IMG/VR virus record: IMGVR_UViG_3300011445_000031 | Span: 1-46,566 of that record | Source: a virus | DNA length: 46,566 nt | Strand: one strand, 5' to 3' | Part shown: piece after piece, positions 1-46,566 of the stretch | How positions within the stretch are numbered: position 1 is the first letter of the stretch | Layout: every line of letters begins with the position of its first letter | The notes under the pieces: model-generated | The model's input: only the letters and a program-made list of their open reading frames with translations | What the model was told of the DNA's origin: nothing | Databases searched by the model: none | Program-made: the position numbers and the translations under genes

Positions 1-123
1 AAAGGTTTTCCTAATGCTATTTTTGATATGGATAGAAGTGGTGCAGTTATAACTTGGTCATATTTCCATAGTCAATCTGTGCCTTTATTGTTAAGATACG
101 TCCAAGACAATGACCTGTGGACA
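1..123. repeat. Terminal overlap, identical to 46444-46566 (circular closure of the contig)
   Basis: Base-by-base comparison of the first 123 nt with the last 123 nt shows identity. The repeat lies in frame inside a coding sequence. Confidence 0.95.
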
Positions 124-588
124 CATAAGTTACAGGCAGCTAAAGCTGTTACACGATATATACGCACAGTTCCACATGCATTTGAAGCGTGGGATAAGCT
201 ACACGATGATTTTGAAACAGATATGAGTGGTATAGTTAAAAAAGCGAAGGCAATAGAAAAGTATTTTCAAAATCAAATAGAATTCAATTCTGTAATAGCA
301 CAAGTTATTAACTGTGATGGTCATACCTGTCCAGTTATTAACTGTAACACAACCTTTATATCAGAGATGTGTCACCTGTTACATGAAAAACATCAAACAG
401 AAATCGCGGCAAGTTTCTTTATAGACCAAGATAGCAAGGTTATCTTTAGCTTACGTAGTGCAGGTAGGATAGATGTATCAGCAATAGCAAAGAAATTCGG
501 CGGTGGTGGACACCATAATGCTGCTGGATTTAAATGTTCACTCGATAATTTACACAGAATACTATCTTCAAAGGAGTTTCAAGCATGA
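1..588 (+). CDS. DHH/DHHA1-family phosphoesterase, 3' portion (the ORF opens at ATG 46177 and crosses the circular junction; about 284 aa in total)
   Basis: Position 1 is in frame with 46177..46566. The DHHA1 motif FGGGGHHNAAGF lies in this part. The stop overlaps the next start (ATGA at 585-588). Confidence 0.85.
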   Translation, partial: KGFPNAIFDMDRSGAVITWSYFHSQSVPLLLRYVQDNDLWTHKLQAAKAVTRYIRTVPHAFEAWDKLHDDFETDMSGIVKKAKAIEKYFQNQIEFNSVIAQVINCDGHTCPVINCNTTFISEMCHLLHEKHQTEIAASFFIDQDSKVIFSLRSAGRIDVSAIAKKFGGGGHHNAAGFKCSLDNLHRILSSKEFQA

Positions 589-1031
589 GTAACATACAAG
601 CAAAACAAGCGGAGTTCATGGTAATGGCTCAACAACGTGTAGCTAAGTTGAGAGATGTAGTATCTGCTAAAGGCCCAATGAAAGACTCTGAACTTTATAT
701 GAATCTATGTGAAGAAGAGTTTGATGAACTTAGAAAAGCCTTTGTTATCTATAGCAATGCTATTCGTCCAGATGAACGTCTAGCTGCGTTATCTGAACTA
801 CTTGATGGAGTTTGTGATTTAGCAGTAACTATGATGGGTGTCTGTAATTCACTTGGGCTTCCATTTGATGCTGCGTTTCATGAAGTCCATAAGAGTAATA
901 TGAATAAGTTTACAATGGTAGATGGACAATATAAGATATTGAAGCGTGTAGATGGTAAAGTTGTTAAGCCGCATGATTGGACACCTCCGAATCTAATGAG
1001 CATACTGAAGTACTATCTTATTAACGAATAA
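585..1031 (+). CDS. MazG-like all-alpha nucleoside triphosphate pyrophosphohydrolase
   Basis: 148-aa ORF with AAGGAG 8 nt upstream. Acidic helix motifs CEEEFDELRKAF and LDGVCDLAVTMMG resemble MazG/HisE-type metal-binding helices. Confidence 0.6.
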   Translation: MSNIQAKQAEFMVMAQQRVAKLRDVVSAKGPMKDSELYMNLCEEEFDELRKAFVIYSNAIRPDERLAALSELLDGVCDLAVTMMGVCNSLGLPFDAAFHEVHKSNMNKFTMVDGQYKILKRVDGKVVKPHDWTPPNLMSILKYYLINE

Positions 1032-1040
1032 GGAGGGAGC

Positions 1041-1310
1041 ATGAGTAGCAACGACTTGATGCTTCTGTCTGATTCTTTAGATAAGATAAGACAGTTAACA
1101 AATGATACAAAACTGAACGAAAAACTACAAGATAAAAAGTATTTAGAAATAGGGCAAGACATGGCGGCTGTTGCTCGATATGCAAATACCGTCGGTGGTA
1201 TTATGTTTGGTCTATATATGGCAGGTAGACCTGTAGATAAGGTTATTGATACAAAGTTTACAGAAAACGCTGTTATAGACGATACCACGGATAATAAAAA
1301 TGAATCTTAA
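1041..1310 (+). CDS. Hypothetical early protein (89 aa)
   Basis: ORF preceded by a strong SD (TAAGGAGGGAGC-ATG). Its 3' end overlaps the next ORF in the tightly packed operon. Confidence 0.6.
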   Translation: MSSNDLMLLSDSLDKIRQLTNDTKLNEKLQDKKYLEIGQDMAAVARYANTVGGIMFGLYMAGRPVDKVIDTKFTENAVIDDTTDNKNES

Positions 1311-2187
1311 AGAACTAGCTGCGGCTGTAAATACACCACCAGAAGGTGAAACGATTCTTATCTACGGAGATGGCAAGGTTGGTAAAAGCACACTTGCTGT
1401 TTCTGTAGCTAAGGCTAAACGTATTAAACAAGTAGATTGGTTTGACCTTGAAAATGGACAAGCTCGTCTTGTAACAATGGTTAAGACTGGAGAACTTACA
1501 GCAGAAGAAGCGGCTAAGATACGGATATTTCGTGTAAGAGATAGTGTAGAACAGCCACTTGCATTTGAAACAATGGGTAAAGTATTACTTGTTCCTGGGC
1601 CACATCAAGTATGTGATGCTCATGGACGTGTCATGCCTAATTGTAAAGAATGTAGAGATGCAAAAGCTAGCTTTCAGACTTTTAATATGAAAGAGCATAA
1701 TGCTGATACAGCTATTGTCATTGATACAGGTAGTCAATTAAGCGACAGTATCATGCATTACTATAATAAAGGTGAGATGCTAAAAGGCACAAGTGGCATG
1801 GATGCATATAGAGAGCAGGGATTAAGACTTGTTGAGTTTCTTACAGAGATACAGCGCGGAAGAACAAATATAATCATGGTAACACATAGTCTTGCTGTTG
1901 AATTGGAAGCGGGAACTGAAAGAATAGCACCTCTTGAATATAAAGGCCCGAAAGAGGAAAGACGCTATCCAATGATAGGAACACGTCCATTTAGTATGAA
2001 AGTAGGTAAATACTTTGGGCACGTTGCTTTTCTTAAAGTCCGACTAAGACAACATCAAGGCGGTAGTAGCACTGTATATCAACAAGATGTAATAACAGGT
2101 AGTCGTACTAATTGGCATATTGAAACACAAATTGACAAAGATAAGAAACAAATAATGAGTCTTGTTCCATTGTTTGATAGGACATAA
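1300..2187 (+). CDS. AAA_24 / Sak4-like RecA-fold ATPase (recombination-associated) with a Cys/His insertion
   Basis: Walker A is ILIYGDGKVGKSTLA, followed by DWFDLENG. Walker B-like segment is AIVIDTGSQL. A CDAHGRVMPNCKEC insertion looks like a zinc knuckle. Confidence 0.7.
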   Translation: MNLKELAAAVNTPPEGETILIYGDGKVGKSTLAVSVAKAKRIKQVDWFDLENGQARLVTMVKTGELTAEEAAKIRIFRVRDSVEQPLAFETMGKVLLVPGPHQVCDAHGRVMPNCKECRDAKASFQTFNMKEHNADTAIVIDTGSQLSDSIMHYYNKGEMLKGTSGMDAYREQGLRLVEFLTEIQRGRTNIIMVTHSLAVELEAGTERIAPLEYKGPKEERRYPMIGTRPFSMKVGKYFGHVAFLKVRLRQHQGGSSTVYQQDVITGSRTNWHIETQIDKDKKQIMSLVPLFDRT

Positions 2188-2188
2188 T

Positions 2189-2824
2189 ATGTGGATATGC
2201 TACTATACTGATATAACAAATGAATTAACTACACGACTTACAAATATAAGTATTGCTAGTGCACGTAAACACATGCCAGATGTAAAGGTTCTTTTTATCT
2301 ATCCTGATTGGCATTTACTTAATCCAGAAATAGGTAAACATGTAGATCATATGTATCCTATAATGAACTTACCTAAAGGTGTGCATTGGGATTATCGACG
2401 TTGTTTAGCTAATGCAGAAGTTACTGGTGAATGTCTTTTTATTGATACAGACACGGTATTTCAGCATGATGTAAGTAATGTATGGACACATCCTTTTGAT
2501 GTCGCAGCTACATTGAGAGAGAAACCATTTGAGGCGCAAATACCTTATAATATGGGTGTATGTTTTTCAAGAACACCACGATTCTGGAAACATGTAGCAT
2601 TACAAATACCTAAAGCAAGTAATCATTGGCGAGATAGTGAACTAGCATTTAGTAAAACAGCTATGATAACTAGTGAATATACAGTTAGACAGTTACCTGG
2701 ACATTTGTATAATAAAACACCGGAAACCAAAGGAGAAAGCGTAAGTCACGCTTACATTGTACATTATAAAGGTGTCGTAAGAAAGCCGTGGATGCTTGCA
2801 AGAGAAAAGGAGTTTATAGAATGA
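2189..2824 (+). CDS. Glycosyltransferase, GT8-like (retaining GT-A fold)
   Basis: Motifs: DxD in LFIDTDTVF, YNMGVCF (GT8 'NxGV'), and the C-terminal HYKGVVRKPW (GT8 'HxxGxxKPW'). I chose ATG 2189, 1 nt after the upstream stop, rather than the track start at 2162. Confidence 0.75.
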   Translation: MWICYYTDITNELTTRLTNISIASARKHMPDVKVLFIYPDWHLLNPEIGKHVDHMYPIMNLPKGVHWDYRRCLANAEVTGECLFIDTDTVFQHDVSNVWTHPFDVAATLREKPFEAQIPYNMGVCFSRTPRFWKHVALQIPKASNHWRDSELAFSKTAMITSEYTVRQLPGHLYNKTPETKGESVSHAYIVHYKGVVRKPWMLAREKEFIE

Positions 2825-3528
2825 TAGCAATTCTTGTGCCAAGTAGAGGGCGGCCTGAACAATTTTTAAGATTCCTAGATAGTATACAGAGCCTATCTTC
2901 AGCATTTACGCCAATTAGAATATATAGTGCTCATGATGAAGATGATCCAGTAATAGACGACTATCTAACAATTCATACCTCAATTGCTAATATCCAGTTA
3001 CAGAAGAATGTTAAAACAAGGAAACCTGTACCACAGTTGATGGAATATCTTGGAATGAAAGCTTATAATGATGGCGCAGATTTTATCGTTATAGCCAGTG
3101 ATGATGTTATTTGCACAACGACGGATTGGGATTTAACACTTGTCGAGAAATATAACAGATATAAAGATAAACTTATGGTAGGTTACTTTAATAATGGTTT
3201 TGATAGAAACATGGCAGAACATTATGTAGTATCGAAAGAATGGATTAAGGTTCTTGGATACTACGCACCAATTCAATTTAACCATTTCTATGTAGATTCG
3301 TGGATAGGTGATATTGCAAATAGAGCCGGACGATTGGAATTTTTTAAAGATATAAAATTTAGGCATATGCATTTCAAATATAATCTTGCTGCGTATGATG
3401 ATACATACAAGAGAACAAGAGAAAATGATTTTCCAAGAAAAGATAAAAAAATATTTGATGCAACAGAACCAGCACGAGTTATTGACGCTGAGAGAATAAA
3501 GGCTGCAATATGCGCGTCGGCTTTATAA
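2821..3528 (+). CDS. Glycosyltransferase, GT-A fold (GT2-like)
   Basis: N-terminus MIAILVPSRGRPEQF is typical of GT2-type Rossmann starts, and there is an acidic motif IVIASDDVI. SD AAGGAG is present, and an ATGA overlap with the upstream stop supports the start at 2821. Confidence 0.6.
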   Translation: MIAILVPSRGRPEQFLRFLDSIQSLSSAFTPIRIYSAHDEDDPVIDDYLTIHTSIANIQLQKNVKTRKPVPQLMEYLGMKAYNDGADFIVIASDDVICTTTDWDLTLVEKYNRYKDKLMVGYFNNGFDRNMAEHYVVSKEWIKVLGYYAPIQFNHFYVDSWIGDIANRAGRLEFFKDIKFRHMHFKYNLAAYDDTYKRTRENDFPRKDKKIFDATEPARVIDAERIKAAICASAL

Positions 3529-4382
3529 GTACTGGCACTAATAATGTAATGGCGGTTATAAACAGTGCTAAGTGTATCCCGGAATTTAAACGTATAGAAA
3601 CGCTTATATTCAGCCATCAGGTAGGTAGAAACCAGAATCCAAATATAGCAGATTGGGCACGTAATGAACGGTTAGATTATATATTCTTTATAGGTAGCGC
3701 AGCAGGAACAGACCCAGCGCCAGAGCACTTTATAGCAATAAAGCACATGAATATTCCTTGCTATCATATATGTTTTGATGGTGGAGATAAACCCTGGTGG
3801 CCGCGCCTAGAGCTTTATAAGCAACAATGTCTATTTGACTTACAAGTAAATATAGATGGGTTAAAAGGTAATCCTTGTGACCTAACAACACTATGTCCTC
3901 TTAATCCTGATGATTTTAATCCATTGACAAAAAAGACAATACCATTTGGATTCGCAGGAAACATTAAATCCGCTGTGCGTTCTAATCTTGTTCGGCAGCT
4001 ACAGAATGGCGGATATATACAAGTCCGTGTACGAGATGCTGCTGTTGATTCATTTAAAGACTACTGTAATTTCCTAAACAACTGTAGTGGTATGCTTAAT
4101 ATTAGCTATACAGGTACAGGAAAAGCACACCATGTCAAAGCTAGAATACTTGAAGGAATGTATGCCGGATGTGTTCTTGTCGAAGATGAACGTGCCCCTA
4201 CAAAAGAATACTTTGTGCAAGGAATTGACTACTTATCATATAACGGGACATCAGAAAGCGTTATACGAGCTATTAATGCTACGGGCGTTGTGCTCACAGA
4301 CAGGATTCGAGAGAAAGCCATAGACTTATATGGCCCAAGAGCATTCTATAAACAAATCTTAGGAAAGGGAATATTAGCGTGA
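3510..4382 (+). CDS. Glycosyltransferase, GT-B fold (CgeB/GT1-like C-terminal domain)
   Basis: C-terminal motif KARILEGMYAGCVLVEDERAPTKEYFVQGIDYL resembles the Glyco_trans_1_2/CgeB signature 'R.fE....G..lv...'. The ORF overlaps the previous gene by 19 nt. Confidence 0.5.
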   Translation: MRVGFISTGTNNVMAVINSAKCIPEFKRIETLIFSHQVGRNQNPNIADWARNERLDYIFFIGSAAGTDPAPEHFIAIKHMNIPCYHICFDGGDKPWWPRLELYKQQCLFDLQVNIDGLKGNPCDLTTLCPLNPDDFNPLTKKTIPFGFAGNIKSAVRSNLVRQLQNGGYIQVRVRDAAVDSFKDYCNFLNNCSGMLNISYTGTGKAHHVKARILEGMYAGCVLVEDERAPTKEYFVQGIDYLSYNGTSESVIRAINATGVVLTDRIREKAIDLYGPRAFYKQILGKGILA

Positions 4383-4975
4383 TGCTTACAGGTTCACGCC
4401 CTACATTACTTATTATTGATGACTATTATACACAACCTAATGGAAATCCTATGGCACAAGCCAATGAAGTTCTCATTGATTTAGATAATCTAGATAGCAT
4501 TGATCTTGCTACGGTTGAAGCGGCGCCTGAGTTTATTGAACCACCTGCTGGACGTTATAAACTTGGACTGCAAGCAAAAGTAGAAGAGTATGAAAAAGAT
4601 GAGAAAGATGATGAAGGTGATAAGACTGGTGAGAAAGTCAAAGCGAAGCGAATCCGCTTTACTTATGACATACAGGAAGTTCTGGAATTGAAAGACAAGA
4701 AAGAACTGCTTCCTGTTGAAGGTTCGCTGTTTAGCGAAAGCTTTACAGTGACACCAGAAGGTTTGCGTTTCTTTAAAACTCGTGCAGAAGCAATTCTTGG
4801 CGAGTTAGGAAATGCGAAGATTTCAGAAGTTGTTACGGAGTTAAATACTGGTGTATCTATTACCGCAGATGTTAAGTTACGGCTTACTGATGGTACAGAT
4901 GCAGAAGGCAACAAGCGGAAATACACCAATATAAATGTGCACGTTCTTCAAGGACACCAGAAGGCAAATCTGTAA
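4379..4975 (+). CDS. Putative ssDNA-binding / DUF669-like recombination accessory protein with an acidic central tract
   Basis: GTGATG start overlaps the upstream stop. Features are a PPAGRYKLGL motif, a KDE-rich tract, and a position in the module downstream of the Sak4-like ATPase. The start is uncertain (alternative ATG at 4452). Confidence 0.35.
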   Translation: MMLTGSRPTLLIIDDYYTQPNGNPMAQANEVLIDLDNLDSIDLATVEAAPEFIEPPAGRYKLGLQAKVEEYEKDEKDDEGDKTGEKVKAKRIRFTYDIQEVLELKDKKELLPVEGSLFSESFTVTPEGLRFFKTRAEAILGELGNAKISEVVTELNTGVSITADVKLRLTDGTDAEGNKRKYTNINVHVLQGHQKANL

Positions 4976-4991
4976 TAGTTGTAGATCACAT

Positions 4992-5021
4992 AGGCCCGCT
5001 TGTATAGGGGCCTTTTCTTTT
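4992..5021 (+). terminator. Intrinsic (rho-independent) terminator
   Basis: AGGCCC (4992-4997) pairs with GGGCCT (5008-5013) around a 10-nt loop, followed by TTTTCTTTT. It sits 17 nt after the stop at 4975. Confidence 0.55.
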
Positions 5022-5045
5022 GTTCTATACACAACAGGAAAACAA

Positions 5046-5399
5046 ATGAGTAAAAAGCACTTGCCATTACCTGAAATAAAAGAAAAGACAATCTTGGATA
5101 TAGCTGCTGAACTTGTACAAGGTGATAGAAATAAAACATACAAACATCCGAATGAGAACTTTAGGAATATTAAAGAATTCTGGAATACTTACTTTCTTGC
5201 TATAAATGGACGTGACGATTCGGCACAAGTAGATTCTAGAAATGATGGTTATCCAACAAAAATAAATGAATTCGATGTAGCTATGCTGATGGTATTAATG
5301 AAGGTTGCGCGCCTTGCTACAAATAATACGCATAGAGATAGTCTTATTGACATTGCAGGATATGCTCGCTGTGCAGAACGGGTTCTTACAAATAAATAA
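5046..5399 (+). CDS. DUF6378-like protein (family annotated as dATP/dGTP diphosphohydrolase domain)
   Basis: Motif GDRNKTYKHPNENFRNIKEFW matches the 'GDRxxxYG...nF' signature as I remember it. I chose ATG 5046, downstream of the terminator, rather than 4935, which would read through the hairpin. Confidence 0.55.
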   Translation: MSKKHLPLPEIKEKTILDIAAELVQGDRNKTYKHPNENFRNIKEFWNTYFLAINGRDDSAQVDSRNDGYPTKINEFDVAMLMVLMKVARLATNNTHRDSLIDIAGYARCAERVLTNK

Positions 5400-5413
5400 C
5401 ATAGCAAAACAAA

Positions 5414-7702
5414 ATGCGGATTCTCTTAAACTATGATCCACATTTGGAGAATCATAAGTCGTCAATAGCAGGATTAATGAAGAATAAGGGCTTGCTGGTA
5501 ATGGCAACTAGCAAGACCCTTTCTATTACAGACTTATTAGCTACAGCAAAAGTGGCGAAATGTGAAGCTATTCTCTTAGCAAATGAAGGGACACTTAAGA
5601 ATCTTGTAAACAGTAGTTACAAAGTAAGCTTGGACAAGTATAGAGGAAGTCGATTAGATTATAGTATCCCAATAATTGTTGGTGCTCCAATAGATCATTT
5701 AAGGAAAGTGCGTTATGGAAAATGGCTATATGAAAAAGACCTTGATAAGTTTAAAAAGATTAAAATACCTGTTGTGCAGCTTAAATTTACTGTTTGCAAA
5801 ACACGTGAACTATTGGACAAGTGTTTGGCCGTGGCTAAGAAAGCCATTATCATCTCGACAGATATTGAAACTGACTCTAATAATCGAATTACTTGCGTTG
5901 GTTATAGTTGCTTACTCCCTAACTTTAACACTGTTACCTTTCTAATACCTTTCGTAGATTTTGGAACTGACCATTGGAGTAACGAAGATGACTATGGATA
6001 TGCTATTACTTGTATGCGGGCTATATCTGCACTTCCTAATGCAAAATTATACTTCAACGGTTTATATGACGCTCAATACCAGATTACTTACCATGCTGAG
6101 CCTAACAATTTCGTACTCGATGCTATGGCTCTTGCTCATGCTGAATATAGTGAATTACCTAAGAGCTTGGATTTTGTATCTTCCTTAAATTTACATGATT
6201 ATTACTTTTGGAAAGATGATGCTGACGAAGCCAGAAAGAAGGGTGATATTCAAACGTACTGGGCATATTGTGCCAGAGATAGTTGGAATACACTTCGCTG
6301 CTTTATTAATCAGATACGCAATGCAAAGCCATACGCATTCAGAAACTACAAAGAACTTTTTAAGATGGTCTATCCTTATATATACTGTGCATTCGAAGGT
6401 TTGCTTCTGGAACAAGAGACACTCAAAGCAAATACTATTGAAGCTGAACGCATTGCTGAATCTGCTAAACAAAGTTTACGTAAGATGGCCGATAACGAAG
6501 ATTTCAATCCAGCATCGCCAAAACAAGTTGGAATACTATTATTTGATATTCTTGGAGCTAAACCTGTTGCTAAGCCAAGAAAGAAAAAGGATGGTACATG
6601 GACAAGTAAAAGAGGAACAGACGAAACTGCACTCGCAAAAATTGCTGAACAACATCCACTATTTGCTCTTTTTATTGCACATCTATTTGACTACCGAGAG
6701 AAAGCGAAAGCGGTAGGAACATATTTTAAATTCAATCAATGGACTGGAATTAACAATGACATCAAACCGCGTTTACTCTACGGGATTAATCCATTTGGAA
6801 CGGACACGGGCAGAGCTGCTAGTAATGCAAGTAGTTTTAGGTTATATGATGATGCGAGAGAGGAGATCAGAAGTTACGGAACACAGGTTCAAAACATACC
6901 GATCTATGCTAAAAACATGCTCATATCAGATATCGGCTATGAACTTGGCGAGGCTGATAACAATAAATCAGAAGCTAGATGTGTTGGATTTCTTTCAGGC
7001 TGTATTCCCCTTATCCAGGCTCTCGAAGATAGAGCAAAAGACTTTTATAAAGTACTTGGAACATTGTTCTTTAGTATACCCTATGAGTCAGTTACAAAAC
7101 AATTACGCAATGATATTCTTAAACGGATAGTTCACGGTAGAAATTACTTAATGGGTGTTGATACATTCATTGAGACAGTGATTAAACAAACACATAGCAC
7201 GAAAATCTTATATGAAGGCGCAGCACTCATTAATTATCCTATTACTAATCTTCGCGCGTTTGTAAGTTATTTGTTAGGTCTATATAATAAACCATTTCCA
7301 GAAGTAACAGAATGGTATACAGAGATTAAGCTTGAAGTTGTAAGAAATCATACACTTACAAGTCCTCTTGGTTGGACAAGATATTTCTTCGGAGACATAA
7401 TAAAAGATCATAAAGTTTTTCGTAACGCAGTAGCACATGCTCCACAGAATCTTAGTGTTATGATTCTTAATAAAGGTTTATGGAAAGTTTACAAGTGTTT
7501 AGTCCTAGTAGAGAAAGGTTTATTCAGGCTAAAGGCGCAAATCCATGATAGTATCTTTTGGCAATCTCCACCAGAGAAGCGAGAAGAATACGACAGGCGT
7601 GTAAAAGAATGCATGGATAATCCGGTCATGATTAAAGGTAGAAAGATGTCTATACCTGTAGATATTAATCATGGCAATAATTGGCTTGAGTTGAAGTCAT
7701 GA
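5414..7702 (+). CDS. Family A DNA polymerase with 3'-5' exonuclease domain
   Basis: Exo I is STDIETDS, Exo II is FNGLYDAQY, Exo III is YWAYCARDS. Pol motif A is ADNNKSEAR (pattern D-x4-E-x-R), motif B is RNDILKRIVHGRNYLMG, motif C is QIHDS. Confidence 0.9.
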   Translation: MRILLNYDPHLENHKSSIAGLMKNKGLLVMATSKTLSITDLLATAKVAKCEAILLANEGTLKNLVNSSYKVSLDKYRGSRLDYSIPIIVGAPIDHLRKVRYGKWLYEKDLDKFKKIKIPVVQLKFTVCKTRELLDKCLAVAKKAIIISTDIETDSNNRITCVGYSCLLPNFNTVTFLIPFVDFGTDHWSNEDDYGYAITCMRAISALPNAKLYFNGLYDAQYQITYHAEPNNFVLDAMALAHAEYSELPKSLDFVSSLNLHDYYFWKDDADEARKKGDIQTYWAYCARDSWNTLRCFINQIRNAKPYAFRNYKELFKMVYPYIYCAFEGLLLEQETLKANTIEAERIAESAKQSLRKMADNEDFNPASPKQVGILLFDILGAKPVAKPRKKKDGTWTSKRGTDETALAKIAEQHPLFALFIAHLFDYREKAKAVGTYFKFNQWTGINNDIKPRLLYGINPFGTDTGRAASNASSFRLYDDAREEIRSYGTQVQNIPIYAKNMLISDIGYELGEADNNKSEARCVGFLSGCIPLIQALEDRAKDFYKVLGTLFFSIPYESVTKQLRNDILKRIVHGRNYLMGVDTFIETVIKQTHSTKILYEGAALINYPITNLRAFVSYLLGLYNKPFPEVTEWYTEIKLEVVRNHTLTSPLGWTRYFFGDIIKDHKVFRNAVAHAPQNLSVMILNKGLWKVYKCLVLVEKGLFRLKAQIHDSIFWQSPPEKREEYDRRVKECMDNPVMIKGRKMSIPVDINHGNNWLELKS

Positions 7703-8952
7703 TAAATGGAGATACATTCTATGAAAGATATTTCTCATATATCGGCCTTACTGAAAGCCCAAGGCTTTATCACAGATGGACAGCAGTTTCAATTATTGCG
7801 GCACTCCTCGGACGACGTTTGTTTATTCCATTTGGTCACGATAATATCTACCCCAACCATTACATATTACTTGTTGGAGACCCAGGAACAAGAAAAGGAA
7901 CTGCTATTACTCCCGGTAAACGGTTACTTAGAAGTTCAGGCTATAACAAGTTCTCCCCAGATAGACTCTCCCCTGAAAGATTCATCATCGAACTTGAAAA
8001 TAGCAGTAGGATAGAAGTACCTACAGAAGATGGATTGATAGAGTTAGAGAATATAACATTAGAGGAAACTAGCGAACTTTATGTTAATATCGGTGAGTTT
8101 GGAGACTTTATTGGGGATGGTAATCTTAACTTTATTAGATTGCTTACTAATCTATGGGATAATCTCCCAGAATATAAGCACCCCAAGATACATGGTAAAA
8201 GCGTTGCTGTTCCCAAGCCTACTGTTAATATTTTTGCTGGCACTACAAGCCAAGATATTGCAACTGCTATTCCAATAGAAGCAATAGGACAAGGATTCTT
8301 TAGTCGGTTTATCTTAGTACATGGAGAAGCATTAGGTAGGATGTATAGTCGATTACCAGAGAAAGATCCTGAAGAACGAAAAGTGTTTGCTAAAGAGTTA
8401 GTTAAGATAAGAGAAACAATGGAAGGAGAGTTGATTGTACCTGATAGTGTATGGGGGTTATTAGACAAGCTATATAAAGGTTTTATAGATATAGATGACT
8501 ATAGATTTAAGCATTACAGTACACGGCGATATACGCATTTATTGAAACTATCTATGACAATTGCCGCTATGCGCTGTAGTCAAACACTAAGTGAAGAAGA
8601 TTGTATTAATGCGAATACGCTTCTTCATTATACAGAACTAAGAATGCCTAAAGCGTTAGGTGAATATGGGAAAGCAAAGAACGCGGATGTCACAAATAAT
8701 GTCATGCATATTATTAGGAGTGCTCGAATCCCGCCAGCTATGCGTGACATATACAAGAAGGTAGCACAAGATTTAAACAAGCTGACTGATCTTCAGGATA
8801 TAATAAACAACCTGAAGCAAGCTGGAAAGATTGAAGTCGTAGATGTACTAAATGAGAATAGAAAGGGATATGCCGCCAAATCACAAGTCCAAAAGAAATG
8901 GGATTCGGCATTTATTAATGATAGTTTCTTAACAACAGAAGAGAGGTTATAA
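7699..8952 (+). CDS. DUF3987/VirE-like P-loop NTPase (putative replicative helicase or loader)
   Basis: Walker A-like segment LLVGDPGTRKGT, then NIFAGTTSQD...GQGFFSRFILVHGE, which resembles DUF3987 conserved blocks. ATGA overlap with the polymerase gene. Confidence 0.5.
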   Translation: MINGDTFYERYFSYIGLTESPRLYHRWTAVSIIAALLGRRLFIPFGHDNIYPNHYILLVGDPGTRKGTAITPGKRLLRSSGYNKFSPDRLSPERFIIELENSSRIEVPTEDGLIELENITLEETSELYVNIGEFGDFIGDGNLNFIRLLTNLWDNLPEYKHPKIHGKSVAVPKPTVNIFAGTTSQDIATAIPIEAIGQGFFSRFILVHGEALGRMYSRLPEKDPEERKVFAKELVKIRETMEGELIVPDSVWGLLDKLYKGFIDIDDYRFKHYSTRRYTHLLKLSMTIAAMRCSQTLSEEDCINANTLLHYTELRMPKALGEYGKAKNADVTNNVMHIIRSARIPPAMRDIYKKVAQDLNKLTDLQDIINNLKQAGKIEVVDVLNENRKGYAAKSQVQKKWDSAFINDSFLTTEERL

Positions 8953-8953
8953 G

Positions 8954-9256
8954 ATGGCTTTTAAGATTACAATTAAGGAAATAAAAACAATCACTAAGCA
9001 TAATAGTCGTGGTGAATGGAAAGTTATAAAAGAGCGATTAGTTACACAAAATGAGATAGAAAATAGTGGCTATCGGCAAGATAATAGTGACGCTATAAGA
9101 GAAGCGTTAAAAGCCGGTACGCTTATTATTAAAGAATATGGTTACGGCCCAGGATTTGATACAATTGAACAAGTTGAAGCTATGGTATATGAACAATGGG
9201 TAGATACACTTGTTATCGGACAAGTTATAACTGCCGTTAATGGACAAGGTACGTAA
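8954..9256 (+). CDS. Hypothetical protein (100 aa)
   Basis: ORF starts 1 nt after the upstream stop and is tightly packed in the + operon. Confidence 0.6.
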   Translation: MAFKITIKEIKTITKHNSRGEWKVIKERLVTQNEIENSGYRQDNSDAIREALKAGTLIIKEYGYGPGFDTIEQVEAMVYEQWVDTLVIGQVITAVNGQGT

Positions 9257-9538
9257 ATGCGCCTCGGTAAATTCATCGTAACAGCAGATACACTTAAGGA
9301 CTTAGATAAAGTTCAGGCTATAACAACGTTTGTTAGCGTAAATGTTATTATTCTTGAAAAGATTGTTGCAGCAAATCCTGACGGAAAACAATTTGCGGTA
9401 TTTATAGGAACTTGTGCATTATTTAATGAATGCCCAGATGATACAAGGAAGATCCCACTTTATGAAGTTACATTTGTCGATAATCTAGTTGGGACAATAG
9501 CTGATAAGCTTCGCTGTGAGGTAAAGGAAGTAGTATGA
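9257..9538 (+). CDS. Hypothetical protein (93 aa)
   Basis: Starts immediately after the upstream stop and shares an ATGA overlap with the next gene. Confidence 0.6.
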   Translation: MRLGKFIVTADTLKDLDKVQAITTFVSVNVIILEKIVAANPDGKQFAVFIGTCALFNECPDDTRKIPLYEVTFVDNLVGTIADKLRCEVKEVV

Positions 9539-10077
9539 ATTGGGTTATTAACCAGCTACTATGGTTTACAACTCATGAACATCATCTTGCAGATTATATG
9601 TATAGATATTGGATATTTTTTAAACGCAGAAAGGATAAGTGGCAGTTAAGACTTCATTATATTCTTAGAAGTGACCATGATAGACACTTACATAATCATC
9701 CTTGGTGGTATGTTAGCATTATATTAAGTGGTGGATATTGGGAAGTTACGGAAGCAAATAATGAATGGATAAAAAAGTATGTAACAGATTTAACTAATGA
9801 TAGATATGTATATGATCCAGAAAACATATTTCGTGATGGTAATACATGGTATAAAAAGAAATGGTATGGCCCTGGTTCTATCTTATTTAGGAAAGCGGCG
9901 CATGTGCATAGATTAAGAATACAACCGGAAAGGCGTGCATGGACTTTATTCTTGTGTGGAAAGAAAACGGCGGAATGGGGATTTATAACTGAGAAGGGAT
10001 TTATCCCATGGAAAGTCTATCTTGTTATGACAGGACAAACTGAGATGATAGAAGATGAGGAATTCAACAATGGCTAA
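9535..10077 (+). CDS. His-rich cupin-like protein (HxHNHPW...SGGYWE...HVHRL)
   Basis: The motif set DRHLHNHPWWYVSIILSGGYWE, AAHVHRLRI and EWGF resembles a phage 'HDHPW' family with a predicted cupin-type metal site. The function is unknown. Confidence 0.4.
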   Translation: MNWVINQLLWFTTHEHHLADYMYRYWIFFKRRKDKWQLRLHYILRSDHDRHLHNHPWWYVSIILSGGYWEVTEANNEWIKKYVTDLTNDRYVYDPENIFRDGNTWYKKKWYGPGSILFRKAAHVHRLRIQPERRAWTLFLCGKKTAEWGFITEKGFIPWKVYLVMTGQTEMIEDEEFNNG

Positions 10078-10456
10078 ACGAAAGAAAGATACAGGAATAA
10101 TTCCAGGTTTAGGAATAACTGAAGAACGTAGAGATCAATTAAAGAAAAGAGACTGGAGCGGGCCACTTAAACACGCGGCGACAAGTGAACAATACACCAC
10201 ACAAGATTGTATAAACAAGCTATTCAGTGGAATACGAATTAATAAAATGACTAACATGGTAGAAATATGGTGCTTTGGAGAAAAGCGCGTAGAAAGGAAT
10301 TATCAAAAGGTAGCTAATAATCCGGCGATTCTAGCAACAATGCACGAAGAAGCATTTGCTACGGTGGGAACAGTATTGGAGATTGAAGTAGATAAGAAAC
10401 GCGTGATACAAACAAATAGCGATGCACCACGGTTAGTGAAGGGAAAGAGGTATTGA
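10070..10456 (+). CDS. Hypothetical basic protein (~128 aa)
   Basis: ATG 10070 has GAGGA 8 nt upstream. The track start at 10055 is an in-frame alternative. Confidence 0.55.
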   Translation: MAKRKKDTGIIPGLGITEERRDQLKKRDWSGPLKHAATSEQYTTQDCINKLFSGIRINKMTNMVEIWCFGEKRVERNYQKVANNPAILATMHEEAFATVGTVLEIEVDKKRVIQTNSDAPRLVKGKRY

Positions 10457-10457
10457 A

Positions 10458-10724
10458 GTGACAACAAAAGTTAAATATGAAGATATTAAATTTGTAAATG
10501 AGGAAATACAGAAACTATTCAAAGGTGATTATAAAGATTTCAATGATTGGGAAAGGACGTTTCTAACGGATATGAATGGGTTAATCCAATTAGAAACGCC
10601 CCTTTCCGAAAAGCAAATATACCAGTTATATAAAGCTTATTTTAAACACATAGAAGGTGATGAAAGTGAGGCCGAAGATTGGGCACGAGAACACGGGCTA
10701 ATACATCTTTATAGGCCACGTTAA
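10458..10724 (+). CDS. Hypothetical protein (88 aa), last gene of the rightward arm
   Basis: GTG start with GGGAAAGAGG upstream. Its stop codon overlaps the stop codon of the convergent 1801-aa gene. Confidence 0.55.
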   Translation: MTTKVKYEDIKFVNEEIQKLFKGDYKDFNDWERTFLTDMNGLIQLETPLSEKQIYQLYKAYFKHIEGDESEAEDWAREHGLIHLYRPR

Positions 10725-13700
10725 AATGTATCCTTCAACATCCTACGCAGCGGAGAGTTAGGTTCTAACTTCCGTAATAAGTCGTAGGATGTTCCTTCTT
10801 CTGTTCTACTCATGATCTCATTCATTACAGCATTCCATCCTTTGTTACTTCCACCATGTTGCAGATAGTCTTGTGCTACAGCATCAACTAAGTCATCATC
10901 CATACCACCACCACGTATTGCTGTGCGTAGTTTATTTACTGCTTTCTGCCTATTATCATAATCCGCCGCGCCATAGTAACTATGAAGATTAAGCGCATTA
11001 CGTGTAACTTGTTCTTCCAGTGGTCTAACACTTAACATCCTAGAGACAATACCATTCAATGTCCAAACATCATCACTTGTTGCAACGGTCTGACCTTTCC
11101 TGGTTATGCTTTCACCTGCGACAATTTCAGCCGCACGAGCTATTGGCCTTGAGAGCGTTTGTAACGAAAGACCTTCCATCATACCTTGAAGTTTCCCCTC
11201 AAATCCAGGCTGTTCTACTACGCTTGTTAACATCTTACTCACCGCATTATACACCCCAACAGTGCTATTTACTATTGCAAGGTCGGCCATTTGAGATGGT
11301 ATGCGTGGAGCAATATCTCCGCGAGTGTATAGACTTGGCCCTAAGTTGGAAGGAAGTCCATAAAGAATAATCTCTGCCATAGGATCACCAACTGCTCTAT
11401 ATGTACCTGTAGTAAGATCGTAATTATCTTGGCTCATGTGTTCACCAATGAACTTAGATAACTGTTCATAACCTGGCCAAGATGCTGTACCGAAGATGCC
11501 AGCCTGCATAGCCATTGTGCTTGCGAGATTCTTAAACTGTCCTTTCTCTATATTCCTATATACACTTTGAGCATACGTGATCATGTAAGTCTGGAATAAG
11601 CCAAGAACAGAACCAAAGGTTCCTTGAAACATAGCAGGTCTTTGTGCTGCATGGTAGTTACCTATAACCTTATCAGCCATAGCTACTGCATAGATAGTAG
11701 CACCTCTGTCACTTATTCCTGGATAAGCGTGTTTAGCTGCAAGATACCCAGTAAGCATTGTCTGTGAACGTGTCCATTTCTCTACCCAATCACTTGGTGT
11801 TGATAGAACATTCATAACTCTACTGTTCTGCAATCCTTCCGCCAAGTCTAATAACTCATTTGCCGCGCCTTTCGTAGTTACAGGAACATGCAATTTTCCA
11901 TTAATATCACTGAACTGTCGAACAACCTGATCTATAAGACCTTCAGCTTCCCATTGTTTCTGCATCTCTATTCCCTTTGGATTAAACCTAAAGCGTGCAG
12001 CATCCATAGGAAGCCGTAAAGGAAGCGTAATCTTAGCGCCATTAGCAAGTGCTGTCTTAGGCAATCCTTCCATAAGCGCCGCGTTAGTGAGAATAGGAAG
12101 GCTTATCGCATTAACTAGTGGATGTGCTGCTTCTAAGAACCGAAGCATAAAGGTTCCCATTAATCCATTCGCAGCACTTACAACACGTTTACTGTTAATT
12201 GTAGGAGCACCAATAAGCGATGCTTGATACAATTGGAAAGAACCACTCCATGGGTCTTGTATTCCTTGTTTTGTTAAATCAGCTACAACAGCATCAAAAT
12301 GTTCTTTACTGCCGACAGTCTTTCTGAATATTCTTGTTGTAGCATCAAGTGCTTGACCTGAAGTAACAATAGACATATCTACAAATTCATTAACACTTTT
12401 CCATGTAGTAAATTGATTAAGGTTACTAATACCAAGCAGTGCGTTCTTGGTTGTTATAGCCGCATCTTCAGCTTTCTGTTTATTGAAGCCACGCAGCGGT
12501 TGATTAAGATAGAACTTTTGATTCATCTCACTAAAAGAATCAAGCTTCTGTGTTATATCATTTAGATACATTTCATTGTATTTACGCATACCGCTAAGAA
12601 TCTGATGTTGATAGCCAACCATTATGTCATCAATACGTCGAGCATCAGCAGAGACAATAGCAGTAGCACTTGCACCAGTATGTTTCAGTTGATTGTTCGC
12701 AATCTGCATATACGGTTCACCATCCATATATCCGTGGATAGTATTAAACCTTTCCTGTTGACCTTTTGTGACAATCTCCATTGTAGGATTCTTAACAACA
12801 ATCTCTGCCTTATATGCAGCTTCAAGACTAGCTAAATCCTCTGCTGTATTTGCATACAGAACAGAAGGCCGCTGTTTACCTGTGTTATCAATAACATAAC
12901 TGAAGAACTTATTTGTAAGGTTCGGCGGCGGAAGATAGATTCCTAGGTCATTCAATGGCCCTTGTCCACGTAGTTCTCTATTAAGGTTATGCAATCCTAG
13001 TATTTCAGACGAAGCATTAAACGTTCCAGTCAACGCATTAATCGCTTGCGGTGTTTTTACATAGTAAACACTTCCATCTTGGTTCTTCACAGGAACCTCA
13101 ACAACTTTTCCTTCTCTTACTTCACGCTGAACAACAAAACCAAATCCATTCTCCGGATCGATTCTCCAACCTTTCCATCCTTGTAAGCTAAGTAACTTAT
13201 TCTCAAGAACGTTAAATTCAATTAGTGCCGAATGATTAGCACCCAGGCCTTTAAAAGACTCACCTACAGGTTCTAATATTCGTTTAAGTTGTGCATCCTG
13301 AATATCAGAAACACGCTTACCGATATACGTAACAAGTGGCCCATCTTGTATATTACGTAGAGCATTATCTACTGACTGAAAGAATGGACTTCCTACAAGG
13401 ATATTGTTAACTTCACCAATATTCTGCTTAAGTTGATCCAGCCACATATGCATTTCTTTGGCGGCAGCAGGATCATTTAAAGGACTGTAAAAATCTGCAA
13501 GACTATTAGCAAGCTGATTCTTGTGCTTAGCTGTAACTATACCAACAAATTGCTGATGTGCCGATGACAAAAAGCGTTCGTCAAGAGATGCACTAAGCTT
13601 AACAGGATTAGTAGTAAATGGGTCACCTTGTAATGCTACAATACGATTCTTTTGATTAAGATACTCAGATTCTATCAACTTCGCATCAGTATAACGTCTC

Positions 13701-16126
13701 CAATTAGGAATCTCATCGAGATTACGTCCTGCGCCAACAAGTAAGACAGCTTCTTTCGTAGTATTAAGCCTTGCTGCAATTTCCTCAGGAGCAAAGGTTG
13801 TATCTTTGATAAGCTCACGGATTGCATTTTCCGTTTGTTGTGTATAATGTTGAACAAGTTCTACGCCATTAAGTTTATTCTGTGAACCTGCATTAGGAAT
13901 ATGCACAACTTTATTAGCACCTGTAAGTGTACCTTCAACACCTTCGATGTCTAAACCTGGTAAACGCTTATGATGTGGAGCAGCTACTAGGATTTCGTAT
14001 TCAGAACGGTTACCTTTACCAAATGCACCAATTATATTTTCAACCGGAATTTCAGCAAGTTCTGCTGTACCAAAATTATTAGATACAGATGCCCGTGTAG
14101 AAAATGACTCTACTGACGATGCACCTTTAACTTCTCCACGAACACCGCGATATAAGCGAATATTTCCATTAGCATCAGCTACACTTGCAAGTTCTTGTCT
14201 AAACTTAGCGCCCTTTTCCCAAAGTTCTTCTGCTACAGCGTGCATTGTAGCCCGTTGATTAGTTCCAACGACTTGTACAACATCTCTTTCGGCTGGCAAT
14301 GTTTTACGAAAGTAAGTATCAAATCCTCGTCTTAATCTTGCAATTCCTTCTTTCATACTTACACTACCACCATGTATCCAGTCACTAATAGCTTGACTTG
14401 CTTGTGGTGATACACCAACATCAATAAAAGCAACACGCTTACTTTCAATAATAGCTTCAATATCCTGTAAATGCGTAGCTTTAACACCAGCCGCGCCACT
14501 CTCAATAAAGCGTTTCGTCTGATTAAAACTCGGTAAGCTACTTGTAATATTAAACTGTATTGTCTCTCTTAACTCCGGAGAAACCTTACTAAGCCAACTT
14601 GTTGCTGCGTTAAGTCTAGCCAGGTTATCAGGCGCAATACCGATGTTAACAACATCTGATGCTTTAACTGCTTTACTCCATGCATTGAGTTCATCAAGAA
14701 AAACGGAGTCTTGAACAGCCGAAGGTTTACCACGAGCAGCAGTCTCAATAAAGTAGTCTGCGCCAGGATTCTGTAAGTTAACAGCTTTAGGCGCAGCAGG
14801 CTTATAACCTTTAAGGTCTACAGCTAATGCTGAAGCACCTGCAAGATTTCTGTCGTATAAGTCACCCGTAGATGGACGATAGAAAACAGTCTTAAGTTTT
14901 GTTTTTTCTTTTGTTAGTTTTGCAAGTTCTTCTTTTAAACTAACAACTTTATTCATCGCAGCAATTGGGTCTTTTCCACTATCTTGTTTTAATTTTTTAA
15001 CGAGATTTTCAAAGGCTGGTAAAGCGTTTTCAATTTGACTAATTCTATCAAGAAGTGCTTTCGTAGGTTTCTCCAACATATCAACTTCAAGTGTAAGTCT
15101 ATCACCTTTAGTCTTAGGAATAAAGCTCATCTTAGGAAGCTTAATCTTATCTACACCCATCATCTCTGGCATACCCAATAGTTGCTCAACAGCGCCCTTA
15201 AGCTCTATATAATCACTAGGAACATCTTTACTTTTCGGAGAAAGCCACGGAGCAGCTTCTATAATCCGCTCTTCACGCTTAGCCTTCATGATGGTCAATA
15301 GCTCATCACTAAGGTTCTTAGTAAGTGGATTAACTTCGCTCTTAATAACAGCTTCAAGATTCCTAATAGTCATATTATACGTCTGAACCTGAGCACCATT
15401 AGGTAATGCCTCATTCACATGGATATAGTTACTTCCAACAATAGCTTGTGCTTCAGTCCTAATATCTCCTAAGGCCGCTCTAGCAGCGGAACGTGCTTGT
15501 ATAACACCTAATCCACCACCAATACCAGCACCAACTGTAGCCCATAAAGCAAAGTTACTATACGGAGACTCCATATAATCTTCCATATATGGATGGGCAT
15601 TAAGCGCACCTACAGTAGCCATCTCAAATATTGCCGCATCAATTACGTTTTCACCAATCTTTGCAGCATATAGCTTCTTCATTGTATCTGAGTAGATCTT
15701 CGTATCATACTTAGCATTTTCCATTAATACACGAAGATCTGACTGCAATGCTTGTGCCTTTGTTCCTGCAAAAACGTCACTTACAGCAGCAGCAAGACTA
15801 TTGCTTTTACCTAAAGCGGTCATTCCATTTTTAGCAAAGCCAAGTAGTTTAATCGTTGCAGCTTGTGGAGCGACAATACCAGCTAAGAAACTAGCAGCTT
15901 CTACACCTTCTCTGTGTTCACCATAAAATGAAAGCGCATCAGCATCGGCTTTTTGTAGAATATCCTGTGTAGATAATTCAGGCCCACCAACAAGACCTAC
16001 AGTACTATTCCATACTGTCGAAAGAAAGTCTGCACCTGTAGATACAATTGCGTTCTTAGCTCCACCAATAATAGAAGCTGCAGCATTACCTGCGATGTCT
16101 TTATCTTCAATATAATCTAAAGGCAT
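10721..16126 (-). CDS. Giant internal virion / ejection protein (1801 aa) with an embedded ADP-ribosyltransferase domain
   Basis: It is the last and largest gene of the late operon. It has Gly-rich hydrophobic N-terminal segments (WATVGAGIGGGLGVIQA). The R-S-ExE signature lies at aa ~658-711. Confidence 0.6.
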   Translation of the reverse strand: MPLDYIEDKDIAGNAAASIIGGAKNAIVSTGADFLSTVWNSTVGLVGGPELSTQDILQKADADALSFYGEHREGVEAASFLAGIVAPQAATIKLLGFAKNGMTALGKSNSLAAAVSDVFAGTKAQALQSDLRVLMENAKYDTKIYSDTMKKLYAAKIGENVIDAAIFEMATVGALNAHPYMEDYMESPYSNFALWATVGAGIGGGLGVIQARSAARAALGDIRTEAQAIVGSNYIHVNEALPNGAQVQTYNMTIRNLEAVIKSEVNPLTKNLSDELLTIMKAKREERIIEAAPWLSPKSKDVPSDYIELKGAVEQLLGMPEMMGVDKIKLPKMSFIPKTKGDRLTLEVDMLEKPTKALLDRISQIENALPAFENLVKKLKQDSGKDPIAAMNKVVSLKEELAKLTKEKTKLKTVFYRPSTGDLYDRNLAGASALAVDLKGYKPAAPKAVNLQNPGADYFIETAARGKPSAVQDSVFLDELNAWSKAVKASDVVNIGIAPDNLARLNAATSWLSKVSPELRETIQFNITSSLPSFNQTKRFIESGAAGVKATHLQDIEAIIESKRVAFIDVGVSPQASQAISDWIHGGSVSMKEGIARLRRGFDTYFRKTLPAERDVVQVVGTNQRATMHAVAEELWEKGAKFRQELASVADANGNIRLYRGVRGEVKGASSVESFSTRASVSNNFGTAELAEIPVENIIGAFGKGNRSEYEILVAAPHHKRLPGLDIEGVEGTLTGANKVVHIPNAGSQNKLNGVELVQHYTQQTENAIRELIKDTTFAPEEIAARLNTTKEAVLLVGAGRNLDEIPNWRRYTDAKLIESEYLNQKNRIVALQGDPFTTNPVKLSASLDERFLSSAHQQFVGIVTAKHKNQLANSLADFYSPLNDPAAAKEMHMWLDQLKQNIGEVNNILVGSPFFQSVDNALRNIQDGPLVTYIGKRVSDIQDAQLKRILEPVGESFKGLGANHSALIEFNVLENKLLSLQGWKGWRIDPENGFGFVVQREVREGKVVEVPVKNQDGSVYYVKTPQAINALTGTFNASSEILGLHNLNRELRGQGPLNDLGIYLPPPNLTNKFFSYVIDNTGKQRPSVLYANTAEDLASLEAAYKAEIVVKNPTMEIVTKGQQERFNTIHGYMDGEPYMQIANNQLKHTGASATAIVSADARRIDDIMVGYQHQILSGMRKYNEMYLNDITQKLDSFSEMNQKFYLNQPLRGFNKQKAEDAAITTKNALLGISNLNQFTTWKSVNEFVDMSIVTSGQALDATTRIFRKTVGSKEHFDAVVADLTKQGIQDPWSGSFQLYQASLIGAPTINSKRVVSAANGLMGTFMLRFLEAAHPLVNAISLPILTNAALMEGLPKTALANGAKITLPLRLPMDAARFRFNPKGIEMQKQWEAEGLIDQVVRQFSDINGKLHVPVTTKGAANELLDLAEGLQNSRVMNVLSTPSDWVEKWTRSQTMLTGYLAAKHAYPGISDRGATIYAVAMADKVIGNYHAAQRPAMFQGTFGSVLGLFQTYMITYAQSVYRNIEKGQFKNLASTMAMQAGIFGTASWPGYEQLSKFIGEHMSQDNYDLTTGTYRAVGDPMAEIILYGLPSNLGPSLYTRGDIAPRIPSQMADLAIVNSTVGVYNAVSKMLTSVVEQPGFEGKLQGMMEGLSLQTLSRPIARAAEIVAGESITRKGQTVATSDDVWTLNGIVSRMLSVRPLEEQVTRNALNLHSYYGAADYDNRQKAVNKLRTAIRGGGMDDDLVDAVAQDYLQHGGSNKGWNAVMNEIMSRTEEGTSYDLLRKLEPNSPLRRMLKDTF
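10737..10793. other. Extended hairpin at the convergence point of the two arms (candidate bidirectional 3'-end structure)
   Basis: AACATCCTACG (10737-10747) pairs with CGTAGGATGTT (10783-10793). Inside it, CGGA pairs with TCCG and AGTTAG with CTAACT around a GTT loop. Confidence 0.4.
13967..14419 (-). other. ADP-ribosyltransferase (R-S-ExE, C2/C3/VIP2-like) domain inside the 1801-aa protein
   Basis: Translation reads ...NIRLYRGVRGEVKGASSVESFSTRASVSNNFGTAELAEIPVENIIGAFGKGNRSEYEILVAA. The triad is LYRG (Arg), SFST (Ser-Thr) and EYEIL (ExE). Confidence 0.6.
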
Positions 16127-17847
16127 TAGCCTCTCCTTGCACCAAGAACACCAGTAGGAATTTTATCAGGTTTATTAAGCTCATCTTGTGGTGATGCAGG
16201 TGTATTTGTCTTAAACAAATCTTGCACTCGAACTAAACCTTCACCAATAAGTGCATCAGGAATAACACTCAATGGCCCAACAAACCTACCAATACTCATT
16301 TGGTCACGAACATACGATGACATCGCACGATTTCTAACATCTGCTGCATAACTAGCTAGATAATTCTCAGCAGATGGAAGAATAGCAGAAGCCTTATCAT
16401 TTCCCATAGTAATTCCAAGGGATTGAACAAGTGCGCTAATCTTCTGTTGCGGAGACATTACAGAACCATCGGGATTCTTCATCTCAGCCTTGATAACAGC
16501 ATCTACACCATCACTCATTAAGACCTTACCATCTTTGTTATTAAGCTTTACACTATCAACAACAGCCTTAAGTTGTGGATCTTGGAATGTCCAAGCATCC
16601 ATACGTTGATAACGCTGTCGTGCTGTAGCTTCTATTTCAGAATTAAGTACTTCAAGAAGCATGTTAGTTTTAGTTTCTGTTTTAGATTTATCACCAAGAG
16701 CTTGGTTTGTTTTCCTAGTTCCTTCTTTCAGCCGTTCTTTTGATTGCGCGGAAAGAGCACTTAAACGAACACCACTAATTAAAGCTTCACGATTAGCTAC
16801 AAGTGGTTCTAATGCCGTAATATAATCAGGAAGTTTATCTTTTGGTCCAAGTCCTAAAGCTGCACGTTCTTGTCCTGCAAGTATCTTATACGCATATTCA
16901 CGCACTTGTATATCAGCATCTACAAGAAAACGCGGAAGTGTCTGCTTATTGGCATCAAGTACAGTAGCTAGTGCTTTATCTTTAACTAGACTACGATGAA
17001 CTTGAGGGACAATAGAAGTATCTGCCTTAGCAAGACCTAAAGCAAGCTGAGCATTTCTAAGTCTATCATCTGTCATAACACCAAAGCGCTCTTCATTTCT
17101 ATCAGCACGATCTTGTCGCTTGTCAATCTGTGCAAATTCTTTAGTTACAAGTGCACGATAGTCATTAATTCGCTGAAATTCAGGATCTTTCTTAAGTAAA
17201 TCTGCCTCAAGTTGATTCGCTGCTTGTAGCGCATTAGTATAAGCTTTCCTGGCATTTTCAGTTTGCATAGTAGTATCACCAGGACGAATCTTACCTGTTT
17301 GCACAGCAGCAGCATCAAGCGCAATATTCTTATCTAATGCCATCTGAGCATCATTAACACCTGAGCGTTGTGCAGACTGTGTCCTTATACGGTCTTGAAT
17401 AACCGTAGCTTGTTGTCCTAGATTCACAAATAGTAACTGTGCAGCATCTTCACGTTCAGTTACATCTTGAATAGAACGTAACTTCCTGAATTCATTTTCT
17501 ACGTTAAACTGTGGAGTACCAGATGTGAAAGCATTTGTAACTTTTGGAATATCAATATCATGGACTGGCGCGGCTTCTGTTGTTATAGACGTAGTCCCAT
17601 CTTTATTGATAACCTTAGTTCTACCGAATGACGCAATAACACGCTCACCAGGTTTCACAACATAATCAGGTGTTTGCGGAACTGTTCCAACTTCAATATT
17701 CGTGCTTTCAGTTCTAGCTTGTGCTAGTTTCCTTTCTTGCTCAGCTTGAGAACTAAGTATCTGTTCTTGCAAGACAGCGGCAAATTGCATACGAACATCA
17801 AGTTCGCTAGTGCTTTGTGCACCGTCATTAACAGGGGCTTCAGCCAT
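16126..17847 (-). CDS. Putative internal virion / ejection protein (573 aa, helix-rich)
   Basis: TAATG overlap with the 1801-aa gene. It is rich in Q/A/E/K helical segments. The call rests on position only. Confidence 0.4.
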   Translation of the reverse strand: MAEAPVNDGAQSTSELDVRMQFAAVLQEQILSSQAEQERKLAQARTESTNIEVGTVPQTPDYVVKPGERVIASFGRTKVINKDGTTSITTEAAPVHDIDIPKVTNAFTSGTPQFNVENEFRKLRSIQDVTEREDAAQLLFVNLGQQATVIQDRIRTQSAQRSGVNDAQMALDKNIALDAAAVQTGKIRPGDTTMQTENARKAYTNALQAANQLEADLLKKDPEFQRINDYRALVTKEFAQIDKRQDRADRNEERFGVMTDDRLRNAQLALGLAKADTSIVPQVHRSLVKDKALATVLDANKQTLPRFLVDADIQVREYAYKILAGQERAALGLGPKDKLPDYITALEPLVANREALISGVRLSALSAQSKERLKEGTRKTNQALGDKSKTETKTNMLLEVLNSEIEATARQRYQRMDAWTFQDPQLKAVVDSVKLNNKDGKVLMSDGVDAVIKAEMKNPDGSVMSPQQKISALVQSLGITMGNDKASAILPSAENYLASYAADVRNRAMSSYVRDQMSIGRFVGPLSVIPDALIGEGLVRVQDLFKTNTPASPQDELNKPDKIPTGVLGARRG

Positions 17848-17856
17848 TGTCTCTCC

Positions 17857-18942
17857 TTAATCCTCAATTATTACGTTAGAACCACCGCCATAAATAAATT
17901 CTGCTTGCTCATATACTGGTTCTTGTGCATTAGCTACAACATATCCAGTTCCAGCAGCACTAGATGGCGTATAAGCAGGTGATGCTTGAATCATTGCTTG
18001 TGGTGTAGCAACAGCAGGTGTGCCTACCTGTTTATTTGTATTGACAGTATTACCAGTAGTTACAGCCGTCTGATCCGTTATTCCAGTTGTATTTTGATTT
18101 ACATTCGTTACGCTACTAGATACACCACTTGTTTCGATACCTTTTGCAGTATTAAGCGCAGCAATCAACTGATTTGCAATACTGTTCGGGTCATTCTTTG
18201 TAAGTTCTTCAAGAATAGCAGCAAATTGAGTATTGATCCCGCCATAAGCTACAGCAGCATCTAAACCAACCTTAGCCGCACTTTCAGAACTTCTGGCTAC
18301 AGCTTGCTGTGTAAGTAAAGAACGTGCAGTTCCTTGTGAAGCACCAGCACCTTCTGCACCACGTAAGATTGACGGCATCTGCTGTTCAGTAAGAACTCTC
18401 GTAAAGTAATTAGTAAGTTCTTTCGCATCAGCAAATGCAGCTTCTTTACTATATCTATCTTGGCTGCTACGTCCACGTTCGATTTCTTTTTGTCTCTCGG
18501 CTGCAAGTGCCTTTTGTTCTATTGTTCCACCAGCAACCATACCACCACTCTTAACATATTCTGTCTGCCTTGCTTTTTGTTGTGTATTAAAAAGATTTGC
18601 TTCTGTCTGAGACATAGTAAGACCAGTCGTTGGATTACGAAATATCCATCCACTACGTGAATACTGCGCTTGTGCTATTGGAAACTTAGCAGCAGCTTCC
18701 TCAGCACTAATAACTGGACGATCTTGTAACTGTGCAATCAGGCTATTAAGAGCATCCCGCGCCGCAGGTGTTGTATTAAGTGAATAGTTACTTGCAACAG
18801 TCGCATTGGTTCCTGTTGTGTTACTGGTAGTAGTTCCAGTAGTGTTTGTAGTAGATGGGCCAGTTTGTGCTGTTTGCTGATAACTTTGCTCTGTCCCATA
18901 TGGACTAACAGGTAGCCCAGTGTTTCTATCAACTGCTGCCAT
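17857..18942 (-). CDS. Putative internal virion protein (361 aa) with Thr/Asn-rich termini
   Basis: The N-terminal tract is TTNTTGTTTSNTTGTNATVASNYSLNTT, and there is a similar C-terminal T/N/V-rich tract. The call rests on position in the ejection-protein block. Confidence 0.4.
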   Translation of the reverse strand: MAAVDRNTGLPVSPYGTEQSYQQTAQTGPSTTNTTGTTTSNTTGTNATVASNYSLNTTPAARDALNSLIAQLQDRPVISAEEAAAKFPIAQAQYSRSGWIFRNPTTGLTMSQTEANLFNTQQKARQTEYVKSGGMVAGGTIEQKALAAERQKEIERGRSSQDRYSKEAAFADAKELTNYFTRVLTEQQMPSILRGAEGAGASQGTARSLLTQQAVARSSESAAKVGLDAAVAYGGINTQFAAILEELTKNDPNSIANQLIAALNTAKGIETSGVSSSVTNVNQNTTGITDQTAVTTGNTVNTNKQVGTPAVATPQAMIQASPAYTPSSAAGTGYVVANAQEPVYEQAEFIYGGGSNVIIED

Positions 18943-18965
18943 AATAATTCTCCTTAATGCGTAGA

Positions 18966-21923
18966 CTACCGCTTTCCTTTTTTGTGACCATTAAAGTCAA
19001 GGTTCTTAATATCGTAGATTCCATTTATTACGATATTAAACCATCTTGCACTATTTGAAAAGTATTCAGTTACCTCGTTAACATCCGTATAACTGCGAGT
19101 TTGTGATATAGCAGGTTCTATATTCTTACCATCTAAAGAACCTTCTACAGTTACATTTCCTGTAGCTAGATTTCTGAATTGTATACGTACTTCCTCGCAG
19201 TCTGTGAATCCTTTACGGAAGTATCCAATCTTGCCGATCTTAATAATACTATCGGCTGGATACTTGTCAAAGAGTGCTAGAGTTCCATCGTCAAGTAAGC
19301 AACCTGCGCTTACACTGAAAATATCAGCAGGAATTGGCCTATCACCTGCTACACTATTTATAGGACTATAGTTAAGTAGCCGCTTGAATGGCTGTCCACA
19401 CTTACCCCATTTCTTATATTGTAAGTCATAAACAAATGCACCTTGATACGTTGGATATATTGGCTCAATAGAACCATCTTGCATTAAGAATGACGAAGGT
19501 GGTAAGGTTATAGTTTGGTCAGGATACGTAAATAGTTCACTAAGTATCGTAACTTCCTGTGCAACACAGGCTTGTCCTGTGCCTGTTCCTATTGGAACGC
19601 CCATTACATGTGCTTGCCGTATCTTTGCAGGATTAGTAAGGCATATATCTTCATAATCAGGAGCTTCAGGTGTTGAATCATCAACAAAGAAGTTTCCTAA
19701 CAAATCATAATGTCCATGTCCCTTAATATGTGTATAACCAAGTTCTTGATATACACAAGTTTCAAAATCAACAGGACGAAATACAGGTTGCCCAAATGTT
19801 TGCGTTACAATAGCATATGTATCTGGGGGAAATGGATTACCAGCGTATGGTGCCATTAATGCTGTTATATCTTCATCATTATCTGCACGTTTTGCTCCAA
19901 AATCAATACGACAACACTTAGGTGATGTACCAGGAGAACCATCAGGCTCATATGCTGGGCCAGGAGGAATACCTACGCTTGAATACCAAACTTGTGTTAT
20001 TCCAGTTCCAACCATTACAGTAAAATAAAATGTACTACAAGCACCACAACTTGCTGGCCCTGAAAGTCCAGAGATAGTTGTACCAAGTCCAGATAGATGT
20101 CCATTAAAGAAATCACCTACATATGCGGGTGATGGTAAACTACCACCATAATCCGCCGTTGTTGTCATTAAAATAGGTGTACTATAGCTAATATCATAGT
20201 TGACTGGTATGTCAACATAGAAACCTTTTGTAAGACTACGTTGTAACCAAGCACTCTTTTCAGCTTGACCATACCATTTGTTTGCTTCAGAAAAGAACGA
20301 TAGATCAAGATATGGTCCAAAACTTTGTATACCACTTGCTGGAACTGTTCCTAAATCCATTACACCTTCAATAGTAATCGGTGCGTGTACTTTATCTAGT
20401 ATTGCCTTCTTCCAACTTTCCTGAAACGCTGCTTCATACATCCACAAGAAATCTTGCTTAGCATAGAAGTCATCTGTATTTTCTTCTGTTGTTTCATCTG
20501 CAGCAAATCCAGCAACAAGCGGCATATTAACCGATGTAGCTGGAATAAAGAATTCTGTTCCACTTCCATCTATTTTTGTAATACCGCCATTAGCAAAAGC
20601 TACGCTACTAAAATATAAACTATCGCCAAAACTTCCAGAACCATACGTTTTCCATGAAAGAAGCGTAGCTGCTGGAACACCTGTTGATAGTATATCTTCC
20701 CAAATAGGAACTTGTCCAGGAGATACAGCTTGTGTATATGACGTGTAACCATATGTAGTATATAGATAGTTTTCTTCAAAACTACTGTCGATACTACCTA
20801 AAGCCAAGCATGGATTATCTTCTATATGCGCTATATTGTAACTTGCGCCTTTAAATGTAAATGTTGTAGAAGGCACACTTACGTAGCTGAAGTTAGGTAT
20901 TCCAAGAACATAGTTAGCATTAATAAACTCTAAAAACAAATATCGGCCTTCTAACACACGCACAAATATCGGATCTCTTGTTTCTTTCAGGTAACTGAAA
21001 ACCTCAGGAATAATATACTCAGCAATACCATTCTCAATCTTAATTAGACCAAATGTTGTATAAGCAAAATGTGTTGTATCCGGTTGACCTGTTGTCGCTT
21101 GGCCAAGATAACTAAGGCCGTTTTCATTAAATACTGTCTCACTAGCCCATAGGAAGTTTGCATCAGCATTACGCTTCACATGGACAATAGACCTAGTGCA
21201 GTAAACCATGAAACCGTTACCGTGTTGTAGGCATACAGTAATCTTACCAACAATATGCTGGAATATAGCCGCGCCAACACCTGTTTCTAAGTCAGGTACA
21301 AAATCCATCTTATCATCAATATCAGACCATGCAATACTGTTTGCACTATCCCAGATACCTAAGCGGCCACCAGCTTTAAATATCCCTTGTTGAGCTGGCA
21401 TATTCAAGTTACTTGATGGGGTCAATACAGTAGGAACAAAGTCCTCTGCTGCTCTCATTACCCATACATTCAATTCACCTGCACGATAGATATAAACCTC
21501 ATTACCTATTACACAGTATGTGTAGTTTTTATGGACACCACTTGCTGGGACAGTTAAGGCAATAACCTTGTCCCATGCACCTGTTGAAGCTGCATACTTT
21601 GTGTATATACCATCCTCACAAAGAGCAACCATTGTATTCTGGAGTGTTAGTCCTTGGACAACAAAGACATCATCTACGTTAAGAAGTGCAAATGGTGTTG
21701 TTAACCCAGTTAACGGATTGACATTAAGTATACTATTAATTCCGAAATAACTCATATAACCATATGCAGTTGGCATAAAGTTATAACCGTCATAAGGCAC
21801 TACAGGAATGCGTCCTTCAGGAGCATCCTCTGCTTGTGTAGAGTGCATAGACTCCGGAAAGCTATTCGGGTCTATAGGAATATAGCTTCTACTTATGTCA
21901 ATGAGTTTAACAGTTTGTGCCAT
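18966..21923 (-). CDS. Tail nozzle / tubular-B-like protein (985 aa)
   Basis: By size and position it resembles podoviral nozzle proteins. The N-terminal segment RIPVVPYDGYNFMPTAYGYMSYFG recalls the P22 gp10-type 'Y.DYLPVNM...GYLRSFPG' start, from memory. Confidence 0.4.
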   Translation of the reverse strand: MAQTVKLIDISRSYIPIDPNSFPESMHSTQAEDAPEGRIPVVPYDGYNFMPTAYGYMSYFGINSILNVNPLTGLTTPFALLNVDDVFVVQGLTLQNTMVALCEDGIYTKYAASTGAWDKVIALTVPASGVHKNYTYCVIGNEVYIYRAGELNVWVMRAAEDFVPTVLTPSSNLNMPAQQGIFKAGGRLGIWDSANSIAWSDIDDKMDFVPDLETGVGAAIFQHIVGKITVCLQHGNGFMVYCTRSIVHVKRNADANFLWASETVFNENGLSYLGQATTGQPDTTHFAYTTFGLIKIENGIAEYIIPEVFSYLKETRDPIFVRVLEGRYLFLEFINANYVLGIPNFSYVSVPSTTFTFKGASYNIAHIEDNPCLALGSIDSSFEENYLYTTYGYTSYTQAVSPGQVPIWEDILSTGVPAATLLSWKTYGSGSFGDSLYFSSVAFANGGITKIDGSGTEFFIPATSVNMPLVAGFAADETTEENTDDFYAKQDFLWMYEAAFQESWKKAILDKVHAPITIEGVMDLGTVPASGIQSFGPYLDLSFFSEANKWYGQAEKSAWLQRSLTKGFYVDIPVNYDISYSTPILMTTTADYGGSLPSPAYVGDFFNGHLSGLGTTISGLSGPASCGACSTFYFTVMVGTGITQVWYSSVGIPPGPAYEPDGSPGTSPKCCRIDFGAKRADNDEDITALMAPYAGNPFPPDTYAIVTQTFGQPVFRPVDFETCVYQELGYTHIKGHGHYDLLGNFFVDDSTPEAPDYEDICLTNPAKIRQAHVMGVPIGTGTGQACVAQEVTILSELFTYPDQTITLPPSSFLMQDGSIEPIYPTYQGAFVYDLQYKKWGKCGQPFKRLLNYSPINSVAGDRPIPADIFSVSAGCLLDDGTLALFDKYPADSIIKIGKIGYFRKGFTDCEEVRIQFRNLATGNVTVEGSLDGKNIEPAISQTRSYTDVNEVTEYFSNSARWFNIVINGIYDIKNLDFNGHKKGKR

Positions 21924-21930
21924 GTTTATT

Positions 21931-22332
21931 CTACGTGTTGGTTAATTGTTTAGGTTTCCGCGCGTCTTTATACGCGTAAGCACATTCAATAATGAGTGTT
22001 CCTGCTTCACTCGTTCTTGATACAAGACTAATATGTGTTGCACCATTTCCATCAATAACTTTGATAGAACCGGAAGGTATATAATGTAAGCCAAGACTGA
22101 ATACGCCATTTACTGGCACAACTACAGCAGAGCCAAGCATTAGATAACACGAAGTAACATCATCTCCATAAACAACTAAGAGCTCTGTATCAGTAGGTAA
22201 GGCAATAGCATTTGCTGGAGTAACAGTGAAATCTTGCTTTATAAGTCCTTTTGAAAGCAAAATCTCAAGGGGTAAGGCATCTCCTTGTAAGCTACTGTTT
22301 CTGTAGAGCTTTTTATCATTAATTTCAACCAT
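21931..22332 (-). CDS. Hypothetical virion-module protein (133 aa)
   Basis: ORF in the late operon, flanked by short gaps of 2 and 7 nt. Confidence 0.55.
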   Translation of the reverse strand: MVEINDKKLYRNSSLQGDALPLEILLSKGLIKQDFTVTPANAIALPTDTELLVVYGDDVTSCYLMLGSAVVVPVNGVFSLGLHYIPSGSIKVIDGNGATHISLVSRTSEAGTLIIECAYAYKDARKPKQLTNT

Positions 22333-22334
22333 AC

Positions 22335-22964
22335 TTAGCCTCTACCCCAATCAAGTGCTTCATTAAATGGCATCTTAGGAAAACAAGTAAGTCTACTACG
22401 CATACTGGTATTTATTACCTTTATTCCTTTCTTCACCAGTAATGGTGCTGCTTGCATCATTGCTCCGTAGAAATCATCAAAGACAGTATGTGGAACAGGT
22501 ACGTGTCTATCATGGCAATGTGTCTTACCATCTAGAACCCGCATGTCGTATCCCATTAGTATAAGCCGTGGAGCACCCATATTTACGACTAGATTTATAA
22601 GCTGATGCCCAGTATTTCTTCCGTGAGCAACAACACCTTCCTCGAAGATAAAACCGTGGTTTCCGCCGCATTTTAACCATTGTAAATCTGGAACCTTTGT
22701 ATCAAGTTTTTGATAATCAAGCGTTACCTTAACAGCCTTATGTTTCCTTAATGCTTCATCTGTTCTCCATCTTTGATGCCACCAAGCTCTATCACACGCG
22801 TATATAAGCTTGGCATTTTCAGCATACATATAAACATCTTTACACACACAAGTAGGAAAAATATGACTTGCTTCATCTACTTGTTCAGGAATAAGTGATG
22901 GCCCTTGTGCTGCAACTACAACTGTCCAATCTTCAAAAGGACGCCCATGTTGATACCAAGGCAT
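22335..22964 (-). CDS. Maf/DUF115 (MAF_flag10) / GT42-like putative glycosyltransferase
   Basis: VVVAAQGPSL matches the 'GNGPSL' start of Cst-type sialyltransferases and Maf flagellin glycosyltransferases. It is followed by IYACD and GRNTGHQLINLVVNMGAPRLILMGYDM. ATG 22964 lies 1 nt after the upstream stop; GTG 23030 is the alternative start. Confidence 0.55.
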   Translation of the reverse strand: MPWYQHGRPFEDWTVVVAAQGPSLIPEQVDEASHIFPTCVCKDVYMYAENAKLIYACDRAWWHQRWRTDEALRKHKAVKVTLDYQKLDTKVPDLQWLKCGGNHGFIFEEGVVAHGRNTGHQLINLVVNMGAPRLILMGYDMRVLDGKTHCHDRHVPVPHTVFDDFYGAMMQAAPLLVKKGIKVINTSMRSRLTCFPKMPFNEALDWGRG

Positions 22965-22965
22965 A

Positions 22966-24312
22966 TTAACCAACAAATGTATGAGATGATGCTCCACCAC
23001 CACCGCCAGCTTCTTGTCTTTGTACTGCACCTATATCAAGATAACCAATACTTGCACTACCTAAGAATGTACCTGGAAAACCAACAGCTTTTGCAGGACT
23101 TCCAGATGCTATACCAAAGTTACCACCAGCAGCATCAGTAAATTGTGGGTCAGTTGTAAGCTCTGTTCCAGCAAGATTGGCATTTACGGTTAAGTTATTT
23201 AGGTTTGTGCCACTTGACCGATAGAAGATATTATAGGCATGAAAACCTAACAAATCAGCCTGGTTTGTTCCTGGAAATTCGCTATTAAACGATGTTGAAC
23301 CATTTCCATTTTCCGCAATAATAGAATTTAGTATCGTAAATATAGCGTCATCATCAGCAGCTTCAACGCCAGAATCATCATTATCCCATATTGTACAACC
23401 AAATAAAAGCGTTTGATGTGTTATTGTTGATGGCGCACCACTATGATAGACACCACGACCTGTATTACTTTCAATTATTGAAAAGAAAAGTTGTGGGCCA
23501 CCATTGTTTGCTGTATTCCTTACTCCATCAGAAGCGTTGTTATGTAAATACACACCAAGATACGAACCGCCTGTTGTTGATAATCCCTGGCCAGCCGAAC
23601 CACTTGCTTCACAATTTAGCGTTAAACCAGCGCCACATAGAATAGCTCCACCTGAACCTGAATCAGTTACTTTAACATTATGGTTAACACCATCAGAAGC
23701 ACCAGTTGTAAAACCAACTCCGGTTGATCCATCACAATCAAGCTCAAAGTTGTCAATAAACCACAAACCATGTGAATTTGAAATATTTAATGGCGTAGTA
23801 TTACCTGTAGTATTTAAAACTGGGCGTACTCCCGCTTTGCCCATTACTGTAATTCTTCCGCCTGTTTTATCTCCTGAATTACGTGAGCTAAATAACGCGC
23901 CAACTTGGGCAGCAGGACTATTATTATATATAACTACATCACCAGCACGTGTAAATGCTTCTTCACCAGATAATCCTGCGCCAGTAATTTGGCCACCAAT
24001 ATTTCCAGTACTTGCTCCAGCAGTAAGACCAGTTGGTGCTACAGTAACAGTGATCGTTTTCGGAGAAGCAGCATTATCAACACCAGAAATCCAAAAGATA
24101 TCTTGTGTAGTATTAGTGGCATCAGTAAAATTAACACTATCCTGGTTTGCACCACTTGTATTTAATACAGATAAATCATGGGCTTCAACAATAGGAATTG
24201 TTGTTCCACCTGCGTATGTAGCATGAACTGTAATAGCATATAATGCAGAAGCAGAATCTCTAGAGCCGCTATTATTTGCATTACCACCACTGTCTACATA
24301 GCACTTTCCCAT
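22966..24312 (-). CDS. Right-handed beta-helix tailspike / depolymerase-like protein (448 aa)
   Basis: Repetitive G/S/T/N/D-rich turns (NNASDGV, WDNDDSGVE, GSGGAILCGAG) are typical of pectate-lyase-fold repeats. The gene lies in the tail gene block. Confidence 0.55.
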   Translation of the reverse strand: MGKCYVDSGGNANNSGSRDSASALYAITVHATYAGGTTIPIVEAHDLSVLNTSGANQDSVNFTDATNTTQDIFWISGVDNAASPKTITVTVAPTGLTAGASTGNIGGQITGAGLSGEEAFTRAGDVVIYNNSPAAQVGALFSSRNSGDKTGGRITVMGKAGVRPVLNTTGNTTPLNISNSHGLWFIDNFELDCDGSTGVGFTTGASDGVNHNVKVTDSGSGGAILCGAGLTLNCEASGSAGQGLSTTGGSYLGVYLHNNASDGVRNTANNGGPQLFFSIIESNTGRGVYHSGAPSTITHQTLLFGCTIWDNDDSGVEAADDDAIFTILNSIIAENGNGSTSFNSEFPGTNQADLLGFHAYNIFYRSSGTNLNNLTVNANLAGTELTTDPQFTDAAGGNFGIASGSPAKAVGFPGTFLGSASIGYLDIGAVQRQEAGGGGGASSHTFVG

Positions 24313-25007
24313 TACTTCACCACTTCGGCTTCAACTGCCGCCTTTTCAATAATCCATTGTTCAAGTGTTTTCTCTGACGCATCAGAACAAACGAAAGCTT
24401 TTGTTTGCCGTAATTCGCTTTCTATTGCTGTTCCATTCATCAAATCAACACATTCTTGCGTTGTTAAATCGGCAATGAATTCTTCATAATCATATTTAAC
24501 AATTTCAGCACCAGCACGTAGTATTGTGCCATCTGGTAATACACCATCCTCTTTCAACACAATTGTCCGTTCGCTCTTAACTTCTTTATGCCGTAAAAAA
24601 TTACTGTTCCGTGTAGTTGGATGCGTAACATGTGTCGGTGGAAACGTAGCTATTGCAGCATTATAAGCATCAAGCCATACTTGTGCTTCCGCCGGAGATA
24701 AATTTATTAGCGCACGCCCACGATATGGAAATGCAGCAAATACTGCTTGTTCTGCTGGATATAATGCATCTGGATAATAATCTAAGAATTCAACATCATC
24801 AGGAAACCATACATTTCTAGGTGTCCTTCCCATTACTTTAATACCAGTAGAACCATCAGCAAAGAGTTTTGTTGGTCTATCTAGTTTAGGCCAATAACAA
24901 AACAAAAAGAGCATATCATTCTGAACACCCCAACAACCAGGTGCATTTGGTGCAATACCGGGAACTAATGAAACGTTCTGTAACCGTGTGAATGCTGTAA
25001 CTTTCAT
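24312..25007 (-). CDS. Hypothetical tail-module protein (231 aa)
   Basis: Long ORF with a TAATG overlap with the beta-helix gene. I recognised no motif. Confidence 0.6.
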   Translation of the reverse strand: MKVTAFTRLQNVSLVPGIAPNAPGCWGVQNDMLFLFCYWPKLDRPTKLFADGSTGIKVMGRTPRNVWFPDDVEFLDYYPDALYPAEQAVFAAFPYRGRALINLSPAEAQVWLDAYNAAIATFPPTHVTHPTTRNSNFLRHKEVKSERTIVLKEDGVLPDGTILRAGAEIVKYDYEEFIADLTTQECVDLMNGTAIESELRQTKAFVCSDASEKTLEQWIIEKAAVEAEVVK

Positions 25008-25018
25008 TTTGCGCCTTT

Positions 25019-25900
25019 CTACGAACTTGGAACAATATCAATTGAAAGCAAAACGCGTGTAACTGTTGTTATACTATCCACATTAAATCGAATAATATCT
25101 CCAGCAGTTACCGCAACTGTCCAAGTAGATAGTGTTAAATCTTGATTTTTACTTGCAGATGCTAATGTTGGCTTTTCCGAACCAGCAATAGTATCTGCAA
25201 CAGTTGGAGGATAGTTTGTATATGTATCTTTCCATACATCTATTACAATGCTACCTGATTGGTCAGCAAGTATTGTCCAACCAGTAATTGTACCATCAAA
25301 TGGAACTACTATATCACCTTTAATACCTGTAGTAATAGCACTACCACCACCATCTATAGTTATACCAAAACTGCGTTTCTTTGCATTTGCACTAAGACCT
25401 ATTGATGGATTGCCCGCTGTTCCTGCTGGGTTGGTTATATCTATTCCAACACCTTCATCTAGACTACGGCGAACAAAAGTATCTGCTGCTGTCTGTGTAA
25501 GTAATCCAGCCGTAGCATCTAAAGCAGCTAATGCAGTAAGTGTCGCATCAAGTGTTTGCTTAGCATCAAGTGCTGCTTGAAGTCCATTCGTTTTTGCAAT
25601 ACTAAGTGCTGCATCAGCTATTGCAGTAGAACCACCAGTTGATGTAACAACACCAGTAAGATTACTTACAAATGCTAAACTACCTAATGAAGCAACTAAA
25701 GCATTAAGACTAGCGTCAACCGTAGCCGCAGAACCTATTGCATCATATTGTGTATCAAAATATGTTTCAAATAGCGTCTGAAGATACGCAGGTGTAAGAT
25801 ATACGTTATCGGTAGAACCAAAAGGACTACGAGCAGCCGGAATCCTATCAGTAGCTATTGCTGTTATACCAGCAGTTAACGCAGAAATTTTGGTATCCAT
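25019..25900 (-). CDS. Tail fibre-like protein (293 aa)
   Basis: The N-terminus is MDTKISALTAGITAIATDRIPAA..., followed by A/L/T-rich coiled segments (LDATLTALAALDATAGLL) and a beta-rich C-terminal domain. Confidence 0.5.
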   Translation of the reverse strand: MDTKISALTAGITAIATDRIPAARSPFGSTDNVYLTPAYLQTLFETYFDTQYDAIGSAATVDASLNALVASLGSLAFVSNLTGVVTSTGGSTAIADAALSIAKTNGLQAALDAKQTLDATLTALAALDATAGLLTQTAADTFVRRSLDEGVGIDITNPAGTAGNPSIGLSANAKKRSFGITIDGGGSAITTGIKGDIVVPFDGTITGWTILADQSGSIVIDVWKDTYTNYPPTVADTIAGSEKPTLASASKNQDLTLSTWTVAVTAGDIIRFNVDSITTVTRVLLSIDIVPSS

Positions 25901-25910
25901 ATATCCTTAT

Positions 25911-26144
25911 TTACTGAAGCTGTATTTTGCTACTTCCATCTTCTAATAAAAACATGCTTGCACCATCTTCAAGTAATAGAAATGATGCAACTGTTGGCGT
26001 ACCAAAATAAAGTGCCAGTTCCGCACCTGTTACTGTATAGTTACTATAACCAGTTGGACTACTTGGGTCAAGCCTAGACAATAGAAAAATATCACCATCT
26101 TGTACTGGTGAACCATCTGGAAATGTTCTAAAACGTCTAGACAT
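25911..26144 (-). CDS. Hypothetical small virion-module protein (77 aa)
   Basis: ORF packed in the operon, overlapping the upstream gene by 8 nt. Confidence 0.5.
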   Translation of the reverse strand: MSRRFRTFPDGSPVQDGDIFLLSRLDPSSPTGYSNYTVTGAELALYFGTPTVASFLLLEDGASMFLLEDGSSKIQLQ

Positions 26145-26379
26145 TAGATTGGCTCGGATTATCCATTAAGATTGCATCTTGTGTTCCACCACCATAGCGT
26201 CCCATAGTACCTGGTGCTTCATTTTCTGTATTTAAATCTAATAGACTATCATCATAATCTTTTTCTGGTTCATGTGCTGGAAACTTAACAAACAAAAGAC
26301 CACCAGCACTATCTTGTAGACTAGCGATAGCTGCTGCAAAGCATTCAGTAAGCTCTTGGCTATCCATGGCCTTTACCAT
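26137..26379 (-). CDS. Hypothetical acidic protein (80 aa)
   Basis: ORF overlapping its neighbours by 8 and 20 nt. Confidence 0.5.
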   Translation of the reverse strand: MVKAMDSQELTECFAAAIASLQDSAGGLLFVKFPAHEPEKDYDDSLLDLNTENEAPGTMGRYGGGTQDAILMDNPSQSNV

Positions 26380-26896
26380 TAGTTAATTGTTTAATTGTTT
26401 GGTCTTTCTGTTGCGATGAGCGAGTTGTTCCAAATTCAAAGTTATAAATATTATCAAGATAACCTAGGAATCGACCAAGAACAAGTGTTATGATACCTTT
26501 TGCATATTCATTGAGTGTATCTGAAACAAGAACTTGCCAAACAAGTAATCCAATCATAACAACAGCAAGAACATACATACTATGCCCACGGATATTCCTA
26601 TAGCCAGTTTTAGCTAATTCAATATCACGATTCCTTGCACTTTGCACATCAGCAAGAAATAAACTATCCCAGGTCATAAGTTGTTCATTTGCTTTCAATT
26701 GAAATTCAGCCATTTTAACAGGATCAGCTAATACTTGATTGACCGCGGTAGTTGGGTCTTTTACACCAGTAATAGCCTGTGCAATTCCTACCGCTTGTTC
26801 AGCTATTTCTGTTGATCTTTCGCCAGCTCCAGCATACTTCATAAGAGCAGGAACAGCACTTGCAAGTTGAACAAGAAGAGGTATTAGCGGTAGCAT
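26360..26896 (-). CDS. Putative holin (GTA-type '3TM' holin-like)
   Basis: Three hydrophobic segments: LIPLLVQLASAVPALM, YVLAVVMIGLLVWQVLV and IITLVLGRFLGYL. A central amphipathic ...FLADVQSARNRD region resembles DUF3154-type holins. The gene is adjacent to the candidate lysin. Confidence 0.45.
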   Translation of the reverse strand: MLPLIPLLVQLASAVPALMKYAGAGERSTEIAEQAVGIAQAITGVKDPTTAVNQVLADPVKMAEFQLKANEQLMTWDSLFLADVQSARNRDIELAKTGYRNIRGHSMYVLAVVMIGLLVWQVLVSDTLNEYAKGIITLVLGRFLGYLDNIYNFEFGTTRSSQQKDQTIKQLTNGKGHG

Positions 26897-26898
26897 TA

Positions 26899-27303
26899 TT
26901 AATTTACCTCAAGTATATCAAGTTGGAATTCATTTATTGCGGCTGTTCGAGATAAAAACTCGGTAAAACCAGCTTGTGATGCTGAGATAGAACACGAGTT
27001 ATCTTGCCATACTGCAAACTGTTCACCAACAAGAATACAACCACGAGAATCATCATCAATATTGCCTTTATGAAACAAGATTTCACTACGTCCAATAACA
27101 TTTGTTACTTCAAACGTGTTACCAAACTTTGGGCTATTAACACGCTTGCATATGTATGTCCCAGCAGGAATACAAGATTTACCTTTCTCATTATTAAGCC
27201 AGGCGCGCTCTGCTGTTAATGCGAATGGTAAGGTATTATCAATCAAGACACCAAAAACTCCATCATCTCGTTTTGCAATACGAAGGAGTTTAAACAGTTT
27301 CAT
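26899..27303 (-). CDS. DUF5675-like protein, candidate cell-wall hydrolase (endolysin by position)
   Basis: IPAGTYICKRVNSPKFGNTFEVTNVIGRSEILFHKGNIDDDSRGCILVG matches the DUF5675 pattern 'IPaGtY...VpgR..IliH.GN...ds.GCIlvG' as I remember it. It sits between two membrane proteins. Confidence 0.45.
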   Translation of the reverse strand: MKLFKLLRIAKRDDGVFGVLIDNTLPFALTAERAWLNNEKGKSCIPAGTYICKRVNSPKFGNTFEVTNVIGRSEILFHKGNIDDDSRGCILVGEQFAVWQDNSCSISASQAGFTEFLSRTAAINEFQLDILEVN

Positions 27304-27517
27304 GCGGTATTACTCCTTTGCGACATTGTTCTAATTGGTCTTTTAAATTTTCTATGCGGTGTTCTAAGACCATTTCACGCGTTTTTGCGAGATTAGTAAA
27401 TAGCGTTGTTATACTTAATCTTTGCTTTTCAAATTCAGAGAAAATCCTATTTATGACAAATCCAAAACCTAATTGGATTATACCAACCATAAGTAGAATT
27501 AACTGTTGTGTGTCCAT
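27290..27517 (-). CDS. Small membrane protein with coiled-coil tail (i-spanin- or holin-like)
   Basis: An N-terminal TM segment (LILLMVGIIQLGFGFVI) is followed by a charged helix. The ORF overlaps the lysin start by 14 nt. Confidence 0.4.
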   Translation of the reverse strand: MDTQQLILLMVGIIQLGFGFVINRIFSEFEKQRLSITTLFTNLAKTREMVLEHRIENLKDQLEQCRKGVIPHETV

Positions 27518-27526
27518 CTTGTTGCA

Positions 27527-27787
27527 TTATACAATTGCTTCCATGTCTGCTTTAAGAACAAGAAGATTATCTCTTCTTTTTGTCAATAACAAAATTCCTT
27601 CATCAATTTCTTTAAGCTGTGATTCAATTGATTCAAAATTAAAAGTTAGAATCTCAGGTGTAACTTCAACAGCAGTATCCGGATCGTATTTCTTTGCAAT
27701 AAGTTGAAAGAAATTTTTAGCCAGTTTTTGTAACTGGACAGTTTCTTTTTCTTTCTTCTCTGCATAAACGCTCATTTCCATATACAA
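27527..27787 (-). CDS. Hypothetical coiled-coil protein (86 aa)
   Basis: ORF in the late operon, rich in K/E. Confidence 0.5.
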   Translation of the reverse strand: MYMEMSVYAEKKEKETVQLQKLAKNFFQLIAKKYDPDTAVEVTPEILTFNFESIESQLKEIDEGILLLTKRRDNLLVLKADMEAIV

Positions 27788-27790
27788 CTC

Positions 27791-28156
27791 CTAATTAATG
27801 TAGATAGTCAATTCACCAAACCATTCAATTGTTCGTCCAACAACACCTGTTGCTCTAAGTTCTAGATTACTTCCATTTATTCCAAAAGTAGCCGATGCAG
27901 TAACAAGAGACGCATCAGCTTGTGGTGCTATAGAATCAAGAACAGAACCAACAAGTGATTTAACTCCTGCAACATCTTTACCACCTGTAAACTTTTGCGC
28001 CGCTACAATAGCTCCACTGGTTGTATCTCTACCAATTAATCTACCAGCAGCAAAAAAGGCACAACCAGTTGGTATTGGTGTTAGAGCCATTACTTCTGTT
28101 GCAGCACCAACAGTTGATACTGCACCAGCTACTCTATGGATTATCTTCGCAGCCAT
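27791..28156 (-). CDS. Hypothetical virion-module protein (121 aa)
   Basis: ORF overlapping the upstream fibre gene by 1 nt (28156). Composition is A/G/T-rich. Confidence 0.55.
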   Translation of the reverse strand: MAAKIIHRVAGAVSTVGAATEVMALTPIPTGCAFFAAGRLIGRDTTSGAIVAAQKFTGGKDVAGVKSLVGSVLDSIAPQADASLVTASATFGINGSNLELRATGVVGRTIEWFGELTIYIN

Positions 28157-29448
28157 TATGCAGGCCCAAATGTTGTTACTGTTCCACCACTACCACGCCA
28201 TTTACCAGCACCGGCATCAGAATAAAGAATACCACCAGCAGTCGGATTAGTAGATGGATTTGTTGTTGCATTTGGTATTGAAACAACGCCTAAACCTAAA
28301 CCAACACCTGCGCCAGAATTAAGAAGAATATTTTTACTAAACGGATTAAGTTGTAATGAACCGCCAGATGTAGATATTATACCAGCAGAACCGTTATTTG
28401 TTACTGTTGTATAATCTGGCCCAGTTGTACTACCATATACACGTAAGGACTGATTCGTTGTACTATCCTTAAGAGCCAGGACAGCAGCAGCGTCTCTTAC
28501 TAAAATAACATCGGCTGTACCATCAAACGTAGATGTAAAACCAAAGGTAGAATTGCACTTAATCAATCCAGCAATAGAATTATCTGCTGTTCCATCTAGG
28601 TATAAGTTATGTCTACCTGATGCTGCTGCAATACGACCTCTATATCCACGAATGTTCGTTCCTACTGTCTGCGTATTTGTATCAAATAACGTATTAGTTG
28701 TAACTGTTGCACCACCACTATTTGCTGTTACGGCATTAAGTGTACCGTATAGATTTGAAACTGTACATGCAGCATTAAAATTCGCTGCTGGGTATACACC
28801 AATTACGTCAGTAAGTGTCGCAGCGCCCTCAAATAGTATTTGCGGGTTAACAGCAGCAGAAAAAGATACTGTACCAGTTCCACCACTTGTATTATGTACA
28901 GAACCAAATATACCGCGTAATTGTGCAAGTGAACTACTGGATTCTTGAGTTGCGCGAAAAATAAGTGCCGTAACTACCATACTAGATGCACTAACAGCTT
29001 GATTTCTGTGAAAAGCACCGGCAACTGCTGTAATATCAAAATCTGTTGTGGTATTTATTTTGTTAATCTGTAAACCATAGAAACTTGTTACAAGTGCAGT
29101 ACCTGCATTTATTGTAATCTCATCAGCATCAGAACTACCCAGTGTTACATTGTTATCAACAACCAAATTTCCTGTTAGTGTTAAATCCGCAAATGTTGGA
29201 CTAGCACCAGTATGAATATTCTGTGGCGTAGATAATGTAACTGTCCCATCGCCATCATTTGCAACACTTATCTGATTACTTGTTCCAGCAATCCAGCTTG
29301 CAAGATTACCAACACTTGTAAGTGCGCCTAGACCATCACTAGCTACAAGGCGACTTGGCGTTAATGTACCAGTTATATTACCTACTTGCGCTAATACAAA
29401 AGCCTTAGTAGCAGCTTGCTGTGTTATGAACTGTGGCGTATGAAACAT
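28156..29448 (-). CDS. Tail fibre-like protein (430 aa)
   Basis: G/T/S/N/A-rich beta-type composition with repeated short motifs (GTLTPS, GNLASW, TLTGNL). It lies downstream of the head genes. Confidence 0.5.
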   Translation of the reverse strand: MFHTPQFITQQAATKAFVLAQVGNITGTLTPSRLVASDGLGALTSVGNLASWIAGTSNQISVANDGDGTVTLSTPQNIHTGASPTFADLTLTGNLVVDNNVTLGSSDADEITINAGTALVTSFYGLQINKINTTTDFDITAVAGAFHRNQAVSASSMVVTALIFRATQESSSSLAQLRGIFGSVHNTSGGTGTVSFSAAVNPQILFEGAATLTDVIGVYPAANFNAACTVSNLYGTLNAVTANSGGATVTTNTLFDTNTQTVGTNIRGYRGRIAAASGRHNLYLDGTADNSIAGLIKCNSTFGFTSTFDGTADVILVRDAAAVLALKDSTTNQSLRVYGSTTGPDYTTVTNNGSAGIISTSGGSLQLNPFSKNILLNSGAGVGLGLGVVSIPNATTNPSTNPTAGGILYSDAGAGKWRGSGGTVTTFGPA

Positions 29449-29462
29449 TGTTATCTATAAAC

Positions 29463-30053
29463 CTATGCACTAACTGCTGTTCCACCATCTTCAAAATCTT
29501 GCTTGGCTACATCAAGTAGTGTTATCGCACGTGCTTCACATGTACGCATGTCATTATCTGCATCACCAATGCTTTGGAAGATTTCTGCACATGCCTTATT
29601 GAATACATACATTGGAATAATATCAAGCATCCAATGTGTATCCGCATCATCTTCAAGAAGCTCAGGATACTGAAAGAATCCGTATTCAAGTGTTGGACTT
29701 AGCGTTTGCAATTTGAATACAATGTTATTTCCAGCACGATACCATCTTTCAAGTTGTTCAACACCACAGGCATCAAATATCTTAAGCGGATCAGCTTGTT
29801 TTAGAAACTTTGTTGCACCAGTGCGCTTAAGATATTTGATTCTACGGAATCTAGGAAAGTTAACACTAATAGATAAGCTTTGTGCATATTCTGTTGCTGT
29901 GATATTCACTGTACCTTCTAATAAGTCTTGCATAAAAGATGCACCCAGTGAAGCGAATGATATGGCATTATTTATCGCGTCAACAACTTCTGTGCGCTTG
30001 TCAGGGCGCTTTGTGCGAGTAATAACCTTATCAACCATTTCACTGAGTTGCAT
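29463..30053 (-). CDS. Putative head-tail adaptor / tubular-A-like protein (196 aa)
   Basis: Its size and its position after the capsid gene resemble podoviral adaptor proteins. No diagnostic motif was found. Confidence 0.3.
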   Translation of the reverse strand: MQLSEMVDKVITRTKRPDKRTEVVDAINNAISFASLGASFMQDLLEGTVNITATEYAQSLSISVNFPRFRRIKYLKRTGATKFLKQADPLKIFDACGVEQLERWYRAGNNIVFKLQTLSPTLEYGFFQYPELLEDDADTHWMLDIIPMYVFNKACAEIFQSIGDADNDMRTCEARAITLLDVAKQDFEDGGTAVSA

Positions 30054-30076
30054 GTTTAGCCTTTTGTGTTAGACAA

Positions 30077-30400
30077 TTACTTTAGACTTGTACCTTGTAT
30101 TTTCTGTTCTTCTGTTATCTCATTGACAAGTGCACCATAGTGGCGCTTTATGAAATCAGCAAGAACAACATCGTCTGTTTCCAGGTAGTTACCTTTAAAC
30201 GCGTATCGTTTCTCACCCATAAAGAAACCAAGATTTGGTTTATCAGAATGAAAATAAATACGTCCAGGAACAGTTGCAGGTTTATCTTTTACTATTGGAA
30301 GTTTTAGTTCTGATACATTGCTTTTAGATGGGACAACAGAAGAAGGGACTTTCGTCCCCTCTCCTTTCTTCTTAATTAAATCACTAAGGTCAATTGCCAT
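30077..30400 (-). CDS. Hypothetical head-module protein (107 aa)
   Basis: ORF immediately downstream of the major capsid gene. Confidence 0.5.
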   Translation of the reverse strand: MAIDLSDLIKKKGEGTKVPSSVVPSKSNVSELKLPIVKDKPATVPGRIYFHSDKPNLGFFMGEKRYAFKGNYLETDDVVLADFIKRHYGALVNEITEEQKIQGTSLK

Positions 30401-30417
30401 TGTATTACCTTTCAGTA

Positions 30418-31641
30418 TTACGCGTCAGCAACACCAGTTTGTAGACTGTAGATGATAGCGCATCCTTGCGGATTGATGAGTTCAACAGCAAACTCAGTAG
30501 TAAGAGAACCACCATCAGCATCTACACCGTTTGCATTATTACGTCCAGCACCACCATAATCCTCAGCACGTGTATCACGACCTTCCATATATGCAAGCTT
30601 CAAAGCAGGCATATCTATAATCATTGCCAAACCAGCCATGGAAGGAATACCGTTAAGGATAGGATGTTCAATCATGTAGATGGTACCTTTGTAGAACACA
30701 AACTTAGTAAAATGCAAGCCAAAGGTTGTTTGTCCATCTTGAATGAACACTTGTCCACTCTTTCGTGCAAGGTCATTTATTACTTTGATTGCCGTAGAAC
30801 CACCAAACAACGTGCGTGACTTTGGATCACCAATATCTGCACTGTATTGGAAAGCAGGTTCAACTAGTGTTACAAATTGGCTGAAGGATGTAGTAGTCGC
30901 AGCAGTATTGGTGTTATTCGGCGCATATTGTTCTACTGCGTCGATAATACCTTGCGTAGCGTGCAATGGCTGAGAACCAGTAGTATCCATCTTCGGTTGT
31001 CCAAAGATAATGGCACTTTCCATATTTACGCTATGCAATAAGGAACAATCACGGCGACTTTCTGCGATATTACCTACACCCATCTCAACATAAGATGCGC
31101 GAGCTGTATCTGTAACTGCCCAAGCATCTCTGAAGATTTGCGTATAGTTAGGAACGTGAATCATTGTAAGACCACGCTCAGTCGGACGCGCTGAACCTTC
31201 TTCAAACGCATTACCAATTACTACAAGTGTTGCACCGTTGGCAATTGTTCCTGCAGCTACACGACCAAATGCACGCGTTACTGTTAGTGTAACACCATCA
31301 GGAACAGCAGTAACACGCAAGTTTTCACGTGTAGTAGGATTGTGAAGCACCATCTTTGGAAGAATACCAGTAGTATCTGTAACAACTAAGGATGTAGCAG
31401 ATACACCATAACCAGCCGGAGAAGATGCTTGGTTAATTACAACACTTGAAAATAGAAGAGTCTTAGAGAAATAACCGTGTGCAGAAGCTTTTGCTAAGCT
31501 ACGTCCTGTTTGGCTTGTAAGCGCGAAAATTGGTGCTGAACCATTAGGAAACAAACGTAGAATATGACTAGCAAAACTTCTCTTATTGAGTTCTACAGGG
31601 TTATCTGCGTTCGTATTGAATACACCAGTATAAAAAGCCAT
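30418..31641 (-). CDS. Major capsid protein
   Basis: 407-aa ORF directly after the scaffold gene, with a strong SD (TAAGGAG). Size and order match the usual portal-scaffold-capsid arrangement. Confidence 0.75.
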   Translation of the reverse strand: MAFYTGVFNTNADNPVELNKRSFASHILRLFPNGSAPIFALTSQTGRSLAKASAHGYFSKTLLFSSVVINQASSPAGYGVSATSLVVTDTTGILPKMVLHNPTTRENLRVTAVPDGVTLTVTRAFGRVAAGTIANGATLVVIGNAFEEGSARPTERGLTMIHVPNYTQIFRDAWAVTDTARASYVEMGVGNIAESRRDCSLLHSVNMESAIIFGQPKMDTTGSQPLHATQGIIDAVEQYAPNNTNTAATTTSFSQFVTLVEPAFQYSADIGDPKSRTLFGGSTAIKVINDLARKSGQVFIQDGQTTFGLHFTKFVFYKGTIYMIEHPILNGIPSMAGLAMIIDMPALKLAYMEGRDTRAEDYGGAGRNNANGVDADGGSLTTEFAVELINPQGCAIIYSLQTGVADA

Positions 31642-31677
31642 GATTTAAAACTCCTTACAGGTTTAGTTTATACCTGC

Positions 31678-32523
31678 CTATTCAGCAGGTTTCTCGCCTT
31701 TTCCCCAGTTATCCCAATCAAAATCAGTTCCACCAGGTTTCTTAGCCTGTTGTTGCTTATCTTGCGCTGGGTCAGAAGGGAACATGGCACCATTTAAGTC
31801 TTTGATAAAATCTAAAGCTTTATCTTTAATCCAATCGGGTGATGCATCTGGATATTGTTGTGAAAGTCTTTTTCCAATCATTGTTAATGTCTCACGTACG
31901 ATTGGATGTTTCTGTGCGGCTTCATGTGAAGCTATACCTGTAAGGGCCATGTGTTCTCTTATACTACGCCCAAGCCCTTTCTGAGCGAATGTATCTTTTA
32001 CTTTGTGATACTTATCAGCAAGTGCTGTTCCATGTGTAACTGATGTTGCGTAAGATCTACGACCAATATGATTAAGAATCTTACCAACAAGTTGTGCATT
32101 ATCACCAAAAGCTGCTGACATTCCTTCTTGTAAATCTTCAGGTAAACCAGATAGAAAGTCTAGATTCTCTGCTGTATCATTTATAAGCTTTCCATCAAGT
32201 TTAAAATCTGGCGGAGTTTCCGCTGAATTATCCACATCTTGCCATAGTTTTTCATATGCAGCAAACGGCGTTTGGCGATTCTCAGGATTGTTTGCGTCCT
32301 GATGTTGCTGATTATTTTGATTGTTACCTTGTTGTTGATTATTACCTTGCTGATTATTTTGTTGCTGATTTCCTTGTCTACCTTGTTGGTTATTACCTTG
32401 TTGATTTCCTTGCTGATTACCTTGTTGATTATCGTGCGTACCACGATTACCTTGCTGTTGCGTATTTCCACGCACGTATTCCATTGCTCTACTCATGAAG
32501 TTTTGGTTAGCTTGCTGGGCCAT
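31678..32523 (-). CDS. Scaffolding protein with N-terminal Q/N/G-rich low-complexity tract
   Basis: It lies between the portal and capsid genes. It has a helical charged C-terminal part and a (QQGN)n-like tract at aa ~20-75. Confidence 0.65.
   Translation of the reverse strand: MAQQANQNFMSRAMEYVRGNTQQQGNRGTHDNQQGNQQGNQQGNNQQGRQGNQQQNNQQGNNQQQGNNQNNQQHQDANNPENRQTPFAAYEKLWQDVDNSAETPPDFKLDGKLINDTAENLDFLSGLPEDLQEGMSAAFGDNAQLVGKILNHIGRRSYATSVTHGTALADKYHKVKDTFAQKGLGRSIREHMALTGIASHEAAQKHPIVRETLTMIGKRLSQQYPDASPDWIKDKALDFIKDLNGAMFPSDPAQDKQQQAKKPGGTDFDWDNWGKGEKPAE
32299..32466. repeat. Degenerate in-frame tandem repeat encoding the QQGN-type tract
   Basis: Reiterated ttaccttgttgatt / ttgctgatt units on the + strand translate on the - strand to NQQGNQQGNQQGNNQQGRQGNQQQNNQQGNNQQQGNN. 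Confidence 0.8.
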
Positions 32524-32797
32524 CTGACTTCTCCTTATGTGTGAAGTTAAGTAATGTGTTAGCCATGTGCATTATCCCTTTTTGATAGGCTAATTCTAAA
32601 AGGAGTTTTACATTGCCATTTAAGTCTGACAACTTATCATATGGATAAGCCGCCTGTTCAAAAATGGCGGTCATACCCATAATACGCAGATATTTAACAA
32701 TAACTGGGTTCTGTAACAGTTTCGCAAGTTCTTGTTCTTCTGTTTCCGTAAGTTTACCAATTACGTCTGTTAGATCATTCTCTTTATACTGCGCCAC
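32507..32797 (-). CDS. Hypothetical head-assembly-module protein (96 aa)
   Basis: GTG at 32797 is preceded by AGGAGG (caAGGAGGcaacaGTG). It overlaps the portal 3' end by 14 nt. The track start at 32887 would overlap the portal gene by 104 nt. Confidence 0.5.
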   Translation of the reverse strand: MAQYKENDLTDVIGKLTETEEQELAKLLQNPVIVKYLRIMGMTAIFEQAAYPYDKLSDLNGNVKLLLELAYQKGIMHMANTLLNFTHKEKSDGPAS

Positions 32798-34703
32798 TGT
32801 TGCCTCCTTGTTCTGCTTGTTGTGCAAGTTGTAGATTTGCTTGTGCTTCAGCTTCATCTGGTGTGTAATCTTCAAGACCTTGAACACCTTGTAGCTGCAT
32901 CAAGTGTGCAAACATAGGAGCAAGTTTAGGCCCATACACAGCTTGTAGGACTGGGCTATTACCAATCATTACAAGACCATTAGCTATTGCATTTGTAGCT
33001 GCAATCTTACTTACAGGCAGATAACCGTCAGCAACCTTAAAGTAAAGCACCTTTTTACGTAGAGCACTTATTTCTGCTTCAGATACTTCAATAGGTTCAT
33101 TCTTTTTCAAGTCCTGGAAGATACCAGTTGGCCCATATTGGTAGATATGGAGTTTTAACTGGTCTTTAAGCGGGCACATCACTTGATATTCAAGACTCAT
33201 AGGTTGCAAACGTAGCCGATTATCAGAACCGGCCATTGTATCATTCCATTCCTGCACAGACTTATTACCTTTTTGGAATTCACCTTGTTGTGGCTTATTA
33301 AGTCCTGTTTGTTGTCCGCTCATTCCAATAACAATCTGCGCATCTTGTATTACACCAATTGTACCTTTGTCATCATATGGAATAGACCTATAAGCTTCTT
33401 CAAGACCTTTACCACCAAGACGACTGTTAGGTTTAAGCGGAAGTTTAGCGGGCGGATGCGGATTATTCACATCATCCGGATCAATCATCTTAGGATCATA
33501 TACTGCACGGTCATTAACAGCTCTACGTGCAGAAGCTATACGGATGTTAATAAGTTTAGATACAAGGTCTTGATATCCTATCTGCATTTCTGCTGTAGAT
33601 TGTGTCTGTTCAGCAAAGCCATCTTCAAATGGTTGACCTACATAGATAGGAAGTATATCATATGCACTGATTATACGTTGCGCACATATGAGTTTATCGT
33701 TATTTACAACTTGAAGCTTATAAATACACGGAATATCCTTATTTTGATTATAAATAAAGTGTTCTTCTGGAATAATACGTGCGTATAAGGTACAAATCTC
33801 ATACATTCCACGCATACTACGCCCACCGCGCTCAGGTTTAGCGTTCATCCATGCTCCCCAGTCAAAATCATAGAGAGCACTGAATTGTCTAGCTTGTATC
33901 AAGGATGAAATCTGTGGACGTTGTCTATAATAGGTTCCGCGCGCATCTTGTAGCGGATTAACTGTACCACCAATAGCTGTATGAAGTGCTTGCGTCGTAT
34001 TATAGCCAAATTCGGTGCTTGCCAGGTATTGTAAATAGCGAATAAGACGAATACGACCATATAAACTTAGATGTCCTGCGAATTCTCCATGTACAGGAAC
34101 ATCTGCGGGTTCTTCTACACGTGGATCAAGTATGGTATTATATGCGTCCACACAAGTAATACGTGAATAGTGTTCTGTAGCTTTTGTTACTGCTGCTGGG
34201 TCAAGTGGTTTTGCATAATTTTCAACAACGCTATAACGCTCAATTGGTGCCCAATCAACTTCAAGTGCACCAATGTTATATTTTACACAGTTACGGAAGA
34301 ACTTTAGAAATTGTCTTGGATAACCACCCAGGATTGCATGTGTATCTATGATACTTTGTAATGTTGCAGCCTCAGCTTTATCTTTTGGCCCAGAAGCAAC
34401 AGGAAACATTGGATAACCAGAACAATATATATCTGCAAGATACGCTACGAGACTATCTACTTGTGCTACAACAATGGGCGCGACCATCGTATCTAATGAT
34501 CCACAAGGAAAATTAGCTGCACGACTATCATCTACGCCACTTTCTGTTTGACATTCAGCTTGATAACGCGCATATGCAATATCAATAGCTACTTGCTTGT
34601 TAAAAAGGTCAGTTCGGCCCTGATAACCTTGTAACGCATAGCGTACATAGTCAACAAGACTCTTTTGACTCTTTTCAGATAAGCGTGTTATAGATGTAGC
34701 CAT
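32784..34703 (-). CDS. Portal protein
   Basis: 639-aa ORF immediately downstream of the large terminase and upstream of the scaffold and capsid genes. Confidence 0.8.
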   Translation of the reverse strand: MATSITRLSEKSQKSLVDYVRYALQGYQGRTDLFNKQVAIDIAYARYQAECQTESGVDDSRAANFPCGSLDTMVAPIVVAQVDSLVAYLADIYCSGYPMFPVASGPKDKAEAATLQSIIDTHAILGGYPRQFLKFFRNCVKYNIGALEVDWAPIERYSVVENYAKPLDPAAVTKATEHYSRITCVDAYNTILDPRVEEPADVPVHGEFAGHLSLYGRIRLIRYLQYLASTEFGYNTTQALHTAIGGTVNPLQDARGTYYRQRPQISSLIQARQFSALYDFDWGAWMNAKPERGGRSMRGMYEICTLYARIIPEEHFIYNQNKDIPCIYKLQVVNNDKLICAQRIISAYDILPIYVGQPFEDGFAEQTQSTAEMQIGYQDLVSKLINIRIASARRAVNDRAVYDPKMIDPDDVNNPHPPAKLPLKPNSRLGGKGLEEAYRSIPYDDKGTIGVIQDAQIVIGMSGQQTGLNKPQQGEFQKGNKSVQEWNDTMAGSDNRLRLQPMSLEYQVMCPLKDQLKLHIYQYGPTGIFQDLKKNEPIEVSEAEISALRKKVLYFKVADGYLPVSKIAATNAIANGLVMIGNSPVLQAVYGPKLAPMFAHLMQLQGVQGLEDYTPDEAEAQANLQLAQQAEQGGNSGAV

Positions 34704-34736
34704 TGTGTGGTTCCTGTTTTGATAGGTTGTGAAGCG

Positions 34737-36227
34737 TTAAAATGCAGTATTGTTTGTTCGGACGCCAATACGACCTTTCTTAGGATTAATCTCTTTCATA
34801 GTCATTAGAATTTGATCCCAATATTCAGCTCGTACATCTAGAATATATGCACCATCATCAAGCCAATCGTCTTTATTATCCTTCTTATCTACTTTATATG
34901 CTAACGCTTGCCATAAAATCTTGTTTCTTATTGCACCATATACGTGACAAGTACCAGCAAGAATCTCTTTTATCCATGCAATGATACGAAATAGTTTCTT
35001 TCGACCTGCTGGAGATAATTCTACAACTTGTATATGCGGTAAGTTTTGATCTGCAATGTATTTCTCAAGCCAAAACTTAAGTGTTTGTTGATAAGCTGTT
35101 GTTTCAACACCGATAATACTAAGATTATAGTGTATACAGTATTCAAGTGCCTGTATAATTACCTTTTCCGGGTCAACTACACCACCCATTCCATCAGCAA
35201 ATACTGTATTACTATCGTCCATTACTAAATGTACACCTACGATATTCTCATCTGATAAGACACGATAACCTGCTGGATCAATTATTACACAACCACCAAT
35301 AGCTCTTTCTTCTATATCTGTTTCTGTATAAGGACATGCAGGTAGGAGACCATCTGGAAGTAGAGATGTCTTTTGTTCAATTGGGTCATTCATCATCTCT
35401 GCAAACCACACATGACCCTGGCCAAGAGATACGTCATTCTTAAAACTATCAAATAGAGCATCTACAGGATGCAATTCAGGCCATAATGAAGAACCATCAG
35501 CTAATATACAACCTGTGATAAGAGAAATCCAACTCTTGCTATCACGCAAGGAAGCCAACATACAAGTACCAGCGTACATATTACCTACGTAGATTATAAG
35601 TGCTCCTTGTGGGTCAATCAGCTTTAAGAATGTACCAGCAAAGCGAGTATAAAATGCTTTACTCTCTGTATCTGAGGCCGCGCCCTCTGGTGTTTGAGCA
35701 TCATCAAAGAATAGAATATCAGGACGTTCATTCTTAATGTTAAGTCCACGAACATTACTATTAAAACCAACAGCTACAAGTACACGTGGCTTGTTCCTAT
35801 ATAGACAAGTTTTCTGTTCCTTGTTATTTATGGCTTTATTAATAGTCCATTTACCATAAACTTTCTCCATATTGGGAGAACCAAGGATCTCATCTATATC
35901 ATTCAGTAGATTGTAAGCTAAAGGCTCATCTGCACAGACTACAAGAGCAAAATTCGCGTAATCATAACAAATGAACCAACAGATAAGTATCTTTATGAAC
36001 GTTGTTTTAGCAAAGCCGCGCGGAAGTCCTAATGCAAAGCGTAATACTCTAGCTCTTTCCTGTTTTGTGCGCGCCGCAACAAGCATTTGCCATATATAAA
36101 GATACCATATTGGAAACGGATAATCTAATATAAGTGGTAATGCAAGCCTTGAGAAGAAATCAAAATCATGATGCCCACGTTTGAATGCATCAAGTTGATC
36201 AATTTGTTCAGTTACTATTTCGGGCAC
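34737..36227 (-). CDS. terL: Terminase large subunit
   Basis: Walker A-like segment LGLPRGFAKTTF and Walker B-like PDILFFDDAQ. Nuclease-domain acidic motifs are CVIIDPAG and IGVETTAYQ. Size and position fit. Confidence 0.85.
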   Translation of the reverse strand: MPEIVTEQIDQLDAFKRGHHDFDFFSRLALPLILDYPFPIWYLYIWQMLVAARTKQERARVLRFALGLPRGFAKTTFIKILICWFICYDYANFALVVCADEPLAYNLLNDIDEILGSPNMEKVYGKWTINKAINNKEQKTCLYRNKPRVLVAVGFNSNVRGLNIKNERPDILFFDDAQTPEGAASDTESKAFYTRFAGTFLKLIDPQGALIIYVGNMYAGTCMLASLRDSKSWISLITGCILADGSSLWPELHPVDALFDSFKNDVSLGQGHVWFAEMMNDPIEQKTSLLPDGLLPACPYTETDIEERAIGGCVIIDPAGYRVLSDENIVGVHLVMDDSNTVFADGMGGVVDPEKVIIQALEYCIHYNLSIIGVETTAYQQTLKFWLEKYIADQNLPHIQVVELSPAGRKKLFRIIAWIKEILAGTCHVYGAIRNKILWQALAYKVDKKDNKDDWLDDGAYILDVRAEYWDQILMTMKEINPKKGRIGVRTNNTAF

Positions 36228-36272
36228 GGTTTAACAAGCTTGTACAATCTACGTACAGCTTCCTTTAATGGT

Positions 36273-36830
36273 TCAAGAGGCGGCGCCGGAGGCTTTTTCA
36301 CTGGCAAGTTCTTCAAGAGTAATTGATTCATGATTGTTTAATACCTTTTCAGCTTCAATAAGTTTTTCGAACATACCTTTAACGGCACGTGCTGGCATTG
36401 GAACCATTGTTCTATCACCAATAGATACGACTCTATTTCCATCATCAGTAATAACTTTAGGCTGAAGTTGTTGTGGAAAGATAAGAGTTAATCCTACAGT
36501 AGGGTTATTATAGTGTCCGGCGGGCAATTGTGTTGCTTTATTTGCATTCTTAATTCGTGCAACAGCTTCAAGTATCCTGGTAAGATCATCAACATCAAGT
36601 TCATTATTAACTTGAATATTAAGTTGCTTAAGCGTGTTTTCTTCTAACTGGTCATATTTAGTTGCTAAGCGCGTAGCAATATGCTCCTTCATTTTCTCAC
36701 GAAGGCGCTCTTTAAACTGTTCATTCTCTTTAAGTAGCTCACTGATATAAGCTTCACTACAACCACACATAGATGCTACTTGTACCGCTTTATATCCTTG
36801 AGCTAATAGGTCTGCAATTTGTTCTAGCAC
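36273..36830 (-). CDS. terS: Terminase small subunit (N-terminal HTH)
   Basis: First gene of the late operon, with a GTG start. The N-terminal segment GYKAVQVASMCGCSEAYISELL is HTH-like. Confidence 0.6.
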   Translation of the reverse strand: MLEQIADLLAQGYKAVQVASMCGCSEAYISELLKENEQFKERLREKMKEHIATRLATKYDQLEENTLKQLNIQVNNELDVDDLTRILEAVARIKNANKATQLPAGHYNNPTVGLTLIFPQQLQPKVITDDGNRVVSIGDRTMVPMPARAVKGMFEKLIEAEKVLNNHESITLEELASEKASGAAS

Positions 36831-36861
36831 TGTGGTATCCTATACTTGTGACCATGTTACT

Positions 36862-36890
36862 ATACTACAGGCCGCCGCCTTTACTGTCAA
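36862..36890 (-). promoter_or_regulatory. Sigma70-type promoter for the late (structural) operon
   Basis: On the - strand: TTGACA (36890-36885), a 17-nt spacer, then TAGTAT (36867-36862). This is ~30 nt upstream of the terS start. Confidence 0.55.
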
Positions 36891-37017
36891 CTTGTGTTCC
36901 TGTATTCGGTTATTGCACTTGTCTATATCTATTATAAAGAGAATACTTGTGGCATAGCTTAAAAACTTAGGAAATTTTTACATTGTGCCATTGAGTATAG
37001 CGCGCCCCGGTAGAATC

Positions 37018-37049
37018 AAAAAAAAGTGACCGGGGGGATATCCGATCAC
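37018..37049 (-). terminator. Strong intrinsic terminator ending the leftward early units
   Basis: The - strand RNA reads GUGAUCGG-AUAUCCCC-CCGGUCAC (8-bp stem including one G.U pair) followed by U8 (37025-37018). It lies 10 nt after the stop at 37059. Confidence 0.8.
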
Positions 37050-37058
37050 TTGTTAGAT

Positions 37059-37283
37059 TTAGATCAATTCTATTTGTCTTGCTAGTTCTCGGAGTGTCTT
37101 AGCAACTGTCTTAGACTTGATACCGCGACGGATTGCTAGTAAGAGTATGGGCCAGATACGGTTAGCTAGAATAACTGGGTTCATACTAGACGGCTCACAT
37201 ATTCGAGTGCAGTAACAAACAGCGTAAGAATCATTGACACGGTAACTACGATTAGTGCTATCAGTTTGCTTATCATTTTCCAT
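37059..37283 (-). CDS. Questionable 74-codon ORF inside a promoter-terminator-bounded ~285-nt unit (micro-protein or ncRNA)
   Basis: The ORF fills the unit, but GGAG is only 1 nt from the ATG, which is poor spacing. It has a hydrophobic middle (VILANRIWPILLLAI) and a basic C-terminus. Confidence 0.35.
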   Translation of the reverse strand: MENDKQTDSTNRSYRVNDSYAVCYCTRICEPSSMNPVILANRIWPILLLAIRRGIKSKTVAKTLRELARQIELI

Positions 37284-37308
37284 TCTCCATTATCAATGTT
37301 GCAACTAC

Positions 37309-37337
37309 ATTATAACATATCGTTTAATACTTGTCAA
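37309..37337 (-). promoter_or_regulatory. Perfect-consensus sigma70 promoter (leftward)
   Basis: On the - strand: TTGACA (37337-37332), a 17-nt spacer, then TATAAT (37314-37309). Confidence 0.75.
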
Positions 37338-37349
37338 GTCTTTTTATTG

Positions 37350-37382
37350 CTGGCGCCTAATCCTTTTGAGACTAAGCGCCAG
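37350..37382. other. GC-rich hairpin between the 224-aa gene and the next promoter (processing site or weak terminator)
   Basis: CTGGCGC (37350-37356) pairs with GCGCCAG (37376-37382), plus 2 further bp. No U-tract follows on either strand. Confidence 0.35.
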
Positions 37383-37405
37383 TATATAACAAGACTAGTT
37401 TATAA

Positions 37406-38080
37406 CTAGCTCATATCTTCAAGTGTCTTAGCACGACTACCGAGTGCATCAACGGCTTTTTCAATCGTGCGACTGTAGCGCAATTTATCAGTTTCATTCA
37501 GTCCAGGCACCCATTGCTTCAAGTGCCCTTCTAGCGCGTCAGCGAATTGATCTTTGCAGGTCTGGATGCTGCTACCATCTACAAAGAGATCAGCCAACAG
37601 TTTAACAACTACATCCGTTTTATTCTTAGCCTTGAGATATGCAGCGAATGAAGCTTTCGCAAGGTGACGCGCTTTCAGTGCTTCCCCGCTACGCTCACCA
37701 ACAGCGACCAGTTCCTCAAAGTTCTCAGGAAACTTCATTCCATCTTTCAGGTTAGAACCATCAACCTTATTCCTGTTCTGTGCCTTGCAAGCTTGAACAA
37801 TCGCAAATTGCAACCAGTCAAGTTTTTCATCTTCAAAGCACAGAATACCATCCTCATCTTTTCCATTCTCATCTATCCCTTCATCTTTGTTAGCGGGTTT
37901 CAATTTACCCGTCAGTCCAAAGTCCATGATAGACGGATACGGCATTGGCAATTCCGCAATTTTCTGATACTTGTTCTTGCCAGTTACCTTATCCTCAATC
38001 GTTTCATTGATAACAAACTTGAGCACGTTACTGAAAGCTTTTGCTACGGCTTGTGCTACTGCTGTTTGTGCTTCACTCAT
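37406..38080 (-). CDS. Leftward early orphan protein (224 aa, acidic central region)
   Basis: Good SD (AAGGAAatacaATG) and its own consensus promoter. I recognised no motif. The acidic stretch is DEGIDENGKDEDGILCFEDEKLDW. Confidence 0.7.
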   Translation of the reverse strand: MSEAQTAVAQAVAKAFSNVLKFVINETIEDKVTGKNKYQKIAELPMPYPSIMDFGLTGKLKPANKDEGIDENGKDEDGILCFEDEKLDWLQFAIVQACKAQNRNKVDGSNLKDGMKFPENFEELVAVGERSGEALKARHLAKASFAAYLKAKNKTDVVVKLLADLFVDGSSIQTCKDQFADALEGHLKQWVPGLNETDKLRYSRTIEKAVDALGSRAKTLEDMS

Positions 38081-38156
38081 TGTATTTCCTTTATCAGTTG
38101 TGCGAGATTAGGTTGTGTAACCGGGCAGTATCCCGCTTTCCCGACCGTTAAAAATC

Positions 38157-38185
38157 ATTATACAGGAAACAATAAACCATGTCAA
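38157..38185 (-). promoter_or_regulatory. Perfect-consensus sigma70 promoter (leftward early)
   Basis: On the - strand: TTGACA (38185-38180), a 17-nt spacer, then TATAAT (38162-38157). This is ~75 nt upstream of the ATG at 38080. Confidence 0.75.
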
Positions 38186-38214
38186 CCTTTATTATCGGGT
38201 TGATCTGCGAATGG

Positions 38215-38588
38215 CCGAATACCCCAAATGGCCGAATCCGTCACGGCTACCCTTCCCCGACACACGGACTGGTAAAATCTCTATTCATTGTCTCCCATGC
38301 TCTATTCATATGTAGATGGGCAAGGTATAAGCCTGTATGTGTAGTCTAGTGTGTATATGTAGATTACTATATCACAATAGATAGAGGGTATATCAGGTTA
38401 TAAAAAAACGATTACCCCTTAAATATAAGAGAGGCAGAGGGAAGCATGTGCTGTTATTAGTAGATACAGGCTTATGTATAGGATACACAATAGATCATGG
38501 GAGGGAATAAGTAGAGATTTATAAATCCGTGTGGCATGGATACCCTAGACCCCCGGTGTTTTCCCATTTGGCGGGTTTTCCTATTCGG
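38215..38588. repeat. ~375-bp imperfect palindrome with iteron-like repeats and an A7 centre (candidate origin or regulatory hub)
   Basis: Mirrored blocks: CCGAATA / TATTCGG (38215 / 38582), CCAAATGG / CCATTTGG, CACACGGA / TCCGTGTG, AAATCTCTA / TAGAGATTT, CTCCCATG / CATGGGAG (38292 / 38496), and ATAAGCCTGTAT / ATACAGGCTTAT (38327 / 38464). The centre is near 38401, next to the A7 run at 38402-38408. Confidence 0.8.
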
Positions 38589-38599
38589 AGCGCCCATCC

Positions 38600-38644
38600 T
38601 ATTCTATTCTAGTGGAGAATAGCTATTGTAATGAGAATAGAATA
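38600..38644. repeat. 45-bp palindromic element upstream of the rightward early promoter
   Basis: TATTCTATTCT (38600-38610) and AGAATAGAATA (38634-38644) are perfect 11-bp arms. They are concentric with the 10-bp palindrome AATAGCTATT (38618-38627). Confidence 0.8.
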
Positions 38645-38672
38645 ACACAGTGGCGCATAGTGAAAATTGTTC

Positions 38673-38702
38673 TTGACAGTCCGGGCCGGACTATGAGATA
38701 AT
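38673..38702 (+). promoter_or_regulatory. Sigma70-type promoter (extended -10) for the rightward early operon, with a palindrome in the spacer
   Basis: TTGACA (38673-38678), an 18-nt spacer, then TGaGATAAT (-10 at 38697-38702). The spacer contains the perfect palindrome GTCCGGgCCGGAC (38679-38691). The 5' hairpin CGCACT-AAAAA-AGTGCG (38709-38725) sits at the predicted transcript start. Confidence 0.65.
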
Positions 38703-38791
38703 CCGAAACGCACTAAAAAAGTGCGCTTACAAAATGGTGCAGCGCAACATAGACAATAGGATGCACAAGCAAGAATAAAGGATAAGAGACA

Positions 38792-39199
38792 ATGAAAAGG
38801 ATTAATAAAGTAAATGATGAATATAGCTTTATGCTAACTGAAACAGGCAAGCTATATGATGCACGTATTAAAGGTTATATGGATAATCTGATAACTGCTA
38901 AGTGGCAGTTTATAGCCGTTGAGCAACAAAGAGGCGTATGTTATTACGGGCACAAGGTAATAACAATCCCTATGTATGCAATACGCAAGGGAATAGATCA
39001 TACCACGTATTATCTAGCGCATGAAATGGCCCATGCTTATGCAGGATATAAAGCAAATCATGGGCCGTTATTCATGGAATGGCTTGCTAAAATATGCCCG
39101 ATAGAATGGCAATACATGGAATATGAATACAAGCCACGTCATGCGGCAAATGCAGGATTAGCAATATCAAATGAAATGTTAATGAGATATAAAGGATAA
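38792..39199 (+). CDS. SprT-like zinc metalloprotease
   Basis: YYLAHEMAHAYAGYKANHGPLFMEW contains HExxH plus the downstream HG..F/W that is typical of SprT-like domains. It is the first gene of the rightward operon and has an SD (TAAAGGATAA). Confidence 0.65.
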   Translation: MKRINKVNDEYSFMLTETGKLYDARIKGYMDNLITAKWQFIAVEQQRGVCYYGHKVITIPMYAIRKGIDHTTYYLAHEMAHAYAGYKANHGPLFMEWLAKICPIEWQYMEYEYKPRHAANAGLAISNEMLMRYKG

Positions 39200-39205
39200 T
39201 AGACA

Positions 39206-39376
39206 ATGGATACTGAATACTACACACAATACTATATTCGCTATCAATGGATAACTGCTAAAGAATCCGTTGAAATGGCCGGTAAATTTACATTAACTAG
39301 CTGGATTAAGTTTAAAGCAAAAGCATTATTAAAGAATGTAAAGATAATTGAACTTGAGCGTAAAGAAGCTAAATAA
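39206..39376 (+). CDS. Small hypothetical protein (56 aa), not in the ORF track
   Basis: ATG 39206 is preceded by the same RBS context (TATAAAGGATAAtagacaATG) as the flanking genes. The ORF fills an otherwise empty 197-nt gap and translates as MDTEYYTQYYIRYQWITAKESVEMAGKF... Confidence 0.5.
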   Translation: MDTEYYTQYYIRYQWITAKESVEMAGKFTLTSWIKFKAKALLKNVKIIELERKEAK

Positions 39377-39396
39377 CATATAAAGGATAACTTAAA

Positions 39397-40617
39397 ATGG
39401 ATAAGATACAAGAACTAAAGTATCGCTTTGCTAGTGATACAAGTTATAGATTCGCAGATATGCCAATCAATGATATAGAACAATTCATTGATGATTTTAA
39501 CTATACAGGCATTAACGCAACTATAACGCAATCAAAGTATGCTAAACGCGCAGGATTAACACAACTGAAAACGATAATGCCAATTATAGAACATATAATC
39601 GCGCCAATAGAAAAAGCCTTTTATGATTCAGTATGCGGTATCTATAGTCCTATTCCTCATTCAGATACAATAAAGCCTGAACAATACCGCAGGATTCAAT
39701 CAGATCAACCGATACCATTTACTAAAACTATACAACATAATAACCATAGAACAAAAGAAAACATACTACATCTCGGCACATATACACGCTGCATTTGTGC
39801 GGAGACTGGTATATCTTTTGCTGTAGCGTTACCGAATCCGCTTCATATTACCTTTACACTCTTACACCCATTTGCATTTTATCCTAACGTAATAGCAGAG
39901 ATAAAAGAGTGTCAGAAAACAGGCTATCCAGTTTCATCATTTGATAGTCAAGCTTTAGCAGGGATGTTAATAACAATACTAAAGCATAAAGGTTATGCTG
40001 TTTGCCGTGATTATGTTGCTGCTAATGCGCGCCTTAGACAAGTTAATCGCAAGTCTCTAACATGGGCATTATCTTATTTTCATAAGGCTACAATGCGCCA
40101 GAATTTGCCACAGATTAACTTACTTGCTGATGGTAATCCTACAACGCAATTAATAGGATTCATACAGATATGTAAAGGTGAGGATTCATCCTTACAAGCG
40201 CATCATGTATTTCAAACAAAAGAAAAGAAAATAACAGCGCGTGTATTTCAGACTGAACACGCAAAAGAATCAGCGGAATTACGTAATGATATTAAATCAT
40301 GCCGTTCTATATTAGAGCGCATACAAAAAGATAATACGCATGTATCTGATACACTCTATACACAAATAGATCAACGTATTAGTAAGATAGCTGTTATGAA
40401 TGATACAGCAAAAGAAAATCTTATTGCTGATATTATTGGCGCATTTGGTGATACAGCTAACACTAAGGCACTCGCTCTTATTATACGTGCTAATGATATG
40501 ACAGCGACACAAAAAGAACTTCTATCCTTTAGCATGGAAATAGAAAAGGATTTAGAAGGATTTAAAACCAATAAGAAACCTATAAGCTTTGCTGAATTAA
40601 TGGGTAAGGTGAAATAA
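39397..40617 (+). CDS. Large early orphan protein (406 aa)
   Basis: Long ORF with the TAAAGGATAA RBS context. I recognised no motif. Confidence 0.7.
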   Translation: MDKIQELKYRFASDTSYRFADMPINDIEQFIDDFNYTGINATITQSKYAKRAGLTQLKTIMPIIEHIIAPIEKAFYDSVCGIYSPIPHSDTIKPEQYRRIQSDQPIPFTKTIQHNNHRTKENILHLGTYTRCICAETGISFAVALPNPLHITFTLLHPFAFYPNVIAEIKECQKTGYPVSSFDSQALAGMLITILKHKGYAVCRDYVAANARLRQVNRKSLTWALSYFHKATMRQNLPQINLLADGNPTTQLIGFIQICKGEDSSLQAHHVFQTKEKKITARVFQTEHAKESAELRNDIKSCRSILERIQKDNTHVSDTLYTQIDQRISKIAVMNDTAKENLIADIIGAFGDTANTKALALIIRANDMTATQKELLSFSMEIEKDLEGFKTNKKPISFAELMGKVK

Positions 40618-40925
40618 TGATTAATGATATGACGCCAAGTTTACTACGCACTGTATATGATATTAAGCCAACCTTTACAATTTATCAAGCTAATGGTAAG
40701 CGTAAAGAGGGATTGAAAAAGGCATTTGTTATTGTGCGTGATATTAAACGCACTGATGAAACAATTACATTACCTGATGGTAGTATATGGCCGTTATATA
40801 TTGAACCTAGTGAATTAGATTCATTTGTTCAATCTAGATTATATAAGCATATAATAAGCTTTCAGGTATATGATAGCGGTCATTACTTTGCTGTAGCTAG
40901 ATTGCATGTAGATAAAAACCAATGA
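40617..40925 (+). CDS. Hypothetical early protein (102 aa)
   Basis: TAATG overlap upstream and ATGA overlap downstream. Confidence 0.6.
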   Translation: MINDMTPSLLRTVYDIKPTFTIYQANGKRKEGLKKAFVIVRDIKRTDETITLPDGSIWPLYIEPSELDSFVQSRLYKHIISFQVYDSGHYFAVARLHVDKNQ

Positions 40926-41236
40926 ATCAGTCAATACCTGAAACGCCTGAACAAAAGTATAATCGTATATACAAAGAATTGTTCATGTTATTTCAGCGTG
41001 AAAACATACCTATTCATTTTGTAGCAGAGTTAGCGCAGGATTTACTTATATCTTGCGCTATCTCTGCGCATCATGGTAATCAATTGGAAGCGGGCGAGTC
41101 TTTGCGAGATCACTTTATTCCAGAGATAGCGCAGAAGATAGCAACATTGTTAAGGAATGCGTATCCTGTTGTAGCAATAACAGAACGAGATACAGTTTTA
41201 GATGCGTTTAATACTACTGATATGAAACCAAATTGA
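40922..41236 (+). CDS. Hypothetical early protein (104 aa)
   Basis: Translationally coupled ORF in the early operon. Confidence 0.6.
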   Translation: MNQSIPETPEQKYNRIYKELFMLFQRENIPIHFVAELAQDLLISCAISAHHGNQLEAGESLRDHFIPEIAQKIATLLRNAYPVVAITERDTVLDAFNTTDMKPN

Positions 41237-41251
41237 TAAGGATATAGAACA

Positions 41252-43063
41252 ATGGCATTAGATTTTAAAGAATTAATGGGTAAGAAACCTGTAGCACCTA
41301 TGCCCATTAACACAAGTAAAGATATTGTCGAAACAATAACACACAATCGCGGCATACACGAAATAGAACAAATGCTCAATGATAAGACAATTCCCTTATC
41401 TGAGCGTATACGCTTGCGTAGAGAGTTAAAAGAAAAAACAGCTAGAACAGAGATAAGCGAGCACGTTGAACATGCAGTAAAAAATCCTGAGATTGTTATA
41501 ACTGATAGCAGTAAACCTAAAGAACAATTCGCACTATCTATTATTCTAAATAAGAAACAACAGTTAGGTGTAGAATTTGCTAGAGCAGGTAAATCCTTTG
41601 TATATACAGGAAAGGCGGGAACTGGTAAAACAACAGGCACAAGAGAAATAGCCCGTGTTCTATTAGAAACTGGTTTACTTGGTGAACATCTATTCGGGCA
41701 CTATAATAAACCAATGGGAGTTATGGCTCCCTCAATAGCTTTTGTTGCATATACAAATCGTGCAACTGATAATATGCGGCGTAGTATACATAAAGACCCT
41801 ATACTAGCTGAGAGGTTACAATACAATGTCCTCACTATACACAAATTACTCGAATACACAATGGAATGGATTACCAATGCAGACGGTAAAACTATTCCCC
41901 ATTTCTATCCTAAGCGTTGCGCTACTAATCCTTTGGATATTACTCACCTTATCGTTGAGGAATCTTCAATGGTGGATATACCTTTATGGAGAGATCAACT
42001 ATTTGCGGCACTTAGACCTGGATGCGTTGTTATCTTTGTTGGTGATATTAACCAACTTCCCCCTGTCTTTGGGCCTTCTGTTCTTAATTATGCGCTCACA
42101 AAATTGCCTGTTGTGGAATTGGATGAAGTCTATAGACAAGCACTCGATTCACCGATCTTAAAGAATGCATTAGGTGTATTAGATGGTAAGTTTCCTGTTC
42201 CTGATGGTAAGGCATTTAAACTGTTTCAAACAAAACCCGGCGGACAAAGACCATCTGAACAGACAATGGCTAGTGCATGTATCAATACAATAAAACAATG
42301 GATAGAAAAAGGTGAGTATGATGTTAATACAGATATAATTCTTTCACCTTTCAATAAAGAACATTTTCCTTGTGGAACAAAAAGTCTTAACTATTTCCTA
42401 GCAACATATCTAGGTGATAAACGAGGTGCAAAAGTCCATGAAATACTTGCTGGACGTAATACATGGTATCTATCTGCTGGCGACCGTGTAATGGTTGAAA
42501 AGCAAGATGGAGTTATAAAGAGTATTAACATTAATGCATCATATATGGGTAAGACAAGTAAATCTATTCTTTATGATATAAATAGATTTGGTAAGCCTGT
42601 TGGTTCTAATAATGGCGAACATATTGACAGTGAAGAATTTAATCTTGAGGGTTATAAAGACCTTAATGTGGATGATATAGCTGATGAAGAAAAGAAAATT
42701 GCAAGTAGCCATATTGTCACAGTCGAAATGGACGATGGAAGCGTTACAAGTCTTGATAGTGCTGGCGACTTTAGCGATGCTAAGTTTTGTCTTGGCTATT
42801 GCTTATCTGTCCACAAAGCACAAGGTTCAGAATGGCGTAAAGTCGTGCTTGTTCTCCACAAGAACTTTAAAATACTCTTGTTTAGAGAACTTATATACAC
42901 AGCTATGACTAGAGCGAAAGATGAGCTAGTTATTGTTGATCTAAGTAATAGCTTACAAGGTGCTATTGAAGCACAAAGAATAAAAGGTAATAGTGTCAAA
43001 GAAAAGATTGAATGGTTTAATAGTAAGCTTGCACTTACGGAAGATGTGCAGGTTGTCAAATGA
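41252..43063 (+). CDS. SF1B helicase (RecD/Dda-like)
   Basis: Motif I is YTGKAGTGKTT, motif II is LIVEESSMVD, motif III is FVGDINQLPPV. Motifs V/VI are LSVHKAQGSEW and YTAMTRAKDELVIV. Confidence 0.9.
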   Translation: MALDFKELMGKKPVAPMPINTSKDIVETITHNRGIHEIEQMLNDKTIPLSERIRLRRELKEKTARTEISEHVEHAVKNPEIVITDSSKPKEQFALSIILNKKQQLGVEFARAGKSFVYTGKAGTGKTTGTREIARVLLETGLLGEHLFGHYNKPMGVMAPSIAFVAYTNRATDNMRRSIHKDPILAERLQYNVLTIHKLLEYTMEWITNADGKTIPHFYPKRCATNPLDITHLIVEESSMVDIPLWRDQLFAALRPGCVVIFVGDINQLPPVFGPSVLNYALTKLPVVELDEVYRQALDSPILKNALGVLDGKFPVPDGKAFKLFQTKPGGQRPSEQTMASACINTIKQWIEKGEYDVNTDIILSPFNKEHFPCGTKSLNYFLATYLGDKRGAKVHEILAGRNTWYLSAGDRVMVEKQDGVIKSININASYMGKTSKSILYDINRFGKPVGSNNGEHIDSEEFNLEGYKDLNVDDIADEEKKIASSHIVTVEMDDGSVTSLDSAGDFSDAKFCLGYCLSVHKAQGSEWRKVVLVLHKNFKILLFRELIYTAMTRAKDELVIVDLSNSLQGAIEAQRIKGNSVKEKIEWFNSKLALTEDVQVVK

Positions 43064-43266
43064 GTCCAATGTTAACAAAGCATACAGTCCCATTTGCGGC
43101 CTGTAAACAATGTGAATTCTATGTAGATGGTATTGTGTGGAAAGCTTGCAGGCATGATCTAAGTAGATATAAAGATGGAACAGTAACAGTATTACATAGC
43201 ACAAAACATATGAGAATCGCCGGTGCATGTGGTAAAGGTGCTGTTTTATTTATAAAGAAAAAATGA
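43060..43266 (+). CDS. Small Cys-containing protein (68 aa)
   Basis: ATGA overlaps on both sides. It carries CKQC plus two further Cys residues. Confidence 0.5.
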   Translation: MSPMLTKHTVPFAACKQCEFYVDGIVWKACRHDLSRYKDGTVTVLHSTKHMRIAGACGKGAVLFIKKK

Positions 43267-43643
43267 ATACCATAGAACAAGACCTTATACTTTTCTTTAA
43301 GCTTTATTTTTTAGCACATAAAGCTAATTATATAGATTATATGCAAGGCGCAAAAGTCCTTAGTAAGTGGTTTGATTTTACAAACGCGCAACTAATCGAA
43401 TTAGACAATGCACCTGTTTATTGTGGTAATTGTTTCAATGTCGTAGGCAATACAATAGGCGGAGGTTTTATTTTATCCTGTGCTAATTGTAGAAAAAGCC
43501 ATAACCTAGCATACGAGATACAAGAACTTTGTCATATAACAGGACTTAATTGGTATCTTTGCACATATCTTATGATACGAGCTATCGAAGATATGTGTAA
43601 AAGTAACAATGTCAGTGTTTTTAAAAACATTCTTTACCGATAA
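43263..43643 (+). CDS. Zinc-ribbon protein (126 aa)
   Basis: CGNC-x17-CANC is a four-cysteine ribbon motif. Confidence 0.55.
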   Translation: MNTIEQDLILFFKLYFLAHKANYIDYMQGAKVLSKWFDFTNAQLIELDNAPVYCGNCFNVVGNTIGGGFILSCANCRKSHNLAYEIQELCHITGLNWYLCTYLMIRAIEDMCKSNNVSVFKNILYR

Positions 43644-43661
43644 AGGAGCTAATGAAACATC

Positions 43662-43973
43662 ATGTCTGAGCAAGTAGAAGCGCGAGAACTAACTTTCGCG
43701 CAGCTATATGAAAAATTAATTATATTTGAAGATATATTCCTAGATCATTTACCAGAAGAACAGTATGCAATGTTAAGGAAAGGTTTATCTAGTTACAAGA
43801 CAAAGAATAATGAAAAGCTTAAAAGAAATGATATGCCTACAGAAGATCGGATGATTAATTTTGAGATTATCGCTACATATGATACAGAAGTTGCATTAAA
43901 AGTGCGTGTTTGGTTTAATAATCCAACAAAGATTGCAGCTAAGATTATTCCTGCTGATGGAGAACTTAAATGA
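43662..43973 (+). CDS. Hypothetical early protein (103 aa)
   Basis: ORF with SD (TAAAGGAG) and an ATGA overlap downstream. Confidence 0.6.
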   Translation: MSEQVEARELTFAQLYEKLIIFEDIFLDHLPEEQYAMLRKGLSSYKTKNNEKLKRNDMPTEDRMINFEIIATYDTEVALKVRVWFNNPTKIAAKIIPADGELK

Positions 43974-44200
43974 ATACTGAGAATGATAATGTTGATTTGG
44001 GTGTTTTAATAGATAAATACGCAAGAGATATACAAAAAGCAGTATTGACAGCACAGACAGCACCAGAATATCACAATATGGATGTTAATCAACAAATGAA
44101 ATTTATTCATCATCATATCTGTGTTGAACTTTGTCATTTTGGTTCATACATGGTAGATAGAACAGCAGGTAGAATATCAAAGGTATTAAAACATGGATGA
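43970..44200 (+). CDS. Hypothetical early protein (76 aa)
   Basis: Translationally coupled ORF. Confidence 0.55.
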   Translation: MNTENDNVDLGVLIDKYARDIQKAVLTAQTAPEYHNMDVNQQMKFIHHHICVELCHFGSYMVDRTAGRISKVLKHG

Positions 44201-44522
44201 ACTCATTGAAGTAGCAATACCAGAGACTAATAATCTAACAATAGATCAGTTACGTGGACTGATTGAAAAGCTTGAAACAACTGAAGATGGTGAACCATTA
44301 CGAAACGCAATGACGGAACTTAAGGTTGCTCTTAAGCAGAATCCGGCTGCCTGTTCATTAATGCTTGAAGATGATATTGGTCTGTGTGTAAAACATCTGA
44401 AACGTATGGTTAATAAGGATATACTAGCAGACTTAACAGATAAGACAGGTAAACCTAAGACAGCTAAAGTTGTTCTCACACAAGAAGTATTAGACAATCT
44501 TACAATGGATGATCTAGCGTGA
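44193..44522 (+). CDS. Hypothetical acidic early protein (109 aa)
   Basis: ORF overlapping both neighbours. Confidence 0.55.
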   Translation: MDELIEVAIPETNNLTIDQLRGLIEKLETTEDGEPLRNAMTELKVALKQNPAACSLMLEDDIGLCVKHLKRMVNKDILADLTDKTGKPKTAKVVLTQEVLDNLTMDDLA

Positions 44523-44722
44523 ATAACGAAGATACTGATGGAAATATTGATGAGTATCAAGACGGATTTCACGCTGGATGGGATGCGTGTCATGCGCGAT
44601 TCACAGCAATATTAAAACGCTTTCCATTACAGTGTGCAATGATTTCTAATAGACTTCCACTTCATCCCAGTCAACCTGATAAGATATTAGAACCAGATGA
44701 ATTCATGACAGGAAATAGCTAG
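44519..44722 (+). CDS. Hypothetical early protein (67 aa)
   Basis: GTG start overlapping the upstream stop (GTGA). Confidence 0.45.
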   Translation: MNNEDTDGNIDEYQDGFHAGWDACHARFTAILKRFPLQCAMISNRLPLHPSQPDKILEPDEFMTGNS

Positions 44723-44723
44723 T

Positions 44724-45620
44724 ATGAAACGTATTCGTCTTAGTAATAGCACAATTGAACTCTTACTCCGTTGTGAACGCCTATTTCAAATAGAACGACT
44801 ATTAAAAGGTGTTCGCACAAGAGAACAAGCACCCGTTTTATCTCGTGGACACGGATTTGGTAAAGGCGTCCAAGTATATCTGCTAACGCAGAATATGGAT
44901 AAAGCACTTTATCACGCATGGTTAGACTATTGGCCTGAACTTGAAGATAGTCCTAAGACAACAGTAAGACGCACACTCCATGCTCTTTTATGTGCACAAA
45001 AAGATTTAGATGAAATACTAGAAAAATACGAAGTTGTCTCATTCAATGGCATACCTGCTGTAGAACTTGGTATAAAACTAAACATAGATGAAACATTTTA
45101 TTATGTTGGTTTCATTGACCTTGTTCTTCGTAATAAAGAAAGCGGTCTTTATGTTGTTTTAGAAATAAAATACACAGGTAGTTGGCTTAGTGCTGATGCT
45201 ATGTTCATGAATAGTCCACAAGGACTAGGCTATTCTATCGCACTTGATAAGATCGTAGGACAGCGGCTATCTGAATATGGAGTGTTGTATTTCATATGCC
45301 AAGATAGTAAACCTAAACCACAAGAGATACAGTTCCATACAAGAGAATGGGAAAAGTCTTTGAAAGACCGCCTGAAGTGGTTTATAACGCTAGGCTTAGA
45401 TGTAAAGCGCATACAGGAAATGCGTGCTTTAAATGTATTTCCGCAACGTAGCATTTCTTGTATACGTTTTAATAAAGTATGCCAGCATTTTGAAACTTGT
45501 GGTTTAACTGCACAGGAACAGGAGCGAGATGATGAAATAGACCCACATGAAACTAGATATAGTTTTGAATACAATCTTGATGATGTTATTAAAGATCATT
45601 TAGAAAGGGTTGAGTTATGA
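44724..45620 (+). CDS. PD-(D/E)xK nuclease, Cas4/RecB-like with a four-cysteine cluster
   Basis: The catalytic core is FIDLV...VVLEIKYT (D...ExK), with a QGLGYS (QxxxY) motif. One N-terminal Cys (LLRCERL) plus C-terminal CIRFNKVCQHFETC is the Cas4/AddB-type Fe-S cysteine pattern. Confidence 0.8.
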   Translation: MKRIRLSNSTIELLLRCERLFQIERLLKGVRTREQAPVLSRGHGFGKGVQVYLLTQNMDKALYHAWLDYWPELEDSPKTTVRRTLHALLCAQKDLDEILEKYEVVSFNGIPAVELGIKLNIDETFYYVGFIDLVLRNKESGLYVVLEIKYTGSWLSADAMFMNSPQGLGYSIALDKIVGQRLSEYGVLYFICQDSKPKPQEIQFHTREWEKSLKDRLKWFITLGLDVKRIQEMRALNVFPQRSISCIRFNKVCQHFETCGLTAQEQERDDEIDPHETRYSFEYNLDDVIKDHLERVEL

Positions 45621-45647
45621 TACTCATAAACAATAAAGGAACAGACA

Positions 45648-45914
45648 ATGGAAATAGATATTGAAACAACACAAATGAACGAGATTCCAAAGAAACCTGA
45701 AATTCTTGCTGTCCGTTATACACGAAATGACAATAGTGGTTGGAAGATCAATAGTAACAATCACTATGATTTTGTTTCATTTGGCAAAGTTCTTGATTCA
45801 AATAATGATTTAATGCCGATTGATGGATTATTCAATGGTAGTATGAGTCGTGAAAAACATATTATTCATGTTGTAGGTGGTAGGCGTTTTATTATTAAAA
45901 GTATGGTGCGATAA
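45648..45914 (+). CDS. Hypothetical early protein (88 aa)
   Basis: ORF with the TAAAGGAAcagacaATG RBS context. Confidence 0.6.
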   Translation: MEIDIETTQMNEIPKKPEILAVRYTRNDNSGWKINSNNHYDFVSFGKVLDSNNDLMPIDGLFNGSMSREKHIIHVVGGRRFIIKSMVR

Positions 45915-46180
45915 TGGAAAATTTAGGACAAAAAGTAATACTATTACTAATAGCACTTGTCTTTTTTTCCGTATTGTTTGGTTATACATATGCAGTCAAC
46001 CGTTTCAATGTAGAAATACCAGGTATTCAGTTGAAAATTCTTATGAATACCTGTGAAAAGAACGAAGGTGTAAAAACTATACGCCGTGAATTGATTGATT
46101 ACAATCATTTCATCGTTCAATGCAACAATAGTGCCAAGTTTGAAGGTATTTCTTTTAACCTTTCGGAAGAAACAAAATGA
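45914..46180 (+). CDS. Small early membrane protein (88 aa)
   Basis: N-terminal TM segment VILLLIALVFFSVLFGYTYAV. TAATG and ATGA overlaps with the neighbouring genes. Confidence 0.55.
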   Translation: MENLGQKVILLLIALVFFSVLFGYTYAVNRFNVEIPGIQLKILMNTCEKNEGVKTIRRELIDYNHFIVQCNNSAKFEGISFNLSEETK

Positions 46181-46566
46181 CGATACAAATTTGGTATCAC
46201 GGTAATTGTGATGATGGTTTTGGTTCAGCATGGGCAGTAAGTCGTTGGTTTAGGAAGCATGAACCATTGATGGATATAAACTATGTTCCATGTTTTTATG
46301 GAAAAGAGCCACCTCCCGTTAAAAAGGAAGATATAATCTATATTGTTGATTTTTCGTATCCAAGACCTATTCTTGAACAAATAAAAGATTGTGTCACACG
46401 TCTTACAATTCTTGACCATCATAAAACAGCACAGGAGGATTTAAAAGGTTTTCCTAATGCTATTTTTGATATGGATAGAAGTGGTGCAGTTATAACTTGG
46501 TCATATTTCCATAGTCAATCTGTGCCTTTATTGTTAAGATACGTCCAAGACAATGACCTGTGGACA
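46177..46566 (+). CDS. DHH/DHHA1-family phosphoesterase, 5' portion (continues at position 124 after removing the duplicated 123 nt)
   Basis: ATG 46177 overlaps the upstream stop (ATGA). DHH motifs are HGNCDDGFGSA, IVDFS and ILDHHKT. The frame is open to the window end and in frame with 1..588. Confidence 0.85.
   Translation, partial: MTIQIWYHGNCDDGFGSAWAVSRWFRKHEPLMDINYVPCFYGKEPPPVKKEDIIYIVDFSYPRPILEQIKDCVTRLTILDHHKTAQEDLKGFPNAIFDMDRSGAVITWSYFHSQSVPLLLRYVQDNDLWT
46444..46566. repeat. Terminal overlap, identical to 1-123
   Basis: Direct comparison with the window start. Confidence 0.95.

Follow-up and report, generated by a model that had tools for sequence, protein, structure and literature searches.

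The cassette and its insertion point

The window, i.e., the whole stretch of 46,566 nucleotides that was analysed, is a complete circular genome of 46.4 kb with a 123-bp terminal repeat, and the source phage is a small, lytic-type podovirus of the 119X/PaP2/Tiera-like kind with a GC content of 38%. Three consecutive genes for glycosyltransferases (GTs) lie within the replication operon of this genome, just upstream of the PolA and primase genes. Together with their flanks, they are arranged as follows:

1300..2187, + strand: Sak4-like / AAA_24 ATPase (PF13479, phrog_124), left flank of the insertion
2189..2824, + strand: ORF1, 211 aa, GT8-type glycosyltransferase (predicted GT-A fold, retaining-type motifs)
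2821..3528, + strand: ORF2, 235 aa, divergent GT2-like glycosyltransferase (putative GT-A fold)
3510..4382, + strand: ORF3, 290 aa, compact glycosyltransferase of the CgeB/GT4-like type (modelled GT-B fold)
4382..4975, + strand: acidic 197-aa protein (pI 4.8; phrog_13889, "unknown function"), right flank of the insertion

The ATG at 2189 that opens ORF1 lies one base past the TAA (2185-2187) of the preceding gene, ORF1 and ORF2 share an ATGA overlap (2821-2824), the last 19 nt of ORF2 (3510-3528) also belong to ORF3, and the stop codon of ORF3, TGA at 4380-4382, is part of a GTGATG sequence at 4379-4384. A preliminary description of the locus had claimed three overlapping reading frames with these junctions; the coordinates are exact, the public gene calls (P0001, P0015 and P0008; 211, 235 and 290 aa) are identical to ORF1-3, and all the motifs quoted there are present, in conserved alignment columns of each family. 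The trio is also found, with identical order and overlaps, in three other contigs (four in total). Given that the genes overlap, that no + strand terminator was found in the operon and that promoter-like sites in it are fewer than in shuffled sequences, we propose that the trio is co-transcribed with the replication genes.

When considering the possibility that the trio was inserted as a cassette, the question is whether its flanking genes are adjacent elsewhere. The upstream neighbour had been taken for an AAA_24/Sak4-like ATPase, and it indeed matches PF13479 (6.9e-10) and phrog_124 (4.3e-11). Its orthologues (Tiera_031, 119X gp36 and EBPR3 gp35) are directly followed by the orthologues of the right-flank protein (Tiera_030, 119X gp34 and EBPR3 gp32), and phages Tiera, 119X and EBPR podovirus 3 have in common with the window both the ATPase-partner-PolA-primase gene order and whole-genome synteny. 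None of the GT families of ORF1-3 was found in these three phages (best E > 0.2). Thus, since the ATPase and its partner are uninterrupted neighbours in relatives that lack all three families, the trio is a lineage-specific insertion, as had been suspected. Megablast, run with the region on a set of 50,697 phage genomes, returned no match, and PolA, used as a single query, matched close relatives only.

Two earlier statements on the right flank have to be toned down. The downstream partner had been called SSB-like; however, it has no Pfam match and no meaningful PDB match, its PHROG is of "unknown function", and a six-sequence profile searched against PDB gave spurious matches only; an SSB role is at most putative. 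Translational coupling of ORF3 to this gene is likewise no more than presumed, and the start at 4382 is uncertain: the N-terminal extension of the protein is missing in relatives outside the clade, which begin at the position of the internal ATG at 4451, and this ATG may be the true start of the gene.

Families and folds of the three enzymes

ORF1 is best described as a divergent member of the GT8 clan. It carries a DxD motif in LFIDTDTVF, an NxGV motif in YNMGVCF and, near the C-terminus, HYKGVVRKPW, which is of the H-x-x-G-x-x-K-P-W type; these motifs align with their equivalents in LARGE1, glycogenin-2 and GlyE. The family comprises 1305 representatives, and in its alignment of 81 sequences G123 and H192 are invariant, with D86, D88, N121, K194 and G195 conserved at 90% or more. 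The score of ORF1 itself against PF01501 (Glyco_transf_8), 21.8 bits, is under the gathering cut-off of 24.3; among the 81 homologues, 37 match this profile (E < 0.01; best E 1.7e-8) and 21 match PF03407. A PDB search with the single ORF1 sequence gave nothing significant, and the PDB matches of the family profile are nearly all GT8 enzymes, namely LARGE1, glycogenin, GlyE and LgtC; the GT-A fold of ORF1 is predicted from such profile matches to solved GT8 structures only. A glycosyltransferase of Streptomyces phage Faust, encoded upstream of an ORF2 homologue, was considered as a relative of ORF1 and discarded (hhalign probability 0.15).

ORF2 is a divergent GT2-like enzyme with a putative GT-A fold. 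It begins with IAILVPSRGRP and contains an invariant DD in IASDDV, and residues R9, R11, D94 and D95 are invariant in the family alignment. It matches phrog_14945, "glycosyltransferase", at 2.7e-33; Pfam yielded no match for ORF2 itself, and its homologues have weak Glycos_transf_2 or Glyco_tranf_2_3 matches only. The top PDB sequence match is the GT2 domain of heparosan synthase, which spans the DD motif at a non-significant E of 0.059. The AF2 model, built from only four sequences, is poor (mean pLDDT 48, with 51-72 in the N-terminal half), and hence the matches of its N-terminal half to SpsA, AvpGT, GnT-I, TarS and TarP (E 7e-5 to 1e-2) serve as supporting evidence only. Homologues of ORF2 are found among the glycosyltransferases of marine and soil phage glycan islands, at 24-31% identity.

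For ORF3, the AF2 model is confident (pLDDT 85, pTM 0.85), and in this model the protein has the two Rossmann-like domains and the C-terminal donor site of a GT-B enzyme. Its best 19 fold matches in PDB are all GT-B glycosyltransferases, with a probability of 1.00; Foldseek relates it to BGluT, BshA, HepE and AviGT4 (E 5e-8 to 1e-5, TM about 0.6-0.66) and, in BFVD, to viral proteins annotated as CgeB/YkvP GT-like. PDB searches with the single sequence and with the family profile gave nothing significant. The PF13524 (Glyco_trans_1_2) score, 22.9 bits, is again under the gathering cut-off (25); three ORF3 homologues (P0009, P0010 and P0013) carry this domain in precomputed matches, another (L040) scores 27.7, and 13 neighbouring paralogues match it as well. 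Two motifs are invariant, CFDGGDKPWW in the N-domain and HVKxRxxE (HHVKARILE) in the C-domain. The bacterial CgeB/YkvP-type and GT4 enzymes, such as BshA, BGluT and HepE, resemble ORF3 in having a GT-B fold and, towards the C-terminus, an H-x-K-x-R-x-x-E region that binds the donor. ORF3 differs from them in its unusual shortness (290 aa) and in its CFDGGDKPWW motif, which occurs only in a small family of mostly viral proteins.

Between them, the profile and Foldseek matches place ORF1-3 among glycosyltransferases of the families that had been named from the motifs (GT8-like, GT-A and CgeB/GT1-type). The earlier count of three folds becomes three families with two folds, GT-A being the fold of GT8 and of GT2-like enzymes alike. 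No hydrophobic segment was found in ORF1-3 (maximum Kyte-Doolittle 19-residue window < 0.9), and all three are predicted to be soluble cytoplasmic enzymes.

Candidate acceptors

Pfam and PHROG scans of the complete genome found no sugar-nucleotide gene, so the enzymes must use host NDP-sugars as donors. The presence of three different transferases suggests initiation by one and extension by the others: one would attach the first sugar, and the other two would extend it to a di- or trisaccharide. That a multi-sugar glycan is built up in this manner is plausible. The glycan-building cassette would have been gained horizontally by a 119X/Tiera-like podovirus lineage, entering between the Sak4-like ATPase gene and its usual neighbour and coming to be co-transcribed with the replication genes. 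The acceptor would most likely be phage capsid or tail proteins, which would receive their sugars in the cytoplasm as particles assemble or beforehand, with particle shielding, stability or altered adsorption as the likely gain. Which enzyme acts first, which sugars are donated and what receives them are inferred here, and we put forward tentatively, as a distinct possibility, that host NDP-sugars are used to build a glycan step by step on virion proteins.

It is the gene context in other phages that raises the option of a protein or glycoconjugate acceptor, through guilt by association. In unrelated viral contigs, the three families occur in islands of sugar biosynthesis and sugar methylation, often in or beside head/tail modules. 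Specifically, in podovirus contigs of about 40 kb, ORF1-family genes have the major head gene on one side and tail tubular genes on the other, and are accompanied by a methyltransferase and a GT8 paralogue; elsewhere, an ORF2-family gene adjoins tape measure and tail proteins, together with a sugar epimerase and ORF3-family genes in tandem. The pair of a GT8 gene followed by an ORF2-family gene recurs with epimerases and with MptE/Maf-like proteins, whose domain we take to be that of the flagellin-glycosylation Maf family. Among the best 25 of the 44 neighbour families listed (149 neighbours in 18 contigs), there are epimerases/dehydratases (8), GT8 enzymes (5), cytidylyltransferases (4) and sugar methyltransferases (5+4), and no base-modifying family. 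In a bacterium, too, an ORF1 homologue is the neighbour of a PglL/Wzy_C-type ligase and of pilin genes, which likewise favours a protein acceptor.

Several observations count against a virion acceptor: the cassette sits in the replication operon rather than in the structural module; ORF1 and ORF3 have no detectable relatives among cultured phages, the mycobacteriophages with proven virion glycosylation included; and the mix of a TarP-like GT-A, a GT8 and a BshA-like GT-B resembles phage DNA-glycan clusters (bioRxiv 10.1101/2023.12.21.572611), which can also be near structural genes. A lineage-specific extension of the capsid as the glycan carrier was considered and dropped: the major capsid protein, with 407 aa, matches in length those of the GT-less relatives Tiera (401 aa) and 119X (418 aa).

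The main rival of the virion-protein reading is modification of the host envelope. The trio would then act at the cytoplasmic face of the membrane on lipid-linked or polymer precursors, or divert host NDP-sugars; we hold this to be rather unlikely. The LPS core or O-antigen, teichoic acid or the capsule could be the targets, and the benefit could be a block to superinfection or progeny kept from sticking to debris. The transferases that act on the LPS core and on teichoic acid are classically of the GT8, GT2 and GT4 types, many of them peripheral and devoid of membrane segments, and the classes of the trio fit this pattern. The fold matches include TarS, TarP and GtrB for the low-confidence ORF2 model and HepE, GumK and MurG for ORF3; a bacterial homologue of ORF1 lies in a surface-glycan/pilin locus, where it adjoins a Wzy_C/PglL-type ligase and pilin genes; and if the trio is expressed early or midway through infection, along with the replication genes, there would be time for a change of the surface. 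However, all proven surface-conversion GTs of phages that we know of come from temperate phages, whereas Pfam and PHROG scans of this genome found no integrase or repressor family, and neither hydropathy nor the scans revealed a flippase or a membrane partner such as GtrA. In this respect, the trio, free of hydrophobic segments, differs from the membrane-embedded, temperate seroconversion systems of the GtrA/GtrB/Gtr-type-specific kind. The epimerases, KdsA-like DAHP_synth_1 proteins and cytidylyltransferases encoded near the GT families in other phages are reminiscent of cell-wall-type clusters in cyanophages and pelagiphages (PMC12801897), but the occurrence of the GT families inside head/tail modules fits virion decoration better.

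Alternatively, the trio could glycosylate the phage DNA, building a di- or trisaccharide on a base hydroxylated by an unrecognised enzyme or, through new chemistry, on a canonical base. The cassette belongs to the replication operon, where it is translationally coupled and has PolA and primase just downstream of it, and the actinophage homologues of ORF2 are located among DNA-metabolism genes. The enzyme classes of the cassette mirror those of the proven 5hmC-glycan clusters, which combine a TarP/JGT-like GT-A initiator, a GT8-like secondary GT and a BshA-like GT-B (bioRxiv 10.1101/2023.12.21.572611). In addition, ORF2 has a match to phrog_2675 ("DNA methyltransferase") over the N-terminal part of that family, and the genome contains two genes of the MazG-like/DUF6378 pyrophosphohydrolase type as well as an uncharacterised cupin-like protein gene at 9535-10077. 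Nevertheless, all known routes require either a ThyA homologue or a C5-methyltransferase together with 5mYOX (10.1101/2023.12.21.572611; PMC13326640). Scanned against Pfam and PHROG, essentially all ORFs of the complete genome gave no ThyA/ThyX, TET/JBP (5mYOX), DNA methyltransferase or dNMP kinase, with the proviso that very divergent base-hydroxylating enzymes among the unannotated ORFs might escape such scans. The preliminary remark that hydroxymethylase or thymidylate-synthase homologues and sugar-nucleotide genes are missing is thereby borne out over the complete genome.

Moreover, GATC, GTAC, AATT and CATG are strongly avoided (z of -7.3, -7.2, -5.6 and -3.5, respectively), more so than in GT-less relatives, which suggests DNA exposed to restriction. 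As for ORF3, only 290 aa long, the T4 beta-GT (GT63) is absent from the best 50 PDB fold matches of its model, whereas for the proven DNA GT-B enzymes GT53, GT66 and GT94 the beta-GT is a top match (Pyle et al., supplement of bioRxiv 10.1101/2023.12.21.572611). The recurrent neighbours of the families elsewhere, among the best 25 of 44 families listed, are sugar-pathway rather than base-modifying genes, and the cupin-like protein occurs in many phages and shows no link to GTs. Taken together, the lack of a route to hydroxylated bases, the strong site avoidance and a GT-B that is not beta-GT-like lower the DNA option, and glycosylation of phage DNA seems to us quite improbable. Slightly less probable still is DNA glycosylation that dispenses with both a thymidylate-synthase homologue and a methyltransferase/TET pair, which, if true, would be a new DNA hypermodification pathway. 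Speculative candidates for the hydroxylase are the cupin-like protein and an unannotated 406-aa early protein (39397-40617); the former, a "cysteine dioxygenase", has neither Pfam nor PDB support.

Finally, at least one of the enzymes might glycosylate a soluble host metabolite, a signalling nucleotide, a toxin or an antibiotic-like nucleoside, in line with the small acceptors of the best structure matches of ORF3 (tetrahydrobiopterin, malate (BshA), avilamycin and ergothioneine), with the best match of the low-confidence ORF2 model, AvpGT, crystallised with the nucleoside Ara-A, with an ORF1 homologue that adjoins a weak Acb2/Tad1-hairpin protein and with a fused GT (in L062) that weakly matches "GT4 in conflict systems", but this too is a slim chance: an operon that couples three different GTs suits the extension of a glycan more than tagging in a single step, similarity of a generic GT-B/GT-A kind explains the fold matches (TM 0.4-0.66), and no defence-related or sponge gene lies beside the trio in the source genome.

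Known systems and the place of the trio

To our knowledge, metagenomes are rich in phage GT clusters, the acceptor has hardly ever been established, and the only proven ones are DNA and mycobacteriophage virions. Against this background, the cassette is a minimal, GT-only version with three enzymes, a cleanly defined insertion point and a small genome; the defined insertion, together with the GT-less relatives (119X/PaP2, Tiera), provides a natural "plus/minus" system for its function. The trio is probably an ordinary to moderately interesting accessory cassette that puts a short sugar chain on particle proteins or host surface molecules, not on DNA, and a GT cluster within a replication module need not imply DNA modification. 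If virions are glycosylated, glycosylation of particles would extend beyond actinophages, with a bearing on phage immunogenicity, stability and adsorption.

The acceptor had been thought to lie outside the known phage schemes, but a protein acceptor has a precedent in the glycosylation of mycobacteriophage capsids and tail tubes by phage GTs (PMC12363180, citing Freeman et al. 2023). At those loci (Che8 gp107-110, Corndog, Myrna), the GTs are, like those of the trio, soluble and encoded outside the structural module; several of them work jointly, methyltransferases are often present in related loci, and their products decorate capsid and tail-tube proteins. The trio has no methyltransferase, resides in a 119X/Tiera-like podovirus of 38% GC, and has no detectable sequence relationship to those loci: tblastn with ORF1 and with ORF3 against 50,697 cultured phage genomes, the virion-glycosylating mycobacteriophages included, found nothing.

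The DNA hypermodification clusters (Pyle et al., bioRxiv 10.1101/2023.12.21.572611; Lee et al., PMC13326640) likewise combine GT-A, GT8-like and GT-B enzymes, are linked to replication genes, and attach one to three sugars in successive steps, drawing on host NDP-sugars, as proposed for the trio. In contrast, the source genome lacks a detected methyltransferase, 5mYOX and ThyA homologue and avoids restriction sites, and the GT-B of the trio is not beta-GT-like.

The glycan islands of marine and soil phages (Pelagibacter phage HTVC008M, the "cell-wall" clusters of cyanophages, and the GT-GT-cytidylyltransferase modules of Streptomyces BE-cluster and Arthrobacter phages) contain GTs homologous to ORF2, paired with a second GT directly upstream, as in the trio. 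Whereas these islands carry epimerases, cytidylyltransferases and methyltransferases, the trio is a stripped-down arrangement consisting of glycosyltransferases only.

The cassette and its insertion site

With a 123-bp direct repeat at its termini (window 1-123 and 46444-46566) and a DHH phosphoesterase gene that reads across the junction (46177-end joined to 28-588), the assembly of the record is complete and circular and comprises 46,443 unique bp. Its capsid, portal and adaptor are of the SU10 type, and it has in common with Polaromonas phage Tiera, the Pseudomonas phage 119X/PaP2 (Fredfastierviridae) and EBPR podovirus 3 (EBPR3), in conserved order, the primase, PolA, helicase and exonuclease and likewise the terminase, portal, capsid and an 1801-aa virion protein. 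The latter (window 10721-16126, minus strand), which matches no Pfam family and has the orthologues Tiera_022, 119X gp25 and EBPR3 gp20 (E down to 6e-188), represents the giant virion protein that characterises these phages. The early region encodes a SprT-like/YgjP-like zinc metalloprotease with a HEMAH motif (38792-39199, plus strand) and a 406-aa protein without a match in any library (39397-40617, plus strand), which is kept, at 408 aa, in a close relative (contig L001).

Glycosyltransferase (GT) genes and their flanks
1300-2187, Sak4-like ATPase, upstream of the trio
2189-2824, plus strand, ORF1, 211 aa
2821-3528, plus strand, ORF2, 235 aa
3510-4382, plus strand, ORF3, 290 aa
4382-4975, downstream gene, acidic product (pI 4.8)

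The three GT genes and their overlaps, namely, ATGA at 2821-2824 between ORF1 and ORF2 and 19 nt (3510-3528) between ORF2 and ORF3, are exactly as first described, and the public gene calls P0001, P0015 and P0008 give the same products (100% identity and coverage). Since three further contigs (a soil viral contig of 45.6 kb, one of 7.6 kb and a Logan contig of 30.7 kb) carry the trio in unchanged gene order, at protein identities of 57-67% for ORF1, 45-49% for ORF2 and 47-75% for ORF3, these are real genes under selection. No terminator-like site was found on the plus strand of the trio region, and promoter-like matches on that strand are few (9 vs 16.6 +/- 4 in shuffles), so that the trio is part of the surrounding operon.

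The preliminary description took the trio for an inserted cassette, and the relatives bear this out: in Tiera, 119X and EBPR3, the orthologue of the downstream gene comes immediately after that of the ATPase, and PolA and primase come next; sensitive HMM searches of all ORFs in the complete genomes of Tiera and 119X and in a 19-kb stretch around the EBPR3 replication genes gave no match to any GT family of the trio (best E > 0.2). The label "SSB-like" for the downstream gene found no support: its product has no Pfam match and no PDB relative, and its PHROG is of unknown function. As to its coupling to ORF3, the GTGATG junction (4379-4384) is there, but the start at 4382 is uncertain. The resulting 23-residue N-terminal extension (4382-4451) is confined to the GT-carrying clade and, because the orthologues outside it (Tiera, 119X, EBPR3) begin at the equivalent of an internal ATG at 4451, the TGATG may have arisen incidentally with the insertion and not mark the real start. 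Besides the DHH phosphoesterase, the replication operon carries two all-alpha NTP-pyrophosphohydrolase-type genes (585-1031 and 4935-5399, plus strand; MazG/PRA-PH-like and DUF6378, labelled "phosphofructokinase" by PHROGs); no nucleotide-modifying enzyme accompanies these three.

Three enzymes of two predicted folds

Profile and structure searches placed all three products among glycosyltransferases, in keeping with the initial family assignments (GT8, GT-A and CgeB/GT1-type); the predicted folds, however, are two and not three, GT-A occurring twice (ORF1, ORF2) and GT-B once (ORF3). ORF1 itself scores below the Pfam GT8 threshold (21.8 bits, cut-off 24.3). An exhaustive profile search yielded a family of 1305 representatives, mostly of ~200 aa; in an alignment of 81 members, D86 and D88 (DxD), N121, G123, H192, K194 and G195 are fully or almost fully conserved, with PF01501 matched by 37 members and PF03407 by 21. 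The PDB matches of the family profile are almost exclusively GT8 enzymes (the LARGE1 xylosyltransferase domain, glycogenin-1, glycogenin-2, GlyE, LgtC), aligned from the DxD to the H-x-x-G-x-x-K motif. Hence, ORF1 appears to be a divergent GT8-clan GT-A enzyme.

The case for ORF2 is the weakest of the three. It matches phrog_14945 "glycosyltransferase" (2.7e-33) and, marginally, the GT2 domain of heparosan synthase in the PDB, across an invariant DD motif; GT2 Pfam matches are weak in its homologues, and the N-terminal half of its low-confidence model (pLDDT 48) resembles SpsA, AvpGT, GnT-I, TarS and TarP. All evidence combined, ORF2 is probably a divergent GT2-like GT-A enzyme. For ORF3, the AlphaFold2 model is confident (pLDDT 85, pTM 0.85), and by Foldseek it groups with GT-B, GT4-like enzymes (E 5e-8 to 1e-5, TM ~0.6-0.66), such as tetrahydrobiopterin glucosyltransferase, BshA, HepE and AviGT4, and, in a viral structure library, with CgeB/YkvP-like GTs from cyanophages and giant viruses. 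Hydrophobic segments are absent from all three proteins, whose pI values are 7.8, 6.6 and 8.5.

What is glycosylated?

In a separate lineage of ~40 kb podovirus contigs, an ORF1-family gene lies next to a GT8 paralogue and a methyltransferase between the major head and tail tubular protein genes (L025 5268-10478, IMG/VR 3300020147_000018; the same in L016, L027, L030 and L034), a candidate virion-glycosylation module. ORF3-family genes form tandem sets of two to four paralogues: in the unrelated viral contigs L046 (6946-11402) and L043 (7141-10460), three of them precede an ORF2-family gene, in L046 with a sugar epimerase in between, and these blocks directly adjoin tape measure or tail protein genes; L047 has four ORF3-family and L058 four ORF2-family paralogues. 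A GT8-type gene repeatedly lies just upstream of ORF2-family genes, the order seen in the window, and the neighbourhoods of these genes repeatedly include NDP-sugar epimerases/dehydratases and MptE/Maf-like proteins. Among the 25 families listed, of 44 found for 149 neighbouring proteins in 18 contigs, the recurrent ones are PF13524 GTs (13), epimerase/dehydratase (8), GT8 (5), sugar-type methyltransferases (5 and 4), cytidylyltransferase-like (4), MptE-like (2) and radical SAM/B12 (2) proteins, and none is a base-modification family. ORF2 homologues also reside in a sugar island of Pelagibacter phage HTVC008M and in GT-GT-cytidylyltransferase modules among DNA-metabolism genes of Streptomyces and Arthrobacter phages; a bacterial ORF1 homologue is flanked by TPR proteins and stands beside PglL/Wzy_C-type ligase and pilin genes. 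These gene contexts mark out the three families as parts of phage glycan-biosynthesis islands, often inside virion modules. Outside the clade, ORF1 has its closest homologue (37% identity; L071 625-3066, Logan SRR21686403) next to an MptE/Maf-like and methyltransferase fusion and to a 98-aa protein that weakly matches the Acb2/Tad1 hairpin, an anti-defence sponge family.

We tentatively favor virion proteins as the acceptor. Three soluble enzymes, expressed together with the replication genes, would act in series to build a short glycan, one initiating on Ser/Thr and the other two extending; the donors would be host NDP-sugars because, as initially noted, the phage encodes no sugar-nucleotide enzymes. 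Of this scheme, the enzyme identities, the insertion and the lack of known DNA-modification partners are shown, and the order of action, the donors and the acceptor are inferred. The only function proven for such non-DNA phage GT sets is that of mycobacteriophages, in which capsid and tail-tube proteins are glycosylated (PMC12363180, citing Freeman et al. 2023). The main rival, remodelling of a host envelope glycoconjugate, we consider rather unlikely, and glycosylation of a small molecule or in anti-defence improbable. Phage GT clusters without an assigned function are common (~65% of 25,000 GT-containing viral contigs have no neighbouring base-modification gene; Pyle et al.), and the trio belongs to them; it stands out by its minimal, GT-only make-up, the clean insertion point and the availability of cultured GT-less relatives for comparison.

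DNA is an improbable acceptor. The classes of the trio do resemble those of phage DNA-glycosylation clusters (TarP/JGT-like GT-A, GT8-like secondary GTs, BshA/beta-GT-like GT-B), but known phage DNA glycosylation requires a hydroxylated base, whose source is either a thymidylate-synthase homologue or a C5-methyltransferase with a TET/JBP-type dioxygenase (bioRxiv 10.1101/2023.12.21.572611; PMC13326640), and a Pfam and PHROG scan of the complete genome, confirming the first impression that hydroxymethylase/thymidylate-synthase and known DNA-hypermodification enzymes are lacking, gave no match to ThyA/ThyX, Tet_JBP, DNA methylase or dNMP kinase. Moreover, proven DNA GT-B enzymes match beta-GT, whereas T4 beta-glucosyltransferase is absent from the top 50 fold matches of ORF3. 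Finally, palindromes are strongly avoided across the window, more so than in the GT-less Tiera and 119X: GATC (73 observed vs 167 expected, z -7.3), GTAC (76 vs 170, z -7.2), AATT (239 vs 343), CATG (140 vs 188) and CAGCTG (0 vs 10.5), which suggests restriction pressure on unmodified DNA that is not blanket-protected. The truly novel form of the DNA reading, with an unknown hydroxylase or new chemistry, accounts for part of its low probability and is very improbable. A 180-aa protein with a cupin-like H-x-H...H motif (LHNHPW; 9535-10077, plus strand) has no Pfam or PDB relative; it matches phrog_4786 "cysteine dioxygenase", and 77 records of cultured phages (of Mycobacterium, Burkholderia, Gordonia and Pseudomonas) contain homologues.

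Follow-up and report, generated by a model that had tools for sequence, protein, structure and literature searches.

A probable compressed Mod-like ADP-ribosyltransferase domain in a podoviral ejection-type protein

Injected ADP-ribosyltransferases (ARTs) are established for phage T4 Alt, a myovirus case. Alt is an R-S-ExE enzyme that is synthesised late, loaded into the head and delivered along with the DNA, and it modifies host RNA polymerase and other proteins (PMC5512222, PMC9503650). According to a systematic survey, only some 3% of podoviruses have ARTs (PMC9503650). Those known so far from giant polyvalent virion proteins belong to the H-Y-D type, and R-S-E (Alt/VIP2) enzymes are stated to be absent from genuine polyvalent proteins (PMC5512222). 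Lysozyme domains or enzymes destined for the cytoplasm, for example the virion RNA polymerase of N4 or a methylase, are known to occur in large internal virion proteins of podoviruses (PMC4819975). Here we describe an ART-like domain, left unannotated by standard databases, in the virus record IMGVR_UViG_3300011445_000031, the whole of which (46,566 nt) is referred to as the window. It is probably a new, compressed Mod-like ART lodged in a podoviral protein of the ejection type.

The domain lies in a giant late ORF encoding 1801 amino acids (positions 10721-16126, minus strand; ORF list and translation). The segment singled out in a preliminary description (13967-14419, minus strand) reads identically in the translation of this ORF, where it corresponds to aa 570-720. 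Three motifs, located by their codons on the minus strand, follow one another within it. The aromatic-Arg-Gly motif L658-Y-R660-G661 (14144-14155, R660 codon at 14147-14149) falls in predicted strand 1. The S-x-[ST] motif S674-F-S-T (14096-14107, S674 codon at 14105-14107) falls in predicted strand 2 and is followed by a short helix (..SVSNNF). The ExE motif E709-Y-E711 (13994-14002, with codons at 14000-14002 for E709 and 13994-13996 for E711) occupies the end of the loop ahead of predicted strand 5. None of 5000 shuffles of the 1801-aa protein reproduced the composite pattern [YFW]RG..S[YFWM][ST]..E.E[IVLW][IVL][IVL]; the occurrence of the motif set is not due to chance.

Residue conservation was counted over 91 related giant proteins and 63 small homologues. 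The residues of catalytic type are strongly conserved: the Arg at the R660 position is kept in 89/91 giants and in all 63 small homologues, the Ser at the S674 position in 82/91 and 62/63 (replaced by Gly in the nine closest relatives), and the second Glu, at the E711 position, in 90/91 giants and 56/63 small homologues, the remainder of the latter being gaps. The [ST] residue two positions after S674 is kept in 83/91 giants. The first Glu (E709 position) is present in only 56/91 giants and is otherwise N, R, S, D, Q or K. The spacing, described at the outset as right for this class, turned out to be different: 14 aa separate R660 from S674 and 37 aa separate S674 from E711 (51 aa from Arg to catalytic Glu), against about 25 and 70 aa in Mod and Alt (26/74 in T4 ModB, 24/69 in ModA and 25/73 in Alt). 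The term "classical" was not supported: the domain is a compressed form, about half the size of the classical enzymes, and goes unseen by the Pfam ADPrib_exo_Tox model.

A scan of 1.84 billion representative proteins with the domain profile returned 180 matches. About 90 of these, giant proteins measuring 1.6-2.5 kaa, have the domain in an equivalent relative position, and about 60 are small or multidomain proteins bearing the same module. The giants are 25-30% identical outside the conserved Arg and Glu residues; homologues of the 1801-aa protein at 28-30% identity occur in Polaromonas phage Tiera, EBPR podovirus 3 and Pseudomonas phages 119X, PaP2, PaMx41 and Ph_15. Elsewhere the module is found alone or linked to MuF, GNAT or HD domains, a fusion to an HD phosphohydrolase being present in 12/57 small homologues, and one MuF-linked protein holds two copies of it. 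Two homologues fit the polyvalent-protein class (giant, with several effector domains): P0082, which combines the ART-like domain with an InPase directly after it and a methyltransferase, and P0075, which carries the polyvalent-protein domain LPD38.

The distribution of conservation along the 1801-aa protein sets the domain apart. Over 82 aligned homologues, aa 631-720 form a discrete island of 2.0-2.2 bits per column, flanked by sequence at 0.57 and 0.81 bits per column and situated within the variable half of the protein; conservation peaks at aa 1441-1800. The core of the Mod-like mini-ART domain, aa 622-720 (13967-14263, minus strand), is supported by this island, by the AlphaFold2 (AF2) model and by the hhalign comparison with the Mod family. 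It is preceded by a predicted helical segment (aa 575-621; 14264-14404, minus strand), for which AF2 model 1 shows helices at model positions 2-11 and 17-33 with a pLDDT of about 80. W583, in this segment, is nearly invariant among homologues; aa 601-630, just N-terminal of the ART core, are poorly conserved.

The only established family to which the domain could be connected by significant profile similarity was that of T4 ModA and ModB. When the domain HMM was run against 495 six-frame ORFs, ModB was the sole outside match (17.0 bits, E 1e-4), the runner-up scoring 3.9 bits. Comparison of the domain profile with a 10-sequence Mod family by hhalign gave a probability of 94.1% (E 1.3e-7, score 48.6), while the maximum among 21 reversed or shuffled controls was a score of 19.6 and a probability of 2.6%. 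Membership of the R-S-ExE ARTs, as originally put forward, thus finds support in profile homology to ModA and ModB. LYR660G aligns onto LYR73G of ModB, in which the R73A change abolishes catalysis (PMC10468400), and the S674 motif aligns with the invariant Ser of the Mod family (ModB S99) and the A..FA helix that follows it. The alignment is confident only over this first half, from the Arg to the helix after the Ser; E709-Y-E711 pairs with E171-Q-E173 of ModB solely in a low-confidence extended alignment. Across the Mod family, R, G, S, A, F, Y, E and E are invariant. Altogether, the results presented here show that the domain exists and is conserved, that it is a homologue of Mod-family ARTs and that it has retained the R, S and E residues.

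Searches with curated ART models and solved ART sequences (Pfam, NCBIfam, PHROGs and PDB sequence searches) returned no match to the domain. Pfam also fails to match the proven ARTs ModA and ModB, and its silence here therefore says little. The suggested likeness to iota/C2-type toxins was not reproduced by any search, and PF03496 (ADPrib_exo_Tox), one of the models proposed for checking the assignment, gave no match to the 1801-aa protein up to E 10; T4 Alt, used as a positive comparison, matches it at E 5.8e-36. Membership of the Alt/VIP2 group was rejected on the absence of a PF03496 match and on an hhalign probability of 0.6% against the Alt catalytic domain. A Tox-ART-HYD2 or N4-like ART identity was likewise rejected, the active site being H-Y-D there (PMC5512222) and R-S-E here. 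Pfam DRAT (PF07357) matches the same region in distant homologues with E-values from 3e-5 to 2e-3, just below threshold (homologue P0150 reaches 23.8 bits at E 3e-5, the cut-off being 25), and does not match the 1801-aa protein itself.

The structure prediction that had been called for yielded a confident AF2 model (pLDDT 86.2, pTM 0.76). Two helices are followed by beta1 (LYRG), beta2 (ESFST), a helix, beta3, beta4, a loop and beta5 (EILVA), a predicted strand order compatible with the ART fold. The fold comparison was only suggestive: in two Foldseek runs against the PDB the top matches were CNFy chains (E 0.054, TM 0.42), and no match fell below E 0.05, TM-scores being around 0.4. The match was placed on CNFy D4 from the content of the chains, the ART-like D4 being the only part common to those matched. 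For this ART-like D4 domain, neither NAD+ binding nor activity could be detected (PMC7883292). Weaker matches, all at E > 1, were to PARP-like domains, Certhrax and OspC3. With half the usual span, the domain may lack elements required for an NAD+ pocket.

The 1801-aa protein is the largest encoded by the virion module and its gene is the final one. Three module genes lie upstream (573, 361 and 985 aa; 16126-21923, minus strand; ORF list). In the PHROGs search the 985-aa product was assigned to PHROG 16563 ("virion structural protein"), the 361-aa product to PHROG 16266 and the 1801-aa protein to PHROG 16165, of unknown function. The gene order at the end of the module, also found in Tiera, EBPR podovirus 3 and Ph_15, fits the T7-type succession of tail genes, internal virion proteins and largest internal protein. 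Homologues, including those of Pseudomonas phages, carry the unverified GenBank labels "structural protein" or "ejection protein". The designation "virion (ejection) protein" is thus upheld as far as module position and homologue annotation go, while packaging and injection remain matters of inference. Sequence similarity to IVP-D proteins was not significant, the one match being a sub-threshold PLxRFG hit: aa 1429-1620 (11267-11842, minus strand), part of the strongly conserved C-terminal module, show weak similarity to the PLxRFG "tail-700" model NCBIfam NF032893 (E 5e-8, 31.9 bits; cut-off 100). PLxRFG marks the 495-kDa proteins of Lastavirus podophages (PMC9505181). Only one domain of enzymatic type is recognisable across the 1801-aa protein; neither a muralytic domain nor, beside the ART domain, an RNA-binding or other nucleic-acid-binding module was detected. 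Overall, the protein looks like an ejection or internal virion protein with a central cargo domain.

The genome is complete, as judged from its 123-bp terminal overlap, and contains no recognisable RNA polymerase gene, in agreement with the earlier statement that the phage has no such enzyme of its own. Perfect sigma-70 consensus promoters were located in it, which bears out the statement that it uses consensus host promoters.

We consider it fairly probable that aa ~622-720 constitute a compressed ART of the R-S-E clade, closest to ModA and ModB, which is delivered on DNA entry. Under this model, NAD+ would be held by R660 (strand 1) together with S674 (strand 2). Catalysis would fall to the glutamate E711, which opens strand 5 behind an ARTT-like loop, while E709 would shift acceptor preference toward arginine. 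The conserved N- and C-terminal modules of the carrier would serve as scaffold and its central part as cargo. The carrier would be stored inside the head and leave by way of the tail upon infection, so that the ART domain would reach the cytoplasm as the DNA enters and mono-ADP-ribosylate host proteins there. Candidate targets, given that the phage has no RNA polymerase gene, are the host enzyme, the translation machinery or a protein of a defence system. NAD+ use, catalysis, packaging, injection and target are inferred; the 1801-aa protein probably enters the host along with the DNA and would modify host proteins there.

The chemistry could depart from this scheme. The domain might be an ART-fold enzyme that is active on NAD+ without being a protein-arginine mono-ADP-ribosyltransferase; attachment of NAD-capped RNA as by ModB, ADP-ribosylation of nucleic acids, or hydrolysis at entry of NAD+ or of an NAD-derived immune signal are activities that may be envisaged. 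The first Glu of the ExE in the ARTT loop tunes acceptor specificity, and in the giants it is replaced in 35/91 cases with the catalytic Glu retained. ModB, the closest characterised relative, RNAylates host proteins (PMC10468400); macromolecule modifiers as well as NADases are found in the R-S-E and H-Y-E clades, and a role against immunity has been proposed for NAD/ADPr enzymes packaged in virions (PMC9503650). The HD phosphohydrolase fusions among small homologues point the same way. However, the 1801-aa protein itself has the full ExE typical of arginine-specific enzymes, no sequence feature discriminates among the alternative chemistries, and the lack of a detectable nucleic-acid-binding module beside the domain does not favour those acting on RNA or DNA; we regard this alternative as rather unlikely. 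A derived ART without catalysis, retained for folding, for docking to the capsid or portal, or for binding a host protein, would accord with the half-size of the domain, with the inactive CNFy D4 as best structural match, with the Gly at the S674 position in the closest relatives and with the variable first Glu. Inert relics normally lose their catalytic residues, whereas here nearly all giants, despite their low overall identity, and every ungapped stand-alone small homologue retain the Arg and the catalytic Glu. Recurrence as a portable unit in unrelated architectures (MuF-, GNAT- or HD-linked, or solo) is typical of effector enzymes and also argues against an inert module, which appears unlikely.

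A more radical view would hold the ART resemblance to be coincidental, the domain being an unrelated small alpha/beta fold with R, S and E in the same order. The failure of curated ART models and solved ART structures to match at standard thresholds, and a spacing unlike that of all characterised R-S-E enzymes examined, would be expected in that case. This view appears very improbable: the Mod profile match far exceeds all scrambled controls, ModB was singled out among the ORFs searched, DRAT falls independently on the same region in distant homologues, and the functional residues of the domain and of the Mod family align with each other.

The reading of the domain as a compressed, entry-delivered Mod-like ART also admits a broader, tentative version, in which the domain would be the first example of an uncurated family of half-size R-S-E ARTs, riding giant podoviral ejection proteins as well as occurring as solo, HD-, GNAT- or MuF-linked effectors, and acting at DNA entry in phages without an RNA polymerase of their own. 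The central cargo slot would then be shared by Pseudomonas phages 119X, PaP2 and PaMx41, and the variable first Glu would diversify acceptors; ModB-like RNAylation or neutralisation of a defence could be among the outcomes. If the domain is active, the Alt-like strategy of modifying the host on entry would extend to a podovirus lineage lacking RNA polymerase, a minimal R-S-E scaffold of about 100 aa would inform what an NAD+ pocket needs, and a function would be at hand for some 90 representative giant proteins now labelled only "structural" or "hypothetical", as well as for PHROGs 4776 and 25265. Since homologues with all residues of catalytic type exist in cultivable P. aeruginosa phages, the domain is directly testable. 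Those P. aeruginosa phages already serve in studies of anti-phage defence.

Among known systems, the Mod family, phage-encoded like the domain, is the only established one tied to it by significant profile similarity. The two share L-[YW]-R-G, V-x-S-[FY]-[ST]-T followed by an A..FA helix, and E-x-E-[WIV]-[ML]. Mod proteins are stand-alone enzymes of ~200 aa encoded beside srd and mrh in T4-like myoviruses, whereas the domain spans ~100 aa within a late podoviral protein of 1801 aa and lacks two Mod inserts, one of ~12 aa separating Arg from Ser and one of ~35 aa separating the Ser helix from ExE. Alt is a functional analogue with no detectable sequence relationship; its local motifs LYRS, VSTS and EMEVIL resemble those of the domain, but it is a dedicated 682-aa myovirus protein without an ejection-type scaffold, while the domain is embedded in such a carrier. 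The DRAT matches of distant homologues fall exactly on the region covered by the domain profile; DraT, however, belongs to cellular regulation, where it pairs with DraG, and a DraG-like gene was not seen in this phage. The parallel drawn in the preliminary description with ARTs of polyvalent proteins was imprecise, those being H-Y-D and the domain R-S-E. The analogy is one of architecture, an NAD+-using effector inside a giant virion-delivered protein there (PMC5512222) and a putative one here, and longer homologues of the 1801-aa protein share InPase and LPD38 with polyvalent proteins. An ART cargo in a scaffold of the T7 gp16/IVP-D type was not found in literature searches. In its setting the carrier resembles T7 gp16/IVP-D: it is the largest protein and comes last in the virion module, after the tail genes and those for smaller internal proteins.

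A single, very long open reading frame (ORF) on the minus strand of the window (10721-16126) encodes a protein of 1801 amino acids. Translation reproduced exactly the residues quoted for 13967-14419 in the preliminary description, where this segment was presented as a classical R-S-ExE ADP-ribosyltransferase (ART) domain, and placed them at aa 570-720. On the minus strand, the R660 codon of the L-Y-R660-G motif maps to 14147-14149, the S674 codon of S674-F-S-T to 14105-14107 and the E709-Y-E711 codons to 13994-14002. A regular expression for the composite motif matched none of 5000 shuffled versions of the 1801-aa protein. The spacing, previously considered right for such enzymes, is not: R660 and S674 are 14 aa apart and S674 and the putative catalytic Glu 37 aa apart, against Arg-Ser and Ser-Glu distances of 26 and 74 aa in T4 ModB, 24 and 69 in ModA, and 25 and 73 in Alt.

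Homologues were recovered only with the full-length protein as query or by an exhaustive search of representative proteins. Word-indexed searches gave no match with the central 370 aa and were unproductive with a 58-sequence profile; no phage genome matched the gene in megablast. Full-length giant homologues with 28-30% identity occur in Polaromonas phage Tiera, EBPR podovirus 3 and the Pseudomonas 119X/PaP2/PaMx41 group, and metagenomic relatives reach up to 70%. Invariant positions of the central region in a four-way alignment are A650, D651, G654, L658, R660, G661, G668, S674, F685, E711 and V714. Among 82 aligned giant homologues, aa 631-720 carry 2.0-2.2 bits per column, while the flanks carry 0.57 (aa 601-630) and 0.81 bits (aa 721-750). 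Such an island of conservation between variable linkers marks a discrete globular domain. A second strongly conserved block, at the N-terminus (aa 31-210; 15497-16036, minus strand), contains an invariant P179-x-M-E-D-Y (HPYMEDYME) and matched no known family.

An exhaustive search of 1.84 billion representative proteins with the domain profile yielded 180 matches at E values up to 0.001. About 90 are giants of 1.6-2.5 kaa carrying the domain at an equal relative position, and roughly 60 others are either small (150-460 aa) or multidomain. In the profile alignment, the giants retain the Arg in 89/91 cases, the Ser in 82/91, the second Glu in 90/91 and the first Glu in 56/91. Corresponding figures for the small proteins are 63/63 (Arg), 62/63 (Ser), 56/63 (second Glu) and 49/63 (first Glu), the rest being gaps. 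The first Glu of ExE frequently gives way to N, R, S, D, Q or K in homologues, and the nine proteins closest to the window protein have Gly for Ser674 (V-E-G-Y-T versus V-E-S-F-S-T); both variations argue for caution. Homologues P0002-P0005, P0008, P0009 and P0016 have lost the motif Ser and kept the Arg, the Thr and ExE; P0002-P0005 are about 70% identical to the window protein.

Profile scans, proposed earlier as a check on the ART assignment, gave a negative answer: neither the whole protein nor the domain matched an ART family in Pfam (ADPrib_exo_Tox included), NCBIfam or PHROGs. Queried against PDB sequences, the single domain, two domain profiles, a small-homologue profile and the homologue P0150 returned only noise (HAMP, Rrp7, haemagglutinin coiled coils). 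In a positive control, Pfam recognised T4 Alt (ADPrib_exo_Tox, 5.8e-36) and found nothing in T4 ModA or ModB. Since the latter two are experimentally proven ARTs, the silence of Pfam on the window domain weighs little. Curated libraries being thus uninformative, phage ARTs were compared directly. With every filter disabled, an HMM built from 58 domain sequences was searched against 495 six-frame ORFs taken from the window, from three related phages and from 18 kb of T4. Outside its own family it matched only T4 ModB (17.0 bits, E 1e-4); the next-best ORF scored 3.9 bits. Profile-profile comparison (hhalign) with the Mod family, represented by ten diverse sequences from T4-like phages, gave a probability of 94.1% (E 1.3e-7, score 48.6), whereas the best of 21 scrambled Mod controls (the reversed alignment, 12 column shuffles and 8 block shuffles) scored 19.6, with 2.6% probability.

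The confident alignment superimposes LYR660G on the Mod LYRG motif, and V-E-S674-F-S-T, with the A..FA helix that follows, on the Mod invariant V-x-S-F-[ST]-T. Mutation of R73 in ModB abolishes both ADP-ribosylation and RNAylation (PMC10468400). Only with a looser alignment threshold does E-x-E fall on ModB E171-Q-E173, and Mod inserts of about 12 and 35 aa are then missing from the window domain. HMM and hhalign comparisons with the T4 Alt catalytic domain were not significant, nor were those with ModA alone. Four distant homologues (P0150, P0132, P0095 and P0106) match Pfam DRAT (dinitrogenase reductase ART) on exactly the region picked out by the domain profile, with E values from 3e-5 to 0.19, the best match being sub-threshold (23.8 bits versus a cut-off of 25). 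These matches lend independent support to ART identity. A 124-aa "hypothetical protein" of the 289-kb Klebsiella phage vB_Kpn_AM_K4 (locus L016, 880-1254) has a match confined to the N-terminal half of T4 ModB (aa 36-142, E 6e-8) and may be a truncated Mod-like gene.

The structure prediction also suggested in the preliminary description gave a confident model with the R-S-E order and weak fold matches. AlphaFold2, given the 58-sequence alignment, returned a model with pLDDT 86.2 and pTM 0.76 (73/114 residues at 90 or above). Two helices lead into strand 1 (LYRG) and strand 2 (ESFST); after a short helix come strands 3 and 4, and E-Y-E closes an 8-residue loop before strand 5. This predicted order is that expected for an R-S-E core. 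Foldseek against the PDB placed CNFy on top in both runs, as 6yhn (domains 4-5; E 0.11) and as 6yhl (residues 1-704; E 0.054, the best obtained, probability 0.95, TM 0.42). These chains have only domain D4 in common, and we infer from this overlap, not from aligned residues, that D4 is the part matched. CNFy D4 was described by its authors as ART-like, without NAD+ binding or activity (PMC7883292). Weak matches to the first model (E 1-6) comprise the RCD1 and SRO1 PARP domains, Certhrax, OspC3 and tankyrase. Among viral predicted structures, those beyond true homologues were a Bodo saltans virus WWE-domain protein and iridovirus PARP-like 100L, both weak. Altogether, the Foldseek matches are only suggestive of an ART fold, weak and in the right direction.

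The domain recurs in varied architectures. In P0082 (3601 aa), which also has a methyltransferase domain, it occupies residues 561-698 and is directly followed by InPase (PF18823; 719-853); P0075 (2467 aa) contains LPD38. Both InPase and LPD38 were defined in polyvalent proteins, and P0082 and P0075 suggest a variable cargo slot in the giant scaffold. P0132 joins the module to a GNAT domain, and P0106 has two copies plus a weak Phage_Mu_F match; the latter sits elsewhere in P0106, so a match of the module to the MuF domain was rejected. Across these four architectures, the module behaves as a portable effector repeatedly attached to virion-delivery scaffolds. The same R-S-ExE module is found in about 60 small phage-type proteins (P0083-P0161). 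NCBIfam and PHROGs assigned the small homologues only to HD/HDIG families and to families of unknown function: 38/57 fall in PHROG 4776 and 24/57 in PHROG 25265, both of unknown function, and 12/57 have a fused HD/HDIG phosphohydrolase domain. The gene neighbourhoods of two solo homologues gave no further information. Together, the small R-S-ExE proteins look like a separate ART family that lacks annotation.

Identical 123-base sequences stand at the two ends of the window (1-123 and 46444-46566), so the window is a circularly closed assembly and a complete phage genome (unit 46,443 bp, 38% G+C). ENA has this contig as ERZ27267686 (46,584 bp). Its minus-strand virion module comprises terminase (34737-36227), portal (32784-34703) and major head protein (30418-31641) genes, then further structural genes, a 985-aa virion structural protein, proteins of 361 and 573 aa and, last, the 1801-aa protein. 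This order matches the T7 type, which ends with the largest internal virion protein, and is shared by Tiera, EBPR podovirus 3 and Ph_15; of these, Tiera is a podovirus by morphology (PMC9959647). In GenBank, the homologues of PaMx phages carry the unverified label "structural protein" and the Ph_15 homologue that of "ejection protein". The C-terminal 360 aa, the most conserved part of the giant protein, show a sub-threshold match to the PLxRFG "tail-700" domain (NCBIfam), which marks giant proteins of other podoviruses (PMC9505181). Podoviral IVP-D homologues variably host lysozyme domains or enzymes destined for the cytoplasm, the N4 virion RNA polymerase and a methylase among them (Hardies and co-workers, PMC4819975). 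A 448-aa late protein (22966-24312, minus strand) has a sub-threshold DUF5123 match (3.4e-7).

Both earlier statements on transcription, that the phage lacks its own RNA polymerase and uses consensus host promoters, were supported. The complete genome has no recognisable RNA polymerase; its large ORFs encode DNA polymerase, primase, a Dda-like helicase, portal, terminase, capsid and virion proteins. Two perfect 12/12 sigma-70 promoters (TTGACA-17-TATAAT) and one 11/12 lie at 36.8-38.7 kb, in the control region from which the leftward and rightward gene blocks diverge (37309-37337 and 38157-38185, minus strand; 38673-38702, plus strand). Thus, the phage may plausibly depend on host RNA polymerase from the first minute; this makes an entry-time modifier attractive and does not identify its target. 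A 290-aa early-region protein (3510-4382, plus strand) has a sub-threshold glycosyltransferase-like match (PF13524, 9e-5).

We lean towards an active, compressed Mod-like ART delivered with the phage DNA. The domain would enter the host together with the DNA; NAD+ would be bound by R660 and S674, with E711 as the catalytic residue and E709 favouring arginine acceptors. That the same fold serves another chemistry (RNAylation, a nucleic-acid target or NADase) seems unlikely. Caution as to activity comes from the half-size core, the replacement of Ser by Gly in close relatives and the fact that the best structural neighbour, CNFy D4, is inactive, all of which would suit an inert, ART-derived module; conservation of the R, S and E residues across highly diverged proteins and unrelated architectures speaks against inertness, which we regard as quite improbable. 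The same conservation makes a coincidental ART resemblance very hard to credit. The active Mod-like reading is immediately testable, since homologues exist in cultivable Pseudomonas phages.

An injected ART is not a new idea. A survey places ARTs in only about 3% of podoviruses (PMC9503650), and the literature searched yielded no comparable ART in an ejection or internal virion protein. What seems not to have been described before is the domain family, together with its minimal size and the scaffold that hosts it. Assignment to the H-Y-D "polyvalent" ARTs was rejected, the active site of the window domain being of the R-S-E type, and R-S-E ARTs are described as absent from genuine polyvalent proteins (PMC5512222). 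Membership of the Alt/VIP2 group was rejected on the failed Pfam and hhalign tests; the likeness to T4 Alt would be functional, that of an injected ART. The giant protein resembles polyvalent and IVP-D-type proteins in architecture, whereas by descent the domain is nearest to T4 ModA/ModB, differing from the Mod family proper in size, spacing and genomic context.

Follow-up and report, generated by a model that had tools for sequence, protein, structure and literature searches.

The sole large non-coding gap in the genome of an uncultivated podophage contains a 385-bp imperfect palindrome (38205-38590), whose mirrored, fast-evolving arms enclose an A+T-rich interior with a short asymmetric core that is conserved among the phage's relatives. 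The region probably functions as a protein-binding platform on double-stranded DNA. On the evidence of its position and anatomy, we tentatively read it as a nucleoprotein hub that may combine a replication origin with the control of two promoters.

The window, i.e. the whole 46,566-nt stretch of DNA analysed here (IMG/VR record IMGVR_UViG_3300011445_000031, positions 1 to 46,566), is a circularised assembly whose first and last 123 bases are identical and lie within a DHH-phosphoesterase gene; the phage genome itself is ~46.4 kb and podophage-like. On the minus strand, genes extend from 38080 down to 10721 and encode a TerS-like protein, TerL, the portal, the major head protein and virion proteins; on the plus strand, they extend from 38792 across the junction to 10456 and encode SprT-like, Dda-like helicase, exonuclease and Sak4-like proteins, a PolA-type polymerase and a primase. 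The 711 bp that separate them (38081-38791) form the genome's largest non-coding gap. The palindromic region is thus positioned where gene orientation switches and at the minimum of the cumulative GC skew, a minimum that is confounded with gene orientation. The best matches to TerL are found in EBPR podovirus 3 and Polaromonas phage Tiera (43-45% identical), and the nearest classified phages are those of the PaP2/119X/PaMx41 group (38.5% identity, covering 87% of TerL). PaMx41 is a classified member of the Fredfastierviridae, and the lineage is one of uncultivated podophages to which this family is distantly related. A blastn search of the region against deposited phages (50,697 phage records) returned no match, and a tRNA/tmRNA search found none. 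Among the ten flanking genes there is no Rep-like Pfam/PHROG match, and no initiator or regulator homologue was recognised. The neighbouring 224-aa protein has a confident AlphaFold model (pLDDT 89), and its comparison with the PDB, by sequence and by fold, gave no match. The neighbouring 406-aa protein has no PDB match by sequence, and its model is of low confidence (pLDDT 61), too poor for a fold search.

Two sigma-70 promoters fire outward from the gap, and the 487 bp at 38186-38672 are the exact interval between their -35 hexamers. The leftward promoter serves the minus-strand operon, which contains the 224-aa gene, the TerS-like gene, TerL, the portal and structural genes including the capsid, and the rightward promoter heads the early/replication operon. 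The initial annotation had described both as divergent early promoters; this needs correction because the left promoter serves the packaging and structural genes, so that the pair is late plus early rather than early plus early. Both promoters are kept in all relatives, the leftward one reading TGTCAA ... ATTATA on the plus strand and the rightward one having a G+C-rich spacer. No inward-pointing promoter or terminator was found inside 38186-38672 of the window. In three relatives (L007, L036 and L010), a further consensus promoter, also leftward, is present in the left part of the region. This feature is not family-wide, and in those lineages some of the left side may be transcribed. Just beyond the rightward promoter lies a stem-loop that is conserved in L001 and L040. 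The features of the region, from left to right, are as follows.

38157..38185, minus strand: leftward sigma-70 promoter, TTGACA-17-TATAAT, 12/12
38205..38240: left outer array, four (C/G)(G/A)AAT units spaced 8, 9 and 8 bp, with a G+C-rich spacer; holds both copies of AATGGCCGAAT
38205-38231 and 38564-38590: mirrored pair, 70% complementary
38210 and 38227: perfect direct repeat AATGGCCGAAT, two copies 17 bp apart
38254..38276: left ACACACGGA block, with its mirror partner AAATCCGTGTGG at 38518-38540; the pair is 74% complementary
38275..38306: left 32-nt mirrored block AAATCTCTATTCATTGTCTCCCATGCTCTATT, containing both copies of CTCTATTCAT; 84% complementary to 38489-38520 over 32 nt
38279 and 38300: perfect direct repeat CTCTATTCAT, two copies 21 bp apart
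38308 and 38355: perfect direct repeat ATATGTAGAT, two copies
38327..38338: left perfect 12-nt box ATAAGCCTGTAT, with its mirror partner at 38464-38475 (12/12)
38339..38463: A+T-rich unique interior between the innermost mirrored boxes, 27-40% G+C
38345-38356 and 38483-38494: mirrored pair, 92% complementary
38373 and 38486: perfect direct repeat CACAATAGAT, two copies 113 bp apart, bracketing the core
38401..38430, plus strand: conserved asymmetric core TAAAAAAACGATTACCCCTTAAATATAAGA
38464..38540: right-hand partners of three mirrored elements (12-nt box, 32-nt block, CCGTGTG block)
38556..38590: right outer array GTTTTCCCATTTGG / GTTTTCCTATTCGG, the mirror of the left array
38596..38644: operator-like CTATTC/GAATAG (AATAG) cluster, including a 45-bp palindrome TATTCTATTCT-N23-AGAATAGAATA
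38673..38702, plus strand: rightward sigma-70 promoter, TTGACA-18-GATAAT, with TG scored before the -10, 11/12
38709..38725, plus strand: stem-loop CGCACT-AAAAA-AGTGCG where the early transcript is predicted to begin, outside the palindrome

The palindrome is real. A local alignment of the region to its own reverse complement scores 105, as compared to 30.3 +/- 5.7 for shuffled sequences (~13 SD above), and this is the maximum for the genome (306 overlapping 600-bp windows; median 34, 95th percentile 56), in which the best unrelated 600-bp window reaches a self-complementarity score of 60. The large inverted duplication proposed in the initial annotation was recovered, with arms that span 38205-38590 and mirrored blocks at the positions given there, as were its symmetry centre (~38398-38401, adjoining an A7 run at 38402-38408), all of its perfect direct repeats and the separate 45-bp palindrome at 38600-38644, which has perfect 11-nt arms with 23 nt between them. 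Its description of the region as ORF-free also holds: the only ORFs present are unconserved ones of 31-56 aa, and these small ORFs have only weak tblastn matches to a few relatives, which fit shared DNA motifs, with no conserved ORF. Nor is the element an assembly artefact, because independent assemblies from JGI, ENA, Logan and NCBI show the same layout.

Two short motifs that had been reported to recur do so. CTATTC/GAATAG is seen 7 times as compared to 0.39 expected (18-fold; P = 2e-7), and the AATAG cluster to which it belongs sits 30-75 bp upstream of the -35 hexamer of the early promoter. TAGAT is present five times on the plus strand of 38186-38672 and not at all on the minus strand; four of the five copies lie in the interior, which carries GTAGAT/ATAGAT motifs in a single orientation. 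Base composition changes along the region, with 27-40% G+C at 38340-38480 versus 52-62% in the outer arms. Across the genome, the heptamer ACAATAG shows a strand bias (17 vs 3). It was dropped as a signal, as it ranks only about fifth of 1174 heptamers and has no extended consensus.

Relatives of the phage were located through the neighbouring 224-aa and 406-aa proteins, which yielded ~10 independent lineages in JGI, ENA, Logan and NCBI assemblies (genomes are denoted here by L numbers), and phage Tiera was added from a phage collection. Of two metagenome scans, the first gave no relative and the second a single new one, L036. The repeat architecture, whose absence from relatives would have counted against the original proposal, is conserved as a layout across these ~10 independent lineages: it recurs in L001, L002/L012/L014, L010, L015, L017/L019, L016, L021, L007/L036 and L040. 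The parts follow a common order, in which an outward promoter is succeeded by a G+C-rich A-tract array, mirrored boxes, the A+T-rich interior with its core, the boxes and array again, and the early promoter. An AATAG-rich operator-like stretch often precedes this outward early promoter in the relatives; AATAG-type repeats are found upstream of it in L001, L002, L007, L015 and L017. The layout is shared even by the distant genome L041, in which the homologue of the 406-aa protein is only 27% identical and the self-complement score is 122 versus 31 +/- 6.5. The palindrome scores significantly in the window, L001, L002, L010, L015, L017 and L041, is weak or non-significant in Polaromonas phage Tiera and the L007/L036 lineage, and is absent from the more distant phages PaMx41 and LUZ24.

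Within this layout, the core and the arms have changed in very different ways. The core follows the consensus T-A5-N(1-3)-TGA-N(1-3)-(A)CCC(C)-TTA-A3-4-N-A.AC and has one orientation in all genomes, with its A-run on the late-gene side. It aligns across nine genomes, is found additionally in L036, L040 and the distant L041, and is the sole segment of the arms plus interior for which blastn gives an alignment with L001 (82.5% identity); in blastn comparisons between genomes, only the core and the early-promoter side align. The arms, in contrast, cannot be aligned between most genomes, and those of the closest relatives align no better than the window's own two arms do with each other. Specifically, the window's arms score 71 when compared to one another and 34-61 when compared to the orthologous arms of its closest relatives, where the mean over all pairs of arms is ~30 and the shuffle null is 20. 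Because the arms are mirror-like within each genome and yet diverged between genomes, these comparisons indicate that the arms evolve in concert. Some blocks persist in part: the right-arm partner of the ACACACGGA block recurs as AAATC(C/G)G..CAC at the same place in L001, L002, L007, L017 and L036, and the 32-nt mirrored block is partly conserved in L008. In the outer arrays, which had been picked by eye beforehand in seven genomes, W/S periodicity peaks at 8-9 bp (z ~10), but the repeated unit differs in every genome (e.g. GGCCGAAT in the window, GCTnAAAA in L017 and CCCGAAAC in L015).

The manner in which the arms are matched points to recognition of short sites in duplex DNA. Identity between the arms is clustered in perfect 12-15 bp boxes with diverged spacers between them, as expected for binding sites. 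Over the arm positions of six genomes, there are 469 Watson-Crick combinations, 37 G:T, 36 A:C and 108 of transversion type, with no wobble or strand bias; base pairing is not what is conserved, since G:T equals A:C and mismatches of the transversion type dominate. The arms thus bear out the initial suggestion of a multi-site element that acts at the level of DNA, with no G:U or strand bias of the kind relevant to a long RNA stem.

To account for these features, we propose that the mirrored arms would assemble the same phage-specified protein, or give the DNA the same bent shape, to either side of the core, and that the core would be recognised by a component that is conserved in the family. 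Negative supercoiling generated by the two divergent promoters may help to open the A+T-rich interior, a step that is our own suggestion. In this model, replication would start at the locus and proceed in both directions, and the same complex would determine how early and late promoter activity is balanced. This reading is favoured because the region sits where the early and late modules diverge and has a meltable interior and mirrored arrays, and also because the phage has replication proteins of its own, there is a precedent in Ceduovirus, and a member of the family can persist as an episome. The last point concerns the family that contains the closest classified relatives of TerL (~38% identical), one member of which persists in this form (PMC13348215).

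The Ceduovirus (c2-type) origin is the closest functional analogue of the region. It is a non-coding, ORF-less segment between divergent early and late modules whose sequence differs between groups while its function is kept; it includes an early promoter that produces a non-coding transcript, and it works in plasmids that lack phage proteins (PMC7150918). The window region is likewise non-coding and placed between divergent early and late modules. However, its promoters both fire outward and no inward or internal promoter was found, and it has long mirrored arms and a conserved core that are absent from the description of c2 (PMC7150918). A blastn search of 50,697 phage records also gave no sequence match to the origins of c2, bIL67 and 923.

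Comparison with iteron origins (lambda ori, P1 oriR) reveals both a likeness, in that short repeated sites and A-tracts lie beside an A+T-rich stretch, and clear differences. The repeats had been called iteron-like, a term that does not fit in the strict sense: there are no three or more direct repeats of 17-22 bp, no DnaA box (searched within one mismatch in the region) and no recognisable Rep-type initiator gene nearby. The repeats that are present are pairs of 10-11 bp together with mirrored A-tract arrays that have a period of 8-9 bp. A scan with the IHF consensus produced a hit in one relative only, L007. A mirror-symmetric arrangement of initiator sites around an A+T-rich centre, with divergent early and late promoters, is found in the SV40 core origin and in HSV oriL/oriS. 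The resemblance is not one of homology, as the hosts and replication proteins differ, and the window region has an asymmetric centre and longer, imperfect arms.

The main rival reading, which we regard as somewhat unlikely, is that the core or a flanking direct pair such as CACAATAGAT marks the place where terminase recognises and cuts concatemers, either as a pac site or as the boundaries of a short terminal repeat in direct orientation, with the arms organising the complex. The region is just upstream of the operon that contains the TerS-like gene and TerL, although 1.35 kb and two genes separate its start from the TerS-like gene (36273-36830), so that it differs from pac/cos sites (SPP1 pac, lambda cosB) in being neither within nor beside that gene. 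The LUZ24/T7 junction is the closest positional analogue, since in these phages (LUZ24, a Bruynoghevirus, and tf; T7) a long, repeat-rich non-coding region is likewise located at the boundary between the early and the packaging/late genes. In LUZ24, the 184-bp terminal repeat is centred midway between outward sigma-70 promoters (326 / 184 / 332 bp) and has a direct 10-bp core, GGGGAATATC, at both edges; phage tf has been described likewise (PMC3517423). The T7 concatemer junction is also packed with short repeats. The junction repeats of LUZ24 and T7 are direct rather than mirrored, however (e.g. GGGGAATATC at both edges of the direct terminal repeat, and CCTAAAG arrays), with no significant palindrome, and for this reason a comparison with T7 SRL/SRR was rejected, all of the T7 repeats being direct. 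Synteny with the LUZ24 terminus was similarly set aside as the main reading, as LUZ24 lacks the palindrome and TerL is nearer to EBPR podovirus 3, Tiera and the PaP2/119X/PaMx41 group than to LUZ24; it is retained here as a rival. For those nearer phages, the sole statement on Shea (of the PaP2/119X/PaMx41 group) is that it has 'terminally redundant ends', no termini are reported in the paper on Tiera, and the PaMx41 record opens elsewhere than at its divergent region. Both that divergent region and the PaMx41 record junction are rich in short arrays, but none is mirrored, and neither was accepted as a match.

The assemblies themselves bear on this packaging role in several ways. The window was circularised through a 123-bp overlap, and therefore any terminal repeat would have been collapsed. 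In several relatives the contigs are interrupted within the region, which is also exactly where the EBPR podovirus 3 record is open; the contig ends of the relatives are nevertheless scattered and not stacked at one nucleotide, and the breaks were discarded as uninformative about physical ends. L002 has TAGAGATA at offsets like those of the window's CACAATAGAT pair, with no consistent pair in the other relatives. The helix-turn-helix of the TerS-like protein (GCSEAYISEL) is near-invariant across the genomes of the family, in which the core is conserved too, and the core could match its specificity. The outer arrays are probably not TerS-specific sites, because they vary and the TerS helix-turn-helix does not.

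It is unlikely that the region serves transcription alone, as a switch or architectural element in which the arrays and AATAG/CTATTC sites would be curved DNA or regulator sites for both promoters that time early versus late expression, with no role in replication or packaging. The placement of these elements agrees with such a function: the left array begins ~20 bp upstream of the left -35 hexamer, both arrays of L010 and L041 are ~25-30 bp from their -35 hexamers, and the CTATTC/GAATAG and AATAG sites are strongly enriched and clustered upstream of the early promoter across the relatives. In addition, the first early genes vary among the relatives and include small basic/Cys-rich proteins, which could co-vary with the arrays. 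Proteins p4 and p6 of phi29 time early versus late transcription at the divergent A2b/A2c-A3 promoters, which are spaced by roughly 200 bp. The window region has divergent promoters and enriched inverted AATAG/CTATTC sites; its -35 hexamers are 487 bp apart, a much wider spacing, and no regulator homologue was identified. This distance, with the core ~210-275 bp from either promoter, exceeds what promoter control usually needs, and the core is conserved even where all else has changed (L041).

The conservation of a 'loop' between arms that co-vary in each genome is a classic signature of structure, and it is conceivable, though improbable, that the arms pair as a cruciform, a single-stranded DNA hairpin or an RNA hairpin with the core at its apex, which could be used for priming, for duplication of a terminal repeat or as a non-coding RNA. 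Predicted folding energies are consistent with pairing (-134.5 and -126.8 kcal/mol for RNA, z = -3.7, and -56.7 kcal/mol for DNA, z = -3.7, as compared to shuffles), and the extra left-side promoters of L007, L036 and L010 could supply transcripts, that of L010 being placed so that it would transcribe the left outer array. However, an RNA or single-stranded DNA stem was rejected as the main reading, as the z of ~-3.7 merely restates the inverted repeat and the mismatch spectrum (G:T 37 versus A:C 36, with 108 of transversion type) shows no selection for pairing. About 25-30% of the arm positions are mismatched and there are several indels, and extrusion of a cruciform is unfavourable for so imperfect a repeat. 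The window has no inward promoter or terminator in the region, and Rfam returned no match, either at gathering thresholds for the whole window or at E <= 10 for 37900-38900. An RNA stem is unlikely because there is no G:U bias, no promoter of the window reads into the region and Rfam is empty, and on these same grounds the initial view that selection acts on short sites rather than on a long RNA stem is upheld.

A related and likewise quite unlikely possibility is that the fold-back homogenises itself. The arms would pair during replication or packaging, as single-stranded or extruded DNA with the core at the tip, and would be alike within genomes and divergent between them because one arm is repeatedly copied from the other; the core would then be the start of priming or a site of cutting or copying that regenerates the genome ends. 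A self-homogenising fold-back element is not known from this phage lineage. Lastly, the region is very improbable as a neutral relic, i.e. an inverted duplication of promoter-upstream DNA with no function of its own: its arms are indeed diverged and carry indels, but such a relic would not stay mirror-symmetric in lineages whose arms no longer align, nor would it retain a conserved core.

The roles in replication origin function, packaging or terminus formation, and transcription are not mutually exclusive, because this is the only large non-coding region of the genome. For this lineage, we found no published account of a 385-bp palindrome of this type, in which the arms evolve in concert and the asymmetric core is conserved. 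It is seldom possible to recognise a phage origin or packaging site by its sequence alone. In this lineage, the main cis-acting control region is marked by a single compact locus whose layout can be recognised: two consensus promoters placed back to back, mirrored arms that evolve fast and an asymmetric core that evolves slowly. The conservation of the core, set against the concerted change of the arms, predicts two binding partners, one that is conserved and one that is specific to each lineage. If the locus is an origin, it would be of use in constructing replicons and in interpreting marker-frequency data from viromes; were it a terminus, the way in which these genomes are opened and annotated would need to be corrected.

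The control region, an imperfect palindrome at 38205-38590, lies between outward-facing late (left) and early (right) promoters, and the following features of the window adjoin it:

37406-38080, (-) strand: gene of a 224-aa protein, the first of the late operon, conserved family-wide
38709-38760: stem-loop CGCACT-AAAAA-AGTGCG, then a conserved TGCAGCGCAACAT element, at the start of the predicted early transcript
38780-38795: translation-start motif TAAAGGATAA(T/G)nAnAATG, ahead of the early genes; also found in the relatives' loci L001, L002 and L040
39397-40617, (+) strand: gene of a 406-aa early protein, conserved among relatives

The stem-loop and TGCAGCGCAACAT leader may have an mRNA-stabilising or regulatory role. 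L001, L040 and other relatives likewise have both elements in their 5' leaders. The translation-start motif is stereotyped, and in relatives it recurs ahead of successive small early genes. A candidate for a DNA-binding or initiator protein acting on the control region is the early-side 406-aa protein. Its residues C132, C134 and H157 are invariant in relatives and its C-terminal half is helical; no family could be assigned to it, and its structure model is of low confidence. On the late side, the 224-aa protein contains a VGERSGEALK stretch that is invariant across the family. AlphaFold models the protein with confidence (pLDDT 89), but searches of the PDB (by fold and by sequence) and of Pfam returned no match, and the modeled structure may represent a new fold.

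Some lineages seem to have acquired a further copy of the left promoter, by duplication or insertion. Three relatives (L007, L010 and L036) each carry a second, near-perfect leftward promoter, TTGACA-17-TATAAT, in the left part of the region, located as follows (positions are reverse-complemented upstream coordinates):

L007, ~245-276
L010, ~330-363
L036, likewise in the left part

The first 123 bases of the window (1-123) are identical to its last 123 (46444-46566), and joining the two ends restores a single DHH-phosphoesterase ORF. This marks the window as a circularised assembly that was opened at an arbitrary point, and without the terminal overlap the genome is about 46,443 bp long. In the partial record of EBPR podovirus 3 (JF412296.1), the opening falls exactly between the first late-side and first early-side genes, and the stretch that is unassembled there is the counterpart of the control region. 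The equivalent region of Polaromonas phage Tiera contains a perfect 72-bp tandem duplication (L023 1629-1772, corresponding to OQ067478 43928-44071). This duplication could be genuine; alternatively, the pair could be a short terminal repeat present twice, its copies brought together when the sequence was opened anew upstream of terS for the record. Tiera's paper gives no genome termini.

Two regions of PaMx41 (NC_055711), 1874-2248 and the record junction, are both non-coding and dense with short direct arrays, whose units are:

PaMx41 non-coding regions (L028/L029): AGGATTAG at ~10 bp spacing; GGTCAAGGTA, four copies; GGGAATAG

Short-period arrays in control regions seem to be a trait that extends more broadly within this phage group.
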